DNA of 64,000 bases from Elusimicrobiaceae bacterium (GCA_017618215.1 JAFZUQ010000001.1:77872-141871), one strand, 5' to 3'; shown: positions 1 to 64,000, numbered from the stretch's first letter. The notes: a model not told the origin generated them from the sequence alone. Program-made: numbers and translations.

Positions 1-40
1 AGTCTAAGCAGAACTACTCGGTTGCTTATTTATATTGGAT

Positions 41-637
41 TTATCTTAATCGTTCAAGTTCTCTTTCATATTGCGCTTTTTCGCTATTGTATTTTGAGAT
101 TTCGTTTTGAGCATTTCTAATATCTTCTTGTGCTTTTGCAACTTTTGCATCATCTTTCAGTATAGTGTTCAAATCAACAAGTGATTGTGATGCCTTAATC
201 TTTGTTTCTTCAAAATCTATAAGTTTTTCTACGCCACCTATCGCACCTTCAAGAGTTTTTATCCTGTCTTTACGTTGTGCTTCGTCTCGTTGGCGTTGAT
301 AATATTCATCTCGTTCTTGTTGGTAGATTTGGTCCAGCTTATAGTCAGTTGAGTCATAATAAGAAGGGCATTTGGTAGGCGTGGATACCCTTGTAATTAA
401 ATTATCCGGCCCTACGATAACAAGGGTTTCACCTGTTTTTGAGGAGTCATAATAACAGCTCTTTTTGAAAGAAAAAACCGTATTACCGTCTTGTAAAGTA
501 TATTGTGAAGTGGGAACGCCATTGGTTGTTACATAATTATCAAAATTTTGCCCGGTCCAAACAACTTTCGGTTGTTGAAAAGTTGCACACGCAGAGAGTA
601 GGAAAATACTTATAAATAAAGCAATATTCTTTTTCAT
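41..637 (-). CDS. putative lipoprotein with coiled-coil C-terminus (hypothetical)
   Basis: ORF 41..700 trimmed to the ATG at 637, which has GGAAGGTG about 6 nt upstream. Signal MKKNIALFISIFLLSAC has a lipobox-like LSAC. C-terminal half is rich in Q/E/R/K. Confidence 0.6.
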   Translation of the reverse strand: MKKNIALFISIFLLSACATFQQPKVVWTGQNFDNYVTTNGVPTSQYTLQDGNTVFSFKKSCYYDSSKTGETLVIVGPDNLITRVSTPTKCPSYYDSTDYKLDQIYQQERDEYYQRQRDEAQRKDRIKTLEGAIGGVEKLIDFEETKIKASQSLVDLNTILKDDAKVAKAQEDIRNAQNEISKYNSEKAQYERELERLR

Positions 638-773
638 AAGAGTCACCTTCCTTGTATAGTTCTTATAACTATAACGTATAACTATCAAAAAATATTGCAA
701 ATTTTATTTTTATCTCAATATTTGTTATAATATATTGTCTTAAGAAAATAATTTTTAAGATTTACAATTTGTT

Positions 774-864
774 GGAGAGATGGCCGAGTGGTTGAAGGCA
801 ACGGTTTGCTAAACCGTCATACGAGGTATTCCTTGTATCGAGGGTTCGAATCCCTCTCTCTCCG
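774..864 (+). tRNA. tRNA-Ser (anticodon GCU), class II with long variable arm
   Basis: Hand-folded cloverleaf. Acceptor GGAGAGA/TCTCTCC, anticodon stem ACGGT/ACCGT with loop TTGCTAA, 22-nt variable arm, T arm GAGGG-TTCGAAT-CCCTC, discriminator G. 91 nt. Confidence 0.9.
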
Positions 865-873
865 AAGAGATTT

Positions 874-900
874 ACCCTCCTTTACGGAGGGTTAATTTTT
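874..900 (+). terminator. intrinsic terminator after tRNA-Ser
   Basis: Stem ACCCTCC/GGAGGGT with loop TTTAC, followed by TAATTTTT. Confidence 0.6.
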
Positions 901-925
901 ATCCATTAATCTTAATTTCCTGACA

Positions 926-968
926 AATAAAAACCCCCGCGTTAAACTTAAACGCGGGGGAAATTTTT
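926..968 (-). terminator. intrinsic terminator of ppdK (probably bidirectional)
   Basis: Stem CCCCCGCG (934-941) / CGCGGGGG (953-960), flanked by an A-run on one side and a T-run on the other. Lies 36 nt past the ppdK stop. Confidence 0.75.
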
Positions 969-995
969 ACTTAATTTTTTACCAAACAACTAAAA

Positions 996-3734
996 CTATT
1001 TAGTTTTTTTGGCTGCTGCTTGTGCTGCTGCAAGGCGTGCTATTGGCACTCTGAACGGTGAGCATGAAACATAGTTGAAACCTTGTTTGTGGCAGAATTC
1101 CACGCTTGAAGGTTCACCGCCGTGTTCACCGCAGATACCGATTTTGAGTTTCGGTTTTACTTGGCGGCCTGCTTTGACAGCGTGTTTGATTAAGAAACCG
1201 ACACCTTCCTGATCCAAGATTTGGAAAGGATCGTTCTTTAAAACACCTTGTTCAATGTAGGACGGAACAAATGCACCGATATCGTCACGTGAGAAGCCGA
1301 AAGTCATTTGAGTCAAGTCATTAGTACCGAAAGAGTAGAAATCCGCAACTTGTGCAATTTTGTCTGAAGTAATTGCAGCTCTCGGGATTTCGATCATGGT
1401 ACCGACATGATATTCAAATTTCTTACCGTATTTTTTGCTGACTTCTTTATAGGCTTCTTCAATTAACGGTTTTTGGGAGATAATTTCTTTATCGATACAA
1501 ACAACAGGAATCATGATTTCCGGCTTAATCTTTAAACCTTCTTTCATAAGTTCTGCTGCTGCTTCAAAAATTGCGCGTGCTTGCATGGAAGTAATTTCCG
1601 GGTAAGTTACGCCTAAGCGGATACCGCGGTGGCCCATCATCGGGTTAACTTCGGCTAAAGCGTCGGCGCGTTTATAGAATTCAGTTTCGCCGATTTTTAA
1701 AGCTTTGCAAATTGCGGCAACGGCATCTTTGCTATGCGGAATAAATTCGTGTAAAGGTGGATCCATTAAACGAATTGTTACAGGGTGGCCGGCCATTGCT
1801 TTTAAGGTTGCCTTAATATCGTTCTTCATGTAAGGGAAGATTTCATTTAAGGCTTTAACGCGTTCTTCTGTGGTGGTTGATAAAACCATTTTACGTAATG
1901 CGAACAAAGGTTTTTCTGAATTTGCACCGTAGAACATGTGTTCAATTCTAAATAAGCCGATACCTTCAGCGCCGAAATCACGTGCTTTTTGTGCATCAGC
2001 CGGGTTATCGGCATTTGCGCGGACACCTAAAGTTCTAACGGAATCGCAGATTTTTAAGAAAGCGGCTAAATTTTTATTTGCTGTGCCGCCGTCTAACATT
2101 GCAAGTTTACCGCCGTAAACTAAACCGCGTGTACCGTTTAAGGTTAAGTAATCACCTTCTTTGAAGGTTTTACCGGCAACGGTCATTGTGCGTTTTGCTA
2201 AATTGACGGAAATATCACTGCAACCTACGATGCAGCATTTACCCCAACCGCGTGCAACGAGTGCAGCGTGTGAAGTCATACCGCCGCGGGCTGTTAAAAT
2301 TGCTTCAGCTGCGCGCATACCTTCAACGTCTTCGGGGTTTGTTTCTTCGCGAACTAAAATTGCTGCTTTGCCTTCTTTGCGTGCTTTAATTGCAGCTTCT
2401 GTATCAAACACGATAAAACCGCAAGCACCGCCGGGGCCGGCAGGCAAACCTTTTGCTAAAGGTTTAGCGGTTTTTTCAGCTTTAGGATCTACGATAGGGT
2501 GTAAAAGTTCATCAAGTTGTGCAGGGCTTACGCGGAGTACAGCTTCTGTTTTATTGATGAGTTTTTCTTTAACCATATCCAAAGCCATCTGCACTGCTGC
2601 AATACCATTGCGTTTACCGACGCGGCATTGTAATAAATATAATTTGCCGTCTTCGATGGTAAACTCAATATCAAGCATGTCTTTAAAATGTTTTTCAAGG
2701 CGTTTTTGAATATCGTTGAGTTGTTTGTAAGCTTTCGGCATTACGGTTTCTAAGAATTTATCGTCATTACCGTGGCCGGAAACGGACCATTTATTAATCG
2801 GGCTCGGTGTGCGGATACCGGCAACAACGTCTTCACCTTGAGCGTTAATAAGATATTCACCGTAGAAATGGCTGTCACCGTTACCGGGGTTTCTGGTAAA
2901 AGCAACGCCGGTTGCGCTTGTCGGGCCCATATTACCGAAGGCCATTGACTGCACGTTTACGGCTGTACCCCAATCGTGTGGGATTTTTTCAATATTTCTG
3001 TATGCTACTGCGCGTTTACCGTTCCAAGAAGCAAACACAGCGCCGATTGCTCCCCAAAGTTGGTCCATAGCATTATCAGGGAATTCTTTGCCCAAAACTT
3101 TTTTAACTGTTGCTTTGAATTTATTGCAAAGTTCTTTGAGTTCTGCGGCGGTTAAATCTGTATCTGATTTATAGCCTTTTTTGGCTTTGACGTCTGCAAG
3201 CATACCGTCTAAGATTTTGCGGATGCCTTGGTCGTCTTTCGGTTCAATACCGGCGGCCTTTTCCATAACGACGTCGGAATACATCATAATTAAACGGCGG
3301 TATGCGTCGTAAACAAAGCGTTCATCACCGGTTCTTGCAATCATACCGGGAATTGTATCTAATGTTAAACCGACGTTCAAAATTGTTTCCATCATACCGG
3401 GCATTGAGCTTCTTGCGCCGGAGCGGACTGAAACTAAAAGCGGATTTGTTTTTGAACCGAAAACTTTGCCTGTTTCCTTTTCAACTTTCTTTAAATTTGC
3501 GGCAACTTCGGCTTTTAAAGATTTCGGGTAAGTTCTGTTATTTTTCCAGTAGTATGTGCACACTTCGGTAGAGATTGTGAAACCGGGCGGCACCGGGAGT
3601 TTGAGTTTCGGGTGGCCTGCCATTTCAGCAAGGTTGGCCCCTTTACCACCAAGTAGTTCCTTCATGGAACCGTTTCCGTCAGCGCGTCCTGCGCCGAAGG
3701 AATAGACATATCCTTTATGTTTTTTTACTGCCAT
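996..3734 (-). CDS. ppdK: pyruvate, phosphate dikinase
   Basis: 912-aa ORF. Phospho-His swivel motif GGMTSHAALVARG, N-terminal ATP-grasp region and C-terminal PEP-utilising TIM-barrel region. GGAGG SD upstream of the ATG. Confidence 0.95.
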   Translation of the reverse strand: MAVKKHKGYVYSFGAGRADGNGSMKELLGGKGANLAEMAGHPKLKLPVPPGFTISTEVCTYYWKNNRTYPKSLKAEVAANLKKVEKETGKVFGSKTNPLLVSVRSGARSSMPGMMETILNVGLTLDTIPGMIARTGDERFVYDAYRRLIMMYSDVVMEKAAGIEPKDDQGIRKILDGMLADVKAKKGYKSDTDLTAAELKELCNKFKATVKKVLGKEFPDNAMDQLWGAIGAVFASWNGKRAVAYRNIEKIPHDWGTAVNVQSMAFGNMGPTSATGVAFTRNPGNGDSHFYGEYLINAQGEDVVAGIRTPSPINKWSVSGHGNDDKFLETVMPKAYKQLNDIQKRLEKHFKDMLDIEFTIEDGKLYLLQCRVGKRNGIAAVQMALDMVKEKLINKTEAVLRVSPAQLDELLHPIVDPKAEKTAKPLAKGLPAGPGGACGFIVFDTEAAIKARKEGKAAILVREETNPEDVEGMRAAEAILTARGGMTSHAALVARGWGKCCIVGCSDISVNLAKRTMTVAGKTFKEGDYLTLNGTRGLVYGGKLAMLDGGTANKNLAAFLKICDSVRTLGVRANADNPADAQKARDFGAEGIGLFRIEHMFYGANSEKPLFALRKMVLSTTTEERVKALNEIFPYMKNDIKATLKAMAGHPVTIRLMDPPLHEFIPHSKDAVAAICKALKIGETEFYKRADALAEVNPMMGHRGIRLGVTYPEITSMQARAIFEAAAELMKEGLKIKPEIMIPVVCIDKEIISQKPLIEEAYKEVSKKYGKKFEYHVGTMIEIPRAAITSDKIAQVADFYSFGTNDLTQMTFGFSRDDIGAFVPSYIEQGVLKNDPFQILDQEGVGFLIKHAVKAGRQVKPKLKIGICGEHGGEPSSVEFCHKQGFNYVSCSPFRVPIARLAAAQAAAKKTK

Positions 3735-3781
3735 GATTCCTCCATAAATTTCGGGTTTCCCCGACTAAATTATTACAATAA

Positions 3782-3790
3782 ATTATACCA
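3782..3790 (-). promoter_or_regulatory. extended -10 promoter (TGGTATAAT) for ppdK
   Basis: Reverse complement of ATTATACCA reads TGGTATAAT, about 48 nt upstream of the ppdK ATG. Confidence 0.5.
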
Positions 3791-3837
3791 TTTTTTGAGA
3801 TATCGTAGTAAAATCGGGAATTTGCAATAATTATTCT

Positions 3838-3967
3838 TTGCCGTCAAAGTCTTTTTGGTAAATTTTGATTTTTCCGCTCCTAGAGTACCGAGAGTCGCTC
3901 CGCTCCCGTTCTTCTTTGTACACGTCGTCGCGGTAAAAATCAAAATTTCCTCAAAAATACTTGCCGG
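3838..3967. repeat. long-hairpin repeat family, copy 1
   Basis: Arm TAAATTTTGATTTTTCCGC / core TCCTAGAGTACCGAGAGTCGCTCCGCTCCCGTTCTTCTTTGTACACGTCGTC / arm GCGGTAAAAATCAAAATTT / flank CCTCAAAAATACTTGCC. Homologous to 11335-11462 and 29829-29957. Confidence 0.8.
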
Positions 3968-4048
3968 ATGTTGCTCACGGTTTGGCTTTATCAAATTTTC
4001 TGCGCGGCGCGAAATTGTTCTCACACGCTGCGGCTCTGTATTCTTAAA

Positions 4049-4163
4049 TCGTCGCGGTAAAAATCAAAATTATTTCCTTTTATTCCGCTCCCCTTTGCTT
4101 GCAAAGGCGGAGAGGTTAGGAGTGGGGTTATAAAATAAAACTTTCCTCAAAAATACTTGCAGG
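4049..4163. repeat. partial second unit of the hairpin repeat (right half duplicated with a roughly 70-nt internal insertion)
   Basis: TCGTCGCGGTAAAAATCAAAATT (4049-4071) and CCTCAAAAATACTTGC (4145-4160) repeat 3924-3947 and 3949-3964. The unit abuts the stop codon of the S8 peptidase gene. Confidence 0.7.
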
Positions 4164-4164
4164 T

Positions 4165-5382
4165 TTAATTCTGTAAACTGTCAATTAAGCGTTTTGGATT
4201 TATAAAATATTTTACCTGATATTGTTTACCCGTGGAATCTTTTACTGGAACGCTATCTGCGGTTTTGCGGGCAATAGAAATAAAATCTTCCATCTTTAAA
4301 TTAGGTTTTGCTTGTTTTGCCAAAGCGGCCACGCCTGCCAAATACGGTACACCCCAACTGAAACCACCGTCTGAATAATAAGCATAATCAGTTTCCCCTG
4401 TTTCACAAGCGGTAACTCTGTAATCAGTAGGTACAAAAATTTTTTTACTTTTTGATATAATTCTCATATCTTCATCTCTATACCAAAAGGGAGGATAATT
4501 ATAGGATGCCAAATCATAGGGGTCTGCATAATATCCATTTCTGCTTATTGCCAAGATATGGTTAGTTGTTAATATCAATACATTTTGCTTTTTAGCATTT
4601 TGTAAAGCAGTTTGAAGTTTATCCGCATCTTTATCATTTTCCGCAAAACCTCTGGAAATGGAAATAATTGATATTTTATTTTTTTTAGGTAAAGTTTTAT
4701 TTAACTCCAAGATATAATTTATTGCTTCGGCAATCGGACCTGCATCAAAAATATGACTTTGTTTGTCTACATTAAATTGAGCAGCTACAAAATATAAATC
4801 TGCACTGGGTGCTACACCTATATTTTTACCGACTGCAATAGAAGATACAGCTGTCCCATGCATAGTGCCTTCCTTCCCAACTGTAAAATTTTTATAATAT
4901 TTAATATTATTTTTATACTCTTGGTGGGAAGATAAAGGCTGATCAATAATAGCCAAACCTACGCCTTTACCCGTAATACCTCTTGCATGCAATTCTTTGA
5001 TATTTAAACCGGGTGTTTTACCTATTTTATTTATTTGTTCCAAGTCAAACCAATCAGGCATTGTTGAAGGCCATATTGTGCTATCATTAAAAGAAAGTTT
5101 ATTTATAATATCTTCCGGTAATTTTGCAAAATCTACGTCCGACACATCACAATATCTTATATCTATTTCGGGGGAATTTAAATTATTTAATTTTGCTTTA
5201 CATTCTTCTTTATTTTCCATATCCGTAGAATAAGGTTCTAAATCATCTGAGAGATATTCCTCTTTACCGGAAGAAATGCCGTTTACTATATCTTGTTTAA
5301 TCTCGTATATGTCAAGATACATTCCACAAAACAACAAACAACCAACTAGTATGCAAATAATATAATAATATCTCTTTTTCAT
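4165..5382 (-). CDS. membrane-anchored subtilisin-like (S8) serine peptidase
   Basis: 405 aa with an N-terminal TM helix. Asp-His-Ser order: GLAIIDQ, GTMHGTAVSS, GFSWGVPYLAGVAALA. AAGGAG SD. Confidence 0.65.
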   Translation of the reverse strand: MKKRYYYIICILVGCLLFCGMYLDIYEIKQDIVNGISSGKEEYLSDDLEPYSTDMENKEECKAKLNNLNSPEIDIRYCDVSDVDFAKLPEDIINKLSFNDSTIWPSTMPDWFDLEQINKIGKTPGLNIKELHARGITGKGVGLAIIDQPLSSHQEYKNNIKYYKNFTVGKEGTMHGTAVSSIAVGKNIGVAPSADLYFVAAQFNVDKQSHIFDAGPIAEAINYILELNKTLPKKNKISIISISRGFAENDKDADKLQTALQNAKKQNVLILTTNHILAISRNGYYADPYDLASYNYPPFWYRDEDMRIISKSKKIFVPTDYRVTACETGETDYAYYSDGGFSWGVPYLAGVAALAKQAKPNLKMEDFISIARKTADSVPVKDSTGKQYQVKYFINPKRLIDSLQN

Positions 5383-5505
5383 CTTACTCTCCTTAACTCA
5401 ATTCGCACAATATTTTGTATTTTTATATAGGTAAATTATAGAAAGAAAGGAAAAGCAAGTCAAGGTAGTTCTCTTTAACTTAAAACTTATGTAATATAAA
5501 TTGGT

Positions 5506-6201
5506 TTATAGCTTATACACGAAAGAGAGTAATGCATCCTTTGTGCCGTCGCGGCGGTAAGAAAAGAAATCTTTTTTATTGCAACATGTGCATTGGCAAT
5601 GGCAACCGGTTTGTATTTCTTTTTCATCAACACCGGCAGAGGTAAGTTGTAAAATTATTGCCTTATCAAGGTCTACAAAAATTTTATTTTTCCGTTGTAT
5701 AATTGTTTCTTTTGGGAAGCGGCTTGCAACATCTTCTTTAACTTCAAAGCAGCAATCTTTAATATGCGGGCCGATATAGGCCTGTAATTTTTCTTGTGTT
5801 TTTGCTTTAATCATTTCTGCCGCTTTTTTAGGCAATTCTTGCACAATACCGCGCCAGCCACAATGCGTTAAAGAAACATATTTACCGTCAGCGGACCATA
5901 AATAAAGCGGTACGCAATCGGCAGTTAAAATCATTACACCAGTTTGGGGTAAAGATAAAAGCCAACCGTCCGCTTCGTGTAAATTTTGTGATTTATATGC
6001 GGCTAAATCTTCGTCAGAATTTATGTTGATAATTTTGTCTTCATGCACTTGTTTTAAGCCAAGTATTTTGGAGAGGGGGATACCCAAACTTTCAAAAATT
6101 TTTGCGGCAATTTCTTTATCGCGTGCTGAACCAAAATCCCGCCCAACAGTGCCGGAAATTATACCCAAATTTATTAATCTTTCGTCGGAATAAATATTCA
6201 T
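5506..6201 (-). CDS. pgeF: peptidoglycan editing factor PgeF (YfiH/DUF152 family)
   Basis: Motifs QVHEDKI, TADCVPL and HCGWRG. Overlaps the murI stop by 4 nt. Confidence 0.8.
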   Translation of the reverse strand: MNIYSDERLINLGIISGTVGRDFGSARDKEIAAKIFESLGIPLSKILGLKQVHEDKIININSDEDLAAYKSQNLHEADGWLLSLPQTGVMILTADCVPLYLWSADGKYVSLTHCGWRGIVQELPKKAAEMIKAKTQEKLQAYIGPHIKDCCFEVKEDVASRFPKETIIQRKNKIFVDLDKAIILQLTSAGVDEKEIQTGCHCQCTCCNKKDFFSYRRDGTKDALLSFVYKL

Positions 6202-6995
6202 TTTGCTAACTCTGCTTTAATAGATTTTTGGTTTAAAATTGCTTTGGCTAAAGTTTCAAAATGTTTTGGTGCATCACTTGTGTATGCTCTAATTTTGGCT
6301 TTAGTTTTAGACGTATTTAATAATTTTTTTTGTGCCAAAATATTTTTTGTTTCAAGTGCGGTGTTATGTGCGGAGTCAATTAATTTAACACTCGATCCTA
6401 GCATTTTTGCAATTTGATTTTTAATTATTGGGTAATGCGTGCAACCCAAAATTAAAGTATCCGCGCCGCATTTTTTAACAGGTGCAAGATAATATTTAAG
6501 CATTGTAGGCAGTAAAGTTTTAAGCAATTTTTTATCTTCAATCAAAGGTACTAAAAGCGGGCAGGCAAATTGGTAAACTTTTAAATTTTTATTTAATTTT
6601 GAAATAGTATTTTTATAACTGTTACTGTTTACCGTTGCTTGCGTTGCTATGACGGCAATTTTACCGTTTTTTGTTGTTTTTACCGCCTGTTTTGCAGCCG
6701 GCATTAAAACACCGAGTAAACCCACTTTTGCAATTTTTTTAATGCTTGGCAAAGCCAAAGCAGACGCGGTGTTGCAACCGACAATAATAAATTTAACTTT
6801 TTTATTTTCCAAAAATTTTACTATTTCCGTTGAATATTTTGTAACAGCTGTTTTTGATTTATTACCGTACGGGACATGTGCGGTATCGCCAAAATAAATG
6901 ATATTTTCAGATGGCAAAACAACTTGCAAGGCTTTTAAAATGGTAAGCCCACCTACGCCGGAATCAAATAAACCGATCGGGGCCTTATTTTGCAT
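6198..6995 (-). CDS. murI: glutamate racemase
   Basis: GLFDSGVGGLT plus catalytic Cys motifs GCNTAS and GCTHYP. 265 aa. Confidence 0.9.
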   Translation of the reverse strand: MQNKAPIGLFDSGVGGLTILKALQVVLPSENIIYFGDTAHVPYGNKSKTAVTKYSTEIVKFLENKKVKFIIVGCNTASALALPSIKKIAKVGLLGVLMPAAKQAVKTTKNGKIAVIATQATVNSNSYKNTISKLNKNLKVYQFACPLLVPLIEDKKLLKTLLPTMLKYYLAPVKKCGADTLILGCTHYPIIKNQIAKMLGSSVKLIDSAHNTALETKNILAQKKLLNTSKTKAKIRAYTSDAPKHFETLAKAILNQKSIKAELAK

Positions 6996-6996
6996 A

Positions 6997-7728
6997 TTAG
7001 AACCTTACGCCGAAATTGGCTTCATAACCAACGCCGTAAGAAGCAAAATTTGCGGCAATACTCATGTCCATATAATTAGGCAATTTGAAGTTTAAACCGG
7101 CTGTTCCGCGTGCGGTTGTGGAGTATGATTTTTTATCAAGCAAACTTGCATCTGCGGCACTTTCCACAGTAAGCACCATATAATCAACTCCGGCACCGAT
7201 ATAAGGCGTGACATAAGGGGTTTTAAAGGATACAACCAAATCACCACTATAATGTGATACGGAAAAATCACGATACACACCTGATTGCGCTAAAGTAACA
7301 ATCATAGCTTGGAAAGTATAATTTTCGTCACGGGGGCGCGTTATGCCCCATTTTAGGCCGCCGCCTGCAAGGGTTAAACCGTCATAAGAGATGGCGCGGA
7401 TAAAACCGTCCAAGCGGAAAGGTAAGCCGATTTCACCTTGAATAAGTGGCATAAATAAATTTTTATTATCATCACGCGGACCAAGGGCTGTATTGTTTTT
7501 ATTTAATCTGGGAACCCAAACACCGTGCATTGAAAGCTGAAAGCCGCCCCAACCCAAAATACGCCCGGTGGTATAAGAAGATGCACCAAGCATGCCTGCC
7601 AAATCTTTGGAAAAATAAGGCAAGTTTTCTGCCGTAACATTATCACGAAAGCCATTGAAAGAAGATATGGCCATTGCAAATGTTGGCGTAAAAAATAAAG
7701 CTAAAAATAAAAGTTTTTTAAATTTCAT
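6997..7728 (-). CDS. putative outer-membrane beta-barrel protein
   Basis: Signal peptide MKFKKLLFLALFFTPTFAMA, alternating aromatic/glycine beta-strand pattern and a C-terminal Phe (..NFGVRF). Confidence 0.55.
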   Translation of the reverse strand: MKFKKLLFLALFFTPTFAMAISSFNGFRDNVTAENLPYFSKDLAGMLGASSYTTGRILGWGGFQLSMHGVWVPRLNKNNTALGPRDDNKNLFMPLIQGEIGLPFRLDGFIRAISYDGLTLAGGGLKWGITRPRDENYTFQAMIVTLAQSGVYRDFSVSHYSGDLVVSFKTPYVTPYIGAGVDYMVLTVESAADASLLDKKSYSTTARGTAGLNFKLPNYMDMSIAANFASYGVGYEANFGVRF

Positions 7729-7756
7729 AATAATCCCCTAATTAATTATATAAAAA

Positions 7757-8098
7757 CTAGAGCGAAAGTGCCAAAATTTCACCTTTTTTAATGCGTCCTT
7801 TCAAAGTCCCCGACGGGAGTTCTATCGTATACCTAGACTTTAAAAACAAAGGGCTTATGCGCCACGGCGGCATATTTTCAATAACATGCACAACTTTTAA
7901 ATCTTTATCCAAAAAAATTACGTCAATATTAAACCTCATAAAACAAGTATGAATTTGTGTGCAGGGTTTTAAAATTATTCCGCTTCCGGACGGCAAATTT
8001 TTTTTAAACATCAGCCCGATAAGACGGCTGAAATATGTGTCATGCATCTTTAAATTATCGGCAAAAAGTTCTTGTGTTTTGGGGTTAAAACATTTCAT
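7757..8098 (-). CDS. DUF192 domain protein
   Basis: 113 aa. The pattern ..RLIGLMF..GIILKPC..IHTCFMRFNIDVIFLD.. resembles the DUF192/COG1430 family (recall). Confidence 0.6.
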   Translation of the reverse strand: MKCFNPKTQELFADNLKMHDTYFSRLIGLMFKKNLPSGSGIILKPCTQIHTCFMRFNIDVIFLDKDLKVVHVIENMPPWRISPLFLKSRYTIELPSGTLKGRIKKGEILALSL

Positions 8099-8628
8099 AA
8101 TAAATATTTTATTTCCTTAATTAACCAATTTCTAAAATTCTTTTTATATTTTTTGTTTAAAAATTTTAAATCTTGCGGCGTTTTTATACGATATATTACC
8201 TTATTTTCCTTATGGTAACTTGAAATTAAAAATACTGCGCTTATATCTCTGTCAAAAGAAACTTTTGCTACAACTAAATCTTTATCTTGAACTTTTCTTG
8301 CACTCATTAGTGAATAAAGAGAAGTTTTACATTTTGTTCTCATGTCGCAAATGCCTTCAAAACAAGAAATAATGTGGTTAGCAAAATCCTTGTTTAAAAC
8401 TGCAATATTTTCAAATTCTCCGTCGTCTTTTTCAAATATTACGGTTTGAATAACTGAGTTTTTATTTAAAGACACATTTTTGATCTGAAGAGTTTTACAA
8501 AAAGTTATTGTTGCTTCGCCGTCATCTTCCGGTTTAAAAGCAGACACTTCAAGCGCCGAAACGCTTGAAGTTGTCATGCCAAATAGGAAAATTAAAACTA
8601 AAAACTTAATCGTTAACCCTTTCAACAT
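8095..8628 (-). CDS. secreted hypothetical protein
   Basis: ORF trimmed to the Met giving signal peptide MLKGLTIKFLVLIFLFGMTTSSVSA. This start still overlaps the efp 3' end by 23 nt. Confidence 0.5.
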   Translation of the reverse strand: MLKGLTIKFLVLIFLFGMTTSSVSALEVSAFKPEDDGEATITFCKTLQIKNVSLNKNSVIQTVIFEKDDGEFENIAVLNKDFANHIISCFEGICDMRTKCKTSLYSLMSARKVQDKDLVVAKVSFDRDISAVFLISSYHKENKVIYRIKTPQDLKFLNKKYKKNFRNWLIKEIKYLL

Positions 8629-9172
8629 AGGTGTCAGTTCTTGTATCAATTCTGATTTTATCGCCTTCATTGATAAAGAGCGGAACCTTAATTTCAATAC
8701 CGCCTTCCAAGGTAGCTGGCTTTGTCATGTTTGAAACAGTGTCACCTTTTACGCCGGGAACTGTCGAAGTAACTTTTAAATCAACTTTAATCGGCAATTG
8801 AATATTGAAAAGTACACCGTCAAAGAAAAGACCGATAACTTCCATATTGTCAACCAAATATTTTTCTTGTTTACCGAGTTTCGCAAGTGGTACGCCGATT
8901 TGTTCAAAAGATTCCGCGTCCATAAAATAAGCCATATCACCTTCTTTGTAAAGGAAGTTATGGGGGCGTTTTTCAATAGAGACTTCTTCAAATTTATCTT
9001 CGGGGCGGTAACTTGTTTCAATGAGTGAGCCTGTATTTAAATTTTTGAGTTTGACACGGACGACTGCACGTGCCTGTGATTTGCGATGGTGTTGATATTC
9101 TAAAATTTCAACCAGTTCACCATTTTCGTTTTTAAAAATTAAACCTTCTTTAAATTGAGGTGTTCCTATCAT
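8606..9172 (-). CDS. efp: elongation factor P
   Basis: 188 aa with full-length EF-P-like sequence (three-domain size, ..KPATLEGG.. region). Confidence 0.9.
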   Translation of the reverse strand: MIGTPQFKEGLIFKNENGELVEILEYQHHRKSQARAVVRVKLKNLNTGSLIETSYRPEDKFEEVSIEKRPHNFLYKEGDMAYFMDAESFEQIGVPLAKLGKQEKYLVDNMEVIGLFFDGVLFNIQLPIKVDLKVTSTVPGVKGDTVSNMTKPATLEGGIEIKVPLFINEGDKIRIDTRTDTYVERVND

Positions 9173-9181
9173 AATATTCTC

Positions 9182-10219
9182 CTATTTAGTTAATTTTATA
9201 CTGCCTGTTTTTGTTATTAAAAAGGTATCTTCATACCTAATACCAAATTTGTTTTTAAAATAAAGCCCGGGTTCTATTGTCGTTATAGCATTTTCTTTGA
9301 CTGTATCTTCGCTCCTTTGGGAAAGTATAGGGCGTTCATGTATTTCAAGTCCCAAGTTATGACCGAGGGAGTGTATAAAATATTTTGAAGCATCAAAATT
9401 GTCTTCAAAATAATTACGTGCTAAAGTGTCTAGTTCTTTTGCACCCTTTCCGGCTTTTAATGCTTTGGCGGAAACTGTATAAGCCTCAAACACCGCCTCA
9501 AAATAATGTTTAAATTCTTGCGTAGGTTTTTTGCCGAACCAAAAAGTACGAGTCATATCAGAACAATAACCTTTATAGCGGCAACCGAAATCTACCAATA
9601 CCGGCATTTCCTTTTTTAATTTCAAATTTGAATTTGCATGATGCGGGTTTGCGGTGTTTTTACCAAAGGCCATAATTGTGTCAAACGCAAGGCCTTGCCC
9701 ACCGAGTTTTGACATAATGTTTTCAAGCAGTTTAGCGGCCTCAATTTCCGTCATTCCGGTCTTTAACTGCTTTTTAAAAATTTCAAAACTTTTTGAAGAT
9801 ATTTCGCAAGCTTTTTTAATGAGTTTTATTTCATCTTTAGTTTTAACTTCGCGAATAATTGAAGTTATTTTTGCAGCTTCTTTAACGCCTGCTTTATATA
9901 AAGCAGTTCCGTTTAAATAAGTAGAGGCACAAGGGTCAAAAACAAAATTCTTTGCTTGTGTACCGAGGTTCTTTATAAGATCGTTAATATCAAGCGAGTT
10001 TACAAAATTCAAAAATGGGCATTTGCTTTTTATGTCAATTAAATACATTTCTTTTGTGTAGCAGGTGGCTTTTTTAGGCGTTACAACAAGCAAAGCATCA
10101 CCTTCGCTGACAAAAGGGAAAGAGGTTAAATAATTAATTGTCAAAATATCTGTAATTACAGCACCGCCGAGTTTTTGCACGGCTAGATATTTTTGAAATT
10201 TTTTAAGTGTTTCCGTCAT
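9182..10219 (-). CDS. M24 family Xaa-Pro peptidase (paralog 1)
   Basis: Metal ligands are conserved: DFGCRYKGYCSD, HSLGHNLG, IEPGLY, IRYED. Confidence 0.8.
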   Translation of the reverse strand: MTETLKKFQKYLAVQKLGGAVITDILTINYLTSFPFVSEGDALLVVTPKKATCYTKEMYLIDIKSKCPFLNFVNSLDINDLIKNLGTQAKNFVFDPCASTYLNGTALYKAGVKEAAKITSIIREVKTKDEIKLIKKACEISSKSFEIFKKQLKTGMTEIEAAKLLENIMSKLGGQGLAFDTIMAFGKNTANPHHANSNLKLKKEMPVLVDFGCRYKGYCSDMTRTFWFGKKPTQEFKHYFEAVFEAYTVSAKALKAGKGAKELDTLARNYFEDNFDASKYFIHSLGHNLGLEIHERPILSQRSEDTVKENAITTIEPGLYFKNKFGIRYEDTFLITKTGSIKLTK

Positions 10220-11265
10220 TTTATTTGTTTTGCCCCTGTTTTAGTCATATAAAAGCAATCTTCATGGCGTACGCCGAATTTACCCGGTAAATATATACCA
10301 GGTTCAATACTAAAGCAATAATTTAGGCCGATTTTATTTTTATTTAATTCGGAAATGTCTGCAAGTTCGTGGTCTTGCATACCGATACCGTGCCCCGTTC
10401 TGTGTGTAAAATATTTGCCGTAACCGGCTTTTTCAATTACGCCGCGGGCAAGAGCATCAATTTGGGCGCCCGTCATACCGTATTTCGCTTTTTTTGCAGC
10501 AGTATCATGTGCTAGAATTGAAAGATCTAAAATCTTTTGATATTCGGGGTTTACTTTGTCCCCAAACCAAAAACAACGTGTGATATCTGAGCAATAACCT
10601 TTGTAAATACAACCGAAATCTAGCAAAACTGCGGTATTATTTTTTAATTTAGTATCGTCGGGTAAATGGTGTGGGTTTGCACCGTTTGCACCAAAAGATA
10701 CCAAGGGAATAAAGGACATTGCGGTTGCGCCGCGTTCGCGCATAAACATTTCAATTTTGAGCGCGACTTGTTTTTCCGTCATACCGGCTTTTATTTCTTT
10801 TTTAATATAGAGCAAAGCACCGTATGCAATTTGTGCGGACTCGCGCATTATTTTAAGTTCCTGTTCGGTTTTTGTCGCGCGTACTAGATTTATAAAGTTT
10901 GAAACGGTTTTAAAACCTGCTTTTTTATAATATTTGGCAGCGGCAAAAAATTCTTTTTCCTCGTCAAAGGCCACTGCTTTTAATTTGAGTGCTTTTGCCT
11001 GTTTAATAATTTCAAAATGTTGATTTTGCTCTAGAGGTATAAATTTGGCTTTTGGGAAATATTTTTTTGAATCGTTTTCATATAATGGACGAGTAACAAT
11101 TACAAGTCCTTTTTTGTGAATAAGAAGAGTAGCTTCGCCTTCACAAAAAATCTCGCCTAACAGGTAGTTCATATCGTGAACATCTGTTAAGATAAGCCCA
11201 TCTAATTTATTTTTTTTGAGGGCTGAAAGGATATTTTTAAATTTTGATTGATCGATACCGGGCAT
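10216..11265 (-). CDS. M24 family Xaa-Pro peptidase (paralog 2)
   Basis: DFGCIYKGYCSD, HRTGHGIG, IEPGIY, VRHED. Has a 4-nt overlap with the downstream paralog. Confidence 0.8.
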   Translation of the reverse strand: MPGIDQSKFKNILSALKKNKLDGLILTDVHDMNYLLGEIFCEGEATLLIHKKGLVIVTRPLYENDSKKYFPKAKFIPLEQNQHFEIIKQAKALKLKAVAFDEEKEFFAAAKYYKKAGFKTVSNFINLVRATKTEQELKIMRESAQIAYGALLYIKKEIKAGMTEKQVALKIEMFMRERGATAMSFIPLVSFGANGANPHHLPDDTKLKNNTAVLLDFGCIYKGYCSDITRCFWFGDKVNPEYQKILDLSILAHDTAAKKAKYGMTGAQIDALARGVIEKAGYGKYFTHRTGHGIGMQDHELADISELNKNKIGLNYCFSIEPGIYLPGKFGVRHEDCFYMTKTGAKQIK

Positions 11266-11334
11266 ATATACCTCTATACATTATAGCAATTATATAGAGA
11301 GTTGTAATAGGAATTTCTGATACCTTAGTTTTCT

Positions 11335-11462
11335 GCTAGCGGCGTCTTTTGGGCCAATTTAAATTTTTCTTATCCTAGTGTACCGAGAGTCGCTTCGCTC
11401 CCGTTCTTCTTGGTACACGTCGTCAAAGAAAAATTTAAATTATCTCCAAAATACTTGCTAGG
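11335..11462. repeat. long-hairpin repeat family, copy 2 (cleanest copy)
   Basis: GCTAGC..CTTTTGG..AATTTAAATTTTTCTT / core ATCCTAGTGTACCGAGAGTCGCTTCGCTCCCGTTCTTCTTGGTACACGTCGTC / AAGAAAAATTTAAATT..CCAAAATACTTGCTAG. Nearly perfect 128-nt foldback. Confidence 0.85.
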
Positions 11463-11484
11463 TGTGTGTACTTGTAGCGCGGCT

Positions 11485-11886
11485 TTATTTTTTGGTTAAT
11501 ATTTTTTGGAGTGCTAAAATGGTTTCATCTTTTGGAAACAGTTTTAATGTTTCTTTGCAATCTAAAATTACCTTTTCAATTTCACCATAACGCATATAAA
11601 AATAAATCCTATCAATATAATTTTGAACATTATTTTTGTTTGCTTTTATTGCTTGGGTGTAAAATTTTTCAGCTTCTTGTTTTAAGCCAACATTTTCACA
11701 TACGGTTATTATATTTTTGCAAGCATAATAATCTTTATATGCTTTCTTAAAATCTTCAACCGCTTTTTTATAATTTTGAATTTTATCATATAATTTTGCC
11801 CTTTCAATATAAAGTTCTTTTATATCCGCGTATTTGTTTATAAGTTTACTATATTCTTTTATTCTTTCTTTAATATTTTCTTTCAT
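11485..11886 (-). CDS. TPR repeat protein
   Basis: 133 aa with repeated A/Y/K 34-residue-like helical pattern (..YKKAVEDFKKAYK.., ..AEKFYTQAIKANK..). Confidence 0.6.
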   Translation of the reverse strand: MKENIKERIKEYSKLINKYADIKELYIERAKLYDKIQNYKKAVEDFKKAYKDYYACKNIITVCENVGLKQEAEKFYTQAIKANKNNVQNYIDRIYFYMRYGEIEKVILDCKETLKLFPKDETILALQKILTKK

Positions 11887-12197
11887 AATTGTATCTCATT
11901 ATTAAAAATTTGAACATAAATAAACGGCTTATTATATTCAATACTTAATGAACCGATTAAATATAACAGCCGTAGTTTGCCATATGGCAAACATTTGACA
12001 CAAAACAAAAGGGGATCAGCCAATTCGTTTTGTGTCTTAACGACTGTTTTTGGTTTCATTAAGTAATTGTTTCCAATTGGGTTTTGTTTTAGCAAAACGC
12101 CCAAAAACAGAATAAATTTTTTAGGGGGGGTAACCCTACATTAAAATTTTAACCTCTATTAAAATTATAATAGCAAATAAACGTTAAATATGCAAAA

Positions 12198-13745
12198 TTA
12201 AACAATCAAACTTTCTGCTGTCATGTCAGACGGTTTGGAAATACCTAAAAGTTTTAAAACCGTCGGGGCAATGTCCGCAAGTTTACCGCCGGCGGCAAGT
12301 TTAATGTCTTGCGCATTATCTGCTACATAAATAAACTCAACAGGGTTTGTTGTATGCGCGGTTTTGGGCATATTGATTTTATCATCCCACATATCTTCCG
12401 CGTTACCGTGGTCGGCGGTAATTAAAATTGCGTAATTTGCCTTTAAAGCCGCTTCAACAACCTTACCGCAACATTCATCAACCACTTCAACAGCTTTTTT
12501 TGCCGCCTCAAAAGAACCTGTGTGGCCAACCATATCACAATTTGCAAAATTTAAAACAACAAAATCATATTTGTTTTTTGAAATTTCCGCAACTGCGCGG
12601 TCCGCAACTGTGCGGGCATCCATTTCCGGGTGCTCGGCGTAAGTGGCCGGGTCAAAAGTGCCTTTGATTTCAATTCTGTCTTCTCCGGAAAAAGGTTTAA
12701 TGAGTTTGCCGTTAAAGAAAGATGTTACATGCTTAAACTTTTGTGTTTCGGCAATTCTAAGTTGCGTTTTGCCGGCTTTTGAAATCACTTCACCGAGCAA
12801 ATTATTCATACTGCCGCCTTCACTCATTGGGGCAAGGGCATTGTATTTAAAACTGTCATAATATTTTGTGAGACCGCAATAAACGATATTCGGTCTGCGG
12901 TTGCGTTTGAGGGGGAAATCTTCTTCCACAAAAGCACGGGTTAACTGTATGGCCCTGTCTTGGCGGAAGTTGAAAAATACAATGCCGTCACCGTCTTTTA
13001 CGCCGGTATAACCCTCAATAACCGTTGGGGGGATATATTCATCCACCATTTTGCTGCCGGACGGTGTTTTATCGTTTTTATAAGAATCTTTAATTGCGTC
13101 TTCAGCACTTTTTGCAACGCGGCCTTTTGCATCTACGATAAGGTCATATGCTTGTGTTGTTAAGTCCCAAGTTTCATTTCTGTCCATTGCATAATAGCGG
13201 CCCATTAAAGTTGCAACGCGGCCGACACCGTACTCTTTAAATTTTTCTTCAAGCATTTTAAGGTAACCGAGGGAACTATTTGGTGGTGTATCGCGCCCGT
13301 CGGCAAAAAAATGTACCCAAACATTTTTAATGCCAAGTTCCGCGGCTTTTTTGATTATATTGTAAAGGTGGTCTTGGTGTGCATGCACGCCTTCATCTTG
13401 CACAAGGCCCATTAAATGCAAAGCGCTGTTATTTTTGATGCAATTATCCAAAACCGCTTTAAAAGCCGGGGTATTATAAATTGAGCCGTCTTCAAAAGCA
13501 TCTTTTAGACGTTTCAATTCCTGTATAACAATACGACCTGCACCCATATTTAAATGCCCAACTTCAGAGGATCCCATATAACCGGCAGGGAGGCCGACTT
13601 CTTCACCAGATGCCTCAATTAAAATATGCGGATATTTTGCCAAATAACTGTTAATATTTGGTGTTTGGGCATTTAAAACTGCATTATTATCTTTATCTTT
13701 TCTTACACCCCAACCGTCGCGAATAAGTAAAACAACTTTTTTCAT
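12198..13745 (-). CDS. gpmI: 2,3-bisphosphoglycerate-independent phosphoglycerate mutase
   Basis: 515 aa. GSSEVGHLNMGAGR (phospho-Ser site), DGRD and ITADHGNAE motifs. Confidence 0.95.
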   Translation of the reverse strand: MKKVVLLIRDGWGVRKDKDNNAVLNAQTPNINSYLAKYPHILIEASGEEVGLPAGYMGSSEVGHLNMGAGRIVIQELKRLKDAFEDGSIYNTPAFKAVLDNCIKNNSALHLMGLVQDEGVHAHQDHLYNIIKKAAELGIKNVWVHFFADGRDTPPNSSLGYLKMLEEKFKEYGVGRVATLMGRYYAMDRNETWDLTTQAYDLIVDAKGRVAKSAEDAIKDSYKNDKTPSGSKMVDEYIPPTVIEGYTGVKDGDGIVFFNFRQDRAIQLTRAFVEEDFPLKRNRRPNIVYCGLTKYYDSFKYNALAPMSEGGSMNNLLGEVISKAGKTQLRIAETQKFKHVTSFFNGKLIKPFSGEDRIEIKGTFDPATYAEHPEMDARTVADRAVAEISKNKYDFVVLNFANCDMVGHTGSFEAAKKAVEVVDECCGKVVEAALKANYAILITADHGNAEDMWDDKINMPKTAHTTNPVEFIYVADNAQDIKLAAGGKLADIAPTVLKLLGISKPSDMTAESLIV

Positions 13746-13746
13746 A

Positions 13747-14343
13747 TTATCTAACTCCTGTAATTTTTAAACCAATTTTTTTTGTTTGTAATTCCACTAG
13801 ATCTTCCACTGTTTGCGCGCCTGATTGCATAAAGTGTTTTAAGAAGTGGTAAAAAATCTTTTCAGCCATAACTGTATCGGCCATGGCCCTATGCCAGCCC
13901 TCACATGAAAAACCAAGTTCCTGTGCAATTATACCTAGGCGGTTTCTTGTAAAGCAACCGTGCGTACGTGCAAATTTAAGTGTATCTAAAGTTGTGACTT
14001 CAGGCATTTTGAGGCCTGCGTTTTCAAATTCATATTTTAAAAACGGAACATCAAAATCGACATTATGGCAAACTAAAATACTGTTTTCCAAGTGTTCTGA
14101 CAAAGTTAAGGCAATATCCCTAAAAAAAGGTGCATCAGCCACCATTTCATTAGTTATACCGTGTATGGCGGTAATATCCGGTGCAATATACATCTCCGGG
14201 TTAATTAATGTATTGTAACTGTCAATGCGTTTGCCTGCTTGGCTTGCAAGTAAGGCGACCTCGCAAATACGGCCACCGCGCGGGAAACTTAAACCCGTTG
14301 TTTCAGTATCTAAACAAACAAATTTTGCATCTTTAATATACAT
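13747..14343 (-). CDS. DnaQ-like 3'-5' exonuclease
   Basis: Exo I CLDTETTGL, Exo II CHNVDFDVPFL, Exo III HRAMADT. Confidence 0.8.
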   Translation of the reverse strand: MYIKDAKFVCLDTETTGLSFPRGGRICEVALLASQAGKRIDSYNTLINPEMYIAPDITAIHGITNEMVADAPFFRDIALTLSEHLENSILVCHNVDFDVPFLKYEFENAGLKMPEVTTLDTLKFARTHGCFTRNRLGIIAQELGFSCEGWHRAMADTVMAEKIFYHFLKHFMQSGAQTVEDLVELQTKKIGLKITGVR

Positions 14344-15055
14344 GATAAATCAGCCACCTCACCCCTATTGCTATTAATAAAGTTAAAATTGTTCCGGCAA
14401 TGTTTTTACCGGACATAAAAGTTACTTCCTTTATCTTAAATATTATGTACAAACAGCCTATCCATATTAAAGCAATTAAAAAGGCGATATTAGATGGTAA
14501 AATCAAAGACATATAAAGACCAGCGCGGTAAATCATGTAAACATATCTTTCATCAAAAGTAGGATAGCTTTTATGTATGAAATCTTTAATAAACAAATGT
14601 ATTAAAACCATTAATAAATGTGAGGAAATTATTAAACCACATAGAATTATTATAAGCTTTAATATCCAAAAAGCAATGGTAGTTCTTTCCGGGGTTAACA
14701 TAAAAGGTGCAACTATGAATAAAATCGCAATTTCAATTATTTGCCAGCAAACAAACATTAAAGCATTCATTCCTATTACATCGTGATTATCAGATGTATC
14801 AATAAAATCGCTGAATATATGTATTAAGGTAAGTAGAAAAATACTTTCAACTCCGTTAAAAGAAACACCTGCTACTGTGAACCATTTTATTTCAAGGTAA
14901 GGTAGGCAACAAATTAAAAGACAAACCAAATACACAAGACCATGTACTGTTAAGCCTTTAAATGGATTACTGATTTTTTTGCGGTAAATATAATCTGTAT
15001 GAAAAGTAAAATCAGCAAGAAAATGTGCGAGCAGTAAATGCCAAAAAACAATCAT
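14333..15055 (-). CDS. DUF3307-like integral membrane protein
   Basis: N-terminal HLLLAHFLADFTF motif (recall of DUF3307) and multiple TM helices. Confidence 0.55.
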   Translation of the reverse strand: MIVFWHLLLAHFLADFTFHTDYIYRKKISNPFKGLTVHGLVYLVCLLICCLPYLEIKWFTVAGVSFNGVESIFLLTLIHIFSDFIDTSDNHDVIGMNALMFVCWQIIEIAILFIVAPFMLTPERTTIAFWILKLIIILCGLIISSHLLMVLIHLFIKDFIHKSYPTFDERYVYMIYRAGLYMSLILPSNIAFLIALIWIGCLYIIFKIKEVTFMSGKNIAGTILTLLIAIGVRWLIYHVY

Positions 15056-17088
15056 TATGCCAACCTCTCTTGTTCCGGATTAATCGGTAAGGTTATATAG
15101 AACTCTGTTCCTTTATTAATTTCGGAAGCAACTTCAATTCTCCCTTGATGTGCTTCTATAATTTGTTTAACTATAGTTAAACCAAGCCCATATCCACGTA
15201 CATTTCTATCGGCTTGATGGTACTTATTAAATATTTTAGGCAATTCTTCTTTAGGTATACCCACCCCTGTATCCTTAATTGTGATTTTATAGTTTTGATT
15301 CTCTTGTTTTATGTCTAAAGAAACATTACCTTTAGATGTGAATTTAATTGCATTTGATATTAAATTAGTAAATACCCTTTCGATTAAATTTTTATCTGCA
15401 GAGATAATCAAATCCTTGTCTGATGTTATTTTTAAATCTAAATTTTTTTGTTTGGCAAGGGGTGTTAGTGCGTAAACTATATCTTGGGCCGATTTTTCCA
15501 GGTCAAATTTAATTTTATTGAGCACCAAAAGCCCACGTTCAAGTTTAGAAATATCCAATATGTTTTCCACCAAACTTACAAGCATTTTTGATGAATTGGA
15601 AATGGCTTTTAACATTTGGTTTTGTTCTTCTCTACTTAAATTTTGTTCTTCTAAGAGCATAATATAACCTTGAATACCAAGTATTGGCGCACGAAGGTCA
15701 TGGGCAACGGCATTAAATACATCATTTTTCATTTCACTTATTTCATGCTCTGATGTTATATCTCTAAATAGGATAATAGCAATAGATTCCTGGCTTTGTA
15801 AACGAAATGTTTCTGTAACTACTTCGAAATATGCGTTTCTTCCATTTCTCATATACTCAAAAATTGTTCCGCTCGGTACTTTTAGTAAATACTTTAGTGA
15901 GTTGTCTTCCAAGTTTTTTAAATGGGTTGTTTTTTCTATATTTTCAGCAAAGGCTTCACTGGTTAGAATATGTTTTGCTGTTTTATTTGAAAATAATTCT
16001 TCACCTTCTAAAGTACACATTATAATACCATCTCTCATTAATCGGGCAAGTAAATTTACTTTGTTCGTCTCTTCAATCAATTTGTCCAGTTGAACTGCTT
16101 GATATTCTTTAAGTTTCATTGCCATGGAGTTGAAAGTTTTTATTAAGGTATCAAATTCTTCCATATATTTTTTTTCGTCAATGTATACGGAAAAATTATT
16201 TTTGGTTATTTCATTTGCCGCTTCTATAAGTTTTTCTATCGGTTCGGCAAAATCCTCTGCGAAATACATTGAAGCGAAATATGACAAAGTTGTTGTGGCT
16301 AATCCAAAAAAGATTATCAACCAAGAAATCAAATTGATAGTAAAAAATGCTTCTTTTTGGTTTTGAAGTAAAAAAAGATATCCTTCGCCTATCGGGTTTT
16401 TAGTATAAGCACCTGCCAAAGTTAAACCTGTTTTAGTTTTAAAATTAGATATTGTTCCTTTTAAATCCAAACTATATTCACTTAAACTTATTATCGGTAA
16501 TGTGTCTTTGCTTAAAATATGATAACCGTCTTTATCTAGGAAATATAAACCTCCGCTTTTTCCGATTTTATGTAATTCCGTTTGTTTAATTAAATCCGTA
16601 ATATCTGTTACAATCAATAAAATATTTCCATTTTTTTGTTTTAAGGTGATAGTAGTATACGGAGAAAAAATATCTTCCGGATAATTTATTTTTATTTCAC
16701 CTTCAGGGATATTCTTTAAGTCATCATTATTTGATAAATCGAGCAACGGTAAATTTTCAAAATTAATATTTTTTGCTCTGGTAAGTTCTTGCCCCTTGGG
16801 GGAAAATATAGCAACGAATAATATATTTGTATCTTGTAATACTTGATTTTTCAAAATGTTTTTTTGTTCTTGCAAAGGTTGATTAATTAGCAATGCATTA
16901 ATGTCCCGGGATAAGTTAAGTGCATAATTCTCCAAAGAGAAAGAGAAAATTTCAACGGTGTTTAAATAGTTTTGGAGGAGTTCCTTCTTCGCATGCTTTT
17001 GATATTGAAATAAAAAAACAATGGTTATTAAAAGAGGTGCAATAATAACAAATAGGAACATCTTAAATAATTTCGGGAATATCTTCAT
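15055..17088 (-). CDS. sensor histidine kinase (no cognate response regulator in window)
   Basis: N-terminal TM, extracytoplasmic domain and second TM. H-box AHDLRAPI, N-box NLISNAIKFT, G-boxes DTGVGI and GYGLGLTIVK. Confidence 0.85.
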   Translation of the reverse strand: MKIFPKLFKMFLFVIIAPLLITIVFLFQYQKHAKKELLQNYLNTVEIFSFSLENYALNLSRDINALLINQPLQEQKNILKNQVLQDTNILFVAIFSPKGQELTRAKNINFENLPLLDLSNNDDLKNIPEGEIKINYPEDIFSPYTTITLKQKNGNILLIVTDITDLIKQTELHKIGKSGGLYFLDKDGYHILSKDTLPIISLSEYSLDLKGTISNFKTKTGLTLAGAYTKNPIGEGYLFLLQNQKEAFFTINLISWLIIFFGLATTTLSYFASMYFAEDFAEPIEKLIEAANEITKNNFSVYIDEKKYMEEFDTLIKTFNSMAMKLKEYQAVQLDKLIEETNKVNLLARLMRDGIIMCTLEGEELFSNKTAKHILTSEAFAENIEKTTHLKNLEDNSLKYLLKVPSGTIFEYMRNGRNAYFEVVTETFRLQSQESIAIILFRDITSEHEISEMKNDVFNAVAHDLRAPILGIQGYIMLLEEQNLSREEQNQMLKAISNSSKMLVSLVENILDISKLERGLLVLNKIKFDLEKSAQDIVYALTPLAKQKNLDLKITSDKDLIISADKNLIERVFTNLISNAIKFTSKGNVSLDIKQENQNYKITIKDTGVGIPKEELPKIFNKYHQADRNVRGYGLGLTIVKQIIEAHQGRIEVASEINKGTEFYITLPINPEQERLA

Positions 17089-17104
17089 TTAGCTACTCAA
17101 CTAC

Positions 17105-17788
17105 TTAAATATCTTTTATGCCTGCCTTTTCAAAACCGGCTTTTCTAAGACGACACGCATCGCATTTGCCGCAAGGTTTTTGACCGCCGCGGTAACAACT
17201 CCACGTTGACGCAAAAGGAACACCCAGCTTAGCACCTAATTTTGCAATTTGTGCTTTACTAAGTTTAAGTAATGGTGTCAAAACTGCTATACGAGGGCCA
17301 CCGACGGCTGAACGTGTTCCTTCAAAAATGGCGCGTTCCAAAGGTATATAGAATCTGGGACGGCAATCAGGGTAACCGGAATAATCAACTGAATTTGCTC
17401 CTAAAACTATGGCACTTGCACCGATACTATCTGCTAAAGAAGCGGCGATAGATGCGAAAATTAAATTCCTTGCAGGAACGTATGTGGACGGTAAACGTCC
17501 AATAGTTTTGATCTTAGATAAAGGCTCATTAGGAATTGCTACTTTGTTTCCTACCAAAGATGTAACGTCCTCTAGCCAGGGTAAATTTAAACTTATTTCA
17601 ATTAATTTGACCTTCAAATCTTTACATATTTTACGGCAGCAGTCCCTTTCTTTCTTATGTTTTTGGCCATAAGCTATGTTTAAACAAACACATTCATACC
17701 CTTGGTTTAAAGCCCAATATAAACAAGTGGTTGAATCTAGACCACCAGAATGTAAAATAATTGCTTTTTTTGTTTTTTTAATAGACAT
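17105..17788 (-). CDS. queC: 7-cyano-7-deazaguanine synthase
   Basis: PP-loop HSGGLDSTT and C-terminal Zn-Cys cluster CYRGGQKPCGKCDACRLR. Confidence 0.9.
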   Translation of the reverse strand: MSIKKTKKAIILHSGGLDSTTCLYWALNQGYECVCLNIAYGQKHKKERDCCRKICKDLKVKLIEISLNLPWLEDVTSLVGNKVAIPNEPLSKIKTIGRLPSTYVPARNLIFASIAASLADSIGASAIVLGANSVDYSGYPDCRPRFYIPLERAIFEGTRSAVGGPRIAVLTPLLKLSKAQIAKLGAKLGVPFASTWSCYRGGQKPCGKCDACRLRKAGFEKAGIKDI

Positions 17789-17792
17789 TATT

Positions 17793-18221
17793 TTATTCTC
17801 CTAGCTCGGCGGTTTGTGCGAACTTAGTGATTTTATCCATATCCTCTTCACTAATATCATCAACATATCTAACTAAATTTGTTGCCAAAGTTATTGGGCG
17901 ATGGTTAGTATTATCTTCATCGAAATACTGTTTTATTAATATAGCATTTGCACCATGCGCTGCTGCAAACCTTTTTAAACGCAAAATACTGGCTTCAACT
18001 ACTTTAGGATCATTTGGTAAATTCTTAATACGTTGTACACCGATATTCGACCAAGGACGTGTAATTTGGGTTACATGTGTGAACATAGGTAAGTCTTTAC
18101 CATCTTGTACTTGAATAGATAAATTTTGCGGCCCTATTGGTATATAATCTTCCTTACCTTGCATTGAAACGCAAGCGTTTAAAGAAAATAAAACTAAAGT
18201 TAAAAATAAGTATTTTTTCAT
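17793..18221 (-). CDS. putative lipoprotein (hypothetical)
   Basis: Signal MKKYLFLTLVLFSLNAC with a lipobox. 142 aa. Confidence 0.55.
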   Translation of the reverse strand: MKKYLFLTLVLFSLNACVSMQGKEDYIPIGPQNLSIQVQDGKDLPMFTHVTQITRPWSNIGVQRIKNLPNDPKVVEASILRLKRFAAAHGANAILIKQYFDEDNTNHRPITLATNLVRYVDDISEEDMDKITKFAQTAELGE

Positions 18222-18229
18222 ATAATCTC

Positions 18230-19255
18230 CTATTTTTTTGCAGCAAGTTGCCCGCAGGCAGCAGAAATATCTGAACCTAAACTTTTGCGGACAGTTACTT
18301 TAATATTCATTTTTTCTAGGGCTTCTGCAAAGGCATAAACGGCGGCAACGGGTGGTGTTTTTGCTTTTGAAGTAGCCGGGTTACAAGCAATTAAATTAAC
18401 ATGCAAAAGATAATTATCTTTGAAAGAATTTATCCATTTCCCCAACTTCCTAATATGCGCCGGTAAATTATTTACACCATCTATAACGGTATATTCCAGA
18501 AATACTTCGCGCGCATTCAGCTTTAAATAATTTTCAAGTTCCTGTTTTATAATATCTAAATTGTATTTGCGGTTTATCGGCATTAAAGCGGAACGTTCTT
18601 TATTGTCTGCATTATGTAAAGAAAGTGCTAAATTTACTTGTGGCAATTCTTTCGCTAAATTTTCGAATTTGTCGGCAATGCCTGAGGTAGAGATTGATAT
18701 ATGGCGCTTACCTATATTCAAATAGTCTTTATTCGATAAAATTTCAACAGCCTGTTTGACTTCATGGTAATTTAAAAGAGGTTCACCCATGCCCATAAAA
18801 ACTATATTTGAAACGCGATCTCCTTTAAATTCTTTTTGTAAAAATTGATGCCAGAATAAAACCTGGTCTGAAATTTCTTCTGCAGTTAAATTGCGTTTGA
18901 AACCGAGTTTCCCCGTCGCACAAAAAGCACATCCGAGTGGACATCCTGCTTGAGAGGAAACACAAACACTCCAAAATTTTCCAGGTTTCATTAATACTGT
19001 TTCAATTCTAAAACCGTCATGTAATTTTAATAAAGCCTTAAAAACTTTATCTAATTTTGAACTTTGTAATTTTATGAGGTCAAAAGATAAAATTTTGAAA
19101 TTTTTATTTAAGGCTTCCTGTAAATTTTTGGGTAAAGTTTTTATATCCTGCCAAGTACTTTTTCCATCAACAAATATTCCTTGCCTAATTTGATTTAAGC
19201 GGTAAGAAGGAAAATTATTAGTCTTAACGAAATCTTTTACCTTAGTAAAATCCAT
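18230..19255 (-). CDS. rlmN: 23S rRNA/tRNA (adenine-C2)-methyltransferase RlmN
   Basis: Radical SAM motif GCPLGCAFCATG, second conserved Cys near the C-terminus (..DISAACGQL), 341 aa. Confidence 0.9.
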   Translation of the reverse strand: MDFTKVKDFVKTNNFPSYRLNQIRQGIFVDGKSTWQDIKTLPKNLQEALNKNFKILSFDLIKLQSSKLDKVFKALLKLHDGFRIETVLMKPGKFWSVCVSSQAGCPLGCAFCATGKLGFKRNLTAEEISDQVLFWHQFLQKEFKGDRVSNIVFMGMGEPLLNYHEVKQAVEILSNKDYLNIGKRHISISTSGIADKFENLAKELPQVNLALSLHNADNKERSALMPINRKYNLDIIKQELENYLKLNAREVFLEYTVIDGVNNLPAHIRKLGKWINSFKDNYLLHVNLIACNPATSKAKTPPVAAVYAFAEALEKMNIKVTVRKSLGSDISAACGQLAAKK

Positions 19256-19344
19256 ATTTATATTTTATCAAATTTAACAGATTAAAAGTGCAATCCTTAT
19301 GGATATTTTGCCTATTACTGATAAAAATTATAAAATGTAAGCAT

Positions 19345-20199
19345 ATGAGAAAACAGGATAAACTAGATAATAATAGAAGTTCTAATTGGTTGCCGATTGT
19401 TTATGTCATAACTTCTTTAACCTTAATGCTATTACCATTACAGCAAACGGTTAATTCTGTAAGGGCAATTCTGGCTTATTTGTTTATTCCGCAACTTAGG
19501 ATAGCTCATAGAACAAAAGAATATTTCAAGGATATTAGCGAAGGTACACAAACACTGTTAAATGTCGCTTTTGAAAATTTTGAACTTAAAGAAGAACTAA
19601 AAAAACTTCAAATCGATGCCCTGGAAATACCTACTTTGCAGGAGGAAAATGCCAGGTTGCGTCAGGCACTGAATTTTAAAAAATCTATAAAAATTGATGG
19701 CATTTGGGCAAAGGTGGCGTATAAAGAACCTGGTAAAATGTCCAGCCTAATTATTGATAAAGGAGAGGCGGACGGTATAATATTGCGATCTCCGGCTCTT
19801 GCCTTAACTAAAGACGGGGTACCCGCTTTGTTAGGTATGGTGGTTGAGGTTTCGAAAAACACTTCAAAAATTTTACTTTTACCCGATGAGGATTTTAATG
19901 CTTATGTTTATCTTGGAAATACTAAAACTGAGGCACTTTTAAAAGGACATGGGTTGAGAAATGTAACCTTAAAATATTTACCTTTGGAAGAGAACTTACA
20001 AATTAATACGCCCGTTTTTACATCTTCTTCCAGTGCATTATTCCCGGAAGGTTTATTGGTGGGGTACCTTTTGAATGACGGTACAGAAGGCTTAACTGGT
20101 GCCTCAACTTATAAAGAGCCGACATTAAAATCTGCTTTGAATTTTGATACCGTTAAAGAAGTTTTTGTGTTATCTCATAAAGGGGAAAACAATGCTTAG
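19345..20199 (+). CDS. mreC: rod shape-determining protein MreC
   Basis: Trimmed to the ATG at 19345. TM, coiled coil (LKEELKKLQ..EENARLRQAL) and beta-rich domain. Sits directly upstream of mreD-mrdA-rodA. Confidence 0.8.
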   Translation: MRKQDKLDNNRSSNWLPIVYVITSLTLMLLPLQQTVNSVRAILAYLFIPQLRIAHRTKEYFKDISEGTQTLLNVAFENFELKEELKKLQIDALEIPTLQEENARLRQALNFKKSIKIDGIWAKVAYKEPGKMSSLIIDKGEADGIILRSPALALTKDGVPALLGMVVEVSKNTSKILLLPDEDFNAYVYLGNTKTEALLKGHGLRNVTLKYLPLEENLQINTPVFTSSSSALFPEGLLVGYLLNDGTEGLTGASTYKEPTLKSALNFDTVKEVFVLSHKGENNA

Positions 20200-20692
20200 A
20201 ATATTAAACTTAATTTTAATCTTTATAGTGGCAACCGTTTTCTATTGGTTTGGTTTAATTTTTTTTGCTCCGCTTGAATTATCAATTAATATGATGCTTG
20301 CCTTCAGTATAATAATTGCTGTAATATTACCGCAAAGGTATGGTTATACTTTTGCCTTTTTTAGTGGTTTGTTTTTAGATTTTTTAGGTACTTCACTTTT
20401 TGGTTCACATGCTTTGGCTTTTACTTCACTTATGATACTTTTTTATCAAGTAAGGGATAAAATTGATTTCAAAGAGTGTGTACCACAAATGGTTATAACG
20501 GGGATGTTGAATATCTTGTTCATTTTTATCTTTGGTTTACTTTCCAAAATCTTTACAGGCATTTTCATTTGGCAAGGGTGGAAGGATTTAATTTTCGGTT
20601 CTATGGTTTTGGGTTTGATTATGCCTATTTTTTATAACATAACTGCGAGATTTCTAATATCGGATATTTTAAAAAAAGCGGATGAAAACTAA
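20192..20692 (+). CDS. mreD: rod shape-determining protein MreD
   Basis: Polytopic 166-aa membrane protein whose ATG overlaps the mreC stop (ATGCTTAG). Assigned by position between mreC and mrdA. Confidence 0.7.
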   Translation: MLRILNLILIFIVATVFYWFGLIFFAPLELSINMMLAFSIIIAVILPQRYGYTFAFFSGLFLDFLGTSLFGSHALAFTSLMILFYQVRDKIDFKECVPQMVITGMLNILFIFIFGLLSKIFTGIFIWQGWKDLIFGSMVLGLIMPIFYNITARFLISDILKKADEN

Positions 20693-22478
20693 ACTTAATT
20701 TTAATGTGCATCGATTGATGTTTATGTTTGTTTTAGCCTTACTTTGTGGGGCTTTAATAGCATATAAGTTGATTTTTATACAATTTATTTCACATCAAAA
20801 ATATACTTCCCAAGCAGAAAAAAACAGAACACAAATTTTATATCAAACTGCTCCGCGTGGGCAAATTTTAGCAAGTGGAGGGGAGGTTTTAGCCTCAAAT
20901 CAGGCTGCGTTTTCTTTATACTACTTGCCTCCTTTTGAAATGCCTGATGAAAAAACTTTAACAGAGATTGCTGATGCAGTTTCTAAAAATACTTTTAAAT
21001 CACAAAAAGATATACTGCAAATCATAAACAAATCTTTAAAAAATGGTAAAGCAGCTTTGTTGGTAGATAATCTGGCACCCAAAAATATTTTTGCTTTGGC
21101 GGAACTTCAAAACTTTTATCCGGGTTTATATTTACTTGAGGAAACAAAACGTTATTATCCGTTTGGTGCAAGTGCAGCGCATTTGCTTGGTTATATAGGT
21201 ACCATGGAGAAAAATACTTGGAAGGAACTTTCCGGTGAACTTGATTATCGTTTAAATTCCAAAATAGGTAAAAGTGGTATAGAGAAACGTTATGAAAAGG
21301 AATTAAAAGGGCGAGACGGTGGTCTATTTTTAGAAGTTAATTATAAGGGCCGTGTAACACAAATTATCAAGGATAATCGTTGGCGTAAAGGTGCTGATGT
21401 TTATACTACTTTACTTGCCCCCGTCCAACAAGCGGCGGAAGATGCAGTTCGTACTTCTTTGACAGGGCGTGGCGCGGCAGTAGTTTTAGATGTTAAAACA
21501 GGTGCTGTACTCGCGTTAGCCTCTTTACCCGATTGGGACCCGAATATTTTTACACCTTATAATACCGGTAAAAATAACGAAGATAAAATAAAAATATCTG
21601 AGTATAATTTAGCTGTGCAGGGGTTGTTTCCTCCTGCTTCTACTTTTAAAACTATTACCGCTTTAGCGGCCTATGAAAATGGTTATCTTGATTTAAAACA
21701 TGAGGATAATTGTACCGGCCATATTTATCTAAACGGGCGTGAATTTAAATGTTGGAAAAACCATGGTCCGCATATTGATTTTATAAAAGGTATGGAACAA
21801 AGTTGCGATACTTATTTTTATAACTTAGGTTTAAAAATGGGTTCATACAATATTGAAAAAATGCAGCGCAAATTCCATTTCGGGCGAAAAACAGGTATTG
21901 ATTTACCAGGGGAAAAATCTGGCAATATTTATGGTCCTACGAAGCGCGCTAATTTAAAAACTTATTGGTTCGGTGGGGATACTTTAAACTTATCTATCGG
22001 GCAAGGGGAACTTTTACTTACGCCGATACAAATGGCTGTATACGCGGCTGCTCTTGCTTCAAAAGGCAAAATTTGGAAACCTTATTATATCGAAAAAGTT
22101 GTTTCTCCGTCGGGTAAAATTTTAGAAGAAGGCAAAAGTGAACTGGTTGATCAAGTCAAACTTAAAGACGGTGCTTTTGAAATAATACACAAAGCATTAA
22201 AAAGTGTTGTGGATAATGCTACCGGGCGCGGCGCGAAAATCAAGGATATAGCAGTTTACGGTAAAACAGGAACAGCACAAAATCCTCATGGGGATGATCA
22301 TGGTTGGTTTTTGGCTTTTGCAGGTGAAGAAGATGGCGAACCCGAAATTGCCGTTTCTGTTTTGATACAGTTTGGTAAAGGCGGTGGAGCGCAAGCGGCA
22401 CCTGCGGCACGTAAAATTATTAAGGCTTATTTTGATTTAAAGCATAGTAAAGAAGAAGGAAATAAAAATGTTCAATAA
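20682..22478 (+). CDS. mrdA: penicillin-binding protein 2 (elongasome transpeptidase)
   Basis: SxxK motif ASTFK and KTG motif YGKTGTAQ. N-terminal TM anchor. 598 aa. Confidence 0.9.
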   Translation: MKTKLNFNVHRLMFMFVLALLCGALIAYKLIFIQFISHQKYTSQAEKNRTQILYQTAPRGQILASGGEVLASNQAAFSLYYLPPFEMPDEKTLTEIADAVSKNTFKSQKDILQIINKSLKNGKAALLVDNLAPKNIFALAELQNFYPGLYLLEETKRYYPFGASAAHLLGYIGTMEKNTWKELSGELDYRLNSKIGKSGIEKRYEKELKGRDGGLFLEVNYKGRVTQIIKDNRWRKGADVYTTLLAPVQQAAEDAVRTSLTGRGAAVVLDVKTGAVLALASLPDWDPNIFTPYNTGKNNEDKIKISEYNLAVQGLFPPASTFKTITALAAYENGYLDLKHEDNCTGHIYLNGREFKCWKNHGPHIDFIKGMEQSCDTYFYNLGLKMGSYNIEKMQRKFHFGRKTGIDLPGEKSGNIYGPTKRANLKTYWFGGDTLNLSIGQGELLLTPIQMAVYAAALASKGKIWKPYYIEKVVSPSGKILEEGKSELVDQVKLKDGAFEIIHKALKSVVDNATGRGAKIKDIAVYGKTGTAQNPHGDDHGWFLAFAGEEDGEPEIAVSVLIQFGKGGGAQAAPAARKIIKAYFDLKHSKEEGNKNVQ

Positions 22479-23808
22479 CAGTCCCAAAATTAAAACGAGA
22501 AAATTAGATTGGCCCTTGATATATGGATTGATAGGTTTATGTTTGATTGGGTTTTTCACTATTTTGTCTGCAGTTAGCGGAACAAAAGAAATGACTTCGA
22601 TAATGCGTACTCATATAATTGCTCTGCCTATTGCGGTGGCTGCTTTTGTTTTCGGCTGGCTTTTTAATTACCAAATTTATGCCGAACATTATAAAAAACT
22701 TTATGTTTTTGTCATATTTTTGCTCGTTGCGGTACTTGCTTTTGGTATTGTTGCACGTGGTTCCCATTCATGGTTTAGGTTTGGTGGGTTTTCTTTTCAG
22801 CCGGCAGAACTTTGCCGTATTGCGTTAATTGTTATAACTGCCGCTTTTTTGGCTGGCAGGCCTCGCCAAATTAAAAATTTTAAAACACTTGCAATATTTT
22901 CCGCATTTATATTACCTGTATTTGGGCTTATTATGATGCAACCGGATTTTTCTTCCATAGTTGTTACTGCTCCGGCTTTGCTTATTTTGTTATTTGTTGC
23001 TGGGGTAAATGTTTATTATTTTGTCTTAATTATTGCTTTTGGTTTGATGGCAGGCATTTTTCCAATAATCTGGACTTATATTAGTTTATATCCCGAAATT
23101 TTAGATAATTCTATAATTTTAAGTTGGGTAAATTCACTTTCATTTGATATTATTCCTTGTATGATTTTTAGTGGTGTTTTGGTAGGATTATTTGTTTTAG
23201 CATGGTTTGTTCTTAGATATTTCCGGGTACTTGTTCCGTTTAGTTTAACTATGGTTTTGGCTTTCAGTATGGTTGCAGGGTTTTTTAGCGGATATTTTGT
23301 TAATAAACATATAAAATCCTATCAACGTAAAAGGGTTGAAGCTTTTTTAGCCCCGTCGGCAGATCCTAAAGGGGCAAGTTATAATGTTTTGCAGGCACAA
23401 ATTGCCATGGGATCCGGTGGAGTTTTAGGAAAGGGACTTTTTTCCGGCACTCAATCTCGCTTAGGTTTTGTTCCGGAAAGGCATACCGATTTTATTTTGG
23501 CAATTTTGGGCGAGGAAAACGGCCTGTTGGGTACTTTATTAGTGCTAAGTTTGTATATTTTAATTTTGTGGCGAATAATTATAATAGCACGCAATTCCAG
23601 TGATTTATTCGGTTATCTGCTTTGTGCAGGTATTTTTGCTATATTTTTTGTTTATATGGCATTTAATTTTGGTATGCTTATAGGTATTGTACCGGTAGCG
23701 GGTATTCCTTTACCTTTTATTTCATACGGAGGTTCAAACCTTGTTTCCAGTATGTGGGCACTTGGTTTGGTAGAAGGTGTTTATTTTAGGCGCCTTTCTT
23801 TGATCTAA
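22468..23808 (+). CDS. rodA: SEDS family peptidoglycan polymerase RodA
   Basis: Ten-TM FtsW/RodA/SpoVE pattern with FQPAELCRIALI, PERHTDFI and PLPFISYGGS. Confidence 0.9.
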   Translation: MFNNSPKIKTRKLDWPLIYGLIGLCLIGFFTILSAVSGTKEMTSIMRTHIIALPIAVAAFVFGWLFNYQIYAEHYKKLYVFVIFLLVAVLAFGIVARGSHSWFRFGGFSFQPAELCRIALIVITAAFLAGRPRQIKNFKTLAIFSAFILPVFGLIMMQPDFSSIVVTAPALLILLFVAGVNVYYFVLIIAFGLMAGIFPIIWTYISLYPEILDNSIILSWVNSLSFDIIPCMIFSGVLVGLFVLAWFVLRYFRVLVPFSLTMVLAFSMVAGFFSGYFVNKHIKSYQRKRVEAFLAPSADPKGASYNVLQAQIAMGSGGVLGKGLFSGTQSRLGFVPERHTDFILAILGEENGLLGTLLVLSLYILILWRIIIIARNSSDLFGYLLCAGIFAIFFVYMAFNFGMLIGIVPVAGIPLPFISYGGSNLVSSMWALGLVEGVYFRRLSLI

Positions 23809-23817
23809 AAAAATGCT

Positions 23818-24423
23818 ATGATAAATGTAGACACCGCTTTTAGGTATAGATTAAAACTAAGTAAAGCAGCGGGTGTTACAAGCCATAAGTTTGTACCAGT
23901 ATTGGCTGCGGCAGTAACTCAAAGTGGTTTGAAGTATATATTAAAGAAAAATCACCCAAGAGTTTATGTATATTTAGGGGCAGCAGAAGATGAGGAAAGT
24001 TTAACGGAAATTGCAGAAATATTCCTCAAAAATTATGTTAGCCCAGAGGAAGTAAAAACAAAATTGTTGCCGTTTTTGGAAGGTAGCGGTTTTGTATTAA
24101 AAGAAATTGAGTTGTTACCTTATCACTTGAGTAATGTGCAAAATTTGGTAAGTCATGTTTGCTATCAAGTTACGGGTGTTAGGGGCAGTATAAGCAGGGC
24201 GCTTTCTTTATGTCCGAAAATAAACAGAAAGCACCTTTATAGTATAGAGCGTTTAAACGCTGATGAAGTTAAAATAATAATGAAGCTTAATCCTTCAGGA
24301 AGTTTTAGCTCGGTGCAGGAGTTATTGAAGTTGCTCGGGTTAGATGTTGGGAAGGAGGACTATAAAGCCATTCGTATGGCCCTATATTGGGTAGATAAAA
24401 ACGGGGCTTTACAGCCATTGTAA
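23818..24423 (+). CDS. hypothetical protein, possibly DUF2344 (radical-SAM-linked) family
   Basis: 201 aa. N-terminal FRYRLKLSK.. pattern and position just upstream of rng recall DUF2344/TIGR03936. Assignment is tentative. Confidence 0.35.
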   Translation: MINVDTAFRYRLKLSKAAGVTSHKFVPVLAAAVTQSGLKYILKKNHPRVYVYLGAAEDEESLTEIAEIFLKNYVSPEEVKTKLLPFLEGSGFVLKEIELLPYHLSNVQNLVSHVCYQVTGVRGSISRALSLCPKINRKHLYSIERLNADEVKIIMKLNPSGSFSSVQELLKLLGLDVGKEDYKAIRMALYWVDKNGALQPL

Positions 24424-24435
24424 GCAGGAGAAAAA

Positions 24436-25953
24436 ATGAAAAGGTCACATCTTAAAACAGTAAGAGCAGTAAAAGAGGATAAGCCCATAAGGCCGGCTTA
24501 TCTTAATGATGACGGTAAGACAGAAGTTGAGGTATTAGTTAACACCGCATTTGAGGAAACCAGAATTGCCATTTTGGAAAACGGTGTTTTGGTCGAGCTT
24601 TTGTGGGATAGGAGAAATACTTCTTTAAACCTTGTAGGTAATATTTATAAAGCTACGGTAGAGAATGTTTTACCCGGTATTAACAGCGCATTTTTAAATA
24701 TAGGTTATGAAAAAAATGCTTACCTTTATATAACTGATACGATTGAAGGGGGTAAAAAACCCATTGATCAGATCTTATATAAAGGCCAAGAAATTATGGT
24801 ACAGGTTGTTAAAGACAGTATCAGTACAAAAGGTATGAAAGTAACTATGGACGTTACTTTGCCGGGCAGATATTTGGTTTTAACACCTAATCAAAAGTAC
24901 GTCGGTGTTTCTAAAAATATTGAAGATCTTGAAAGGCGCGATCAGCTAAATGATTATGTCGAACGTTTAGCGGAAAAATATTTGGAAGGTATGGGTTGTA
25001 TAGTTCGTACCGAAGCGGAAGATGCAACAGATGAAGAACTTGAAAAGGAAATCAAGTATTTATACCGTCAATGGAAAACTATTATCACGCGTTTTGAAAA
25101 CCAGCCGGCACCTTCAATGTTGCATGAAGATATGGGTAGCGTTTTGCAAGTTTCAAGGGATATTTTGACGGAGAATGTACGCCTTTATATGCTTGATAAT
25201 AAAAAAGATTATGATAAAGTTGTAGATTTCGTCAGTAAAATTTCCCCGGAACTAGTGGATAGAATTAAATTATATACCGGCAAAACTCCTATTTTTGAAG
25301 CCTATAATATTGACCAAGAAATTGAACGTATGCGCCGCATCAAAATACCTTTAGCAAACGGCGGAAGTATTATTATTCAGGAAGCGGAATCTTTGTGTGC
25401 TATTGACGTAAACACAGGTAAATTTACCGGTGAAAGTTCACAGGAAGAAACCGTAACGCGCACTAATATTGAGGCGGCGTACGCAATAGCAAGGCAACTT
25501 AGGCTTCGTAATATCGGCGGTATAATAGTTATTGACTTTATTGATATGCGTAAAGCTTCAAACCGCCATAAAGTTGTTGATGCTTTAAATGATGCAACAA
25601 AACGCGATAGGGCCAAAATACGTATTTTGCCGATTACTCGTCTTGGCCTTGTAGAAATGACACGTGAACGCCGCACACGCAGTACTGGCAATTTAATTAC
25701 CGAAGAATGCCCTCAATGTCATGGCAGTGGGCGCGTACTATCTGCTGAAACAATGCGCATTAATTTACAGCGTGAAATTTATGATTTAACGCAAGGCAAA
25801 CCGGGGGGCACTTTGAAACTTGTTGTGCATCCTGCCTTATGCGAACATTTGCGCCAGAAATTAAATTTGGTGGAAAAGAATATTAATCGTACTATCAAAG
25901 TTACGGCTGACCCGCAAATTGCGTGGGAAGATTATAAAATTATTTTAGAGTAA
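24436..25953 (+). CDS. rng: ribonuclease G/E family endoribonuclease
   Basis: S1 domain followed by the RNase E/G catalytic core (..CAIDVNTGKF..). Zn-link motif CPQCHGSGRV. 505 aa. Confidence 0.9.
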   Translation: MKRSHLKTVRAVKEDKPIRPAYLNDDGKTEVEVLVNTAFEETRIAILENGVLVELLWDRRNTSLNLVGNIYKATVENVLPGINSAFLNIGYEKNAYLYITDTIEGGKKPIDQILYKGQEIMVQVVKDSISTKGMKVTMDVTLPGRYLVLTPNQKYVGVSKNIEDLERRDQLNDYVERLAEKYLEGMGCIVRTEAEDATDEELEKEIKYLYRQWKTIITRFENQPAPSMLHEDMGSVLQVSRDILTENVRLYMLDNKKDYDKVVDFVSKISPELVDRIKLYTGKTPIFEAYNIDQEIERMRRIKIPLANGGSIIIQEAESLCAIDVNTGKFTGESSQEETVTRTNIEAAYAIARQLRLRNIGGIIVIDFIDMRKASNRHKVVDALNDATKRDRAKIRILPITRLGLVEMTRERRTRSTGNLITEECPQCHGSGRVLSAETMRINLQREIYDLTQGKPGGTLKLVVHPALCEHLRQKLNLVEKNINRTIKVTADPQIAWEDYKIILE

Positions 25954-25973
25954 TTTTATAAATCATAGATATA

Positions 25974-26012
25974 AATACCCTTTATGCTGATTTGCATAAA
26001 GGGTATTTTAAT
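25974..26012 (+). terminator. intrinsic terminator of rng
   Basis: 14-bp stem AATACCCTTTATGC/GCATAAAGGGTATT with loop TGATTT, followed by a T-rich tail. Confidence 0.75.
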
Positions 26013-26138
26013 ATTTCCAAATAGGTCCTTTGGGTGTTTTTAATTAGGTATTTTTTTCTTTTGTCGTGGGCCTTTTTGCTCTTGTTAATATAACTCGTAA
26101 ACTATAAAATTAAAGTATAAGATGCAAAGGAGGCATTC

Positions 26139-26207
26139 ATGAGTGATAAAATCATAACACTGTCAGCAATTGTTTTTATTCTGCTTATCTCCTTAATTCT
26201 TTGCTAG
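26139..26207 (+). CDS. small hydrophobic peptide, 22 aa (MSDKIITLSAIVFILLISLILC)
   Basis: AAAGGAGG SD 5 nt upstream of the ATG. Sits in its own promoter-to-terminator unit (TGTTAATAT at 26083-26091, terminator at 26243-26281). Too short for the ORF track. Confidence 0.45.
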   Translation: MSDKIITLSAIVFILLISLILC

Positions 26208-26242
26208 AATTAGGAGATGAATATGATTAAAATAATTGCCAA

Positions 26243-26281
26243 ATAAAAAAGGGCTGCGCTTTATTAGGCACCCCTTTTTTA
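26243..26281. terminator. bidirectional intrinsic terminator (small-ORF unit and aas fusion gene)
   Basis: A-run, stem GGGCTGC/GCACCCC, then T-run. Lies 16 nt from the stop of the minus-strand gene. Confidence 0.65.
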
Positions 26282-26296
26282 TATCGGTAAATATTT

Positions 26297-29200
26297 TTAA
26301 ACTTCACCAAAGTTTTTTATTTCTTCACCTTTCAATTTGATATAATCAGTTTTGCCGGTGCCGCCTAAAGGTATTTCTTCAACAATGCGTAAGGTCTTGG
26401 GAATCCAAAGTTCGCTGAAACCTTTGTCTTTTAAAGCTTGCTGTAAAACCTTTAAATCAGCATCTTGTTTTTGCGTATATGCAATTAATTGTTCACCGCG
26501 TTTTGCATCAGGTTTGGAAATTACAGCGTGTTTTATATCCGGCCAACATTCCGTCATAGCGGCTTCTACTGCGGTTAAGGAAACCATTTCGCCTGCAATT
26601 TTTGCAAAGCGTTTTGCGCGCCCTTTCATAACAACAAAGCCGTCGGCATCAAAATCTACGATATCGCCGGTATCATACCAGCCGTCCTTAAGGGGTTGAA
26701 TAACACCCGGTTTATCTTCTTTTAAGTATCCGAGCATAACATTACCACCTTTAATAAACAGTCGGCCGCCTTCTTTAACGCCTTCAATTTTTTCAATGCG
26801 TGCTTGCATACAAGGTAAAAGTTTGCCGACTGTTCCGCGCCTGTAATACATTGGTGTATTAAAAGAAACTACAGGGCTTGCCTCAGTAGTACCATAAGCT
26901 TCCAAAATACGTATGCCGAACTTCTCCGTCCATAAAGCAAAAGTTTCGTCTTTTAACTTTTCACCGCCGATACCAATATATTTAATATTATAAAAATCAT
27001 AAGGATGTGCCTGTTTACCGTAAGCATTTAAGAATGTATCAGTACCGAAAAATACATTTGCGTTTCTGTCATAAACAAGTTCCGGTATAGCTTTATAATG
27101 CAGAGGTGACGGATATAAAAATACTGATGCACCGTTTAAAATAGGTATAAATAAACCGCATGCTAAACCAAAACTATGGAACATTGGCAAAGCATTAAAG
27201 AATTTATCTTGAAGTCCCATTTGTATTAAACTGGACATTTGATATCTGTTCATGTTTAAATTTTTATGGCTTAGCACTACGCCCTTTGGTGCGCCTTCAG
27301 ATCCGCTTGTAAATAAAACGACTGCAGGATTATCGGAGTTTCTGTCCCTGCAAGTCATTTTATATGTATGGTGGGGGAAAGTACTTTGCAAAAGTGCAAA
27401 AATTTTATCTATTAAAGTTATTGTTTTTTGTATATCTTCAAGATAAATAATTTTTGTATCTGTTTGCTTGATTGCTTCAATAATATTATCAAGTTCGGCT
27501 TTTTGTATAAATGCGCGTGAAGTTACAAGTACTTTAATTTGCGCGACTTTTAAAGCAAGTAAAATATTTTTTATACCGGCGGAAAAGTTTATCATAGCCG
27601 GCACACGTCCATACGCCATTAAACCGAAAATACTTAAAGCACAGGCATTAACATTTGGTAACATGAGGCCGATAAATTCACCTTCTTTTGAAAACATTGT
27701 GAATTTGCGACCGAGCAAAAATGAACCGATAAGTAACTTGCCAAAGGAGACAGTTTTGCGCGTCATATCCTCTAAGGCACGAGTAGAACGGCGTGCAAGG
27801 TCTACTGCTTCAATTAAACAGCGGAAAATTGTGTGATTTAAATTATAACTTTTTACTTTCATTTCAAGTAATAGTTCATACACAGCATCTTCCGCTTTAT
27901 AACGGCGGTTGCGGCCTTTTAAAGTGCTTGAAATATTTAATTTTCTGGGTGGCAAAATATTTATAATATATTCCAAATTGCTTGGCAAATGCCTAAGTTT
28001 GCGCCCGTAATAAGACCATCTTGTATACTGCGTGTTTTGAATATAAATAGGTAAAATCTGTGCCCCTGAACGTTCAATAACCATTGCAGGGCCGGGGTAA
28101 ACTTTCATAATACCACTTGTTGTACTCATGCGGCCTTCAGGGAAAATTACAACTTTTGTTCCTTTTTTAACGCGGTCAATAATTGTTTTGACTGCAATAG
28201 CATTTGTAGGATCAACGGGAATATGGCGCACATATTTTAAAAATATGCGTACCCAAAAACGTTTGGCAATTGTACTGTCAACCATAAAAACAATATCTTC
28301 AGGTAAAAATGCGGCAAGCAAAAGCGGATCTAAAAAGGAATTATTATTCGCAACTATTACCGTGGGGCCTTCGGCTTTTGAATAATTTTCCATACCGATT
28401 AATTTAATTTTATAAATACTGTTTAAAAAGAAATATGCTGCAGACCTTAAAACATAATCAGGCAGTAATGTACAAGTATAAATTGCAATAATAAGGTTTG
28501 CCGCAGCAAGAACAGTAATTATTGCCGGTGTACCAAGGCCAAGCGTGAGTAAAGCATAAGCCATAATACCTGCAAAAACCATAAAGAAAGCATTTAAGAA
28601 ATTACAGGTCGCGAGCATACGCGTTTTAAATTTATCAGCAAGCATTGCCTGTAAATGTGCATTAAGGGGAACAATATATAACCCACCGCAAATTGAGAGC
28701 ATAATTATACCTATTGTTAAAGCGATACCGAAGGGGGAAACTAAGAAATCGGATAGAGTTACAGGCATTGCAAAATCAGGTATTAAAGCTAAAATAAACG
28801 CAATTAAAAGTAAGGAGATGGACATCCCTACCGTAGTTAAAGGAACATATTTTATACTGATTTCAGCTTTAACTAAACGGTAGCAAGCTAAGCACCCGAT
28901 GCCGACAGAAATACAAAATACCGTTATTAAGAAGGTATAAACTTGCGGTTCAAGATTTAAAATCGAATTTGTAACGCTGTTAAGTTGCGAAAGTAAAATT
29001 GCGGCGACAACCCAAAACCAGTTAATTGCCAAAATCGCCAAAAATAATTTTTTTGATTGGTTTGCCCTTGATAAATTTTTCCAGGTACTTTTAAAAATAT
29101 TGGGTGTAATTTTTAAACCCTCAGCAAGCGGTTCTAATGGTTTAAACATGCGTGTTACGAGATAGCCTGCAATAGCAAAAATAAACATAATGGAAAATAT

Positions 29201-29728
29201 TACACTAAAATTAAATTTCGGCGTAGCAAAGGTTAAGCCTATAACAGTACCGAGTAAAATTGCGATATAGCGGCTTGATTCAAGTAAAGCATTACCATCG
29301 ATAAATTCTGTTTTATTCAAAATTTGCGTCATCAAAGCATATTTAACAGGACCAAAGAAAGCAGATTGTGCCCCCATAATAAATAAAGCACAGAGTGAAA
29401 TCGGTGCAGAATTTAAATAAAACCCGGTGGCGGCTATAATAATAGTAAAAATTTCAGTAAATTTAATTATGCGGGTGATTTTGGCTTTGTCATATTTGTC
29501 GCCTATTTGGCCTGCTAAAATTGAAAAGATAAAAAACGGTAACATATATATACCGATCATCATTAAAACCAATTTTGAACTCTGAACATTTTTTAGTGTT
29601 AATATATTGACGGCGATTAAAGCGGTCAGGGCTGTTCTTATTAAGTTATCATTTATTACCCCCGAAATCTGTGCCCAAAATAAAGCGGCGAAATCTTTAC
29701 GGGTAAGCAAATTTAAAAGTCTTTTCAT
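26297..29728 (-). CDS. aas: fusion protein: MFS lysophospholipid transporter (LplT-like) + PlsC-type acyltransferase + acyl-ACP synthetase (Aas-like)
   Basis: Trimmed to MKRLLNLL (AAGGAG SD). About 430 aa of MFS helices, then an acyltransferase block (..ANNNSFLDP.., VIFPEGR), then an adenylation domain (LFTSGSEGAPKGVVLSH, YGTTE, GWYDTGD). Confidence 0.85.
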   Translation of the reverse strand: MKRLLNLLTRKDFAALFWAQISGVINDNLIRTALTALIAVNILTLKNVQSSKLVLMMIGIYMLPFFIFSILAGQIGDKYDKAKITRIIKFTEIFTIIIAATGFYLNSAPISLCALFIMGAQSAFFGPVKYALMTQILNKTEFIDGNALLESSRYIAILLGTVIGLTFATPKFNFSVIFSIMFIFAIAGYLVTRMFKPLEPLAEGLKITPNIFKSTWKNLSRANQSKKLFLAILAINWFWVVAAILLSQLNSVTNSILNLEPQVYTFLITVFCISVGIGCLACYRLVKAEISIKYVPLTTVGMSISLLLIAFILALIPDFAMPVTLSDFLVSPFGIALTIGIIMLSICGGLYIVPLNAHLQAMLADKFKTRMLATCNFLNAFFMVFAGIMAYALLTLGLGTPAIITVLAAANLIIAIYTCTLLPDYVLRSAAYFFLNSIYKIKLIGMENYSKAEGPTVIVANNNSFLDPLLLAAFLPEDIVFMVDSTIAKRFWVRIFLKYVRHIPVDPTNAIAVKTIIDRVKKGTKVVIFPEGRMSTTSGIMKVYPGPAMVIERSGAQILPIYIQNTQYTRWSYYGRKLRHLPSNLEYIINILPPRKLNISSTLKGRNRRYKAEDAVYELLLEMKVKSYNLNHTIFRCLIEAVDLARRSTRALEDMTRKTVSFGKLLIGSFLLGRKFTMFSKEGEFIGLMLPNVNACALSIFGLMAYGRVPAMINFSAGIKNILLALKVAQIKVLVTSRAFIQKAELDNIIEAIKQTDTKIIYLEDIQKTITLIDKIFALLQSTFPHHTYKMTCRDRNSDNPAVVLFTSGSEGAPKGVVLSHKNLNMNRYQMSSLIQMGLQDKFFNALPMFHSFGLACGLFIPILNGASVFLYPSPLHYKAIPELVYDRNANVFFGTDTFLNAYGKQAHPYDFYNIKYIGIGGEKLKDETFALWTEKFGIRILEAYGTTEASPVVSFNTPMYYRRGTVGKLLPCMQARIEKIEGVKEGGRLFIKGGNVMLGYLKEDKPGVIQPLKDGWYDTGDIVDFDADGFVVMKGRAKRFAKIAGEMVSLTAVEAAMTECWPDIKHAVISKPDAKRGEQLIAYTQKQDADLKVLQQALKDKGFSELWIPKTLRIVEEIPLGGTGKTDYIKLKGEEIKNFGEV

Positions 29729-29828
29729 AAATACTCCTTTGTGGCAAAAGCCTACATAAAACAATTATATAAAATTGGAATAAATTTTACGTGTTTACGT
29801 TCCGCGTTATGTGCTTGTACGCATAAAA

Positions 29829-29957
29829 CGCGCTTGCAAATTTAAGCCCTTTTTTATTTTTCTTTTCCTAGAGTACCGAGATGTCGCTACGCTCCACGTT
29901 CTTCTTGGTACTCGTTGTCAAAGAGAAAATAAAAAATCATCTTAAATTTGCTGCGCG
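29829..29957. repeat. long-hairpin repeat family, copy 3 (further pairing extends to about 29790-29985)
   Basis: CGCGCTTGCAAATTTAAG..TTTTTTATTTTTCTTTT / core TCCTAGAGTACCGAGATGTCGCTACGCTCCACGTTCTTCTTGGTACTCGTTGTC / AAAGAGAAAATAAAAAA..CTTAAATTTGCTGCGCG. Confidence 0.8.
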
Positions 29958-29995
29958 ATGCGAGGGAACGCACGTGCGCTACATTCCATATAACA

Positions 29996-30949
29996 TTATT
30001 TAACCAATAAGGGGGAAACTAAATTTATAAAATACCCTTGCACAATTATTCCGATTAATATTGCAAGGAAAAATGCGGCAAGAAGTTTTATTTTCATTGC
30101 ACCGCGTAGTATAACCGCTTCCGGCAAACTCATGGCTGAAACGGACATTAAAAATGCAAGCACAGTTCCAAGCGGTAAGGGACGTTCAAAAAATATTAAA
30201 GCAATAGGTACAACACCTGCGCAACTGCCGTAAATCGGTGCGCCCAAAATTGCAGCAAGCGGAACGCTGAAAATACCGCCAAAATTAACTGCTTTTACTA
30301 TACTTTCATCAGAAACATAGATATTTAAAACAGCACCTAGTGCAACACCTGCAAGTATCCAAACCCATAAGCGTTTGACTATTTTGGAGCCTTCGTTTAT
30401 GCCGAATTTTAGGCGGTCTATAAAATTTTTATATTCCGGGAAATCGGGTTCTTCATTAGTAAAAGAAGGTTCAAGATATTTTGCAAAACCAAGTTTTTCA
30501 AGTGTCCAACCGGCAATCATACCTGTGGCAATACCACCTATAATATATGCAATAGTTATGGGAAAGCCAAAATATTTCGGCATCAAAACAACTAAATATT
30601 CATTGACGAGGGGGGAAACTGCCAAAAAACAAATTGCCGATGCAAACGGTACGCGCAGTTTGACTAAACTTAAAAATATAGGTACAGATGAACATGAACA
30701 AAAAGGGGTAAAAATTGCAAACATTGCTGCGGCAAAACTGCTTAAAAAGCGGTGTTTGCTTGCAAGATATTTTTCCATGGTTGCTTTGGTAAGGTAAGTA
30801 CGTAAAACGCCGATTGTACTAATTGCAACAAATAAAATAAGAATTATTTTTATGGAATCGCTGATAAACATTACCGCCGCATGCCCCCAAGCTGATGCGG
30901 TATCTATTCCGAGCCAAGTACCCAAAATATAGTGAGTTAAAGCTTGCAT
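29996..30949 (-). CDS. COG0701-type permease
   Basis: 317 aa polytopic protein with the FTPFCSCSSVPIF motif typical of this permease family (recall). Confidence 0.7.
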   Translation of the reverse strand: MQALTHYILGTWLGIDTASAWGHAAVMFISDSIKIILILFVAISTIGVLRTYLTKATMEKYLASKHRFLSSFAAAMFAIFTPFCSCSSVPIFLSLVKLRVPFASAICFLAVSPLVNEYLVVLMPKYFGFPITIAYIIGGIATGMIAGWTLEKLGFAKYLEPSFTNEEPDFPEYKNFIDRLKFGINEGSKIVKRLWVWILAGVALGAVLNIYVSDESIVKAVNFGGIFSVPLAAILGAPIYGSCAGVVPIALIFFERPLPLGTVLAFLMSVSAMSLPEAVILRGAMKIKLLAAFFLAILIGIIVQGYFINLVSPLLVK

Positions 30950-31068
30950 TATTTAGCCTTATGATTTTTCTTTTGGCAATTGCCTTTACCGTCGGCACAA
31001 TGGCAACAGTTATCTTTTGATTTCTTTTTTAAATAGTTATCTAGTTTTTCAAGTAATTTTTCAAACAT
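30949..31068 (-). CDS. Cys-rich small protein, 39 aa (MFEKLLEKLDNYLKKKSKDNCCHCADGKGNCQKKNHKAK)
   Basis: AAGGAG SD about 6 nt upstream. Its stop overlaps the permease start (TAATG), implying translational coupling. Not in the ORF track. Confidence 0.55.
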   Translation of the reverse strand: MFEKLLEKLDNYLKKKSKDNCCHCADGKGNCQKKNHKAK

Positions 31069-31090
31069 AAAAACTCCTTTACTTGAAAAA

Positions 31091-31099
31091 ATTGTACCA
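31091..31099 (-). promoter_or_regulatory. extended -10 promoter (TGGTACAAT) for the Cys-rich ORF and permease
   Basis: Reverse complement of ATTGTACCA. Lies about 23 nt upstream of the ATG at 31068. Confidence 0.45.
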
Positions 31100-31137
31100 T
31101 TTTAGAAGTTCTCAGGCAATTAAAAGAGCGTCAAATT

Positions 31138-31146
31138 TGGTACAAT
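31138..31146 (+). promoter_or_regulatory. extended -10 promoter (TGGTACAAT) for the NifU-like/GGGtGRT operon
   Basis: Same 9-mer as the divergent promoter. Lies 30 nt upstream of the ATG at 31176. Confidence 0.45.
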
Positions 31147-31175
31147 ATACATATATATTCTTAAAAGGAGATACT

Positions 31176-31877
31176 ATGAGTTGCGAAAAATGTACACCCC
31201 ACATTGCAAACATGTGCAGTGTCTGTAAAGGCGCAAAACATCAACCTGCCCCAATCCCTGAAGAAGGCAAATGGGTTTGCGCTAAAGAAATTAAAGATAT
31301 CAGCGGTTTAACGCACGGTATCGGCTGGTGCGCACCACAACAAGGTGCTTGCAAATTAACTTTAAACATCAAAAACGGTGTGATTAAAGAGGCTTTGGTT
31401 GAAACTTTAGGCTGCAGCGGTATGACACACTCCGCCGCCATGGCAGCAGAAATTTTAACCGGCAAAACAATTTTAGAGGCATTAAATTCCGACCTCGTTT
31501 GTGATGCTATTAATACTGCCATGAGGGAACTTTTCCTTCAAATCGTATACGGCCGCTCACAAAGCGCATTTTCAGAAGGCGGTTTGACTATCGGTGCAGG
31601 GCTTGAAGATTTAGGTAAAGGCCTACGCTCCCAAATCGGCACCATGTATGCAACAGAGGCCAAAGGCCCGCGCTACCTTGAAATGGCGGAAGGCTATGTC
31701 CTTGAAGTCGGCCTTGATAAAAATAATGAAATTATCGGCTACAAATTTGTAAACCTTGGCAAAATGATGGACGCCATTAAAAAAGGCGAAGATCCGAAAC
31801 TTGCCTATGAAAAAAATATCAGCAAATACGGGCGCTATGACGAAGCAGTCAAGAAAATTGACCCGAGGAAGGAGTAA
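31176..31877 (+). CDS. NifU/IscU-like scaffold-domain protein with N-terminal Cys cluster
   Basis: Trimmed to MSCEKC (AAGGAG SD). N-terminal CxxC...CxxC, then an IscU-like block GIGWCAP..GACKL..LGCSGMTHSAAMAAEILTGKTILEA. Confidence 0.6.
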   Translation: MSCEKCTPHIANMCSVCKGAKHQPAPIPEEGKWVCAKEIKDISGLTHGIGWCAPQQGACKLTLNIKNGVIKEALVETLGCSGMTHSAAMAAEILTGKTILEALNSDLVCDAINTAMRELFLQIVYGRSQSAFSEGGLTIGAGLEDLGKGLRSQIGTMYATEAKGPRYLEMAEGYVLEVGLDKNNEIIGYKFVNLGKMMDAIKKGEDPKLAYEKNISKYGRYDEAVKKIDPRKE

Positions 31878-31880
31878 ACT

Positions 31881-32876
31881 ATGGTAACTTTTGAAGGTTA
31901 TGAAAGAAGAATTGAAAAAATAAATTCCGTCTTAAAAGAATACGGTATTGCCTCCCTTGAAGAAGCAAAAGAAATCTGCACCAAAAAAGGTGTTGATGTT
32001 GAAGCTATCGTCAAAGGTATTCAACCTATCGCTTTTGAAAATGCCGTTTGGGCTTATACAGTCGGTGCTGCAATTGCAATTAAAAGCGGCGTTAAAACTG
32101 CAGCGGAAGCAGCAGAAAAAATCGGCGTCGGTTTACAAAGTTTTTGTATTCCCGGTTCAGTTGCGGACCAACGCGCCGTCGGTCTCGGCCACGGTAATTT
32201 GGCTGCAATGCTACTGAGGGAAGAAACAAAATGTTTCTGCTTTTTAGCAGGGCATGAAAGTTTTGCCGCCGCAGAAGGCGCAATTGGTATTGCAAAAACC
32301 GCAAATAAAGTTCGCAAAACACCGCTTAGAGTAATTTTAAACGGTCTTGGTAAAGATGCGGCTTATATCATTTCGAGAATCAACGGTTTTACTTCTGTAG
32401 AAACCAAATATGATTACTATACCGGCAAACTTGAAATTGTTTCAGAGAAAGCATTTTCCGACGGTGACCGCGCAAAAGTTAAATGCTACGGCGCTGATGA
32501 TGTAAACGAAGGTGTTGCAATCATGAGGCATGAAGGTGTGGACGTTTCCATTACCGGTAACTCCACAAACCCGACGCGCTTTCAGCACCCTGTTGCCGGC
32601 ACTTATAAAAAATGGGCTGTGGAAAATGGTAAAAAATATTTCTCAGTTGCATCCGGTGGTGGTACAGGCAGAACCTTGCACCCGGACAATATGGCAGCAG
32701 GCCCGGCATCTTATGGTATGACAGACACCATGGGCCGCATGCACAGCGACGCGCAATTTGCAGGTTCATCATCAGTTCCCGCACATGTGGAAATGATGGG
32801 GCTTATCGGTATGGGTAATAACCCGATGGTAGGCGCATCAGTTGCTGTTGCAGTTGCAATTGCCGAAGCAAAATAA
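31881..32876 (+). CDS. GGGtGRT family protein (function unknown)
   Basis: Literal GGGTGRT motif (..SVASGGGTGRTLHPDN..). 331 aa. Starts 3 nt after the NifU-like gene. Confidence 0.65.
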   Translation: MVTFEGYERRIEKINSVLKEYGIASLEEAKEICTKKGVDVEAIVKGIQPIAFENAVWAYTVGAAIAIKSGVKTAAEAAEKIGVGLQSFCIPGSVADQRAVGLGHGNLAAMLLREETKCFCFLAGHESFAAAEGAIGIAKTANKVRKTPLRVILNGLGKDAAYIISRINGFTSVETKYDYYTGKLEIVSEKAFSDGDRAKVKCYGADDVNEGVAIMRHEGVDVSITGNSTNPTRFQHPVAGTYKKWAVENGKKYFSVASGGGTGRTLHPDNMAAGPASYGMTDTMGRMHSDAQFAGSSSVPAHVEMMGLIGMGNNPMVGASVAVAVAIAEAK

Positions 32877-32882
32877 AATAAG
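32850..32882 (+). repeat. direct repeat A (3' coding end of the GGGtGRT gene)
   Basis: GCAGTTGCAATTGCCGAAGCAAAATAAAATAAG recurs at 33778-33810 with 1 mismatch in the first 28 nt. Confidence 0.85.
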
Positions 32883-32896
32883 TAACAATATTAAAA

Positions 32897-32931
32897 CTAA
32901 CCTCTGTTCTAATGGCAGGGGTTAGTTTTTT
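32897..32931 (+). terminator. intrinsic terminator of the GGGtGRT operon
   Basis: 10-bp stem CTAACCTCTG/CAGGGGTTAG followed by TTTTTT. Confidence 0.8.
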
Positions 32932-33023
32932 GTCGTAAAGATATATTAAAAAATAGGTCTTTTGGCCCTTGTGCGGACTTTGGCTTTGTTATAAAATATT
33001 GTTAATATTATGATAAGGAGATA

Positions 33024-33773
33024 ATGATGAAAAAATATATATTGATGATTTTTAGCGCAATTTTGCTTTTTAATTTAGCACAGGCAAAGGATTTCGCTGA
33101 AGAAGTAAATTTGGATAAAGAAAGTATTAAACAAAGTGTCAATCAAGAATTAAAAGACCTTTCCAATGTCCTTACAAAAGAAATTACTGATGCAAACACA
33201 CCTTTTAAAGATGATAGAGTCAGACTAATGTGTAGTGGATGGCCTATCTGTAAAGAATGGGTAAAAATAAAATTTCTGCAAGATTCGAATTTTAAAGTAA
33301 CTGATGCGGAAGTAGAACGTTGGATTAGTAAATGGGAAGATAAAACAGCAACTTGGGAATATAAATTCTATGTTCAAACCGAAGAAAAAGGGCAAACAAA
33401 GGCCTATTTATTCACACGCGGAATTGATGGCCTGTCGTATAATGAGCCTATATTAATTAAAAAATTTCCGGGTCATCCTGTTCCTTATAAACCTTCGGAA
33501 AAAATAGCCTACCCGGAAGAATATATGAGTTCTTGGCCTGGGATGCCGCGATGGAAATATCGCGGTTATGGAACTAAAGTAACAAGCAGCCAATATATTT
33601 ACAAATACGATGAACAAGGTAATGCTCTTTGGGAAAGACGCTTGTATGTAAAAGTGTGGTATTGGTTTTCCATCAAATATTTTTATTTCCGGGCATATCA
33701 AACAAAAGCAGACGCTTTTTATAATTATGAGGAACCTGTGGAGATAAATACTTTCCCTTCACCTGCATTTTAA
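33024..33773 (+). CDS. secreted hypothetical protein (orphan unit)
   Basis: Signal MMKKYILMIFSAILLFNLAQA. AAGGAG SD; the ATG at 33027 is better spaced from it. W/Y/K-rich mature part with no motif I recognise. Confidence 0.7.
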   Translation: MMKKYILMIFSAILLFNLAQAKDFAEEVNLDKESIKQSVNQELKDLSNVLTKEITDANTPFKDDRVRLMCSGWPICKEWVKIKFLQDSNFKVTDAEVERWISKWEDKTATWEYKFYVQTEEKGQTKAYLFTRGIDGLSYNEPILIKKFPGHPVPYKPSEKIAYPEEYMSSWPGMPRWKYRGYGTKVTSSQYIYKYDEQGNALWERRLYVKVWYWFSIKYFYFRAYQTKADAFYNYEEPVEINTFPSPAF

Positions 33774-33777
33774 AATC

Positions 33778-33810
33778 GCAGTAGCAATTGCCGAAGCAAA
33801 ATAAATAAAG
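33778..33810 (+). repeat. direct repeat B (relic copy of the GGGtGRT 3' end)
   Basis: GCAGTAGCAATTGCCGAAGCAAAATAAATAAAG, lying 5 nt after the stop of the 33024 gene. Confidence 0.85.
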
Positions 33811-33825
33811 TATTTTATTTAAAAC

Positions 33826-33859
33826 AAAACTCCCTTGCTAAATCGCTTGGGAGTTTTTT
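33826..33859 (+). terminator. intrinsic terminator after the orphan gene
   Basis: Stem AAAACTCCC/GGGAGTTTT with a T-run. Confidence 0.7.
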
Positions 33860-33964
33860 GTTAGGAGAAAATCCGTTTGATTCCAAACAAACAATTTGTT
33901 GTAAATTAATTTTTTTTGTAAAATATAGCTATAGAAGTATTTATCATAATTAAAAAGTGGGCTT

Positions 33965-34516
33965 ATGCAAAATAAAAATGGGTTTACTCTAATTGAATTG
34001 TTAGTAGTAGTTTTGATCATAGGTATACTTGCAAGTATTGCTTTACCAAAATATCAAATGACAGTTGATAAAGTAAAATATACAAATATGATGCCGTTAA
34101 CAAAAGCAATAGTAGAATCTCAGTTACGTGCTTTAATGAAAACAGATAATCCTTCTTTTGATGATTTAGATATTGACATACCGAACAATTGCAGTAAAGT
34201 TGAGGGCCATAAGTGGGGCATTACTTGTGATGATGGAAAGTGGGGATGTTTAATGAGAAAAAATAGCGGTTCCCCTGTAAAATATTGGACACGTTGTACT
34301 AACGTAAAACTTAATGTTTCCTATTTTTATACCATAGAAATGAATCCTTTTTCAATTGTAAGGCGGTGCTATGCCCATACAACGAATGAGAATGATAAGC
34401 CAAACCGTTTGTGTAAGGTTTTAACGAATAAAACTACGCATGGGTCGGCAGAGGGTATAGCTATGTTTTGGCAACCCACAGGCCCTTGGGTACAATCATA
34501 CGGGTATTCTTTTTAA
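33965..34516 (+). CDS. type IV pilin-like protein (prepilin N-terminal cleavage/methylation domain)
   Basis: MQNKNGFTLIELLVVVLIIGILASIALPKY class III signal. Cys-containing C-terminal globular part. Confidence 0.85.
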   Translation: MQNKNGFTLIELLVVVLIIGILASIALPKYQMTVDKVKYTNMMPLTKAIVESQLRALMKTDNPSFDDLDIDIPNNCSKVEGHKWGITCDDGKWGCLMRKNSGSPVKYWTRCTNVKLNVSYFYTIEMNPFSIVRRCYAHTTNENDKPNRLCKVLTNKTTHGSAEGIAMFWQPTGPWVQSYGYSF

Positions 34517-34577
34517 AATATTTAGTGTTACGTGTTATTACCTCCAAAATTAAAAAGTACGCGACCACTGTAAAATA

Positions 34578-34586
34578 TGCTATAAT
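34578..34586 (+). promoter_or_regulatory. extended -10 promoter (TGCTATAAT) for tRNA-Lys/tRNA-Leu
   Basis: Ends 9 nt before the mature tRNA-Lys 5' end. Confidence 0.55.
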
Positions 34587-34595
34587 ATACACGTT

Positions 34596-34668
34596 GGGCC
34601 ATTAGCTCAGTTGGTAGAGCAGACGCCTCTTAAGCGTAAGGTCGAGAGTTCGAGTCTCTCATGGCCCA
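34596..34668 (+). tRNA. tRNA-Lys (anticodon CUU)
   Basis: Acceptor GGGCCAT/ATGGCCC, anticodon stem GACGC/GCGTA with loop CTCTTAA, T arm GAGAG-TTCGAGT-CTCTC. 73 nt. Confidence 0.9.
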
Positions 34669-34689
34669 TTTTTTACCATTTAAATTGAG

Positions 34690-34771
34690 GGACGGGTGGC
34701 GGAATCGGCAGACGCGTACGCCTTAGGAGCGTATGGAGCAATCCGTGAGGGTTCAAGTCCCTCTCCGTCCA
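34690..34771 (+). tRNA. tRNA-Leu (anticodon UAG), class II
   Basis: Acceptor GGACGGG/TCCGTCC (one G-U), anticodon stem TACGC/GCGTA with loop CTTAGGA, 13-nt variable arm, T arm GAGGG-TTCAAGT-CCCTC. 82 nt. Confidence 0.85.
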
Positions 34772-34789
34772 AAATGCCAGGAGTTTAAA

Positions 34790-36061
34790 ATGTCTTTAGA
34801 CGGAAAACAGAATATTACCACAAAACAAATTTCAAAAGAGGGCTGCACTGTCGTTTTATCGGTTACCGCTGATGCAACTTTAGTCAATGAATGCTTTCAT
34901 AATGCCACATTGCAAGTGCAAAGCCGCGCCCAAATGCAAGGTTTCAGGGCGGGTAAAGTCCCATTAGATTTAGTTAAGAAAAATTTTTCAGGCCATATTA
35001 TTGAACGTGCTTTGGATACCGTTATCCGCCGCGCTTCTTTAGCTGCTTTACAGGAGACCAAATTAAATGCAGTTATGGCTCCTACCGTTACTAAAGCAGA
35101 TTTCAGTTCTTTAAAGGAAAATACTCCTTTTACTTTTGAAATGACAGTGGATATTGCCCCTGAATTTGAACCTAAAGATTATATTGGTATCAAAATTAAC
35201 AAAAAAGATACTACAGTTAAACCCGAAGATATTAAAAATCACATTAACTCTGTTCTTGAAAATAATGCTACCTTGGAAGCTGTAAAAGAAGGCGAAGTTA
35301 TTAATGATAAAAATTATGTAATTGTCAGCTACACGGGCAAGAAAGACGGGAAAGAAGACACAAAATATACCGCAAAAAGTGAAATGATTGATATGTCTAC
35401 CCCGCAAACAATTGCAGGCCTTGCAGATAACTTAAAAGGTATGAAGAAGGGTGAAACAAAAACTTTTGAAATTAAAGAAGAAAATACCTCCGTTGAAATT
35501 ACTGTTACCGTTGAAGAAATTAAAAATAAAGTTCTCCCTACTTTAGACGATAAATTTGCAAAAGACATGGGTTTTGACAATGTTGAAAAACTTGAAGAAC
35601 ATGTAAAAAATTCTTTGGAACATGAAGCAAAACACCGTGCAGACAGGGATGTAACAACCCAAATTGAAGATGCTTTAGTTAAGTCTAATGATTTTGCTTT
35701 GCCGAAATCTTTAGTCGATTATCATACTAGTTTGTCTGTCGAAAACTTTATTCAAAGAATGTTCGGCGGCAGAACCGCAAATATCCCAGAAGAAAACCGC
35801 AAAACTTTCATGCAAAAAATGCGCCCTTCCGTTGAAAAGGATTTAAAAATCGGCTACATTATCCATGCTATTGCTAATAAAGAAAATATTGCTGCGACAG
35901 ACGCTGACTTCAAAGAAGAAATGGATAATGCGTTAAAAAATGCTCCTAAGGAAGCAGAACAAATTAAGAAATTCTTTGAAACACGCAAAGAAGATATTTT
36001 AGCAACAATTAAAGAAAGGAAGGTTTTCACCTTCCTAAAAGAAAAAGCAAATATTGCTTAA
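34790..36061 (+). CDS. tig: trigger factor
   Basis: Trimmed to the ATG at 34790 (AGGAG SD) so it no longer overlaps tRNA-Leu. N-terminal ribosome-binding region ..GFRAGKVP.., with PPIase-like and C-terminal arm regions. Confidence 0.85.
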   Translation: MSLDGKQNITTKQISKEGCTVVLSVTADATLVNECFHNATLQVQSRAQMQGFRAGKVPLDLVKKNFSGHIIERALDTVIRRASLAALQETKLNAVMAPTVTKADFSSLKENTPFTFEMTVDIAPEFEPKDYIGIKINKKDTTVKPEDIKNHINSVLENNATLEAVKEGEVINDKNYVIVSYTGKKDGKEDTKYTAKSEMIDMSTPQTIAGLADNLKGMKKGETKTFEIKEENTSVEITVTVEEIKNKVLPTLDDKFAKDMGFDNVEKLEEHVKNSLEHEAKHRADRDVTTQIEDALVKSNDFALPKSLVDYHTSLSVENFIQRMFGGRTANIPEENRKTFMQKMRPSVEKDLKIGYIIHAIANKENIAATDADFKEEMDNALKNAPKEAEQIKKFFETRKEDILATIKERKVFTFLKEKANIA

Positions 36062-36090
36062 TTTTAATTTAATTCAGTTGCTTATTTTGG

Positions 36091-36125
36091 CCCCCGGATA
36101 AATATATTCGGGGGTGTTTTTTTAT
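36091..36125 (+). terminator. intrinsic terminator of tig
   Basis: Stem CCCCCG/CGGGGG followed by TGTTTTTTT. Confidence 0.75.
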
Positions 36126-36161
36126 TGTATAAATGATATACTTTAGGAAAGGAGAAATTTT

Positions 36162-38111
36162 ATGCGTAAATTTGTATGTATTTTTATATTTGTTTTAAGT
36201 ATTTTTATGTCCGCTTGGTGTGATAAGGTATTAGCGGATATGGTTAGGCCTACGCCAAGACCTCTTTCCCAAAAAGAATTGCAGGCAAAAGAATTTCTTA
36301 AAGCCTGTAAAGATGGTAATTTGGAAGAAGTTAAAAAATTAATAGCCGCCGGAGCGGATGTAAACGGAATTTATGTAATAAGCGGACGCCATCTCTTGGG
36401 ACCTGATGAAAGTAGAGAAGAATTACGCCAAACACCCTTATGTGCTGCCAGCGAAGCGGGACAGCTTGCTATTGTAAAAGAATTGATTAATTATGAGGCA
36501 GATGTTAATAAAACATCCAATGTAGGAAGAACACCTTTGATGTCTGCAAGTTTCGGCGGATATGATGAGATAGTTAAAGTATTATTAAAAGCCGGCGCAG
36601 ATGTAAATTTAGTACCGCATTTTGGAGGAGTATCTTCATATCCGTTACGGTTAGCAAGCAGACAAGGTCATTTAAGTACATTTAAAATTTTACTGGAAGC
36701 CGGGGCAAAAATAGATGAAGGTGTTATGTCTTCTGCAGTAGAAGGGGGAAATATTGAAATCGTTAAAATATTAATAGATAAAGATGTAGATATTACCTTT
36801 AAGGACGGTAATGGTAGAACTCTTTTAATGCCTTATGTAACATGTACAAATGTTGATATAGTAAAATTGCTTCTTGCTCAAAATAAAATAGATGTACAAG
36901 CAATAGACCATCATAATGGCGGTAGAAATGCTCTAATGATTGCAAGTGAAGAAGGTTGTACTGATGTGATACCTTTATTTCTTGAGGCCGGATTAGAGGT
37001 AGATTCAGTAAACAATAGTGGGGAAACCCCATTAATGGGTGCAAGCAGAGGCAGACACTATGAAATAATACGTACATTACTTGCGGCCGGGGCAAATGTA
37101 AATGCGGAAGACAAAGTCGGAAGGACTGCTTTAGTTGATGCTGCTTTGAGTATTGGTATGGGAAGTACGAGAATCCCCATAGAGAAAAGATTTTCTACAG
37201 CAGATTTGGAAACAATAAAAATTTTGGTAGCCGCGGGTGCTGATGTAAATAAAAAGGGGCCTTTTGGGATGACGTCTTTGATGTTTATGACTGAATATGG
37301 AATTACAAAAGGAGAAGCCTCGCAAAAAAATCTAAAAGAAATTGTTCAATTATTATTAAAAGCAGGTGCTGATGTAAATGCAAAGGATGATAGAGGAAAA
37401 ACAGCAATTGCATTAGCCGAAAAAGCAGGGAATAAAGAGATTATAAAACTACTTCAAAAAGCAGGGGCAAAAAAAGAAACTTTTAAAGATAAAATAAAAA
37501 AGGAACTCAAAGGAAAAGATAAATTAATATGTTTATATAACAAAAAATTTAATTTACCTCAAGAGTATAAAGGGCCTAATTTGAAATTACAAAATAGAAA
37601 AACAGGGGAAATTTTTAAAACAGGGCTAACATATAATCAGATGTACATAGATGAACAATGGAAAAGAGTTGCCGGTGGTAGTGGTATAACCGGATATGGT
37701 TATTCGTCAATAATGTACTATGATGAAGATGGCTGTAATGAATATTGGCCTATAGAAAAGAAGAGAGGTGCCGGTACGGAGATACTTGGATATGTTGATA
37801 TAACAGATGTTCCGGCAAACAGTTATTTAAAATATATACCTGAAACCAAAGAAGTAAAAGTGTTGGTTTCGGAAGATAAATATTATAATAACTATATCAA
37901 AGAAAAGATAAAAGATATAGAAAATAAAGAAAAAGAGTTGCAAAAAAGTATTAAAACAGGAAATGCAAAAATAATGACAGAGAGTTTAGAAAAATTTAAA
38001 GAAACTCTTAACAAAGGCATAGGTTTTTATACAAGTTGGTCTCCGGAGAAACAACAAGAATATAATGAAAATTCTAAAAAAGCAAGAGAGCGGTTTTTAG
38101 AAGATAACTAA
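36162..38111 (+). CDS. secreted ankyrin-repeat protein with C-terminal domain of unknown function and coiled coil
   Basis: Signal MRKFVCIFIFVLSIFMSAWC. About 10-11 ANK repeats (..GRTPLM.A...G..EIVK.LL.AGADVN..). The C-terminal 200 aa are non-ANK. Confidence 0.85.
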   Translation: MRKFVCIFIFVLSIFMSAWCDKVLADMVRPTPRPLSQKELQAKEFLKACKDGNLEEVKKLIAAGADVNGIYVISGRHLLGPDESREELRQTPLCAASEAGQLAIVKELINYEADVNKTSNVGRTPLMSASFGGYDEIVKVLLKAGADVNLVPHFGGVSSYPLRLASRQGHLSTFKILLEAGAKIDEGVMSSAVEGGNIEIVKILIDKDVDITFKDGNGRTLLMPYVTCTNVDIVKLLLAQNKIDVQAIDHHNGGRNALMIASEEGCTDVIPLFLEAGLEVDSVNNSGETPLMGASRGRHYEIIRTLLAAGANVNAEDKVGRTALVDAALSIGMGSTRIPIEKRFSTADLETIKILVAAGADVNKKGPFGMTSLMFMTEYGITKGEASQKNLKEIVQLLLKAGADVNAKDDRGKTAIALAEKAGNKEIIKLLQKAGAKKETFKDKIKKELKGKDKLICLYNKKFNLPQEYKGPNLKLQNRKTGEIFKTGLTYNQMYIDEQWKRVAGGSGITGYGYSSIMYYDEDGCNEYWPIEKKRGAGTEILGYVDITDVPANSYLKYIPETKEVKVLVSEDKYYNNYIKEKIKDIENKEKELQKSIKTGNAKIMTESLEKFKETLNKGIGFYTSWSPEKQQEYNENSKKARERFLEDN

Positions 38112-38123
38112 AACACAAATTTT

Positions 38124-38150
38124 GCCCCTCGTATAGCGAGGGGCTTTTTT
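38124..38150 (+). terminator. intrinsic terminator of the ankyrin gene
   Basis: Stem GCCCCTCG/CGAGGGGC with loop TATAG, then TTTTTT. Confidence 0.85.
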
Positions 38151-38244
38151 AATATTGATTTAGAATATAGGTCTTAAGTCCTACCCCCCTTGAAAAATCG
38201 GCGAACTTCCGTTAAACTATAACTATCTTTTTAAGGAGGTAGTC

Positions 38245-39054
38245 ATGGTAAAAGGAGGAGGTTTGATCGGCATGGTCTTCATGCTGATGATGTTGCTCTC
38301 TCCCCCGGGAGTAGCAGCAGAAAATAAAGGGTTGTTTGACAGTAAGAAGTTCACTAAACAAATCAGACTGGAATTAAGAGTAGCACAAGTAACAAATCAT
38401 CCGGTACTTACGCGCGGACCTTTGGATTACTTGCAAGAAGGTGGGCGTGAAACCCCAAAAGACAATAATGAAACAAATTATTACTTGTGTAAAGATAAAC
38501 CCGCATTGACCGACGATAAAACTTTGGCCGATATTGCCAAAGAGTTCGTTGTTGCGTCGGATGAACAAATTAAAGAGTTAAAATCAAAATACTACTGTTA
38601 TAGATTTGATATATTAAGTTACTTAATTGCCAAACATGAAAATGAAGCTTTAAAAAAGACTTTAGATAGTGGTTTCGATGAATATTTTGTATTACTAAAA
38701 AACCCTAATCCGTATAGTACATTATATCTTTTTAATCAAGCAGTATTTGCAGAAAATAAGGAAGCTTTGCATTTAATCGCACAAAATGGCAGTCAATATC
38801 TATATTTAGCTTTACTGAATTTTATTCCGCAAAATGATGATAAAATAATTGATTGGACTACTGAAATTAAAAAACGCGAACATAAATACAGAAACCGCAA
38901 AGTGGGTGCCAATGATTTAGTCCAAGCAGTTTTGCATAACAGCCAATACGACTTAGCTACCGTCAAAGAATTTATACCTAAGAACTTAAGACAGGCGGAA
39001 TATTTAAAAGCCTTGAATTCTTTAATTGATATAAGGTTACAATCAAAAAATTAA
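38245..39054 (+). CDS. secreted hypothetical protein (orphan unit)
   Basis: AAGGAGG SD 5 nt upstream. Hydrophobic N-terminus ..GMVFMLMMLLSPPGVAA. No motif I recognise. Confidence 0.7.
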   Translation: MVKGGGLIGMVFMLMMLLSPPGVAAENKGLFDSKKFTKQIRLELRVAQVTNHPVLTRGPLDYLQEGGRETPKDNNETNYYLCKDKPALTDDKTLADIAKEFVVASDEQIKELKSKYYCYRFDILSYLIAKHENEALKKTLDSGFDEYFVLLKNPNPYSTLYLFNQAVFAENKEALHLIAQNGSQYLYLALLNFIPQNDDKIIDWTTEIKKREHKYRNRKVGANDLVQAVLHNSQYDLATVKEFIPKNLRQAEYLKALNSLIDIRLQSKN

Positions 39055-39071
39055 ACATTAAACAACGTGAT

Positions 39072-39100
39072 AAAAAAGCCCCTGCATAAACAGGGGCTTT
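39072..39100. terminator. bidirectional terminator between the 38245 gene and adhE
   Basis: A-run, stem GCCCCTG/CAGGGGC, then a T-rich tail. The flanking genes converge on it. Confidence 0.75.
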
Positions 39101-39123
39101 AAACTTTTTATATTGTATAGCAA

Positions 39124-41811
39124 TTAAATCTTACCTTCGTAGGCATCAAGGTAAATTTGTTTGATGTCTTTTAGTAATGGATAAACAGGATTTGCCGCTG
39201 TACATTGGTCGTCAAAGGCAAGTTCAACAAGTTCATCAAGTTTGGCCATAAAATCTTTGCGGCTGATGCCGTATTCCTTAATTGAAGCCGGTAAACCGAT
39301 ATCTTTTTTAAGTTTAACAATTGCTTTAAGGAGTAGTTTAACTTTCTCATCATCATTTTTGCCGCCAAGTTTTAGTTCGTCGGCAATTTGCCCGTAGCGT
39401 TCTTTAGCGCAAGGGTATTTATATTGGGGGAAAGTTGCCTGTTTTTGAGGGCAATCCGTTGCATTATATTTTATGACCTGGCAAATTAAAAGTGCATTTG
39501 CAACACCGTGCGGAATATTAAACATTGCCCCAAGCTTATGTGCCATGGAGTGGCATATACCGAGGAAAGCATTTGCAAAAGCCATACCGGCAATAGTTGC
39601 GGCATAGTGCATCTTTTCACGTGCAAGCGGATCTTTGGCACCGTCTTTATATGAGCGCACTAAATATTTGAAAACTAGTTTTGTTGCCTCTAAAGAATTT
39701 GAGTTTGTAAAGTTTGTTGCCATGCTTGAAACATAAGCTTCCAAACAGTGTACCAAAACATCAATACCTGACGCGGCAGTTAAACCTTTTGGCATATTGT
39801 CAACAAAGTTAGGGTCAACAATTGCCATGTCGGGTGTTAAAGCGTAATCGGCCAACGCATATTTGATATGGGTTTCGTCATCGGTAATAATTGAAAAGGG
39901 TGTTACTTCAGAACCTGTGCCGGAAGTTGTCGGAATTGCAACCAAATTCGCTTTTACACCAAGGTCTGGTATTTGGCAAATACGTTTTCTAATGTCCATA
40001 AAGCGCATGGAAATATCTTCAAAATTAGTTTCCGGCTGCTCATATTTAAGCCAAATAACTTTTGCAACGTCCATCGGCGAACCGCCACCGAGCGCAATAA
40101 TCAAATCAGGTTCATAGGGATTAACAATATCCATTGCTTGTTTAACAGTTGAGAGTGTCGGGTCCGGTTTAACGTCAAAGAAAATTTGATAATCAATATC
40201 AAGTTCCTCTAAAACATCGGTTACAGTGGAAACCGCACCGGAATTAAATAAAAACCTGTCTGTAACGATAAATGCGCGTTTTTTGCCTTTTAAAACACGA
40301 AGGGCCAAATCAACTGCGCCCCTTTTGAAATAAATTTTTCTGGGAACTTTAAACCAAAGCATATTCTCTCTCCTTTCTGCAACTGTTTTATAATTAAGAA
40401 GGTGTTCAACACCAATGTTTCCGCTGACGGAGTTTCCGCCCCAAGAACCGCAACCTAAAGTCATGGAAGGTTCCAATTTAAAATTGTATAAATCACCTAT
40501 ACCACCGTGGGAAGATGGGGAATTAATAATCAAACGGCAAGTAGGTATTTGGCCTGAAAAATAATTTATTCTTGCTTGATTTAACGGGTTAGTATAAAAT
40601 GCAGCGCTATGACCCGCCCCGCCGAGCAGAACAAGATGATGCGCAATATCAACTGCATTCTCAAAATCTTTAGCGCGGTATAAAGCAATTACGGGGGAAA
40701 GTTTTTCATGCGCAAATGGATTTAAAACGTCATAAGATTTTTCTTCGCCTACTAAAACTTTTGCTTTTTCCGGAACTTTAATGCCGGCAAGTTTTGCAAT
40801 AGTATGCGCTGTTTGACCTACGATTTTTGGGTTCACGCTCGTGCAACCGCATTTTAAAGCGGCCTTTAAAGAACTTGCGCTGCAAGCGGCACCTTTTGTG
40901 CGCGGGTCAATTAAAAGGATTGAAGAAACTTTCTTTTCTTCCGCGCTACTCAGAATATATGCACCGCGTTTAACGAGTTCTTTTTTAACTTCATTGTAAA
41001 TTTTATCTACGACAATTATTGATTGCTCTGAGGCGCAAATCATACCGTTATCAAAAGTTTTTGAAAGTAAAATTGAGCTTACCGCAGTTTGAATATCTGC
41101 AGTTTCATCAATTACTGCCGGAACATTACCCGGCCCTACACCGAGCGCCGGCCTGCCGGAAGAATATGATGCTTTAACCATAGCAGTTCCGCCTGTTGCT
41201 AAAATAGTGGCGATATTTTCATTATGTATCAAATAAGTTGTAAGTTCAAGTGAAGGTTCATCAATCCATCCGATAATATTTTTCGGCGCACCGGCTTTTA
41301 CTGCTGCATCTAAAACGATTTTTGCTGCCGCAATAGTGCTTTTTTTAGCACGAGGATGGGGGGAGAAAATTATACCGTTCCTTGTCTTTAAACAAATCAG
41401 AGATTTAAAAATTGCGGTGGATGTTGGGTTCGTTGTAGGAATAATTCCGGCGATAACACCTAGAGGTTCGGCAACAATTTTTGTACCGTTGATTTTATCT
41501 TCTTTAATAATACCGCAGGTTTTAACGTTTTTGTGTTTGTTAAAAATATATTCGCTGGCATAGTGGTTTTTAATAACTTTATCTTCCACAACGCCCATAC
41601 CGGTATCTTCCACCGCCATTTTGGCAAGCGGAATTCGTGCCTTATTTGCGGCGGCTGCGGCTGCTTTAAAAATTGAATCAACTTTTTCTTGACTGAAAGT
41701 TGCAAAAATCTCTTGTGCTTTTTTGACTTTTTGAATTAAAGCTTCTAAGGTTTTAACTGAATTTACTTTTTCTTCTGTTTTAATGACGGTTTTAATTTCT
41801 TTTTTTGGCAT
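39124..41811 (-). CDS. adhE: bifunctional acetaldehyde-CoA/alcohol dehydrogenase
   Basis: 895 aa with an N-terminal ALDH domain and a C-terminal Fe-ADH domain (GGGSPMD, His cluster ..CHSMAHKLG..). Confidence 0.95.
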
Positions 41812-42005
41812 AATAACTCCCTAAATACATTTTACCAAAAATAGAGATAGATTTTTTATTTTAAGATTATTACCATTTATTATGTTATATGGGCCTTTTG
41901 GTACTTTTTAATAGGTCCAAATACTTTTTTTCTAGGCCTTTTAGCCCTTGGTTTTTAGAGCTTTAGTAGTTATACTGTCAGTAAGATTAAAATCAAGGAG
42001 ATATT

Positions 42006-42821
42006 ATGAAAAGAATTCTAATGTACGCATTTACCTTAATATTGGCGATATGTTTACCGATATTGAGCATGGCAGAAACTGTCGTCAAAATTGATGGGGA
42101 AGATATAATTACCGCAAATGAATTTGAAAATATTATTACAGAAAGTGATATAGAAGAAGCCATTACATTTTCTCTTTTCTTTGGAAAACCAAAGCACTAT
42201 AAGAAAGTTTGGGAATTTGTTAATAATGATGATAGAGATGGATTGCGTACTTATCATGATAGGGAATCTCTTTTCGGAGATATTGGAGACGATGACTTCG
42301 TGGTTGTGTGGAAATTTGGTCCAAGAATATATGCTGAGCATATTTTTTGTTATGCAGCCAGAGAAAATAAAATGAAGGCAGGTGAAATGCTTATTGGGCT
42401 GCATCAAATGAAGGAAAATTGTGCAGTGGGTAGTGGTTATCGTAAAAACGTTAAATATAATCCTAAAAAATATGATTTTTGGAGCGTTACACATGTACAA
42501 GAATTAAATCCACAATTGGCTTGCAAGGCGTTGAGACAATGGAAATATGGTTTTAATTGGGATCCACAAAAGGATTACGCCTTAGCAGCAAAAGGGGGAT
42601 GTGAAGACGTTTACATAGCATATAGACACAAGAAGCTTAAATTTCCCAGAGATTATAGTATCTTAACAACTGGCAAAGGTTGGTTACAATTGGCAAGAGT
42701 GCAATCGAAGTTAGTATCGGATGAGCGATTTCAAAAACACTTACACGACTATTATTACAATGTTTCCGCTGATGATGAGGCAACACAAAAGGAATTAAAA
42801 AAATTACTTATTGAAAAATAG
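42006..42821 (+). CDS. secreted hypothetical protein (orphan unit)
   Basis: Signal MKRILMYAFTLILAICLPILSMA. AAGGAG SD. No motif I recognise. Confidence 0.7.
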   Translation: MKRILMYAFTLILAICLPILSMAETVVKIDGEDIITANEFENIITESDIEEAITFSLFFGKPKHYKKVWEFVNNDDRDGLRTYHDRESLFGDIGDDDFVVVWKFGPRIYAEHIFCYAARENKMKAGEMLIGLHQMKENCAVGSGYRKNVKYNPKKYDFWSVTHVQELNPQLACKALRQWKYGFNWDPQKDYALAAKGGCEDVYIAYRHKKLKFPRDYSILTTGKGWLQLARVQSKLVSDERFQKHLHDYYYNVSADDEATQKELKKLLIEK

Positions 42822-42846
42822 ATATAATTTAAGAGAATTGATAAAA

Positions 42847-42878
42847 ACTCCCCTACTTTCATAGGGGAGTTTTATTTT
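42847..42878. terminator. intrinsic terminator (probably serves both convergent genes)
   Basis: Stem ACTCCCCT/AGGGGAGT with A-run and T-run flanks. Confidence 0.75.
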
Positions 42879-42925
42879 AGAAATTAAAAATTATTTTAAT
42901 ATGCAAGTATATTGTGTGTAATATG

Positions 42926-45295
42926 TTAAAACAATAACCCAATTCTGTAAACTAGGAAAGCAACCAGCCACGCAACACCGCATTGAAATAGGACAACTCC
43001 CAAAGCGTATCGGCTACCGAGTTCACGTTTAACAGTAGCAATAGCCGCAACGCAAGGCGTGTAAAGCAAACAGAAAACCAAAAATACAAAAGCGGTTAAT
43101 TGTGTAAATAAAGTAGGTAAGGTCTCAACGTTTCCACCAAGCAAAACTGTTAAAGTGCTGACGACACTTTCTTTAGCCATAAAACCGGTTAGGAAGGATG
43201 TGGAAATACGCCAGTCATGCATACCGAGCGGTGTAAATATCGGCGTAATCAAATTGCCTAAAAAGGCAAGTATGCTGTTTGAAGAATCTTGTACCAAATT
43301 CAAGCGCGTGTCAAAACTTTGTAAAAACCAAATAATTAAAGATGCAACAAAAATTATCGTAAATGCTTTTGTTATAAAACCTTTCGCTTTTAAATAAATC
43401 AAACGCAAGACGTTTATTGCACTCGGTACGCGGTAATTCGGTAGTTCCATAACAAAAGGTGTAGCCTCGCCTTTATACACAAATACTTTAAGCAAGAGTG
43501 CAAGAATTATGCCCACGATTATGCCAAGTATATACAAACTCAAAATTACAAGTACGCGGTTTTGTATAAAAAATGCGGCGGTAAAAAACGCGTATATCGG
43601 AAGTTTCGCGGAGCAACTCATAAACGGAGTGAGCAAGATTGTAATTTTCCTGTCCCTTTCAGACGGTAAAGTGCGGGCTGCCATAATTGCTGGAACGGAA
43701 CAACCAAAACCAATAAGCATAGGCACAAAACTGCGGCCGGAAAGCCCAAGTTTACGAAGAGCTTTATCCATAATAAAAGCAACGCGTGCCATATAACCCG
43801 TATCTTCCAAAATTGATAGGAAGAAAAACAAAACAACAATAATAGGGAGAAAACTTAAAACACTCCCTACACCTGCAAAAACACCGTCAATAATTAAAGA
43901 GTGTACAACCGGGTTTAAACCGTAAGCGGTTAAACCTTTATCAACAAGCGCGGTAAGCCAGCCAATGCCGCTTTCAAGCCAATCAGATAAAACACCGCCG
44001 ATAGGCCCGAAAGTTAAATAAAAAATTATGCCCATAATCGCAAGGAATGCTAAAAGTGCTGTATATTTACCTGTCAAAAATTTATCAATTTTTGTTGAAA
44101 GTTTATAGCCAACTGTTTCCGACGGGCGGATGACAAATTGTTTGCATAAATTTTCAATAAAGGCAAAGCGCATGTCGGCAAGCGCAGCACTGCTTTCAAG
44201 GCCTGTTTCTTCTTCCATTTGCTCAATAATATGCGTGCAAGTTTCCTGTTCATTTTTATCTAGGTTTAAAGCATTTAAAATCAGTTGATCGTTTTCCGCA
44301 ACTTTTGAAGCGGCAAAGCGGGGGGGGAGATCTGCTGCCTTTGCATGGTCCTCAATTAAATGGACAATGGAGTGCAAACACCTATGCACCGCGCCTTCTT
44401 TGGTATTGGTGTTGGCGCAAAAATCTAAACGTGTTGGGCGTTCTTGATAGCGCGCAACATTTATAATATGTTCCACAAGTTCTTCAATGCCCTGATTTTT
44501 CGCGGCAGATATTGCAACCACCGGCACGCCAAGAGTGTGTTCAAGCCCATTTACGTCGATACTTCCGCCGTTTTTGGTAACTTCGTCAATCATATTTAAG
44601 GCGATTACCATGGGAATATTAAGTTCAATTAATTGAGTAGTCAAAAACAAATTGCGTTCAATATTTGCGGCGTCAACAATATTTATAATGGCATCGGGTT
44701 TTTGCTCCAAAATAAAATTGCGGGAGATTATTTCCTCCTGCCCATAAGGAGAGAGGGAGTATATGCCCGGCAAATCTGTGATGGTAATATCGGGATGTTG
44801 TTTTATTTTACCATCTGTCCTTGTAACCGTTACACCGGGGAAATTACCAACCCTTTGATGTGCGCCCGTCAGGCGGTTAAACAAAGTTGTTTTGCCGGAA
44901 TTTTGATTGCCTATTAAGGCCAAATGCAAATGTTTTTTAGGGTTGATTTGCTTTTTTGTTTGATAATAACTGCCCTCACCTTTTTGGGAGTGGGAAACAT
45001 TTGAATTAAAATTTCTTAAATTTTCTTGTTTTTTAGCAGGTGCGGCTTTTTTGATATTGGTAATTAAAATTTTTTCCGCCTCGCTTTTACGGAGTGTTAA
45101 AACGTACCCGCGCACTTTAAATTCCAAAGGGTCGCCCATCGGTGCAGTTTTAATTAATGTAACTTTAACATGAGGCGTTAAACCCATATCTAGAATATGT
45201 GTTCGCAGATGGTGGTCTTTACAATTTATTGAGACTATTTCCGCCTCATGCCTTTTCGGTAAATCCGCAAGGGTTAAAAAATTTTCTTTATTCAT
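42926..45295 (-). CDS. feoB: ferrous iron transporter, FeoA-FeoB fusion
   Basis: N-terminal FeoA-like SH3 domain (..MGLTPHVKVTLIKTAPMGDPLEF..). G-domain GNQNSGKTTLFN, DLPGIYS, NMID. C-terminal polytopic permease. Confidence 0.9.
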   Translation of the reverse strand: MNKENFLTLADLPKRHEAEIVSINCKDHHLRTHILDMGLTPHVKVTLIKTAPMGDPLEFKVRGYVLTLRKSEAEKILITNIKKAAPAKKQENLRNFNSNVSHSQKGEGSYYQTKKQINPKKHLHLALIGNQNSGKTTLFNRLTGAHQRVGNFPGVTVTRTDGKIKQHPDITITDLPGIYSLSPYGQEEIISRNFILEQKPDAIINIVDAANIERNLFLTTQLIELNIPMVIALNMIDEVTKNGGSIDVNGLEHTLGVPVVAISAAKNQGIEELVEHIINVARYQERPTRLDFCANTNTKEGAVHRCLHSIVHLIEDHAKAADLPPRFAASKVAENDQLILNALNLDKNEQETCTHIIEQMEEETGLESSAALADMRFAFIENLCKQFVIRPSETVGYKLSTKIDKFLTGKYTALLAFLAIMGIIFYLTFGPIGGVLSDWLESGIGWLTALVDKGLTAYGLNPVVHSLIIDGVFAGVGSVLSFLPIIVVLFFFLSILEDTGYMARVAFIMDKALRKLGLSGRSFVPMLIGFGCSVPAIMAARTLPSERDRKITILLTPFMSCSAKLPIYAFFTAAFFIQNRVLVILSLYILGIIVGIILALLLKVFVYKGEATPFVMELPNYRVPSAINVLRLIYLKAKGFITKAFTIIFVASLIIWFLQSFDTRLNLVQDSSNSILAFLGNLITPIFTPLGMHDWRISTSFLTGFMAKESVVSTLTVLLGGNVETLPTLFTQLTAFVFLVFCLLYTPCVAAIATVKRELGSRYALGVVLFQCGVAWLVAFLVYRIGLLF

Positions 45296-45321
45296 ATTAT
45301 TTGTTAGTTCTACCTAACAAT

Positions 45322-45330
45322 ATTATAGCA
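45322..45330 (-). promoter_or_regulatory. extended -10 promoter (TGCTATAAT) for feoAB
   Basis: Reverse complement of ATTATAGCA, 27 nt upstream of the ATG. Confidence 0.45.
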
Positions 45331-45349
45331 TATATTGGGCTTTTGTTTT

Positions 45350-45358
45350 TGATATAAT
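45350..45358 (+). promoter_or_regulatory. extended -10 promoter (TGATATAAT) for the 45393-49558 operon
   Basis: 35 nt upstream of the ATG at 45393. Divergent from the feoAB promoter. Confidence 0.45.
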
Positions 45359-45392
45359 TAAAATATACGTACTTTTTAATGAGGGAAATTTA

Positions 45393-46514
45393 ATGCAAGG
45401 TGTAAGCAAACCTGAAAAACCTGTTGGTTTCGGTTTTCACAATATTCCGGGCAAGAACTTCCGGGAAAAAATACAATTTACAAAATATTTTGTATATTTT
45501 TTATGTACTTTTTTCATTATTGTGGGTATATTTTTAATGTTTGCCGTACCGGTTAGTTGGGCAGTATTTGCCGCTTTACTTTTATGTTTTGTCGTTGGGC
45601 CTTTAATGGTTTGCTTTGTAACTTATTATTCTAACAATTATATTTTTGAAGAAGTTGCCCCCGGGCAATATCAAGCCGTATTAAAAGCAGAAGGTTTTGC
45701 CAAATTAAACGATTACCAAAAGAAGGCGCTTATTAATCAAGTATTTGAAGAAGAAAAAGAAAAACAAAACCAAACAGAGCAAGAACAATCTGCCAAAAAA
45801 TCTAAGGCACATGTATATGCTGCAATAATATCTTTAGTGGTAATAGCTTGTTTGATGTATTGGGCGCCGATAACAAGGAAATTGGTTTGCACACATGTTA
45901 GGGGGATTGTATATAACTGTGATTTACAACAACGAGCAGTGTTGCGCAATTTAGATACAGTTAAATTGGGCGCTATAACAGGGGCGGTTGTAGCAAGAAA
46001 ATATGATAAAGACGAACACAAAACATCTTATCAAATACAATTTCGTAGCCCTAATAATACAAATATTTCTTATACACAAATGTGGTTGTTAGATTTACCT
46101 TTTATGTTGGACAGAAAAGTTGATGCTTTAAATAAAAAGTTTAGTAAAGAGGAAGATTTTAGTTATTATTTGGTTAATTATGTGGTTGTTTTAGGGATTA
46201 TAGTTCTCCTTTTCTATCCGCTTATAGTTGCTATAATGGTGCGGAAAGGGGAAAAGGAAAATTCTGACAATAATTATTTTTCGCCGGAACGGTATAAGGC
46301 TATATTGAAAGCGGAAGGTTTAGAAGATATAGAAGATAGATATGCAAAACCATGGGTAGTAACCGACGAAAAAATTATCAATTATTTAAAAGATGATGAG
46401 ACTACCGCTATGCAAAAAGAGTTTTATGACAATTCTTGGTCGGCAAAAGATCAATCTGAAAGGGATCAAGATGTTGAAGATTTAACAAAACAGTTTTACG
46501 ACGACGGAAAATAA
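45393..46514 (+). CDS. membrane protein, paralog family member 1 (extended)
   Basis: 373 aa: two N-terminal TM helices, NNYIFEEVAPGQY tail motif, TM, CTHVRGIVYNC ectodomain, TM, second tail NNYFSPERYKAILKAEG. Confidence 0.75.
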   Translation: MQGVSKPEKPVGFGFHNIPGKNFREKIQFTKYFVYFLCTFFIIVGIFLMFAVPVSWAVFAALLLCFVVGPLMVCFVTYYSNNYIFEEVAPGQYQAVLKAEGFAKLNDYQKKALINQVFEEEKEKQNQTEQEQSAKKSKAHVYAAIISLVVIACLMYWAPITRKLVCTHVRGIVYNCDLQQRAVLRNLDTVKLGAITGAVVARKYDKDEHKTSYQIQFRSPNNTNISYTQMWLLDLPFMLDRKVDALNKKFSKEEDFSYYLVNYVVVLGIIVLLFYPLIVAIMVRKGEKENSDNNYFSPERYKAILKAEGLEDIEDRYAKPWVVTDEKIINYLKDDETTAMQKEFYDNSWSAKDQSERDQDVEDLTKQFYDDGK

Positions 46515-46520
46515 TTATTT

Positions 46521-47129
46521 ATGAACGGCACTTTTGCAAATGAAGATGTAAGTAAATTTAAATCGCGGATGATATTTTTGATGTTTCCGCTTTTTATAAT
46601 TATCGGTTTTTTTGTTTTATTGTTCGGTTTAAGTAGTAAAACTTTGCATTGTACTTACGGTGGTGTAAACGGTTATGCTTGTCAAACTAATTTAAAAATA
46701 TTTGCTTTTAATTTAGGAACGGATAATTTTTCAAATATAACAAAAGCGGTTTCGGTTACTTCAAAGCGCTCGGGCAGTAATGTTTACCAAATGCAATTTG
46801 TTAATCAAAGCGGTCAAAATTTTGCTTATACAAGTTCTTGGACGAGGATGCCCGGCAAAGTAGATAAAGAAGTAGTGGCATTAAATAAATATTTTGACAG
46901 TGGACGGGATTTTAATTATACTTTTGCGCGCGAGTGGTTTTTGATTATCTTCGGTTTATTTTTTGCCGGCGTGCCGATACTTATTTTATTTTTAATTTCG
47001 CATAACCCAAACGATAGTGGTTTTAGAGATTTTGATGCAAAAAAATTTTTAGCACAAAAAGATTTAAGCAAAATGTCTAATGAGGAAATATTGGCATTTA
47101 TTAAACAAAAAAATAATATGGAGAAATAG
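46521..47129 (+). CDS. membrane protein, paralog family member 2
   Basis: TM, CTYGGVNGYAC ectodomain, TM, and tail ending SKMSNEEILAFIKQKNNMEK. Confidence 0.75.
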   Translation: MNGTFANEDVSKFKSRMIFLMFPLFIIIGFFVLLFGLSSKTLHCTYGGVNGYACQTNLKIFAFNLGTDNFSNITKAVSVTSKRSGSNVYQMQFVNQSGQNFAYTSSWTRMPGKVDKEVVALNKYFDSGRDFNYTFAREWFLIIFGLFFAGVPILILFLISHNPNDSGFRDFDAKKFLAQKDLSKMSNEEILAFIKQKNNMEK

Positions 47130-47130
47130 T

Positions 47131-47886
47131 ATGAAATTTATTAAAGAACTTTATGATGTGTTGATAGAAAGATTACGATGTTTATCTGTGGGTGTATATC
47201 GTCGTTGGGGCTTTTTTAGGACATTACCTATCAATATTCCTGCATTGGGTGTTTCAAACGGGGTTTTTCTTCCTAATTCCCAAATAAATAAAATACTTAC
47301 GTATTCCGTATTTCTAATGATGATAGTCGTTAATGTGTTAATTATAATGTTCTGTCTTAGTGTAGATAGAAAAATAACTTGTACTTACAACGGTATGAGT
47401 GGATATAATTGTGTAATAAGTCAAAAAAATATTTATAAAGGCATAAAAAATACAAATTACACCAATATTAAAAGTGCCAATGTGTATAAAGGACGAATTT
47501 ATGGTAGGAAAGGCCTATTACAAGATGAATATAGGTATAGAATATCCTTAGTTGATGTAAATGGTGCTGAACATTATTATGAAGATTGGTCAACCAGAAT
47601 TTCACCTGCAAAAAAAATGGTACAGATATTAAATTCCGAATTTTCTAAAAACCAAAATTTTGAGCAAAAACTGCCGGGGGATTGGTTTTATATCCTTCTT
47701 GCCATATTACTAAATATATTTTTTATAATTATGATATTGTTTTTTAGGGATACGGTAAATAATTATGTGTTTGAAGAAGTTGAGCCGGGTGTTTATAAAC
47801 CGTTTATGAGAATAGATGGTGTAAGTAAAATGTCTAAAGAAGAAATTTTGGCATTTATCAAACAAAAAAATGAGATGAAGAAATAA
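47131..47886 (+). CDS. membrane protein, paralog family member 3
   Basis: Trimmed to the ATG 1 nt after the upstream stop. TM, CTYNGMSGYNC ectodomain, TM, and tail NNYVFEEVEPGVY..SKMSKEEILAFIKQKNEMKK. Confidence 0.7.
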   Translation: MKFIKELYDVLIERLRCLSVGVYRRWGFFRTLPINIPALGVSNGVFLPNSQINKILTYSVFLMMIVVNVLIIMFCLSVDRKITCTYNGMSGYNCVISQKNIYKGIKNTNYTNIKSANVYKGRIYGRKGLLQDEYRYRISLVDVNGAEHYYEDWSTRISPAKKMVQILNSEFSKNQNFEQKLPGDWFYILLAILLNIFFIIMILFFRDTVNNYVFEEVEPGVYKPFMRIDGVSKMSKEEILAFIKQKNEMKK

Positions 47887-48468
47887 ATGAAAAAAATAGG
47901 TTTACTATTAATCTTAATTATTCCAATATATACGATATATGATATGGTATTTTTAAAGCCCTTAATAGGGGCGATAAATTGTGAATATAATGTTGATAAA
48001 AAATATTTTTGCCAGATAATTGAAGAAGCTATCACTCGCAAAAAAATAACAGAAAAAATCTACACAGGAATAACAGAAATTAAAATATTTAGTAAAAAGT
48101 CCGGGAGATGTGGCCCGGAATATACTTTAAAATTGGCAGATAAGGAAAATAATGAATATACTTTAAAACATACCCATTATGGTAAGACAGATTTTGAACC
48201 TTTAAATAATTTATTTAAAGGGGAACAAAATTTTATATACTATAGTAAATCCAATAAAATAAATATAATTTTTTTAAGTGTTGAGGTATTTCTTTGTTTG
48301 CTTGTTATTCTGCTTATAATAAGAGAGATGAAGTATAAAGATATTGACATTATGTCTACAATGAGTGATGAAGAATTGGAACAATTGAAGTCTACGTCAT
48401 TTTCAAATTACAAAAATATTAAAGAAGAAATAAAAAATTCTAAACAAAATTATAACGGAGAGAAATAA
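47887..48468 (+). CDS. membrane protein, paralog family member 4 (most divergent)
   Basis: TM, CEYNVDKKYFC ectodomain, TM, and tail ..MSTMSDEELEQLK. ATG immediately follows the upstream stop. Confidence 0.7.
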   Translation: MKKIGLLLILIIPIYTIYDMVFLKPLIGAINCEYNVDKKYFCQIIEEAITRKKITEKIYTGITEIKIFSKKSGRCGPEYTLKLADKENNEYTLKHTHYGKTDFEPLNNLFKGEQNFIYYSKSNKINIIFLSVEVFLCLLVILLIIREMKYKDIDIMSTMSDEELEQLKSTSFSNYKNIKEEIKNSKQNYNGEK

Positions 48469-48469
48469 A

Positions 48470-49558
48470 ATGAAAAAATTATTTGTATGTTTTACTTTAA
48501 CTTTTGTTCTTTGCGCGGGTGGCGTTTGTGCGCAGTCGGCGCAGCAACTGTTAAATCAACTGAATCGCGCGCCTGTTAAGACGGTAAAACCTAAAGGCGA
48601 AATGCGAATCTTCGTTAAAGATGGTGAGGAAGTTATAACCAATTTCCCGTCGGAAAACTTGCTTGCCGCACCTAAAATACATATAGTTTTACCAACTGAA
48701 AATACACAAAGCCGCTATCCTTCTGTTTATATAATTTCAGGTGAAGAACTGGACAAAGAAAAAATCAAAGAAATGTACCCCGATTTTTACGGTAAATATT
48801 ATTTTGTAACCGTCAAATTAGAGGAGGGGGAAAATAATTTTTCAACTTTTTTGACTAAAGATTTATTGCCTTATATGGAATTAAATTATGCGGTTTTGGC
48901 GGACGGCGCGCAACGCACATTAATTGCAAAGAATTCTTTTGCACTTGCTTATTTGGCTGATTTAAAAAATATTTCCGCCTACTTAAAAAATGCCGCGCTC
49001 GGTTTTGAATATTCTTCCCCTTTACCGAAAATTGAGGTGACGGGAAATGACCTTAATTTATGGGCGGACGGGCCTGTTGATAATATTGCCGCTTTGCACG
49101 CAAGTTTAGCGGCGCAAGGTTTGGTTTATTTGGAAAATTTTGCATATAATATCACTTCGGGCAAACTGGCGCAAGGATCAGCAAATATTGACTTTTTGTT
49201 TAACCGGGCCGGCCGCAAAATTTCCAAAATTACGCCGTACCAACAATTTGAAACACTTGATTTAGATAAAGATTATTCATCACTTTTCTGGCTTAATTTG
49301 AAGGCAAAAAGCGGTTACAAATTGGCTTATATCCCGCAAGATTTACGCATTGCCCCGCCTTTGCTTAACTGGAATAAGGAACAAGCTACATTCAATATAA
49401 TTTTGGGTGCAAGTGAGGATAAAGTTAAGGTTTCCGGCAAAACCGAATTTGGCAAGAAATTTAAGGCTAAATTTAATATTATCAGCAGCGTGGAACAAGC
49501 CCGAAAAGAAGCCCAAAAACAAGCCAAAAAAAAGGCAAAAATAGCCAAAAAACAGTAA
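48470..49558 (+). CDS. secreted protein, possibly a degenerate esterase-like fold, with a Lys-rich tail
   Basis: Signal MKKLFVCFTLTFVLCAGGVCA. The region ..YPSVYIISGE..LLPYMELNY..RTLIAKNSFALAYL resembles putative-esterase families but has no clear GxSxG. Visibly more GC-rich than the four preceding genes. Confidence 0.6.
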   Translation: MKKLFVCFTLTFVLCAGGVCAQSAQQLLNQLNRAPVKTVKPKGEMRIFVKDGEEVITNFPSENLLAAPKIHIVLPTENTQSRYPSVYIISGEELDKEKIKEMYPDFYGKYYFVTVKLEEGENNFSTFLTKDLLPYMELNYAVLADGAQRTLIAKNSFALAYLADLKNISAYLKNAALGFEYSSPLPKIEVTGNDLNLWADGPVDNIAALHASLAAQGLVYLENFAYNITSGKLAQGSANIDFLFNRAGRKISKITPYQQFETLDLDKDYSSLFWLNLKAKSGYKLAYIPQDLRIAPPLLNWNKEQATFNIILGASEDKVKVSGKTEFGKKFKAKFNIISSVEQARKEAQKQAKKKAKIAKKQ

Positions 49559-49580
49559 AAAATAACCTAAAATCGCTAAG

Positions 49581-49589
49581 TTATCCACA
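49581..49589 (+). promoter_or_regulatory. perfect DnaA box TTATCCACA
   Basis: Exact 9-mer consensus within the 12-mer AAGTTATCCACA. Confidence 0.5.
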
Positions 49590-49706
49590 ATTTATAAATA
49601 TTTTTAATTATTATATTTTGTAGGGTGGCTTTTTATGAATTTGTATAGGGAAAACATGGTTTAGTTCTACTTATTTTGGCTACTAAATATAACCCAATTT
49701 AATAAG

Positions 49707-49715
49707 TTATCCACA
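49707..49715 (+). promoter_or_regulatory. perfect DnaA box TTATCCACA
   Basis: Exact 9-mer consensus within the same 12-mer AAGTTATCCACA, same orientation, 126 nt from the first box. Confidence 0.5.
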
Positions 49716-49744
49716 GATTATATCCCAAAAAGGTTATAAATTCG

Positions 49745-51766
49745 CTATTTTCGCTTTTTTTTGAGGATTTTGCTTGCAGGTAAGGCCATCTCTTTTAGGT
49801 CAAATAATCGGTCACGAAGTTCCGCGGCAAGTTCAAAGTTTAAATTATCTGCCGCATCAAGCATTTGGCGTTCCAATTCTTTAATCATAAGCGGAATATT
49901 TTTGGCCTCCGGCAGAACCGCACTTTCACTATGAATTAAAGCAAGTGAAGACTCACGCGAACTATCCTCAAATTCTTTAAGTTCAACTTCCGCTTTGACA
50001 ATGCTTTTGGGGGTGATATGGTGTTCTTTGTTATACGCGGTTTGAATTTTTCTGCGGCGGTCCATTTCAGCAAGTGCATATTTTATTGCAGGGGTTTCTT
50101 TTTGCGCATATAAAACGACTTCGCCTTTTGCGTTGCGTGCGGCACGGCCCGCAATTTGAATTAAAGTTGTTTCATTTCTCAAAAAGCCTTGGTTATCTGC
50201 TTCCAAAATTGCGACAAGCCCGACTTGCGGAATATCAAGCCCTTCACGCAACAAGTTTATGCCGACTAAAACATCATACTCGCCTTTAGTGAAATCTTGT
50301 AAAATATCAATTCTTTCAAGTGCGTCCAAACTGCTGTGCAAATAAGTTGCTTTTAAACCTTTTTCCAGAAGGAAAACGGATAAATCTTCCGCAGTTTTTT
50401 TTGTTAAAGACAAAACCAAAACGCGTTGTTTTTGTTTGATTTTTTCTTGTATGCGTGTAAGCAAATCTTCAAGTTGTCCCTGCGCTGGGCGAATTATTAC
50501 AGGCGGATCAATTAAACCTGTGGGGCGTATAATTTGCTCCACAATATTATTGCCGCTTACCGTCAGTTCATAAGGCCCCGGCGTGGCGGAAACAAAAACG
50601 GTGTTCGGCAACAAATTTTCCCATTCGTCAAATTTTAAAGGGCGGTTGTCTAAAGCACTTGGCAGGCGGAAGCCAAAGTCAATAAGCATTTGTTTTCTTG
50701 CGCGGTCCCCGTTAAACATACCGCGTATTTGCGGAACCGCGACATGCGATTCATCCACAAAAACCAAGAAATCTTTAAAGCGTTTAAAGTAATCAAATAA
50801 ACAATTCGGCCTTGCGCCCGGTTGACGGTGTTCCAAAACGCGCGAATAATTTTCAATACCCGCACACATACCGCTTTGGCGGAGCATGGCAAGGTCATAA
50901 TTTGTGCGCTCTTTAATACGTTGCGCCTCAAGTAATTTATTTTGACTTTCAAAATATTTTATGCGTTTGTCGCGCTCGCGTTCAATTTCTTGCAAAGCGC
51001 TTTCAAAGCCTTCCTCGCCTTGCACAAATTGTTTTGCAGGGGAAAGCCAAACATCTTCAAGTTCATGAATAACTTCCATTGTTAATGGGTTGATTTCTTG
51101 CAAAGTTGTGACGGTGTTTAAATTTAAGCCGATGCGCAAAGCCGTTTGTGAATATGGGGGGAAAACATCAATAAAAGCACCGCGGATGCGAAAAGTGCCT
51201 TCATGAAAATCCATTTCATTTCTTTCGTATTGAATTTTAATTAGGTGCTTTGTAAAAGCAGTTCTGTTTAACGGTGCGCCGAGCTTTAAATAAATGCGCA
51301 ATTTCTCAAATTGTTCCGGTGAGCCGATATTGTAAATTGATGAAACGGATGCTATAACAATAACATCATTTCTCGTCAACAAAGAGTTGGTGGCTTTTAA
51401 GCGTAACTTTTCAATATGGCTATTAATTGAAGCATCCTTTTCAATATAACTGTCCGTCTGCGGAATATAGGCCTCAGGCTGATAATAATCATAATAAGAA
51501 ATAAAATATTCTACGGCATTTTCTGGGAAAAACTGTTTAAATTCAGCATATAGTTGCGCCGCTAAAACTTTGTTTGGTGACATTATTAAAGTTGGCCGCT
51601 GCAAGTTTTCAATTACACTTGCCATCGTAAAAGTTTTGCCTGAACCGGTAACACCAAGCAGCGTTTGGCGTCTTGCATCAGCCAAAATATTTTGTGTTAA
51701 TTTGTTTATTGCATCCGGTTGCGAACCTGCCGCTTTAAACGGAGCAACAAGTTTGAATTTCTGCAT
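49745..51766 (-). CDS. uvrB: excinuclease ABC subunit B
   Basis: Walker A GVTGSGKT, DESH box, helicase motifs and C-terminal UVR domain (..ELERQMLDAADNLNFELAAELRDRL..). Confidence 0.95.
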   Translation of the reverse strand: MQKFKLVAPFKAAGSQPDAINKLTQNILADARRQTLLGVTGSGKTFTMASVIENLQRPTLIMSPNKVLAAQLYAEFKQFFPENAVEYFISYYDYYQPEAYIPQTDSYIEKDASINSHIEKLRLKATNSLLTRNDVIVIASVSSIYNIGSPEQFEKLRIYLKLGAPLNRTAFTKHLIKIQYERNEMDFHEGTFRIRGAFIDVFPPYSQTALRIGLNLNTVTTLQEINPLTMEVIHELEDVWLSPAKQFVQGEEGFESALQEIERERDKRIKYFESQNKLLEAQRIKERTNYDLAMLRQSGMCAGIENYSRVLEHRQPGARPNCLFDYFKRFKDFLVFVDESHVAVPQIRGMFNGDRARKQMLIDFGFRLPSALDNRPLKFDEWENLLPNTVFVSATPGPYELTVSGNNIVEQIIRPTGLIDPPVIIRPAQGQLEDLLTRIQEKIKQKQRVLVLSLTKKTAEDLSVFLLEKGLKATYLHSSLDALERIDILQDFTKGEYDVLVGINLLREGLDIPQVGLVAILEADNQGFLRNETTLIQIAGRAARNAKGEVVLYAQKETPAIKYALAEMDRRRKIQTAYNKEHHITPKSIVKAEVELKEFEDSSRESSLALIHSESAVLPEAKNIPLMIKELERQMLDAADNLNFELAAELRDRLFDLKEMALPASKILKKKRK

Positions 51767-51767
51767 A

Positions 51768-52448
51768 TTACTTCATTATATGCAAATAGTCGGGGTTAAT
51801 GATGCCGGGGATAAGTTGGGCTATACCTTCAATAACAAATTGTACGGCGATGGCACAAAGTATAAGGCCCATAGTTCTTGATACAATTTGCATACCGTTT
51901 TTCTTTAAAATTTTAAAAAACCATCTTGACATATATAAAGCTACACCAATCAAAAAGCAAGCCACGATAATTGCAAGCACCATGCAAACTGCGGTGGCCG
52001 GGCTTTTTGATCTTTCAGAGTACAAAATAACAGTTGTTATTGCACCGGGGCCAACGAAAATCGGTGTTGCAACAGGAACGATAATTGAACTTAAACGTTT
52101 TGTCGCGATGGAAAAGGGGTTTGTTTCGGCGGTAGTGTCCATGCCGTCGGGGTCAAATTTGGGTTTACCGTGAAGTAAGCGGAAACCGATTGTCATAATA
52201 AGTATACCTCCTGCAATTCTAAATGCAGGTATTGTTATGCCAAAAAGTGAAAGGAAAGGTTGCCCGGTAAAGTAAAAAAATAAAATAATTACAAAAATTG
52301 CTGATGCCAAAAGTACGGCGATATTTTTTTGTACTTCAGCGGTTTCGGTATTAACGTGTTCCAAAAATATTGGAATATTACCGATAGGGTTTAAGATAGC
52401 CAGTAGTGCTATAAAAAAGTTCAAAGCTAAAGAGAAATCTATGTTCAT
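51768..52448 (-). CDS. marC: MarC family (UPF0056) membrane protein
   Basis: Trimmed to MNIDFSLALNFF. The longer ORF reads through tRNA-Val. Six TM helices and an ..NPIGNIPIF.. motif. Confidence 0.75.
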   Translation of the reverse strand: MNIDFSLALNFFIALLAILNPIGNIPIFLEHVNTETAEVQKNIAVLLASAIFVIILFFYFTGQPFLSLFGITIPAFRIAGGILIMTIGFRLLHGKPKFDPDGMDTTAETNPFSIATKRLSSIIVPVATPIFVGPGAITTVILYSERSKSPATAVCMVLAIIVACFLIGVALYMSRWFFKILKKNGMQIVSRTMGLILCAIAVQFVIEGIAQLIPGIINPDYLHIMK

Positions 52449-52483
52449 TTTGTTATTATTTTCGTAATTTCTATAAAAAATTT

Positions 52484-52555
52484 TGGGCAGTACAGGGTTC
52501 GAACCTGTGACCTTCCGCGTGTGAGGCGGACGCGCTACCACTGCGCCAACTGCCC
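52484..52555 (-). tRNA. tRNA-Val (anticodon CAC)
   Basis: Reverse complement folds as acceptor GGGCAGT/ACTGCCC, anticodon stem TCCGC/GCGGA with loop CTCACAC, and T arm ACAGG-TTCGAAC-CCTGT. 72 nt. Confidence 0.9.
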
Positions 52556-52617
52556 TAATATATAAATATTTTATAATTTTTGTGGGAGTAAAGTAAAGTT
52601 AAAATTTGGTAAAATAT

Positions 52618-52950
52618 ATATGCTGGAAAGCCGCTGGAAACAGAGGAACTTCCGAACTTCATAGGGCAACGGGCCGGTTGAAAAACCGGGGAGGCAGGGC
52701 CATATACCTGCTTGACGGACAGTGCCACAGAAAATATACCGCCCGCAAGGGTAAGGGTGAAAAGGTGAGGTAAGAGCCCACCGCGTGTAAAGTAATTTGC
52801 ACGGCAAGGCGAACCCCCCGTGAAGCAAGGCCAAGCCAGTTGCGCTGCCCGCGCTGGATTACTCCATAAAAGACAAAGTAGGCCGCTTAGATAAATGGCT
52901 TTCACCTTTCGGGCTTTAGTCCGGGGGGGACAGAATTCGGGGTACAAGCA
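52618..52950 (+). ncRNA. rnpB: RNase P RNA (bacterial type A)
   Basis: Conserved blocks in canonical order: GAGGAACTTCCGAACTTCATAGGGCA (CR-I), CAGTGCCACAGAAAATATACCGCC, GGTAAGGGTGAAAAGGTGAGGTAAGAGCCCACCG, GAAGCAAGGCCAAG, GTAGGCCGCTTAG, GACAGAATTCGGGGTA (CR-V). Ends are approximate (+/- 15 nt). Confidence 0.85.
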
Positions 52951-52953
52951 AAA

Positions 52954-52986
52954 CCACCTGCTAAAAAATAATGCAGGTGGTTTTTT
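52954..52986 (+). terminator. intrinsic terminator after rnpB
   Basis: Stem CCACCTGC/GCAGGTGG followed by TTTTTT. Confidence 0.8.
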
Positions 52987-53147
52987 ATATGCTCTAAATA
53001 TGGTATAATTAAGGAGTATCTAATATAGATATAATTTAATAGGAGCAAGTTTGGCTCTTGCTTGGTATAAGCGTTTTTTGTCAGGCAACACAACAGGCAG
53101 CGCGGTGCTTACACTCGGTAAAAAGCTATAAACTTGAAAGTAAAAAA

Positions 53148-53414
53148 ATGTTAACAAAACAAGACAGAAAAGATATTATCTCAAAATTCCAACAAAGTGA
53201 TGCTGATACAGGTTCACCGTCAGTGCAAATTGCATTGATTACAGAAAGAATCCGCTACATCTCTGAACATCTCAAACAAAATCCTAAAGACTTTGCGGGC
53301 GAAAGAGGTTTAACACGCCTCGTCGGTCAACGCAAACGCTTGCTTGCTTATTTAAAGAAAAATGATTTCGCTAAATATCAAGCATTAACGAAAGAACTTA
53401 AATTAAGGAAATAA
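53148..53414 (+). CDS. rpsO: 30S ribosomal protein S15
   Basis: Trimmed to MLTKQDRKDII. 88 aa with ..GSPSVQIALITERI..L..HLK.N.KD..S.RGL..LVGQRKRLL.YL. Confidence 0.9.
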   Translation: MLTKQDRKDIISKFQQSDADTGSPSVQIALITERIRYISEHLKQNPKDFAGERGLTRLVGQRKRLLAYLKKNDFAKYQALTKELKLRK

Positions 53415-53417
53415 TAA

Positions 53418-55514
53418 ATGAGTAATCTAGGAAAATTTAGCCACAGCGTAGAAGTCGGTGGCAAAACTATCACGCTTGAAACAGGTGTGATGGCTAAACA
53501 AGCCGACGGTGCTGTTATCGCCCGTATCGGCGATACTATGGTGCTTGCAACTGCTGTTTGTGATAAAGTACAAAAACCCGGTTTGCAAGATTTCGTACCT
53601 TTAACCGTTAATTATAAAGAAAGAACCTATGCCGCGGGTAAAATCCCCGGCGGTTTTTTTAAACGCGAAACAAAGGCAAGCAAAAAGGAAACATTATCCT
53701 CACGTCTTATTGACCGCTCTATGCGCCCTCTATTCCCTGAAGGGTTTGCATGTGAAGTCAATGTTACCGCAATGGTACTTTCTGCCGACGGTGTAAATGA
53801 CAGTGATGTTTTAAGTATTGTTGCCTCAAGTGCCGCAACGGTAATTTCTTCAATTCCTTTTACCCAACCTGTTGCAGGTGTTAGGGTTGACCGCGTAAAC
53901 GGACAATACATTATTAACCCGACAGTGCAAGAAAGAAAAGTTGCCGATATGGACCTCGTAATCGCAGGTACCATGCAAGGCATCATGATGGTTGAAGGCG
54001 GTGCACATGAAGTTGATGAAGAATCACTCGTAAAAGCTATTGAAATTGCACAACCCGAAGTCAAAAAACTTTGCCAAGCACAACTTGACCTTCGTGAAAA
54101 ATGCGGTAAAGCAAAATTTGAATTTAAAGCAGAAACTTTACCTCAAGAAGTTTTGGATATGGCAAACAACACATATCGCGCAAAAGTTGCGGAAATTTTA
54201 CATAAATTCTCCGATAAACAAACACGCGATTGTGATATTGCTAATTTAAAAGAAGCTTTTAAAACAGAATTAACCGAAAAATACCCCGAAGAAGGCGCAA
54301 TTTACGCCGATTTTGCTATGGAAATGCTCGCTTATGAAGAATCACGCAAAATGGTATTGAATGAAGGTGTCCGCGTAGACGGTAGAAAGACTGACCAAAT
54401 CAGACCTTTAAGCTCTATGGTCGGTGTTTTACCTTGCGCACACGGTTCAGCTTTATTTACCCGCGGTCAAACCCAATCACTTGCAACCGCAACTTTAGGT
54501 ACATCAAGTGATGCGCAAATGGTGGAAGGCCTTGAAGAAACTTATGATGAAACTTTTATGCTTCATTATAATTTCCCCGGCTTTGCTACCGGCGAATGTA
54601 AACCGGACCGCGCACCCGGCCGCCGCGAAATCGGCCACGGGGAACTTGCACGCCGCGCTTTAATGCCGCTTATTCCAAGCCAAGATGTATTCCCTTATAC
54701 TATTAGGGTTGTTTCCGATATTATGGAATCAAACGGTTCCTCTTCAATGGCAAGCGTCTGCGGCGGTTCTTTAGCTTTATTTGATGCAGGCGTTCCTATG
54801 AAAGCCGCTTGCAGCGGTATCGCTATGGGTTTAATTACCGAGGGTGACAAATATGCCGTACTCTCCGATATTATGGGTATGGAAGACCACCTCGGCGATA
54901 TGGACTTTAAACTTACCGGTTCCCGCAAAGGTATAACCGCTTTCCAAATGGACTTAAAACTTGCAACAGGTATTTCCTTGGACGTTTTAAGAAAAGCCAT
55001 TGCACAAGCCACAAAAGGCCGCATGTTTATTATGGACCATATGGATTCAGTTATCAGCGAACCGCGCAAAACTTTACCGAAAAATGCACCCATGATTCAC
55101 ACAATGATGATCCCGCAAGATAAAATCGGCGCATTAATCGGTCCCGGCGGTAAAAACATTAAACGTATTACCGAAACAACCGGTGCAAAAATTGATGTCG
55201 ATGAAGACGGTAAAGTTATGATCGCCGCACCTAATGCCGAAAAGCTTAACCAAGCAAAAGCGGAAATTGATTTGTTGACGAAAGATGTCGAAGTCGGCCA
55301 AATATATGAAGGGAAAGTCGTTTCCATTCAACCTTTTGGTGCTTTTGTTGAACTTTTGCCCGGTAAAGACGGTTTATTACATATTTCACAAATTGCAAAA
55401 GAAAGAATTGCAAAGGTGGAAGATGTTTTACAACTCGGCGATGTCGTAAAAGTTAAAGTCATTGAAATTGACAATAACGGTAAAGTACGCTTATCAAGAA
55501 AAATTTTGTTATAG
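53418..55514 (+). CDS. pnp: polyribonucleotide nucleotidyltransferase (PNPase)
   Basis: 698 aa with two RNase PH domains, KH (..IGPGGKNIKRI..) and S1 (..GKVVSIQPFGAFVEL..). Follows rpsO as in most bacteria. Confidence 0.95.
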   Translation: MSNLGKFSHSVEVGGKTITLETGVMAKQADGAVIARIGDTMVLATAVCDKVQKPGLQDFVPLTVNYKERTYAAGKIPGGFFKRETKASKKETLSSRLIDRSMRPLFPEGFACEVNVTAMVLSADGVNDSDVLSIVASSAATVISSIPFTQPVAGVRVDRVNGQYIINPTVQERKVADMDLVIAGTMQGIMMVEGGAHEVDEESLVKAIEIAQPEVKKLCQAQLDLREKCGKAKFEFKAETLPQEVLDMANNTYRAKVAEILHKFSDKQTRDCDIANLKEAFKTELTEKYPEEGAIYADFAMEMLAYEESRKMVLNEGVRVDGRKTDQIRPLSSMVGVLPCAHGSALFTRGQTQSLATATLGTSSDAQMVEGLEETYDETFMLHYNFPGFATGECKPDRAPGRREIGHGELARRALMPLIPSQDVFPYTIRVVSDIMESNGSSSMASVCGGSLALFDAGVPMKAACSGIAMGLITEGDKYAVLSDIMGMEDHLGDMDFKLTGSRKGITAFQMDLKLATGISLDVLRKAIAQATKGRMFIMDHMDSVISEPRKTLPKNAPMIHTMMIPQDKIGALIGPGGKNIKRITETTGAKIDVDEDGKVMIAAPNAEKLNQAKAEIDLLTKDVEVGQIYEGKVVSIQPFGAFVELLPGKDGLLHISQIAKERIAKVEDVLQLGDVVKVKVIEIDNNGKVRLSRKILL

Positions 55515-55578
55515 TTGATATAACTTAATTTGAAAAAACCCTCGTGTTAATTTTAGCACGGGGGTTTTTATATATTGT
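55498..55578 (+). repeat. direct repeat A: last codons of pnp, stop-spanning palindrome and terminator
   Basis: GAAAAATTTTGTTATAGTTGATATAACTTAATTTGAAAAAACCCTCGTGTTAATTTTAGCACGGGGGTTTTTATATATTGT. Repeated at 57887-57965. Confidence 0.85.
55539..55570 (+). terminator. intrinsic terminator of pnp
   Basis: Stem CCCTCGTG/CACGGGGG followed by TTTTT. Confidence 0.8.
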
Positions 55579-55620
55579 ATAATAGAGGGGTAATATAAAA
55601 TAAAATAGGAGGTAGAAATA

Positions 55621-57024
55621 ATGAAGAAATTTATTTTGTTTATATCTTGTGCATTATTTGGAAGTATTTTTGCGGTGGCTAATGATACCGCTGGGCAATT
55701 ATTGCCGACGGGGGAAATACGCTTTGAAAAGCAAGACGGCATTGTTTTAAAACACGAGGCCCTGTTATTATCCGATACAGTAACAGTTGATTATTTGTTT
55801 GAAAATATTACCGATAAACCTGTGGAAACAACGGTGTTTTTTCCTATTCCTACAATTGGGCCGGTTGAACCTTATTATACCGAATATCCTCATAATTTTG
55901 AATTTCGCGTATGGAGTAATGGCAAAGAAATTAAGCCTGAACTGGACCGCAAAGTTACACTTGACGGCACGGATGTTACAAAATATTTCAACTTAATGGG
56001 CATAGATGCTTATTATAAAGCAGTACCATATGATGATCTTAAAGCAATTGAAGACTTGGTAAAACCTTTACTTAATTTGCCGCACGAAGAACAGAAAAAA
56101 TTAGAAGAATTGGGAATGATTGTAAAAAGTTGTATGGATTATGAATTCGTACCTTATACCGACTATGATACGGATGATGATTGTGAAAAGGGATTGCTTG
56201 ATTATGAACTTGCAAAACAATTTACAATTGACAGTGATTCCTTTGAGAAAAGCGGTGCTAAGCTACCTTCTTATATTGATTTAAATAATAAAAATCTTTC
56301 CCCTATAAATCAAGTTGTTTATCATTATCAAAAGTGTAGGAAATTTTTGCCGGTGGAAAGGAAATGCCTTAATAATTCTGATACTTATCACTTTGGACCT
56401 GATCCTTATTATTCAGCATCTGAGCATTATAAACAAGAAGTTATGTACCATTGGAAACAAACTTTCCCGCCGCATAAAATTATACATGTCAGACATGTGT
56501 ATAAGCCATCTATTTTTAGTAATAGCATAGGCGGAGCAAGCCCCGCAGTGGAAAAGATTGTAGGTACCTACTTCGAGTCAGGTAAAATGTGGTATGAATC
56601 TTCCTACATTATCACCACTGCAAATAATTGGAAAACACCGATAGAAAAATTTAATTTACTCGTTTGGGGTAAAGCGGGTGCAGCAATCAGTACAATTGGA
56701 AATAAGGGGCCAACTTATGTGCGCGTAGCCCCCAAAAATTATTTATTGGATACTAAATATGATTTTATGCCTACAAGTGAAATCTCTTTTGAACTTGCAG
56801 AGGGAGGTAAAATGCCCGAAATTATCCCGCAACTTTACCGCGTGGACGGGCCGGCAAATGTCCGCACAAAACCGGACGGTAAAAAAATTAAAACTTTGGA
56901 AAATGGTTATTATATTTGGGCATATCCTTCAGAGACAAAAAATTGGTATGCGGTCTTGTTAGATGAAGAAACAACAGGCTATACCCACAAAGATAATTTA
57001 ATTCCGTTTGGTAAATTTAATTAA
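55621..57024 (+). CDS. secreted protein, possibly DUF4424-like with a C-terminal SH3b-like domain
   Basis: Signal MKKFILFISCALFGSIFAVA. The N-terminal ANDTAGQLLPTGEIRFEKQDGIVL pattern recalls DUF4424 (tentative). The C-terminal ..VDGPANVRTKPDGKKIKTLENGYYIW..WYAV.. looks SH3b-like. Confidence 0.6.
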   Translation: MKKFILFISCALFGSIFAVANDTAGQLLPTGEIRFEKQDGIVLKHEALLLSDTVTVDYLFENITDKPVETTVFFPIPTIGPVEPYYTEYPHNFEFRVWSNGKEIKPELDRKVTLDGTDVTKYFNLMGIDAYYKAVPYDDLKAIEDLVKPLLNLPHEEQKKLEELGMIVKSCMDYEFVPYTDYDTDDDCEKGLLDYELAKQFTIDSDSFEKSGAKLPSYIDLNNKNLSPINQVVYHYQKCRKFLPVERKCLNNSDTYHFGPDPYYSASEHYKQEVMYHWKQTFPPHKIIHVRHVYKPSIFSNSIGGASPAVEKIVGTYFESGKMWYESSYIITTANNWKTPIEKFNLLVWGKAGAAISTIGNKGPTYVRVAPKNYLLDTKYDFMPTSEISFELAEGGKMPEIIPQLYRVDGPANVRTKPDGKKIKTLENGYYIWAYPSETKNWYAVLLDEETTGYTHKDNLIPFGKFN

Positions 57025-57050
57025 TGCAGCATAATATTTTGAGAGGTTTT

Positions 57051-57875
57051 ATGAAAAATTTTTTTATTAGTTTAGTTTTATTATTCAGTGTTGCGATTTT
57101 TGCGTCGCAAATTGCTGTGGGAGAGCCAACAGATTCTGCCCTAAACCCACAATCTATACCGGAATGGAAACCACGTATAGTATCTTGCATTTCTAATAAA
57201 AAAGAGCAACTACCAAAAGAGTATATCGGTCCTAATCTTAAACTTGTGGAAGTTCCAAAAGAGTATTCAATTGCTACTGTTGTGGAAATTAAAACTGATG
57301 CAAACGGTAAAAAAGTTTTAACCCCGATTGAACACCGTTTTATTCCTTGTGATCCCGGTCAAAGTTATTATGTTGATGTTCAAGAACCATACAGTGTAGA
57401 AATTATAAAGAAATTAAGCAAAGTCTGTGATTGTAAAGAATATGTAGAGGTATTTGGTTCTAAAGGGTATGAGGTTACAGATGTTCCAATAGGCAGTTAT
57501 CTAAAATATATACCTGAAACAAAAGAAATGCAAGTTCTGCCGGATACGGAAGAATCACGTAAAGAAATCTTGGAAAGGCAAAGAGAGCAACAACAAATCA
57601 TTAATAAAAGAAAAGAAGAACTAGAAAAAGAAGAAAGAAAGAAAAAAGAAATCATAGATAAAATGGATAAAAAAATAAAAGAAATAGAAAGAATAATGCA
57701 AGAGAAAGGGGTAAATAGGCTACAAGCACAAATGATTGTAGATAAAAAAATAGCCCAAAAATTGCTGATTAAAGATATATTTACTATTGTTTTAACTGTT
57801 TTAGGTTTTATTATAATTATTGGTATTTTTTGGCATTTTGCAAAAAATATTTTCAAAAAATTCAAGAAAAAATAA
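57051..57875 (+). CDS. secreted/anchored protein: shared unknown domain, K/E-rich coiled coil and C-terminal TM
   Basis: Trimmed to MKNFFISLVLLFSVAIFA. Residues around 45-165 are homologous to the ankyrin protein C-terminus. Also has an EELEKEERKKKE coiled coil and a terminal TM IFTIVLTVLGFIIIIGIFW. Confidence 0.7.
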   Translation: MKNFFISLVLLFSVAIFASQIAVGEPTDSALNPQSIPEWKPRIVSCISNKKEQLPKEYIGPNLKLVEVPKEYSIATVVEIKTDANGKKVLTPIEHRFIPCDPGQSYYVDVQEPYSVEIIKKLSKVCDCKEYVEVFGSKGYEVTDVPIGSYLKYIPETKEMQVLPDTEESRKEILERQREQQQIINKRKEELEKEERKKKEIIDKMDKKIKEIERIMQEKGVNRLQAQMIVDKKIAQKLLIKDIFTIVLTVLGFIIIIGIFWHFAKNIFKKFKKK

Positions 57876-57886
57876 ATGGTATGTTG

Positions 57887-57965
57887 GAAAATTGTTATAG
57901 TTGATATAACTTAATTAAGAAAAACCCTCGGGTTAGATTTTAGCCCGGGGTTTTTTACCTATTGT
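57887..57965 (+). repeat. direct repeat B: relic of the pnp 3' end plus terminator
   Basis: GGAAAATTGTTATAGTTGATATAACTTAATTAAGAAAAACCCTCGGGTTAGATTTTAGCCCGGGGTTTTTTACCTATTGT. About 85% identical by eye to 55498-55578. Confidence 0.85.
57925..57956 (+). terminator. intrinsic terminator (second copy)
   Basis: Stem CCTCGGG/CCCGGGG followed by TTTTTT. Confidence 0.75.
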
Positions 57966-58018
57966 TTTTTTATTAAAAACCCATATAATTAATATATAAG
58001 TATTTCGGAGAAATATTT

Positions 58019-58903
58019 ATGAAAAAATATTTGCTTGTCCTGTTTTTATTGCTAGCCCCCGTTATAACTTGGGCGGCCGGGGATGCTTTGGGTATTTTTG
58101 ATAATGATTTAGATATATCAAGTTTTGTTAAAGAAATTGATATTTCCCCTACTATTGTAGGAGATGACGACAGAGAAGAAATAACAAATGAAAACGCCCA
58201 AGGACTAGAAAAAGCAGTTGTGATTTTAAAAATATCTTTTCGCGGTATAATACCGGTGGGCTATTGTTCTGGTGCTATGGTTGGCCCCAATGTCGTATTA
58301 ACAGCCGCACATTGCCTTTATTATAATGGAAAATTTGAAATGAGTATAGAGGTATTTGCACCTGTTGCAGATAAATCAGAAAATGAACAATTATTATCTG
58401 CTAAGTCAATTGAATTATATGTGCCTGATAAATATATAGAATATTCCAATAATAGTACATCTTACACTCATGCTATGGAGCAATATGATTATGGTATTGT
58501 TATATTAGATAAATCAATAGGTGCTAAGACGGGCTGGTTTGGTTTAAATACAATGTCCCGTACGCAATTGAAATCGGCGCATATTATAGTTCTAGGATAT
58601 TCTGGTGACAAGCCGGACAATACTTTATGGAAATCAGAAGGTTTTATTGGTTTTTGGAAAGTATATACTAATAACACATTTGGACATAATGCCGATACAG
58701 TCCTTGGCAACAGTGGCGGTCCCATTGTACTTAATAAAAAACCGACTGAAATTATTGGAATAGAAACTGCTCATAATATAAAAGCAGGTGATTATGTTCC
58801 TGCCGGATACCCAAATACCGGATTACGCATAACCAAAGATATTGTAGATATTGTTCAAAAATATAATAAAAGAAACGGGCCATATTTACCTCCTAAAAAT
58901 TAA
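58019..58903 (+). CDS. secreted trypsin-like (S1, V8/Glu-endopeptidase-like) serine protease
   Basis: Signal MKKYLLVLFLLLAPVITWA. His LTAAHCL, Asp YDYGIVILD, Ser GNSGGPIV. Confidence 0.8.
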   Translation: MKKYLLVLFLLLAPVITWAAGDALGIFDNDLDISSFVKEIDISPTIVGDDDREEITNENAQGLEKAVVILKISFRGIIPVGYCSGAMVGPNVVLTAAHCLYYNGKFEMSIEVFAPVADKSENEQLLSAKSIELYVPDKYIEYSNNSTSYTHAMEQYDYGIVILDKSIGAKTGWFGLNTMSRTQLKSAHIIVLGYSGDKPDNTLWKSEGFIGFWKVYTNNTFGHNADTVLGNSGGPIVLNKKPTEIIGIETAHNIKAGDYVPAGYPNTGLRITKDIVDIVQKYNKRNGPYLPPKN

Positions 58904-58985
58904 ACATTTAGACCTATATAAAAATATCCTCAAAAATTATTTAGAACTGAAAATACGAAAAAGTGGTAAGATGAAAAAATTTTTT

Positions 58986-59104
58986 CAAGTATTTTTGAGG
59001 TATTTTTTGTTTTTATCTCGGCGAGGTATACCGTGATTACACGCCCGATAGGGCGGAGGTATCCGAAGCCGAAGAAAAAACAGAAAATAACCAAAAAGAT
59101 GAAG
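58986..59104. repeat. long-hairpin repeat family, copy 4 (diverged core, opposite genomic orientation)
   Basis: CAAGTATTTTTGAGG / TATTTTTTGTTTTTATCT / core CGGCGAGGTATACCGTGATTACACGCCCGATAGGGCGGAGGTATCCGAAGCCG / AGAAAAAACAGAAAATA / ACCAAAAAGATGAAG. Same flank-arm-core-arm-flank layout as copies 1-3 read on the other strand. Confidence 0.65.
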
Positions 59105-59357
59105 AAAAAGGGAAGGCAGCCTAGGGGTTCGGCTGCCTTGGGGTATAAATTAGTATTGTACCAAAAGGAGGAGGTAATTACTAATTTATCTTTGTTACTA
59201 ATAGTTTATAACAAACTGCGATATTTTAAAAGGGTTCTTAGACCTATTTCACCATATCATTTGGACCTAGGCAAAATTACCCCTAAGGACCTATATTTAA
59301 AAAATAAATAAATACATAAAAATATGCGTTTTTACCTCTGATTTCTACGTCATAATT

Positions 59358-59366
59358 TGGTATAAT
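59358..59366 (+). promoter_or_regulatory. extended -10 promoter (TGGTATAAT) for birA, possibly giving a leaderless mRNA
   Basis: The hexamer ends 6 nt before the A of the birA ATG, and there is no SD in the intervening ATTATT. Confidence 0.45.
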
Positions 59367-59372
59367 ATTATT

Positions 59373-60044
59373 ATGAAGATTTTCGGTTTTGATACGCTAC
59401 CTTCAACCAATACTTATGCAGTAGAAAATTTTGATAGCTATGAAAATCAAGATATCATTATGGCCCAAACTCAAACAGCAGGTAAAGGAAGGAAGGGGCG
59501 TAGATGGTCTTCTGAAACAGGCGGTTTATACTTTACAATAATTTTAAAACCGTCTGAAATTAAACCGGAACAAGCAAGTTCTTTGACACAAATTATGGCA
59601 ATAAGTGTTTGTAAAACCATTAGAGGTTTGGGCGTTAGTGCTTATTTAAAATGGCCTAATGATGTTCTTTACAAAGGTAAAAAGTTTTGCGGTATTTTAA
59701 GCGAAGCCGTTACTAAGAATAATATTTTAAAAGGGATTATTATCGGCGTAGGAATAAATATAGAACAAAAAAATATTGTTTCGGAAAAACCTTTTACAAG
59801 TTTGGCTGATATCGGTATAAAAATTTCAAAAAGTGTTTTGCTTGAAGAAATATTTTCAAATTTTCAAACACTGCAAAAACAAAATTTTATTGATGAGTTT
59901 AAAAAACTTTGCCCGGCAATAAACACAGAAATTATCGTAGACGGTAAAAAAGGATTTTTTGAAGATATAGATAATGCGGGCCGCATGATTTTAAAAACAG
60001 AAAAAGGCCGTGAAGTTATAATGGCCGGTGATGTACAGTTTTAG
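59373..60044 (+). CDS. birA: biotin--[acetyl-CoA-carboxylase] ligase (no HTH domain)
   Basis: GKGRKGRRWSS (GRGRxGRxW-type biotin-binding loop), KWPND. 223 aa. Confidence 0.85.
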   Translation: MKIFGFDTLPSTNTYAVENFDSYENQDIIMAQTQTAGKGRKGRRWSSETGGLYFTIILKPSEIKPEQASSLTQIMAISVCKTIRGLGVSAYLKWPNDVLYKGKKFCGILSEAVTKNNILKGIIIGVGINIEQKNIVSEKPFTSLADIGIKISKSVLLEEIFSNFQTLQKQNFIDEFKKLCPAINTEIIVDGKKGFFEDIDNAGRMILKTEKGREVIMAGDVQF

Positions 60045-60067
60045 TATTTAAAGATGAGGTGTAATTT

Positions 60068-60304
60068 ATGAATTCGGAGTTATTTGCCAAAAGCGTTGAG
60101 CTTATGGTCGTTGGTATGGGAATGACATTTTCTTTCCTTATACTTCTTGTAATAATGCTTAACGTACTTAAGTGGGGGGTAAAATTATTAAATAAAATTT
60201 ACCCGGAAAAAGTTGAAGTTGCAAAAGCACCTGCTTTAGCAGTTCAAGATAATACAAAATTAAAAATCGCTATTGCCTTGGCGGCAATTAAAGCGGCAAA
60301 ATAA
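60068..60304 (+). CDS. oadG: Na+-translocating decarboxylase gamma subunit (OadG family)
   Basis: 78 aa with a single N-terminal TM and an Ala-rich tail. Sits directly upstream of oadA/oadB. Confidence 0.7.
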   Translation: MNSELFAKSVELMVVGMGMTFSFLILLVIMLNVLKWGVKLLNKIYPEKVEVAKAPALAVQDNTKLKIAIALAAIKAAK

Positions 60305-60328
60305 TTTTAATATTTAAGGAGAAATCAA

Positions 60329-62140
60329 ATGAAAAAAATTAAGTTTATGTTAACTGCCTTTAGGGACGGTTTCCAATCTGTTTACGGCACAAAAGTCAGA
60401 AGTGAAGACTTTTTACCTGCTGTTGAAGCTGCCAAAGAAGCAGGGGTTAGACATTTTGAATCTGCCGGCGGTGCAACATTTCAAAGTGCTTTGTTTTTTA
60501 ATAAGGAAAATCCTTATGATGTTATGGATGCCTTTAGGAAAACCGTTGGGCCTGATGTAAATTTGCAAAGTTTGGCACGCGGCGTTAATGTCGTCGGTTT
60601 AAATTCTCAGCCGAGTGATGTAATCAAATTGCATGCTCAAACTTTCAAAAAGCACGGCCTTACAACTATCAGAAATTTTGATGCTTTAAATGATGTTAAT
60701 AACTTAATTTATAGTGGCAAATGTATAAAAGAAGCCGGCTTAAAACATGAAGTAACCGTTACGATGATGTCCCTCGCACCGGGTTGGGATAAGACGGGCA
60801 AGTTCCATACACCGGAATTTTATGAAGGCGTATTAAAAAATATTATTGCAAGCGGTATTGAATTTGACAGCGTTTGTTTTAAAGATGCATCAGGTACTTC
60901 TACACCCCAAACTGTTAAAGAAACAATAAAAAGGGCAAAAAAAATATTACCGCCTGAAGTCGAAGTCGTTTTCCATACCCACGAAACAGCCGGCACAGGC
61001 CTTGCTTGTTATTTAGCTGCTATTGAGGGGGGAGTTGACAGAATTGATTTATCAATGGCACCTGTCAGCGGCGGAACTTGCCAAACAGATATAATTTCAA
61101 TGTGGCATGCACTTCGCGGCAGCAATTATACTTTAGATATTGATATTGAAAAAATTCGCAAAGCAGAAAGTGTGCTTAAAGATTGTTTAAAAGATTATGT
61201 TTTGAAACCCGAAGCTATGAGGGTTGAACCTACAATTCCCTTCTCACCTTTACCGGGTGGTGCCTTAACAAATGCTACAAGACAGTTAAGGGAAATCGGG
61301 CAAATTGATAAATATCCGCAAGTTCTTGCCGCTATGGAAGAAGTTGTAAGACGCGGCGGTTTCGGTACTTCCGTAACACCTGTCAGCCAATTTTACATAC
61401 AACAAGCAATGCAAAATGTTATACAAGGGCCTTGGAAAGCTTTTGCACCCGGATACGGGAATATGCTACTTGGGTACTTCGGTAAGACACCGACTCCGGC
61501 AGATCCCGAACTTGTAAAACTTGCCTCTGCTTATATGAAAAAGGAACCCACAACAAAAACTGTTTTGGAACTTAATGATGCAGATCCAAAGAAAGGTGTT
61601 AAACCTGCAACGGAATTGCTTAAAAAGAACAATTTACCTGTTACCGATGAAAATATTTTTATCGTTGCGGCTTGTAATGATGCGGCAAACGGTGTAAATA
61701 AAGGTTTAGATTTCTTACTCGGCAAAGCAAAATGTTTAGTGGAAAAGAAATCTGCCGCAAGCGAAACAAAATTAAAAGGTAATGCTTTTACAGTTTCCGT
61801 AGGCGGTGAAACTTTTAACGTCGAGCTTAAAGATAATAAAGCAACAGTTAACGGTCAAACTTATGATATTGCGGTTAAAGAAGGAATAAGTGCAACAGCA
61901 TCTGCAAAAGAAGCTGCAGCCAGCGGCGGTGGTGCGGAAGTTAAAGCCCCGATGCCGGGTGTTATTATGCGCTTTTGTGTTGCAGAAGGTGCACAAGTTA
62001 CTAAAGATCAAGCGATTATCATTATTGAAGCTATGAAAATGGAAATGGAAATTAAAGCAACTGCGGCAGGTAAAATTCATTTTACTTCTGCTACGGGTGA
62101 CCAAATCCAAACAGGCAATGTTCTTGCCTTAATTAAGTAG
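60329..62140 (+). CDS. oadA: oxaloacetate decarboxylase alpha subunit (carboxyltransferase + biotinyl carrier)
   Basis: HMGL-like TIM barrel (..[10 protein letters not shown].., HTHETAG). C-terminal biotinyl domain with EAMKME. Confidence 0.85.
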
Positions 62141-62148
62141 GTGCAAAT

Positions 62149-63345
62149 ATGTTAGCAGATATTTTAAATTCTTTGCAAACACTTTGGGGCACTAGCGGCC
62201 TTGCAAATTTCACCTGGGGGCAAGTCGTAATGATTGCAGTTTGTTTGGTGATTTTGTGGCTCGGTATTGTTAAGCAATTTGAGCCTTTGCTTTTGATACC
62301 TATCGGGTTTGGCGGTTTACTTTCCAATATTCCCGTCGCAGGAATTGCTGCTTTAAGTGTTACCAGTGTTGATCCCAGTGGTGCAGTCCATACAGCCTTC
62401 GGCGGTTTTCTGGGGCAAGTGTATGGATTTGGTATAGAGTCCGGCTTATTTCCTTTGCTTATCTTTATGGGGGTTGGTGCTATGACGGATTTTGGGCCTT
62501 TAATTGCAAATCCGCGTACTTTGCTTTTAGGTGCTGCAGCACAGTTTGGTATATTTTTTACTATCTTCGGTGCTTTGATGCTTGGTAATATTTCACCTGA
62601 TTTAAGTTTCAGTATGAAAGAAGCCGCCTCTATCGGTATTATCGGCGGCGCAGATGGCCCGACGGCGATATTTTTGACATCAAAACTTGCGCCTAATTTG
62701 CTTGGTGCAATTGCAGTTGCGGCATATTCTTATATGGCACTTGTTCCGATAATTCAACCGCCTATAATGAAATTTTTGACTACCCCCGAAGAACGTAAAA
62801 TCAGAATGGAGCAACTCCGCCCCGTCAGCAAAAGGGAAAAAATTATTTTCCCGATAATGGTTTTGCTTATGTGTGCAATGTTTATTCCGGATGCCACACC
62901 GTTAATAGGTTGCTTGATGTTCGGTAACTTGGTTAAGGAATGCGGTGTCGTAAACCGCCTTGCAAAAACTATGCAAAACGAGTTAATAAATATCGTTACA
63001 ATCCTTTTGGGTTTAGCGGTAGGCTCAAAACTTTCTGCAGATAAATTTTTGCAATTTAAGACGGTTGCAATTGTTATACTCGGTTTATGTGCTTTCTGTG
63101 TTGGTACCGCTTCCGGTGTTTTGATTGCAAAATTTATGAACTTATTTACTAAAAATAAAGTTAACCCTCTTATCGGTGCGGCAGGCGTTTCCGCTGTTCC
63201 TATGGCGGCGCGTGTTGCAAATAAAGTCGGTCAAGAATTTGACCAACAAAACTATTTGCTTATGCATGCTATGGGGCCGAATGTCGCAGGTGTGATCGGC
63301 TCTGCGGTTGCGGCAGGTATTTTGCTTGCTATGCTCGGTAAATAA
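62149..63345 (+). CDS. oadB: Na+-translocating decarboxylase beta subunit
   Basis: 398-aa polytopic protein with OadB/GcdB-like motifs (..GADGPTAIF.., ..[16 protein letters not shown]..). Confidence 0.85.
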
Positions 63346-63364
63346 GTAATTTTTTAGTTTAATA

Positions 63365-63397
63365 AATAGCCCTCATGTTAGCATGGGGGCTATTTTA
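63365..63397. terminator. bidirectional terminator between oadB and the convergent protease gene
   Basis: 13-bp stem AATAGCCCTCATG/CATGGGGGCTATT with A-rich and T-rich flanks. Confidence 0.8.
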
Positions 63398-63404
63398 CTA
63401 AATA

Positions 63405-64000
63405 CTAATTTTTAGGTGTTAAATATGGTCCGGTTCTTCTATTATAAGTTTGAACTAAATCTACAATTTCCTGAGTTATTTTTAATCCTACATTAGGATA
63501 TCCATCGGGAGCATAATCATCCACTCCGTTATGAGCAATATGTATTCCAATAATTTCGTCTGGTTTTTTCTTCATAACAATAGGACCGCCACTATTACCT
63601 GGGAGTATATCTGCATTATGATAAAAAGTATTGTTATCATCTACCCAAAAACCTGTAGAACCTTCTGATCTCCATAAAGTATCATCTGGTTTATCTTTTG
63701 GGTGGCCCATAGTTATAATTTTTAAGTAAGGGGTAGGTCTATCTTTTAATCTAAACCATCCTGTTTTAAGAGCAATCGGTTTGTCTAATACAATAACACC
63801 ATAATCATATTTATCTGATGTTGAATCAGGATTATGGGAAAGTTCTATATATTCTTTTGGAACATATAATTCAATTGATTTCGCGGATAATAATGGTTCG
63901 TTGTCTGATTTGTCAGCAACAACTGCAAATACTTCTATATTATTTTTATATTTTCTGTTTTCAACCAGACAATGTGCCGCTGTTAATACCAAGTTAGGAC
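63405..64000 (-). CDS. trypsin-like (S1) serine protease, paralog of 58019-58903; 5' end lies beyond the window
   Basis: LTAAHCL, YDYGVIVLD, GNSGGPIV. Roughly 60-65% identical by eye to the other protease. The reading frame stays open to the window edge. Confidence 0.8.
   Translation of the reverse strand, partial: PNLVLTAAHCLVENRKYKNNIEVFAVVADKSDNEPLLSAKSIELYVPKEYIELSHNPDSTSDKYDYGVIVLDKPIALKTGWFRLKDRPTPYLKIITMGHPKDKPDDTLWRSEGSTGFWVDDNNTFYHNADILPGNSGGPIVMKKKPDEIIGIHIAHNGVDDYAPDGYPNVGLKITQEIVDLVQTYNRRTGPYLTPKN

What the first reader, a model, noticed from the sequence alone, without database searches (positions are those of the whole stretch)
11335..11462. Dispersed 120-130 nt long-hairpin repeat family with a conserved core and covarying AT-rich stems
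There are four copies in 64 kb: 3838-3967, 11335-11462, 29829-29957 and 58986-59104.

Layout: flank motif (CCTCAAAAATACTTGC or its complement), a 16-19 bp AT-rich arm, a roughly 52-nt core, the complementary arm, then the complementary flank.

The cores of copies 1-3 are about 85-90% identical: TCCTAGwGTACCGAGAGTCGCTnCGCTCCCGTTCTTCTTGGTACwCGTyGTC. They contain an inner hairpin GTACCGAGAG/TTCTTGGTAC closed by a conserved 14-16 nt loop.

Between copies 2 and 3 the base of this hairpin changes compensatorily (GTGTAC..GTACAC vs GAGTAC..GTACTC).

The AT-rich arms differ in sequence between copies: TAAATTTTGATTTTT, AATTTAAATTTTTCTT and TTTTTTATTTTTCTTTT. Each pairs with its own partner arm. This points to selection on structure rather than sequence.

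Two single-nt insertions in the copy 3 core break every reading frame, so the element is not coding.

All four copies begin within about 25-85 nt of the stop codon of a gene and have the same orientation relative to that gene: S8 peptidase, TPR protein and permease on the minus strand, S1 protease on the plus strand. I see no separate GC-hairpin-plus-T-run terminator between stop codon and element. Copies 1-3 also sit upstream of the next gene's extended -10 promoter.

Candidate roles are an unconventional terminator or insulator, a 3'-UTR stabiliser, a structured ncRNA, or a MITE-like DNA element. No transposase or RAYT-like gene is nearby.

The G-U pairs in the inner hairpin of copies 1-3 favour an RNA from the strand antisense to the flanking genes, but one wobble in the copy 4 stem points the other way. 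The strand of any RNA product is therefore unresolved.
Basis: seen in the sequence. Interest (0 to 1): 0.7.

Follow-up and report, generated by a model that had tools for sequence, protein, structure and literature searches.

The report
Mosaic hairpin repeat of gut Elusimicrobia
The four hairpins belong to a previously undescribed, high-copy family of palindromic intergenic repeats found in gut and rumen Elusimicrobia, comparable to the REP, ERIC and Correia repeats of other bacteria, and they are not a new RNA gene.

Summary
The unit is about 175-210 nt, not 120-130. The window also holds a fifth member and fragments at 3992-4163.

The core occurs in more than 110 blocks from at least 17 Elusimicrobiaceae/Elusimicrobiales species genomes. 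There is no Rfam, plasmid or phage match.

The long hairpin shows strong covariation: 90.5% of cells paired, 443 compensated cells against 146 in shuffles.

Across core subfamilies only the gene-sense strand keeps a common fold: a stem, a GAAG loop, a covarying stem, tandem G.A pairs and a GNA or GNRA apex.

Elements lie 0-18 nt after a stop codon. They sit 7-37 nt before an extended -10 promoter in 39 of 95 copies, against 1 of 95 on the other strand. Orientation is fixed, 42 to 10. No intrinsic terminator, target-site duplication, terminal inverted repeat or transposase was found.

Arms and cores are swapped between copies. Half-elements break sharply at the foot of the core hairpin. Sites are filled or empty between species.

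Best reading: a REP/BIME-, ERIC- or Correia-like mosaic repeat. It is probably transcribed as a 3'-UTR hairpin that separates transcription units, and it spreads by recombination.

It is a new member of a known kind, of moderate interest.

The parts
11309..11488 (-). Copy 2, the full unit (type C arms, core subfamily 1a). The strand given is the gene-sense strand. Sense 5' flank 11462-11488, containing the TAA stop of the TPR gene at 11485-11487. Outer stem 11335-11340 with 11457-11461. Arms 11341-11368 and 11429-11456. Variable 4-bp box 11369-11372 with 11425-11428. Sense 3' flank 11309-11334.
11380..11416 (-). Apical core hairpin of copy 2. P1 is GTACC/GGTAC. On the sense strand it has an AAGAAGAAC internal loop, P2 and a GC[GNA]GC apex. 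The only freely variable core base (N) is at 11395. The invariant tag GTCGTC (sense GACGAC) lies at 11419-11424.
3816..3991 (-). Copy 1, the full unit (type A arms, core 1a), between the S8 peptidase gene and the pyruvate phosphate dikinase gene.
3992..4071 (-). Remnant of a type B outer flank (3992-4049) followed by a half-element fragment CGTCGCGGTAAAAATCAAAATT (4050-4071). The fragment duplicates 3926-3947 and starts exactly at the GTCGTC-type tag.
4072..4163 (-). Fifth family member, with a third, G-rich core (CCGCTCCCCTTTGC..GCAAAGGCGGAGAGG). It shares the end ..CCTCAAAAATACTTGC and ends 2 nt from the S8 peptidase stop codon (4165-4167). It is absent at the orthologous site in L035.
29775..29982 (-). 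Copy 3, the full unit (type B arms with longer CG-rich outer flanks). Its core is 1a variant 2, carrying the paired T and A insertions. It starts 14 nt after the permease stop codon. It is absent in L107, where the two genes are 13 nt apart.
58986..59104 (+). Copy 4. It has the same arm and flank design (CAAGTATTTTTGAGG .. CCAAAAAGA) but a different core (GGCGAGGTATAC..GGGCGGAGGTATCC), and it is in gene-sense orientation on the plus strand. At the orthologous site L056 carries a core-1a element plus a remnant of this 3' end.
3782..3790 (-). Extended -10 box TGGTATAAT of the pyruvate phosphate dikinase gene, 25 nt beyond the sense 3' end of copy 1.
11280..11288 (-). Extended -10 box TGCTATAAT of the M24 peptidase gene, 20 nt beyond the sense 3' end of copy 2.
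29764..29771 (-). -10 box TATATAAT a few nt beyond the sense 3' end of copy 3. It lies upstream of the acyltransferase/acyl-ACP synthetase gene, whose real ATG is at 29728.

Best explanation
This is a lineage-specific, high-copy, mosaic palindromic intergenic repeat of gut and rumen Elusimicrobiaceae. It is of the same general kind as REP/BIME, ERIC and Correia elements.

A unit of about 180-210 bp is built from exchangeable modules:
- a sense 5' flank (AATAAAGCCAAACCG..);
- two long AT-rich arms;
- a 4-bp box that is free in sequence but complementary;
- an invariant GACGAC tag;
- a 37-39-nt apical core hairpin;
- a sense 3' flank (..CTGCAGATTTCCTAT).

Shown: it sits, in one orientation, between the stop codon of one transcription unit and the extended -10 promoter of the next.

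Inferred: no terminator separates it from the upstream gene, so it is transcribed as that gene's 3' UTR. There it folds into a roughly 60-bp imperfect hairpin. The hairpin defines or protects the upstream transcript's 3' end and uncouples it from the downstream unit. This would work by processing or stabilisation, not by intrinsic termination. Its A-tract 3' flank lies where an UP element would sit for the adjacent promoter.

Shown: copies are gained, lost, replaced and homogenised at the DNA level by recombination between copies.

Inferred: the sharp breakpoint of half-elements at the foot of the core hairpin suggests that a hairpin-directed nick or strand transfer also takes part, as with REP/RAYT or IS200/605.
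For: Distribution:
- More than 110 8-kb blocks in at least 17 species-representative genomes, almost all Elusimicrobiaceae or Elusimicrobiales.
- 160 nhmmer hits in the fetched loci.
- Contigs carrying the neighbouring gene often break at the element.

Structure:
- 90.5% of cells paired, 29 of 44 pairs with changes on both sides, 443 compensated cells against 146 in shuffles, 0 of 500 shuffles as high. Controls with the partner slid by 1-3 columns are far lower.
- The sense-strand core model has compensated pairs: 47-60 (GC 44, CG 7), 46-61 (co-insertion, UA 9, AU 7) and 50-57 (GC 52, AU 4).
- The rival model that continues the first stem has no compensated pair.
- The sense strand is more stable in 12 of 13 non-1a core variants.
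- The one variable core base is the middle of the GNA triloop. Subfamily 1b has GUAA there instead.

Context:
- Tandem orientation 42 to 10, p = 9e-6. The left end faces a gene start 78 to 27.
- The stop codon lies 0-18 nt from the sense 5' end, in several copies inside it.
- An extended -10 box lies 7-37 nt after the 3' end in 39 of 95 copies. The figure is 1 of 95 on the other strand and 3 of 95 in an upstream control.
- No terminators.

Dynamics:
- Filled against empty sites between species.
- Three different versions at the S8 peptidase-dikinase site, and a core swap upstream of birA.
- Arm chimeras in L019, L075, L113 and L008.
- A dozen or so half-elements, nearly all starting at GTCGTC.
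- A central-module conversion inside a 100%-identical tract.

No Rfam, plasmid, phage or IMG/VR match.
Against: - No expression data, so transcription, the strand used and any processing are inferred.
- The arms show no G.T against A.C asymmetry.
- Subfamily 1a folds equally well or better on the antisense strand. A purely DNA-level palindrome is therefore not excluded.
- Closeness to stop codons and promoters could partly reflect the small amount of dispensable DNA in compact intergenic regions.
- ORF calls were crude.
- The loci were selected for carrying the core, and the search pattern fixed 28 core bases. Invariance of those bases is by construction.
- No mobilising enzyme was identified.
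- No clean strain-level empty site was recovered, so insertion boundaries are not defined to the nucleotide.
Confidence: 0.6

Rival explanations
1. It is a family of structured non-coding RNA genes or cis-regulatory RNA motifs. The structure is kept by selection on the RNA at each locus, and the DNA is not mobile.
For: - Strong covariation in the arms, box and core.
- An invariant apical motif with GNA/GNRA loops and tandem G.A pairs, which are typical RNA building blocks.
- Fixed orientation relative to genes.
Against: - Dozens of copies per genome.
- Modular arm and core chimeras, tandem half-elements and species-specific presence or absence.
- No promoter of its own and no Rfam match.
- A compensated change explained by copy-to-copy conversion.
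- No strand asymmetry in the arms.
Confidence: 0.15
2. It is a classical MITE: an internally deleted DNA transposon with terminal inverted repeats, moved by a DDE transposase encoded elsewhere in the genome.
For: - Size, non-coding nature, high copy number and long inverted arms.
- Families with the same ends but different cores.
- Insertion polymorphism.
Against: - The outermost 25-30 nt at each end are conserved but not complementary to each other.
- No target-site duplication at any offset or length.
- No transposase domain in the window.
- No multi-copy transposase-like ORF family in 0.8 Mb of element-bearing loci.
- No plasmid or phage relatives.
Confidence: 0.1
3. It is an unconventional transcription terminator or bidirectional insulator that stops RNA polymerase directly.
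For: - It takes the place where a terminator is expected, and no other terminator is present.
- A promoter follows immediately.
Against: - No U-run follows the long hairpin on either strand.
- The short flank segment is no more structured than shuffles: -4.7 against -4.2 kcal/mol.
- The same genome uses ordinary GC-hairpin-plus-T-run terminators elsewhere, for example 55530-55569 and 57916-57955 (family D9).
Confidence: 0.1
4. It is an attC-like folded recombination site of a cassette system. Genes followed by the hairpin would be exchanged by a site-specific recombinase.
For: - The hairpin lies directly 3' of ORFs in a fixed orientation, with structure more conserved than sequence in parts.
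- A 900-bp leader-TPR gene-hairpin cassette is 97-100% identical between two genomes that are otherwise 84-92% identical. The tract edge lies at the element.
- A 3.5-kb gene block ending in copy 4 is replaced in L056.
Against: - Copies are dispersed among syntenic housekeeping genes, not arrayed.
- No integrase in the window.
- The consensus has no RYYYAAC/GTTRRRY core sites.
- The conserved part is the apex, which is the reverse of attC.
Confidence: 0.05

Closest known systems
REP / BIME elements (Enterobacteria, Pseudomonas; Di Nocera et al. 2013, PMC3733652)
   Same: - High-copy extragenic palindromes, usually less than 20 nt from the 3' end of the upstream ORF.
- They sometimes supply the stop codon.
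- They are assembled into mosaic clusters.
- A conserved unpaired tag lies next to the hairpin foot.
- Roles as transcribed 3' hairpins have been proposed.
   Different: - The unit is 5-8 times longer.
- The tag is GACGAC, not GTAG or CGTC.
- The core has a 5-bp stem, an internal loop, a second stem and a GNA/GNRA apex. It is not an 8-9-bp stem with a 4-5-nt loop and a CCA tail.
- The core is embedded at the tip of long AT-rich arms.
- It is tightly coupled to a downstream promoter, whereas REPs lie at variable distance from downstream ORFs.
- No RAYT was found.
REPINs (REP doublets forming hairpins; Bertels and Rainey 2011, PMC3116915, known to me mainly from memory)
   Same: - A roughly 100-nt or longer hairpin-forming, non-autonomous repeat.
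- Hairpin pairing is preserved among copies.
- Within-genome families.
   Different: - A REPIN is two inverted REPs and is symmetric.
- Here there is a single asymmetric core at the apex, and the arms are not REP copies.
- No flanking RAYT gene was seen.
ERIC / IRU 127-bp repeats of Enterobacteria and Vibrio (from memory)
   Same: - Imperfect palindrome of similar length with a conserved central part.
- Located in transcribed intergenic regions.
- Orientation-dependent effects on mRNA.
- Internal insertions and deletions give size variants.
   Different: - Unrelated sequence and a different phylum.
- A modular exchange of arms and cores, and a promoter-proximal position, are not described for ERIC.
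Correia / NEMIS elements of Neisseria (from memory)
   Same: - 100-155-bp hairpin-forming repeats next to genes.
- They are co-transcribed and cut by RNase III.
- Their ends can contribute promoter elements.
- They are associated with recombination and rearrangement.
   Different: - Correia elements have 26-bp terminal inverted repeats and duplicate a TA target.
- Neither terminal inverted repeats at the extreme ends nor a duplication is seen here.
Integron attC sites / Vibrio cholerae repeats
   Same: - An imperfect palindrome of 60-140 nt directly 3' of ORFs in a fixed orientation.
- It is thought to act as a folded single strand.
   Different: - attC sites are arrayed next to intI, are conserved at the base (R boxes) and are variable in the centre.
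- Here copies are dispersed, the apex is conserved and no integrase is present.

Membership tests
REP (GTAG- or CGTC-tagged) / BIME | A 20-40-nt imperfect palindrome with an unpaired GTAG or CGTC tag at its 5' end. For the CGTC type: an 8-9-bp stem, a 4-5-nt loop and a CCA tail. | tested here: not met
   The core is a 37-39-nt composite hairpin. It is preceded on the sense strand by GACGAC, and on the other strand followed by GTCGTC. Its stem and loop layout is different (compared).
REP (GTAG- or CGTC-tagged) / BIME | High copy number, extragenic, close to the 3' end of the upstream ORF, clustered into mosaics. | tested here: met
REP (GTAG- or CGTC-tagged) / BIME | A cognate RAYT (Y1/HUH transposase) gene, usually flanked by the repeats. 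| tested here: inconclusive
   None among the window ORFs by Pfam. None by a crude HUH/Y motif screen of 773 ORFs in the loci. Whole genomes could not be searched.
REPIN | Two REP units in inverted orientation forming the hairpin. | tested here: not met
   There is a single asymmetric core at the apex. The arms are AT-rich and unrelated to the core.
TIR-type MITE (e.g. Correia, RUP) | Terminal inverted repeats at the extreme ends of the element. | tested here: not met
   The conserved terminal 25-30 nt (AGGAAATnTGCAG.. and ..GGTTTGGCTTTATT) are not complementary. Pairing starts at the GCCGGC outer stem.
TIR-type MITE (e.g. Correia, RUP) | Target-site duplication flanking the element. | tested here: not met
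   No excess of identical flanking k-mers (k = 3-8, offsets 0 to 8 nt outward from each boundary) in 54 copies.
TIR-type MITE (e.g. Correia, RUP) | An autonomous IS with the same ends in the genome. | not testable with these tools
   Only 8-kb blocks around the core matches were available. No transposase-like multi-copy ORF family was found in them.
TIR-type MITE (e.g. Correia, RUP) | Presence or absence polymorphism at orthologous sites. | tested here: met
   tRNA-rnpB site, permease-aas site and S8 peptidase-dikinase site. These comparisons are at species level only.
IS200/IS605-derived PATE | Subterminal hairpins at both ends, a fixed 4-5-nt target 5' of the left end, and TnpA/TnpB in the genome. 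| tested here: not met
   No conserved flanking tetranucleotide. The flank segment is not structured. No TnpA or TnpB in the window.
Rfam RNA families | A match to a curated covariance model at the gathering score. | tested here: not met
   None at the gathering score in the window. With the E-value threshold, only chance miRNA-hairpin hits at 24 bits or less.
Intrinsic (Rho-independent) terminator | A GC-rich hairpin immediately followed by a U-run. | tested here: not met
   No site in or beside any of the four copies. The sequence after the hairpin is A-rich on the sense strand.
Integron attC | R''/R' core sites (RYYYAAC / GTTRRRY) at the hairpin base, in an array next to intI. | tested here: not met
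   The motifs are absent from the consensus (read directly). The copies are dispersed. No integrase in the window.

The most novel reading that the evidence does not exclude
The invariant GACGAC tag plus core hairpin may be the recognition and cleavage site of a still unidentified enzyme specific for single-stranded hairpins, of HUH type or a new type.

Together with the conserved 250-nt structured leader found upstream of multi-copy prepilin-like and small TPR genes, the hairpins would bracket gene cassettes. They would then drive cassette exchange within and between gut Elusimicrobia, that is, a surface-protein variation system built on a repeat.
Probability: 0.12. Interest if true: 0.75.

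Novelty: new member of a known kind. Interest (0 to 1): 0.4.

Why it matters
Elusimicrobia are a poorly studied phylum with few cultured members, and no repeat family has been described for them in the literature I could search.

This family is abundant enough to break metagenome assemblies at intergenic regions. It marks the boundaries of transcription units. It also coincides with the edges of two recent inter-species recombination tracts.

It therefore bears on annotation, on MAG assembly and binning, and on how compact gut genomes insulate neighbouring genes.

It also shows that statistically strong covariation in a dispersed hairpin does not by itself indicate an RNA gene.

Tried and rejected
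- **Rfam.** Searched at the gathering score and at E <= 10. Nothing relevant.
- **Terminator in the 25-nt variable segment of the sense 5' flank.** It is not more stable than shuffles. Its zero-loop palindromy is only marginally enriched, 2.4 against 1.9.
- **Target-site duplications and a fixed target sequence.** None.
- **Exact targeting of stop codons.** Stop codons are near but at scattered offsets. The fused TAA is mostly a feature of the TPR gene family.
- **The promoter as a fixed part of the element.** The spacing varies from 7 to 37 nt. The promoter segment next to copy 3 is unique in 0.8 Mb.
- **Purifying selection as the cause of the 98% identity of copy 2 to L091.** Rejected. The identity belongs to a 900-bp recombination tract.
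- **Hypermutation of the variable segments.** Rejected. The divergence begins at a tract edge.
- **Strand assignment from whole-element folding energies or arm wobble pairs.** No signal.
- **Transposase search.** Nothing found by Pfam in the window, by clustering ORFs of the loci, or by an HUH motif screen.
- **Plasmid, phage and IMG/VR searches.** No hit.
- **PDB sequence search with the TPR protein.** Only generic TPR matches.
- **Literature searches.** No description of these repeats.

Full report
**What is there.**

Copies 1-3 share a GC-rich core flanked by AT-rich complementary arms. A 37-nt core pattern allowing 3 mismatches matches twice in the window where 0.00 matches are expected. 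Copy 3 differs by two single-base insertions. Copy 4 is inverted and shares only the arm and flank design. Its core is unrelated. Copy 2 folds much better than dinucleotide shuffles on both strands, z = -3.2 and -4.0.

The window also holds a fifth member with a third core type at 4072-4163. It ends 2 nt from the S8 peptidase stop codon. A half-element fragment lies at 4050-4071.

**True extent and anatomy.** I aligned 98 copies with 260-nt flanks.

Written on the window's plus strand for copies 1-3, a unit reads as follows:
- AGGAAATnTGCAGTTnnnnTTTTTT
- outer stem GCCGGC
- a 5-nt variable loop
- CTTTTTGG and the left arm
- a 4-nt box
- TCCTAGA
- the core
- TCGTCGTC
- the complementary 4-nt box
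- the right arm
- CCTCAAAAATACTT
- GCCGG
- about 10 variable, purine-pyrimidine-alternating nt
- CGGTTTGGCTTTATT

There are three arm types. Type A is copy 1, type C is copy 2, and type B is copy 3, which has longer CG-rich outer flanks. There are at least four subfamilies of the main core (1a-1d), plus two other core types that carry the same ends. Arms and cores occur in different combinations. Left and right arms of different types can also be joined, as in L019, L075, L113 and L008.

The blocks come from at least 17 assemblies. Almost all are rumen or gut Elusimicrobiaceae MAGs. The rest are Elusimicrobiales from mouse and human gut and the complete genome of Elusimicrobium posterum. Three MAGs contributed 19-21 blocks each.

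An HMM of the element finds 160 copies in the 0.8 Mb fetched. Contigs that carry the neighbouring TPR gene frequently end inside the element, as expected for a repeat.

There is no match in Rfam, in PLSDB plasmids, in GenBank phages or in IMG/VR. I found no description in the searchable literature. The search pattern fixed 28 core bases, so their invariance across these hits is by construction.

**Structure and covariation.** On 99 copies the long hairpin has 90.5% of cells paired. Changes on both sides occur at 29 of 44 pairs. There are 443 compensated cells against 146 in shuffles, and 0 of 500 shuffles reach this. Controls with the partner slid by 1-3 columns are far lower.

The most variable positions are the 4-bp box beside the core and the 5-bp outer stem. 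The box occurs as CTGC/GCAG, CTTT/AAAG, CCGC/GCGG, ATTT/AAAT, ATCT/AGAT, CTAC/GTAG, CAAC/GTTG, CAAG/CTTG and TCGC/GCGA.

Comparison of core subfamilies is informative about the strand. On the gene-sense strand all of them fold alike:
- stem P1, GTACC/GGTAC;
- a 5' internal loop with an invariant GAAG;
- a covarying stem P2;
- tandem G.A pairs;
- a two-base-pair apex closed by a GNA triloop, or by GUAA in subfamily 1b.

This model has compensated pairs: 47-60 (GC 44, CG 7), 46-61 and 50-57 (GC 52, AU 4). These insertions co-occur in 36 of 37 copies that carry either one.

The only freely variable base of the core is the middle of the triloop: T 61, C 32, A 16, G 3.

The alternative fold simply continues P1 and relies on G-U pairs on the antisense strand. 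It has no compensated pair and is broken in 22 of 57 sequences. The sense strand is the more stable one in 12 of 13 non-1a core variants. Subfamily 1a shows no preference, 19 against 15. The arms show no wobble asymmetry, 120 G.T against 83 A.C.

The strand question is therefore narrowed in favour of the gene-sense strand for the apex. It is not settled.

**Genomic context.** I used simple ORF calls around 119 copies.
- In tandem gene contexts, orientation is the same as in the window in 42 cases against 10 (p = 9e-6).
- The end I call the sense 3' end faces a gene start in 78 of 105 cases.
- Where a gene ends next to the sense 5' end, its stop codon lies 0-18 nt away. In several copies it is the TAA inside AATAAAGCC.
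- An extended -10 box (TGnTAnAAT) lies 7-37 nt beyond the 3' end on the sense strand in 39 of 95 copies. The figure is 1 of 95 on the opposite strand and 3 of 95 in an upstream control (p = 7e-13).
- The genes downstream include tRNA and tmRNA genes.
- No hairpin-plus-T-run terminator is predicted in or beside any window copy.
- The short variable flank is not structured.
- The genome does use ordinary terminators elsewhere (family D9).
- No transposase, integrase or RAYT domain is found in any window ORF.

**Dynamics.** Synteny between the window and loci from other species shows gain, loss and replacement.
- The window lacks the element between the tRNA at 52484-52555 and the RNase P RNA gene. 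L056, L057 and L088 have it there.
- L107 lacks copy 3, and there the two genes are 13 nt apart.
- The S8 peptidase-dikinase site carries three different versions in three species.
- Upstream of birA the window has the fourth core type. L056 has a core-1a element joined to a remnant of the former.
- A dozen or so half-elements, stacked head to tail beside full ones, nearly all begin at GTCGTC. This is the base next to the foot of the core hairpin.
- No target-site duplication and no fixed flanking target were found.

Two recombination tracts end at elements. In the window against L091, a 900-bp stretch at 11266-12166 is 97-100% identical inside an 84-92% background. It covers copy 2, the TPR gene and its leader. 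In L057 against L088, a 370-nt fully identical tract stops inside the element.

Within that second tract the only differences are the box (CAAG/CTTG against CAAC/GTTG) and the triloop base. A compensated change can therefore arise in one step, by conversion of the central module from another copy. This weakens covariation as proof of RNA-level selection.

**Interpretation.**

Shown:
- a lineage-wide, high-copy, modular palindromic repeat;
- a structure preserved across copies;
- a fixed position and orientation between a stop codon and the next promoter;
- turnover by recombination.

Inferred:
- No terminator intervenes, so the element is transcribed with the upstream gene. It forms a roughly 60-bp imperfect hairpin that ends or protects that transcript and uncouples it from the next unit. 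The known precedents are RNase III processing of Correia elements and 3' protection by REPs, which I cite from memory.
- The A-tracts of the 3' flank fall at about -41 to -53 of the adjacent promoters. There they could serve as an UP element.
- The sharp breakpoint at the hairpin foot, next to an invariant tag, resembles the way HUH enzymes use REP or IS200/605 hairpins. No such enzyme was found.

**Comparison with known kinds.** The element behaves like REP/BIME, ERIC and Correia repeats but fails the defining tests of each.
- Its tag and hairpin differ from GTAG and CGTC REPs.
- It is not a REP doublet.
- It has no terminal inverted repeats at its extreme ends and no target duplication.
- It lacks attC core sites and an integrase.

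I file it as a new family of a known kind.

**Side observation.** Following the TPR gene next to copy 2 led to a second repeat.

The gene belongs to a paralogous family of small TPR proteins. In 11 of 13 members the stop codon is fused to a hairpin element or lies within 10 nt of it.

Every member is preceded by a conserved, structured leader of about 250 nt. In the window it is at 11907-12159 on the minus strand. It has no Rfam match. With only 9 sequences, 19 of 39 predicted pairs carry compensatory changes. There are 38 copies in the fetched DNA. They lie upstream of TPR genes and of type IV prepilin-like genes. This may be the more interesting object and deserves its own analysis.

**Verdict.** The finding is real, non-random and undescribed. 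It is a genomic repeat family rather than an RNA gene. Its function is inferred, not shown.

Noticed in passing
window 11907-12159 (minus strand); also L014, L022, L054, L058, L077, L086, L091, L093, L101 and about 25 more loci: A conserved, highly structured non-coding leader of about 250 nt follows an extended -10 promoter.

Its helices are CTGTTTTTGG/CCAAAAACAG, two covarying hairpins, and ACGGCTG/CAGCCGT followed by a U-run. With only 9 sequences, 19 of 39 predicted pairs have compensatory changes.

There is no Rfam match. There are 38 copies in the fetched DNA, upstream of small TPR genes and type IV prepilin-like genes.

It is a candidate attenuator or riboswitch-like RNA.
   Followed up: partly
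window 11485-11886 (minus strand) and paralogues in the loci: This is a multi-copy family of small TPR proteins of 103-154 aa, with 2-3 paralogues per MAG.

In 11 of 13 members the TAA stop codon is fused to the 5' end of a hairpin element or lies within 10 nt of it, whatever the element's arm or core type.

Only 21 homologue clusters were found, none of them named. PDB matches are generic TPR proteins.
   Followed up: partly
window 11266-12166 against L091; L057 about 6660-7030 against L088: Recent recombination tracts, 97-100% identical, lie inside backgrounds of 84-92% identity between different species-level genomes. In both cases one edge of the tract lies at or inside a hairpin element.
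   Followed up: partly
window 55536-59091: A 3.5-kb block holds a DUF4424 protein gene, an unknown ORF and a trypsin-like protease gene, followed by copy 4. In L056 it is replaced by about 1 kb carrying a different, Cys-rich ORF on the opposite strand.

The left edge of the block is a duplicated terminator, 55506-55569 and 57892-57955.
   Followed up: partly
window 58286-58902 and 63406-63998: Two trypsin-like protease genes about 78% identical lie in inverted orientation 4.5 kb apart (inverted repeats I1-I5).
   Followed up: no
window 45393-49558: A run of five ORFs with no Pfam match. It includes a duplicated 64-nt gene end, 47065-47128 and 47822-47885, 88% identical.
   Followed up: no
window 19255-19288 and the GC-skew profile: Gene orientation switches from the minus to the plus strand at about 19.3 kb, where cumulative GC skew is at its minimum. 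This could be a replication origin region or only a change in gene strand.

Copy 3 at 29.8 kb follows the local gene strand rather than the skew.
   Followed up: no
loci L023, L033, L041, L049, L092: Some elements carry an extra inserted module, TACGGGTAGAATTACCC, in the left arm. In L049 its complement is also present in the right arm, which adds a further stem.
   Followed up: no
window 36162-38111: An ankyrin-repeat protein gene of 649 aa with seven recognisable 33-residue repeats. Ankyrin repeats are uncommon in bacteria (family D1).
   Followed up: no
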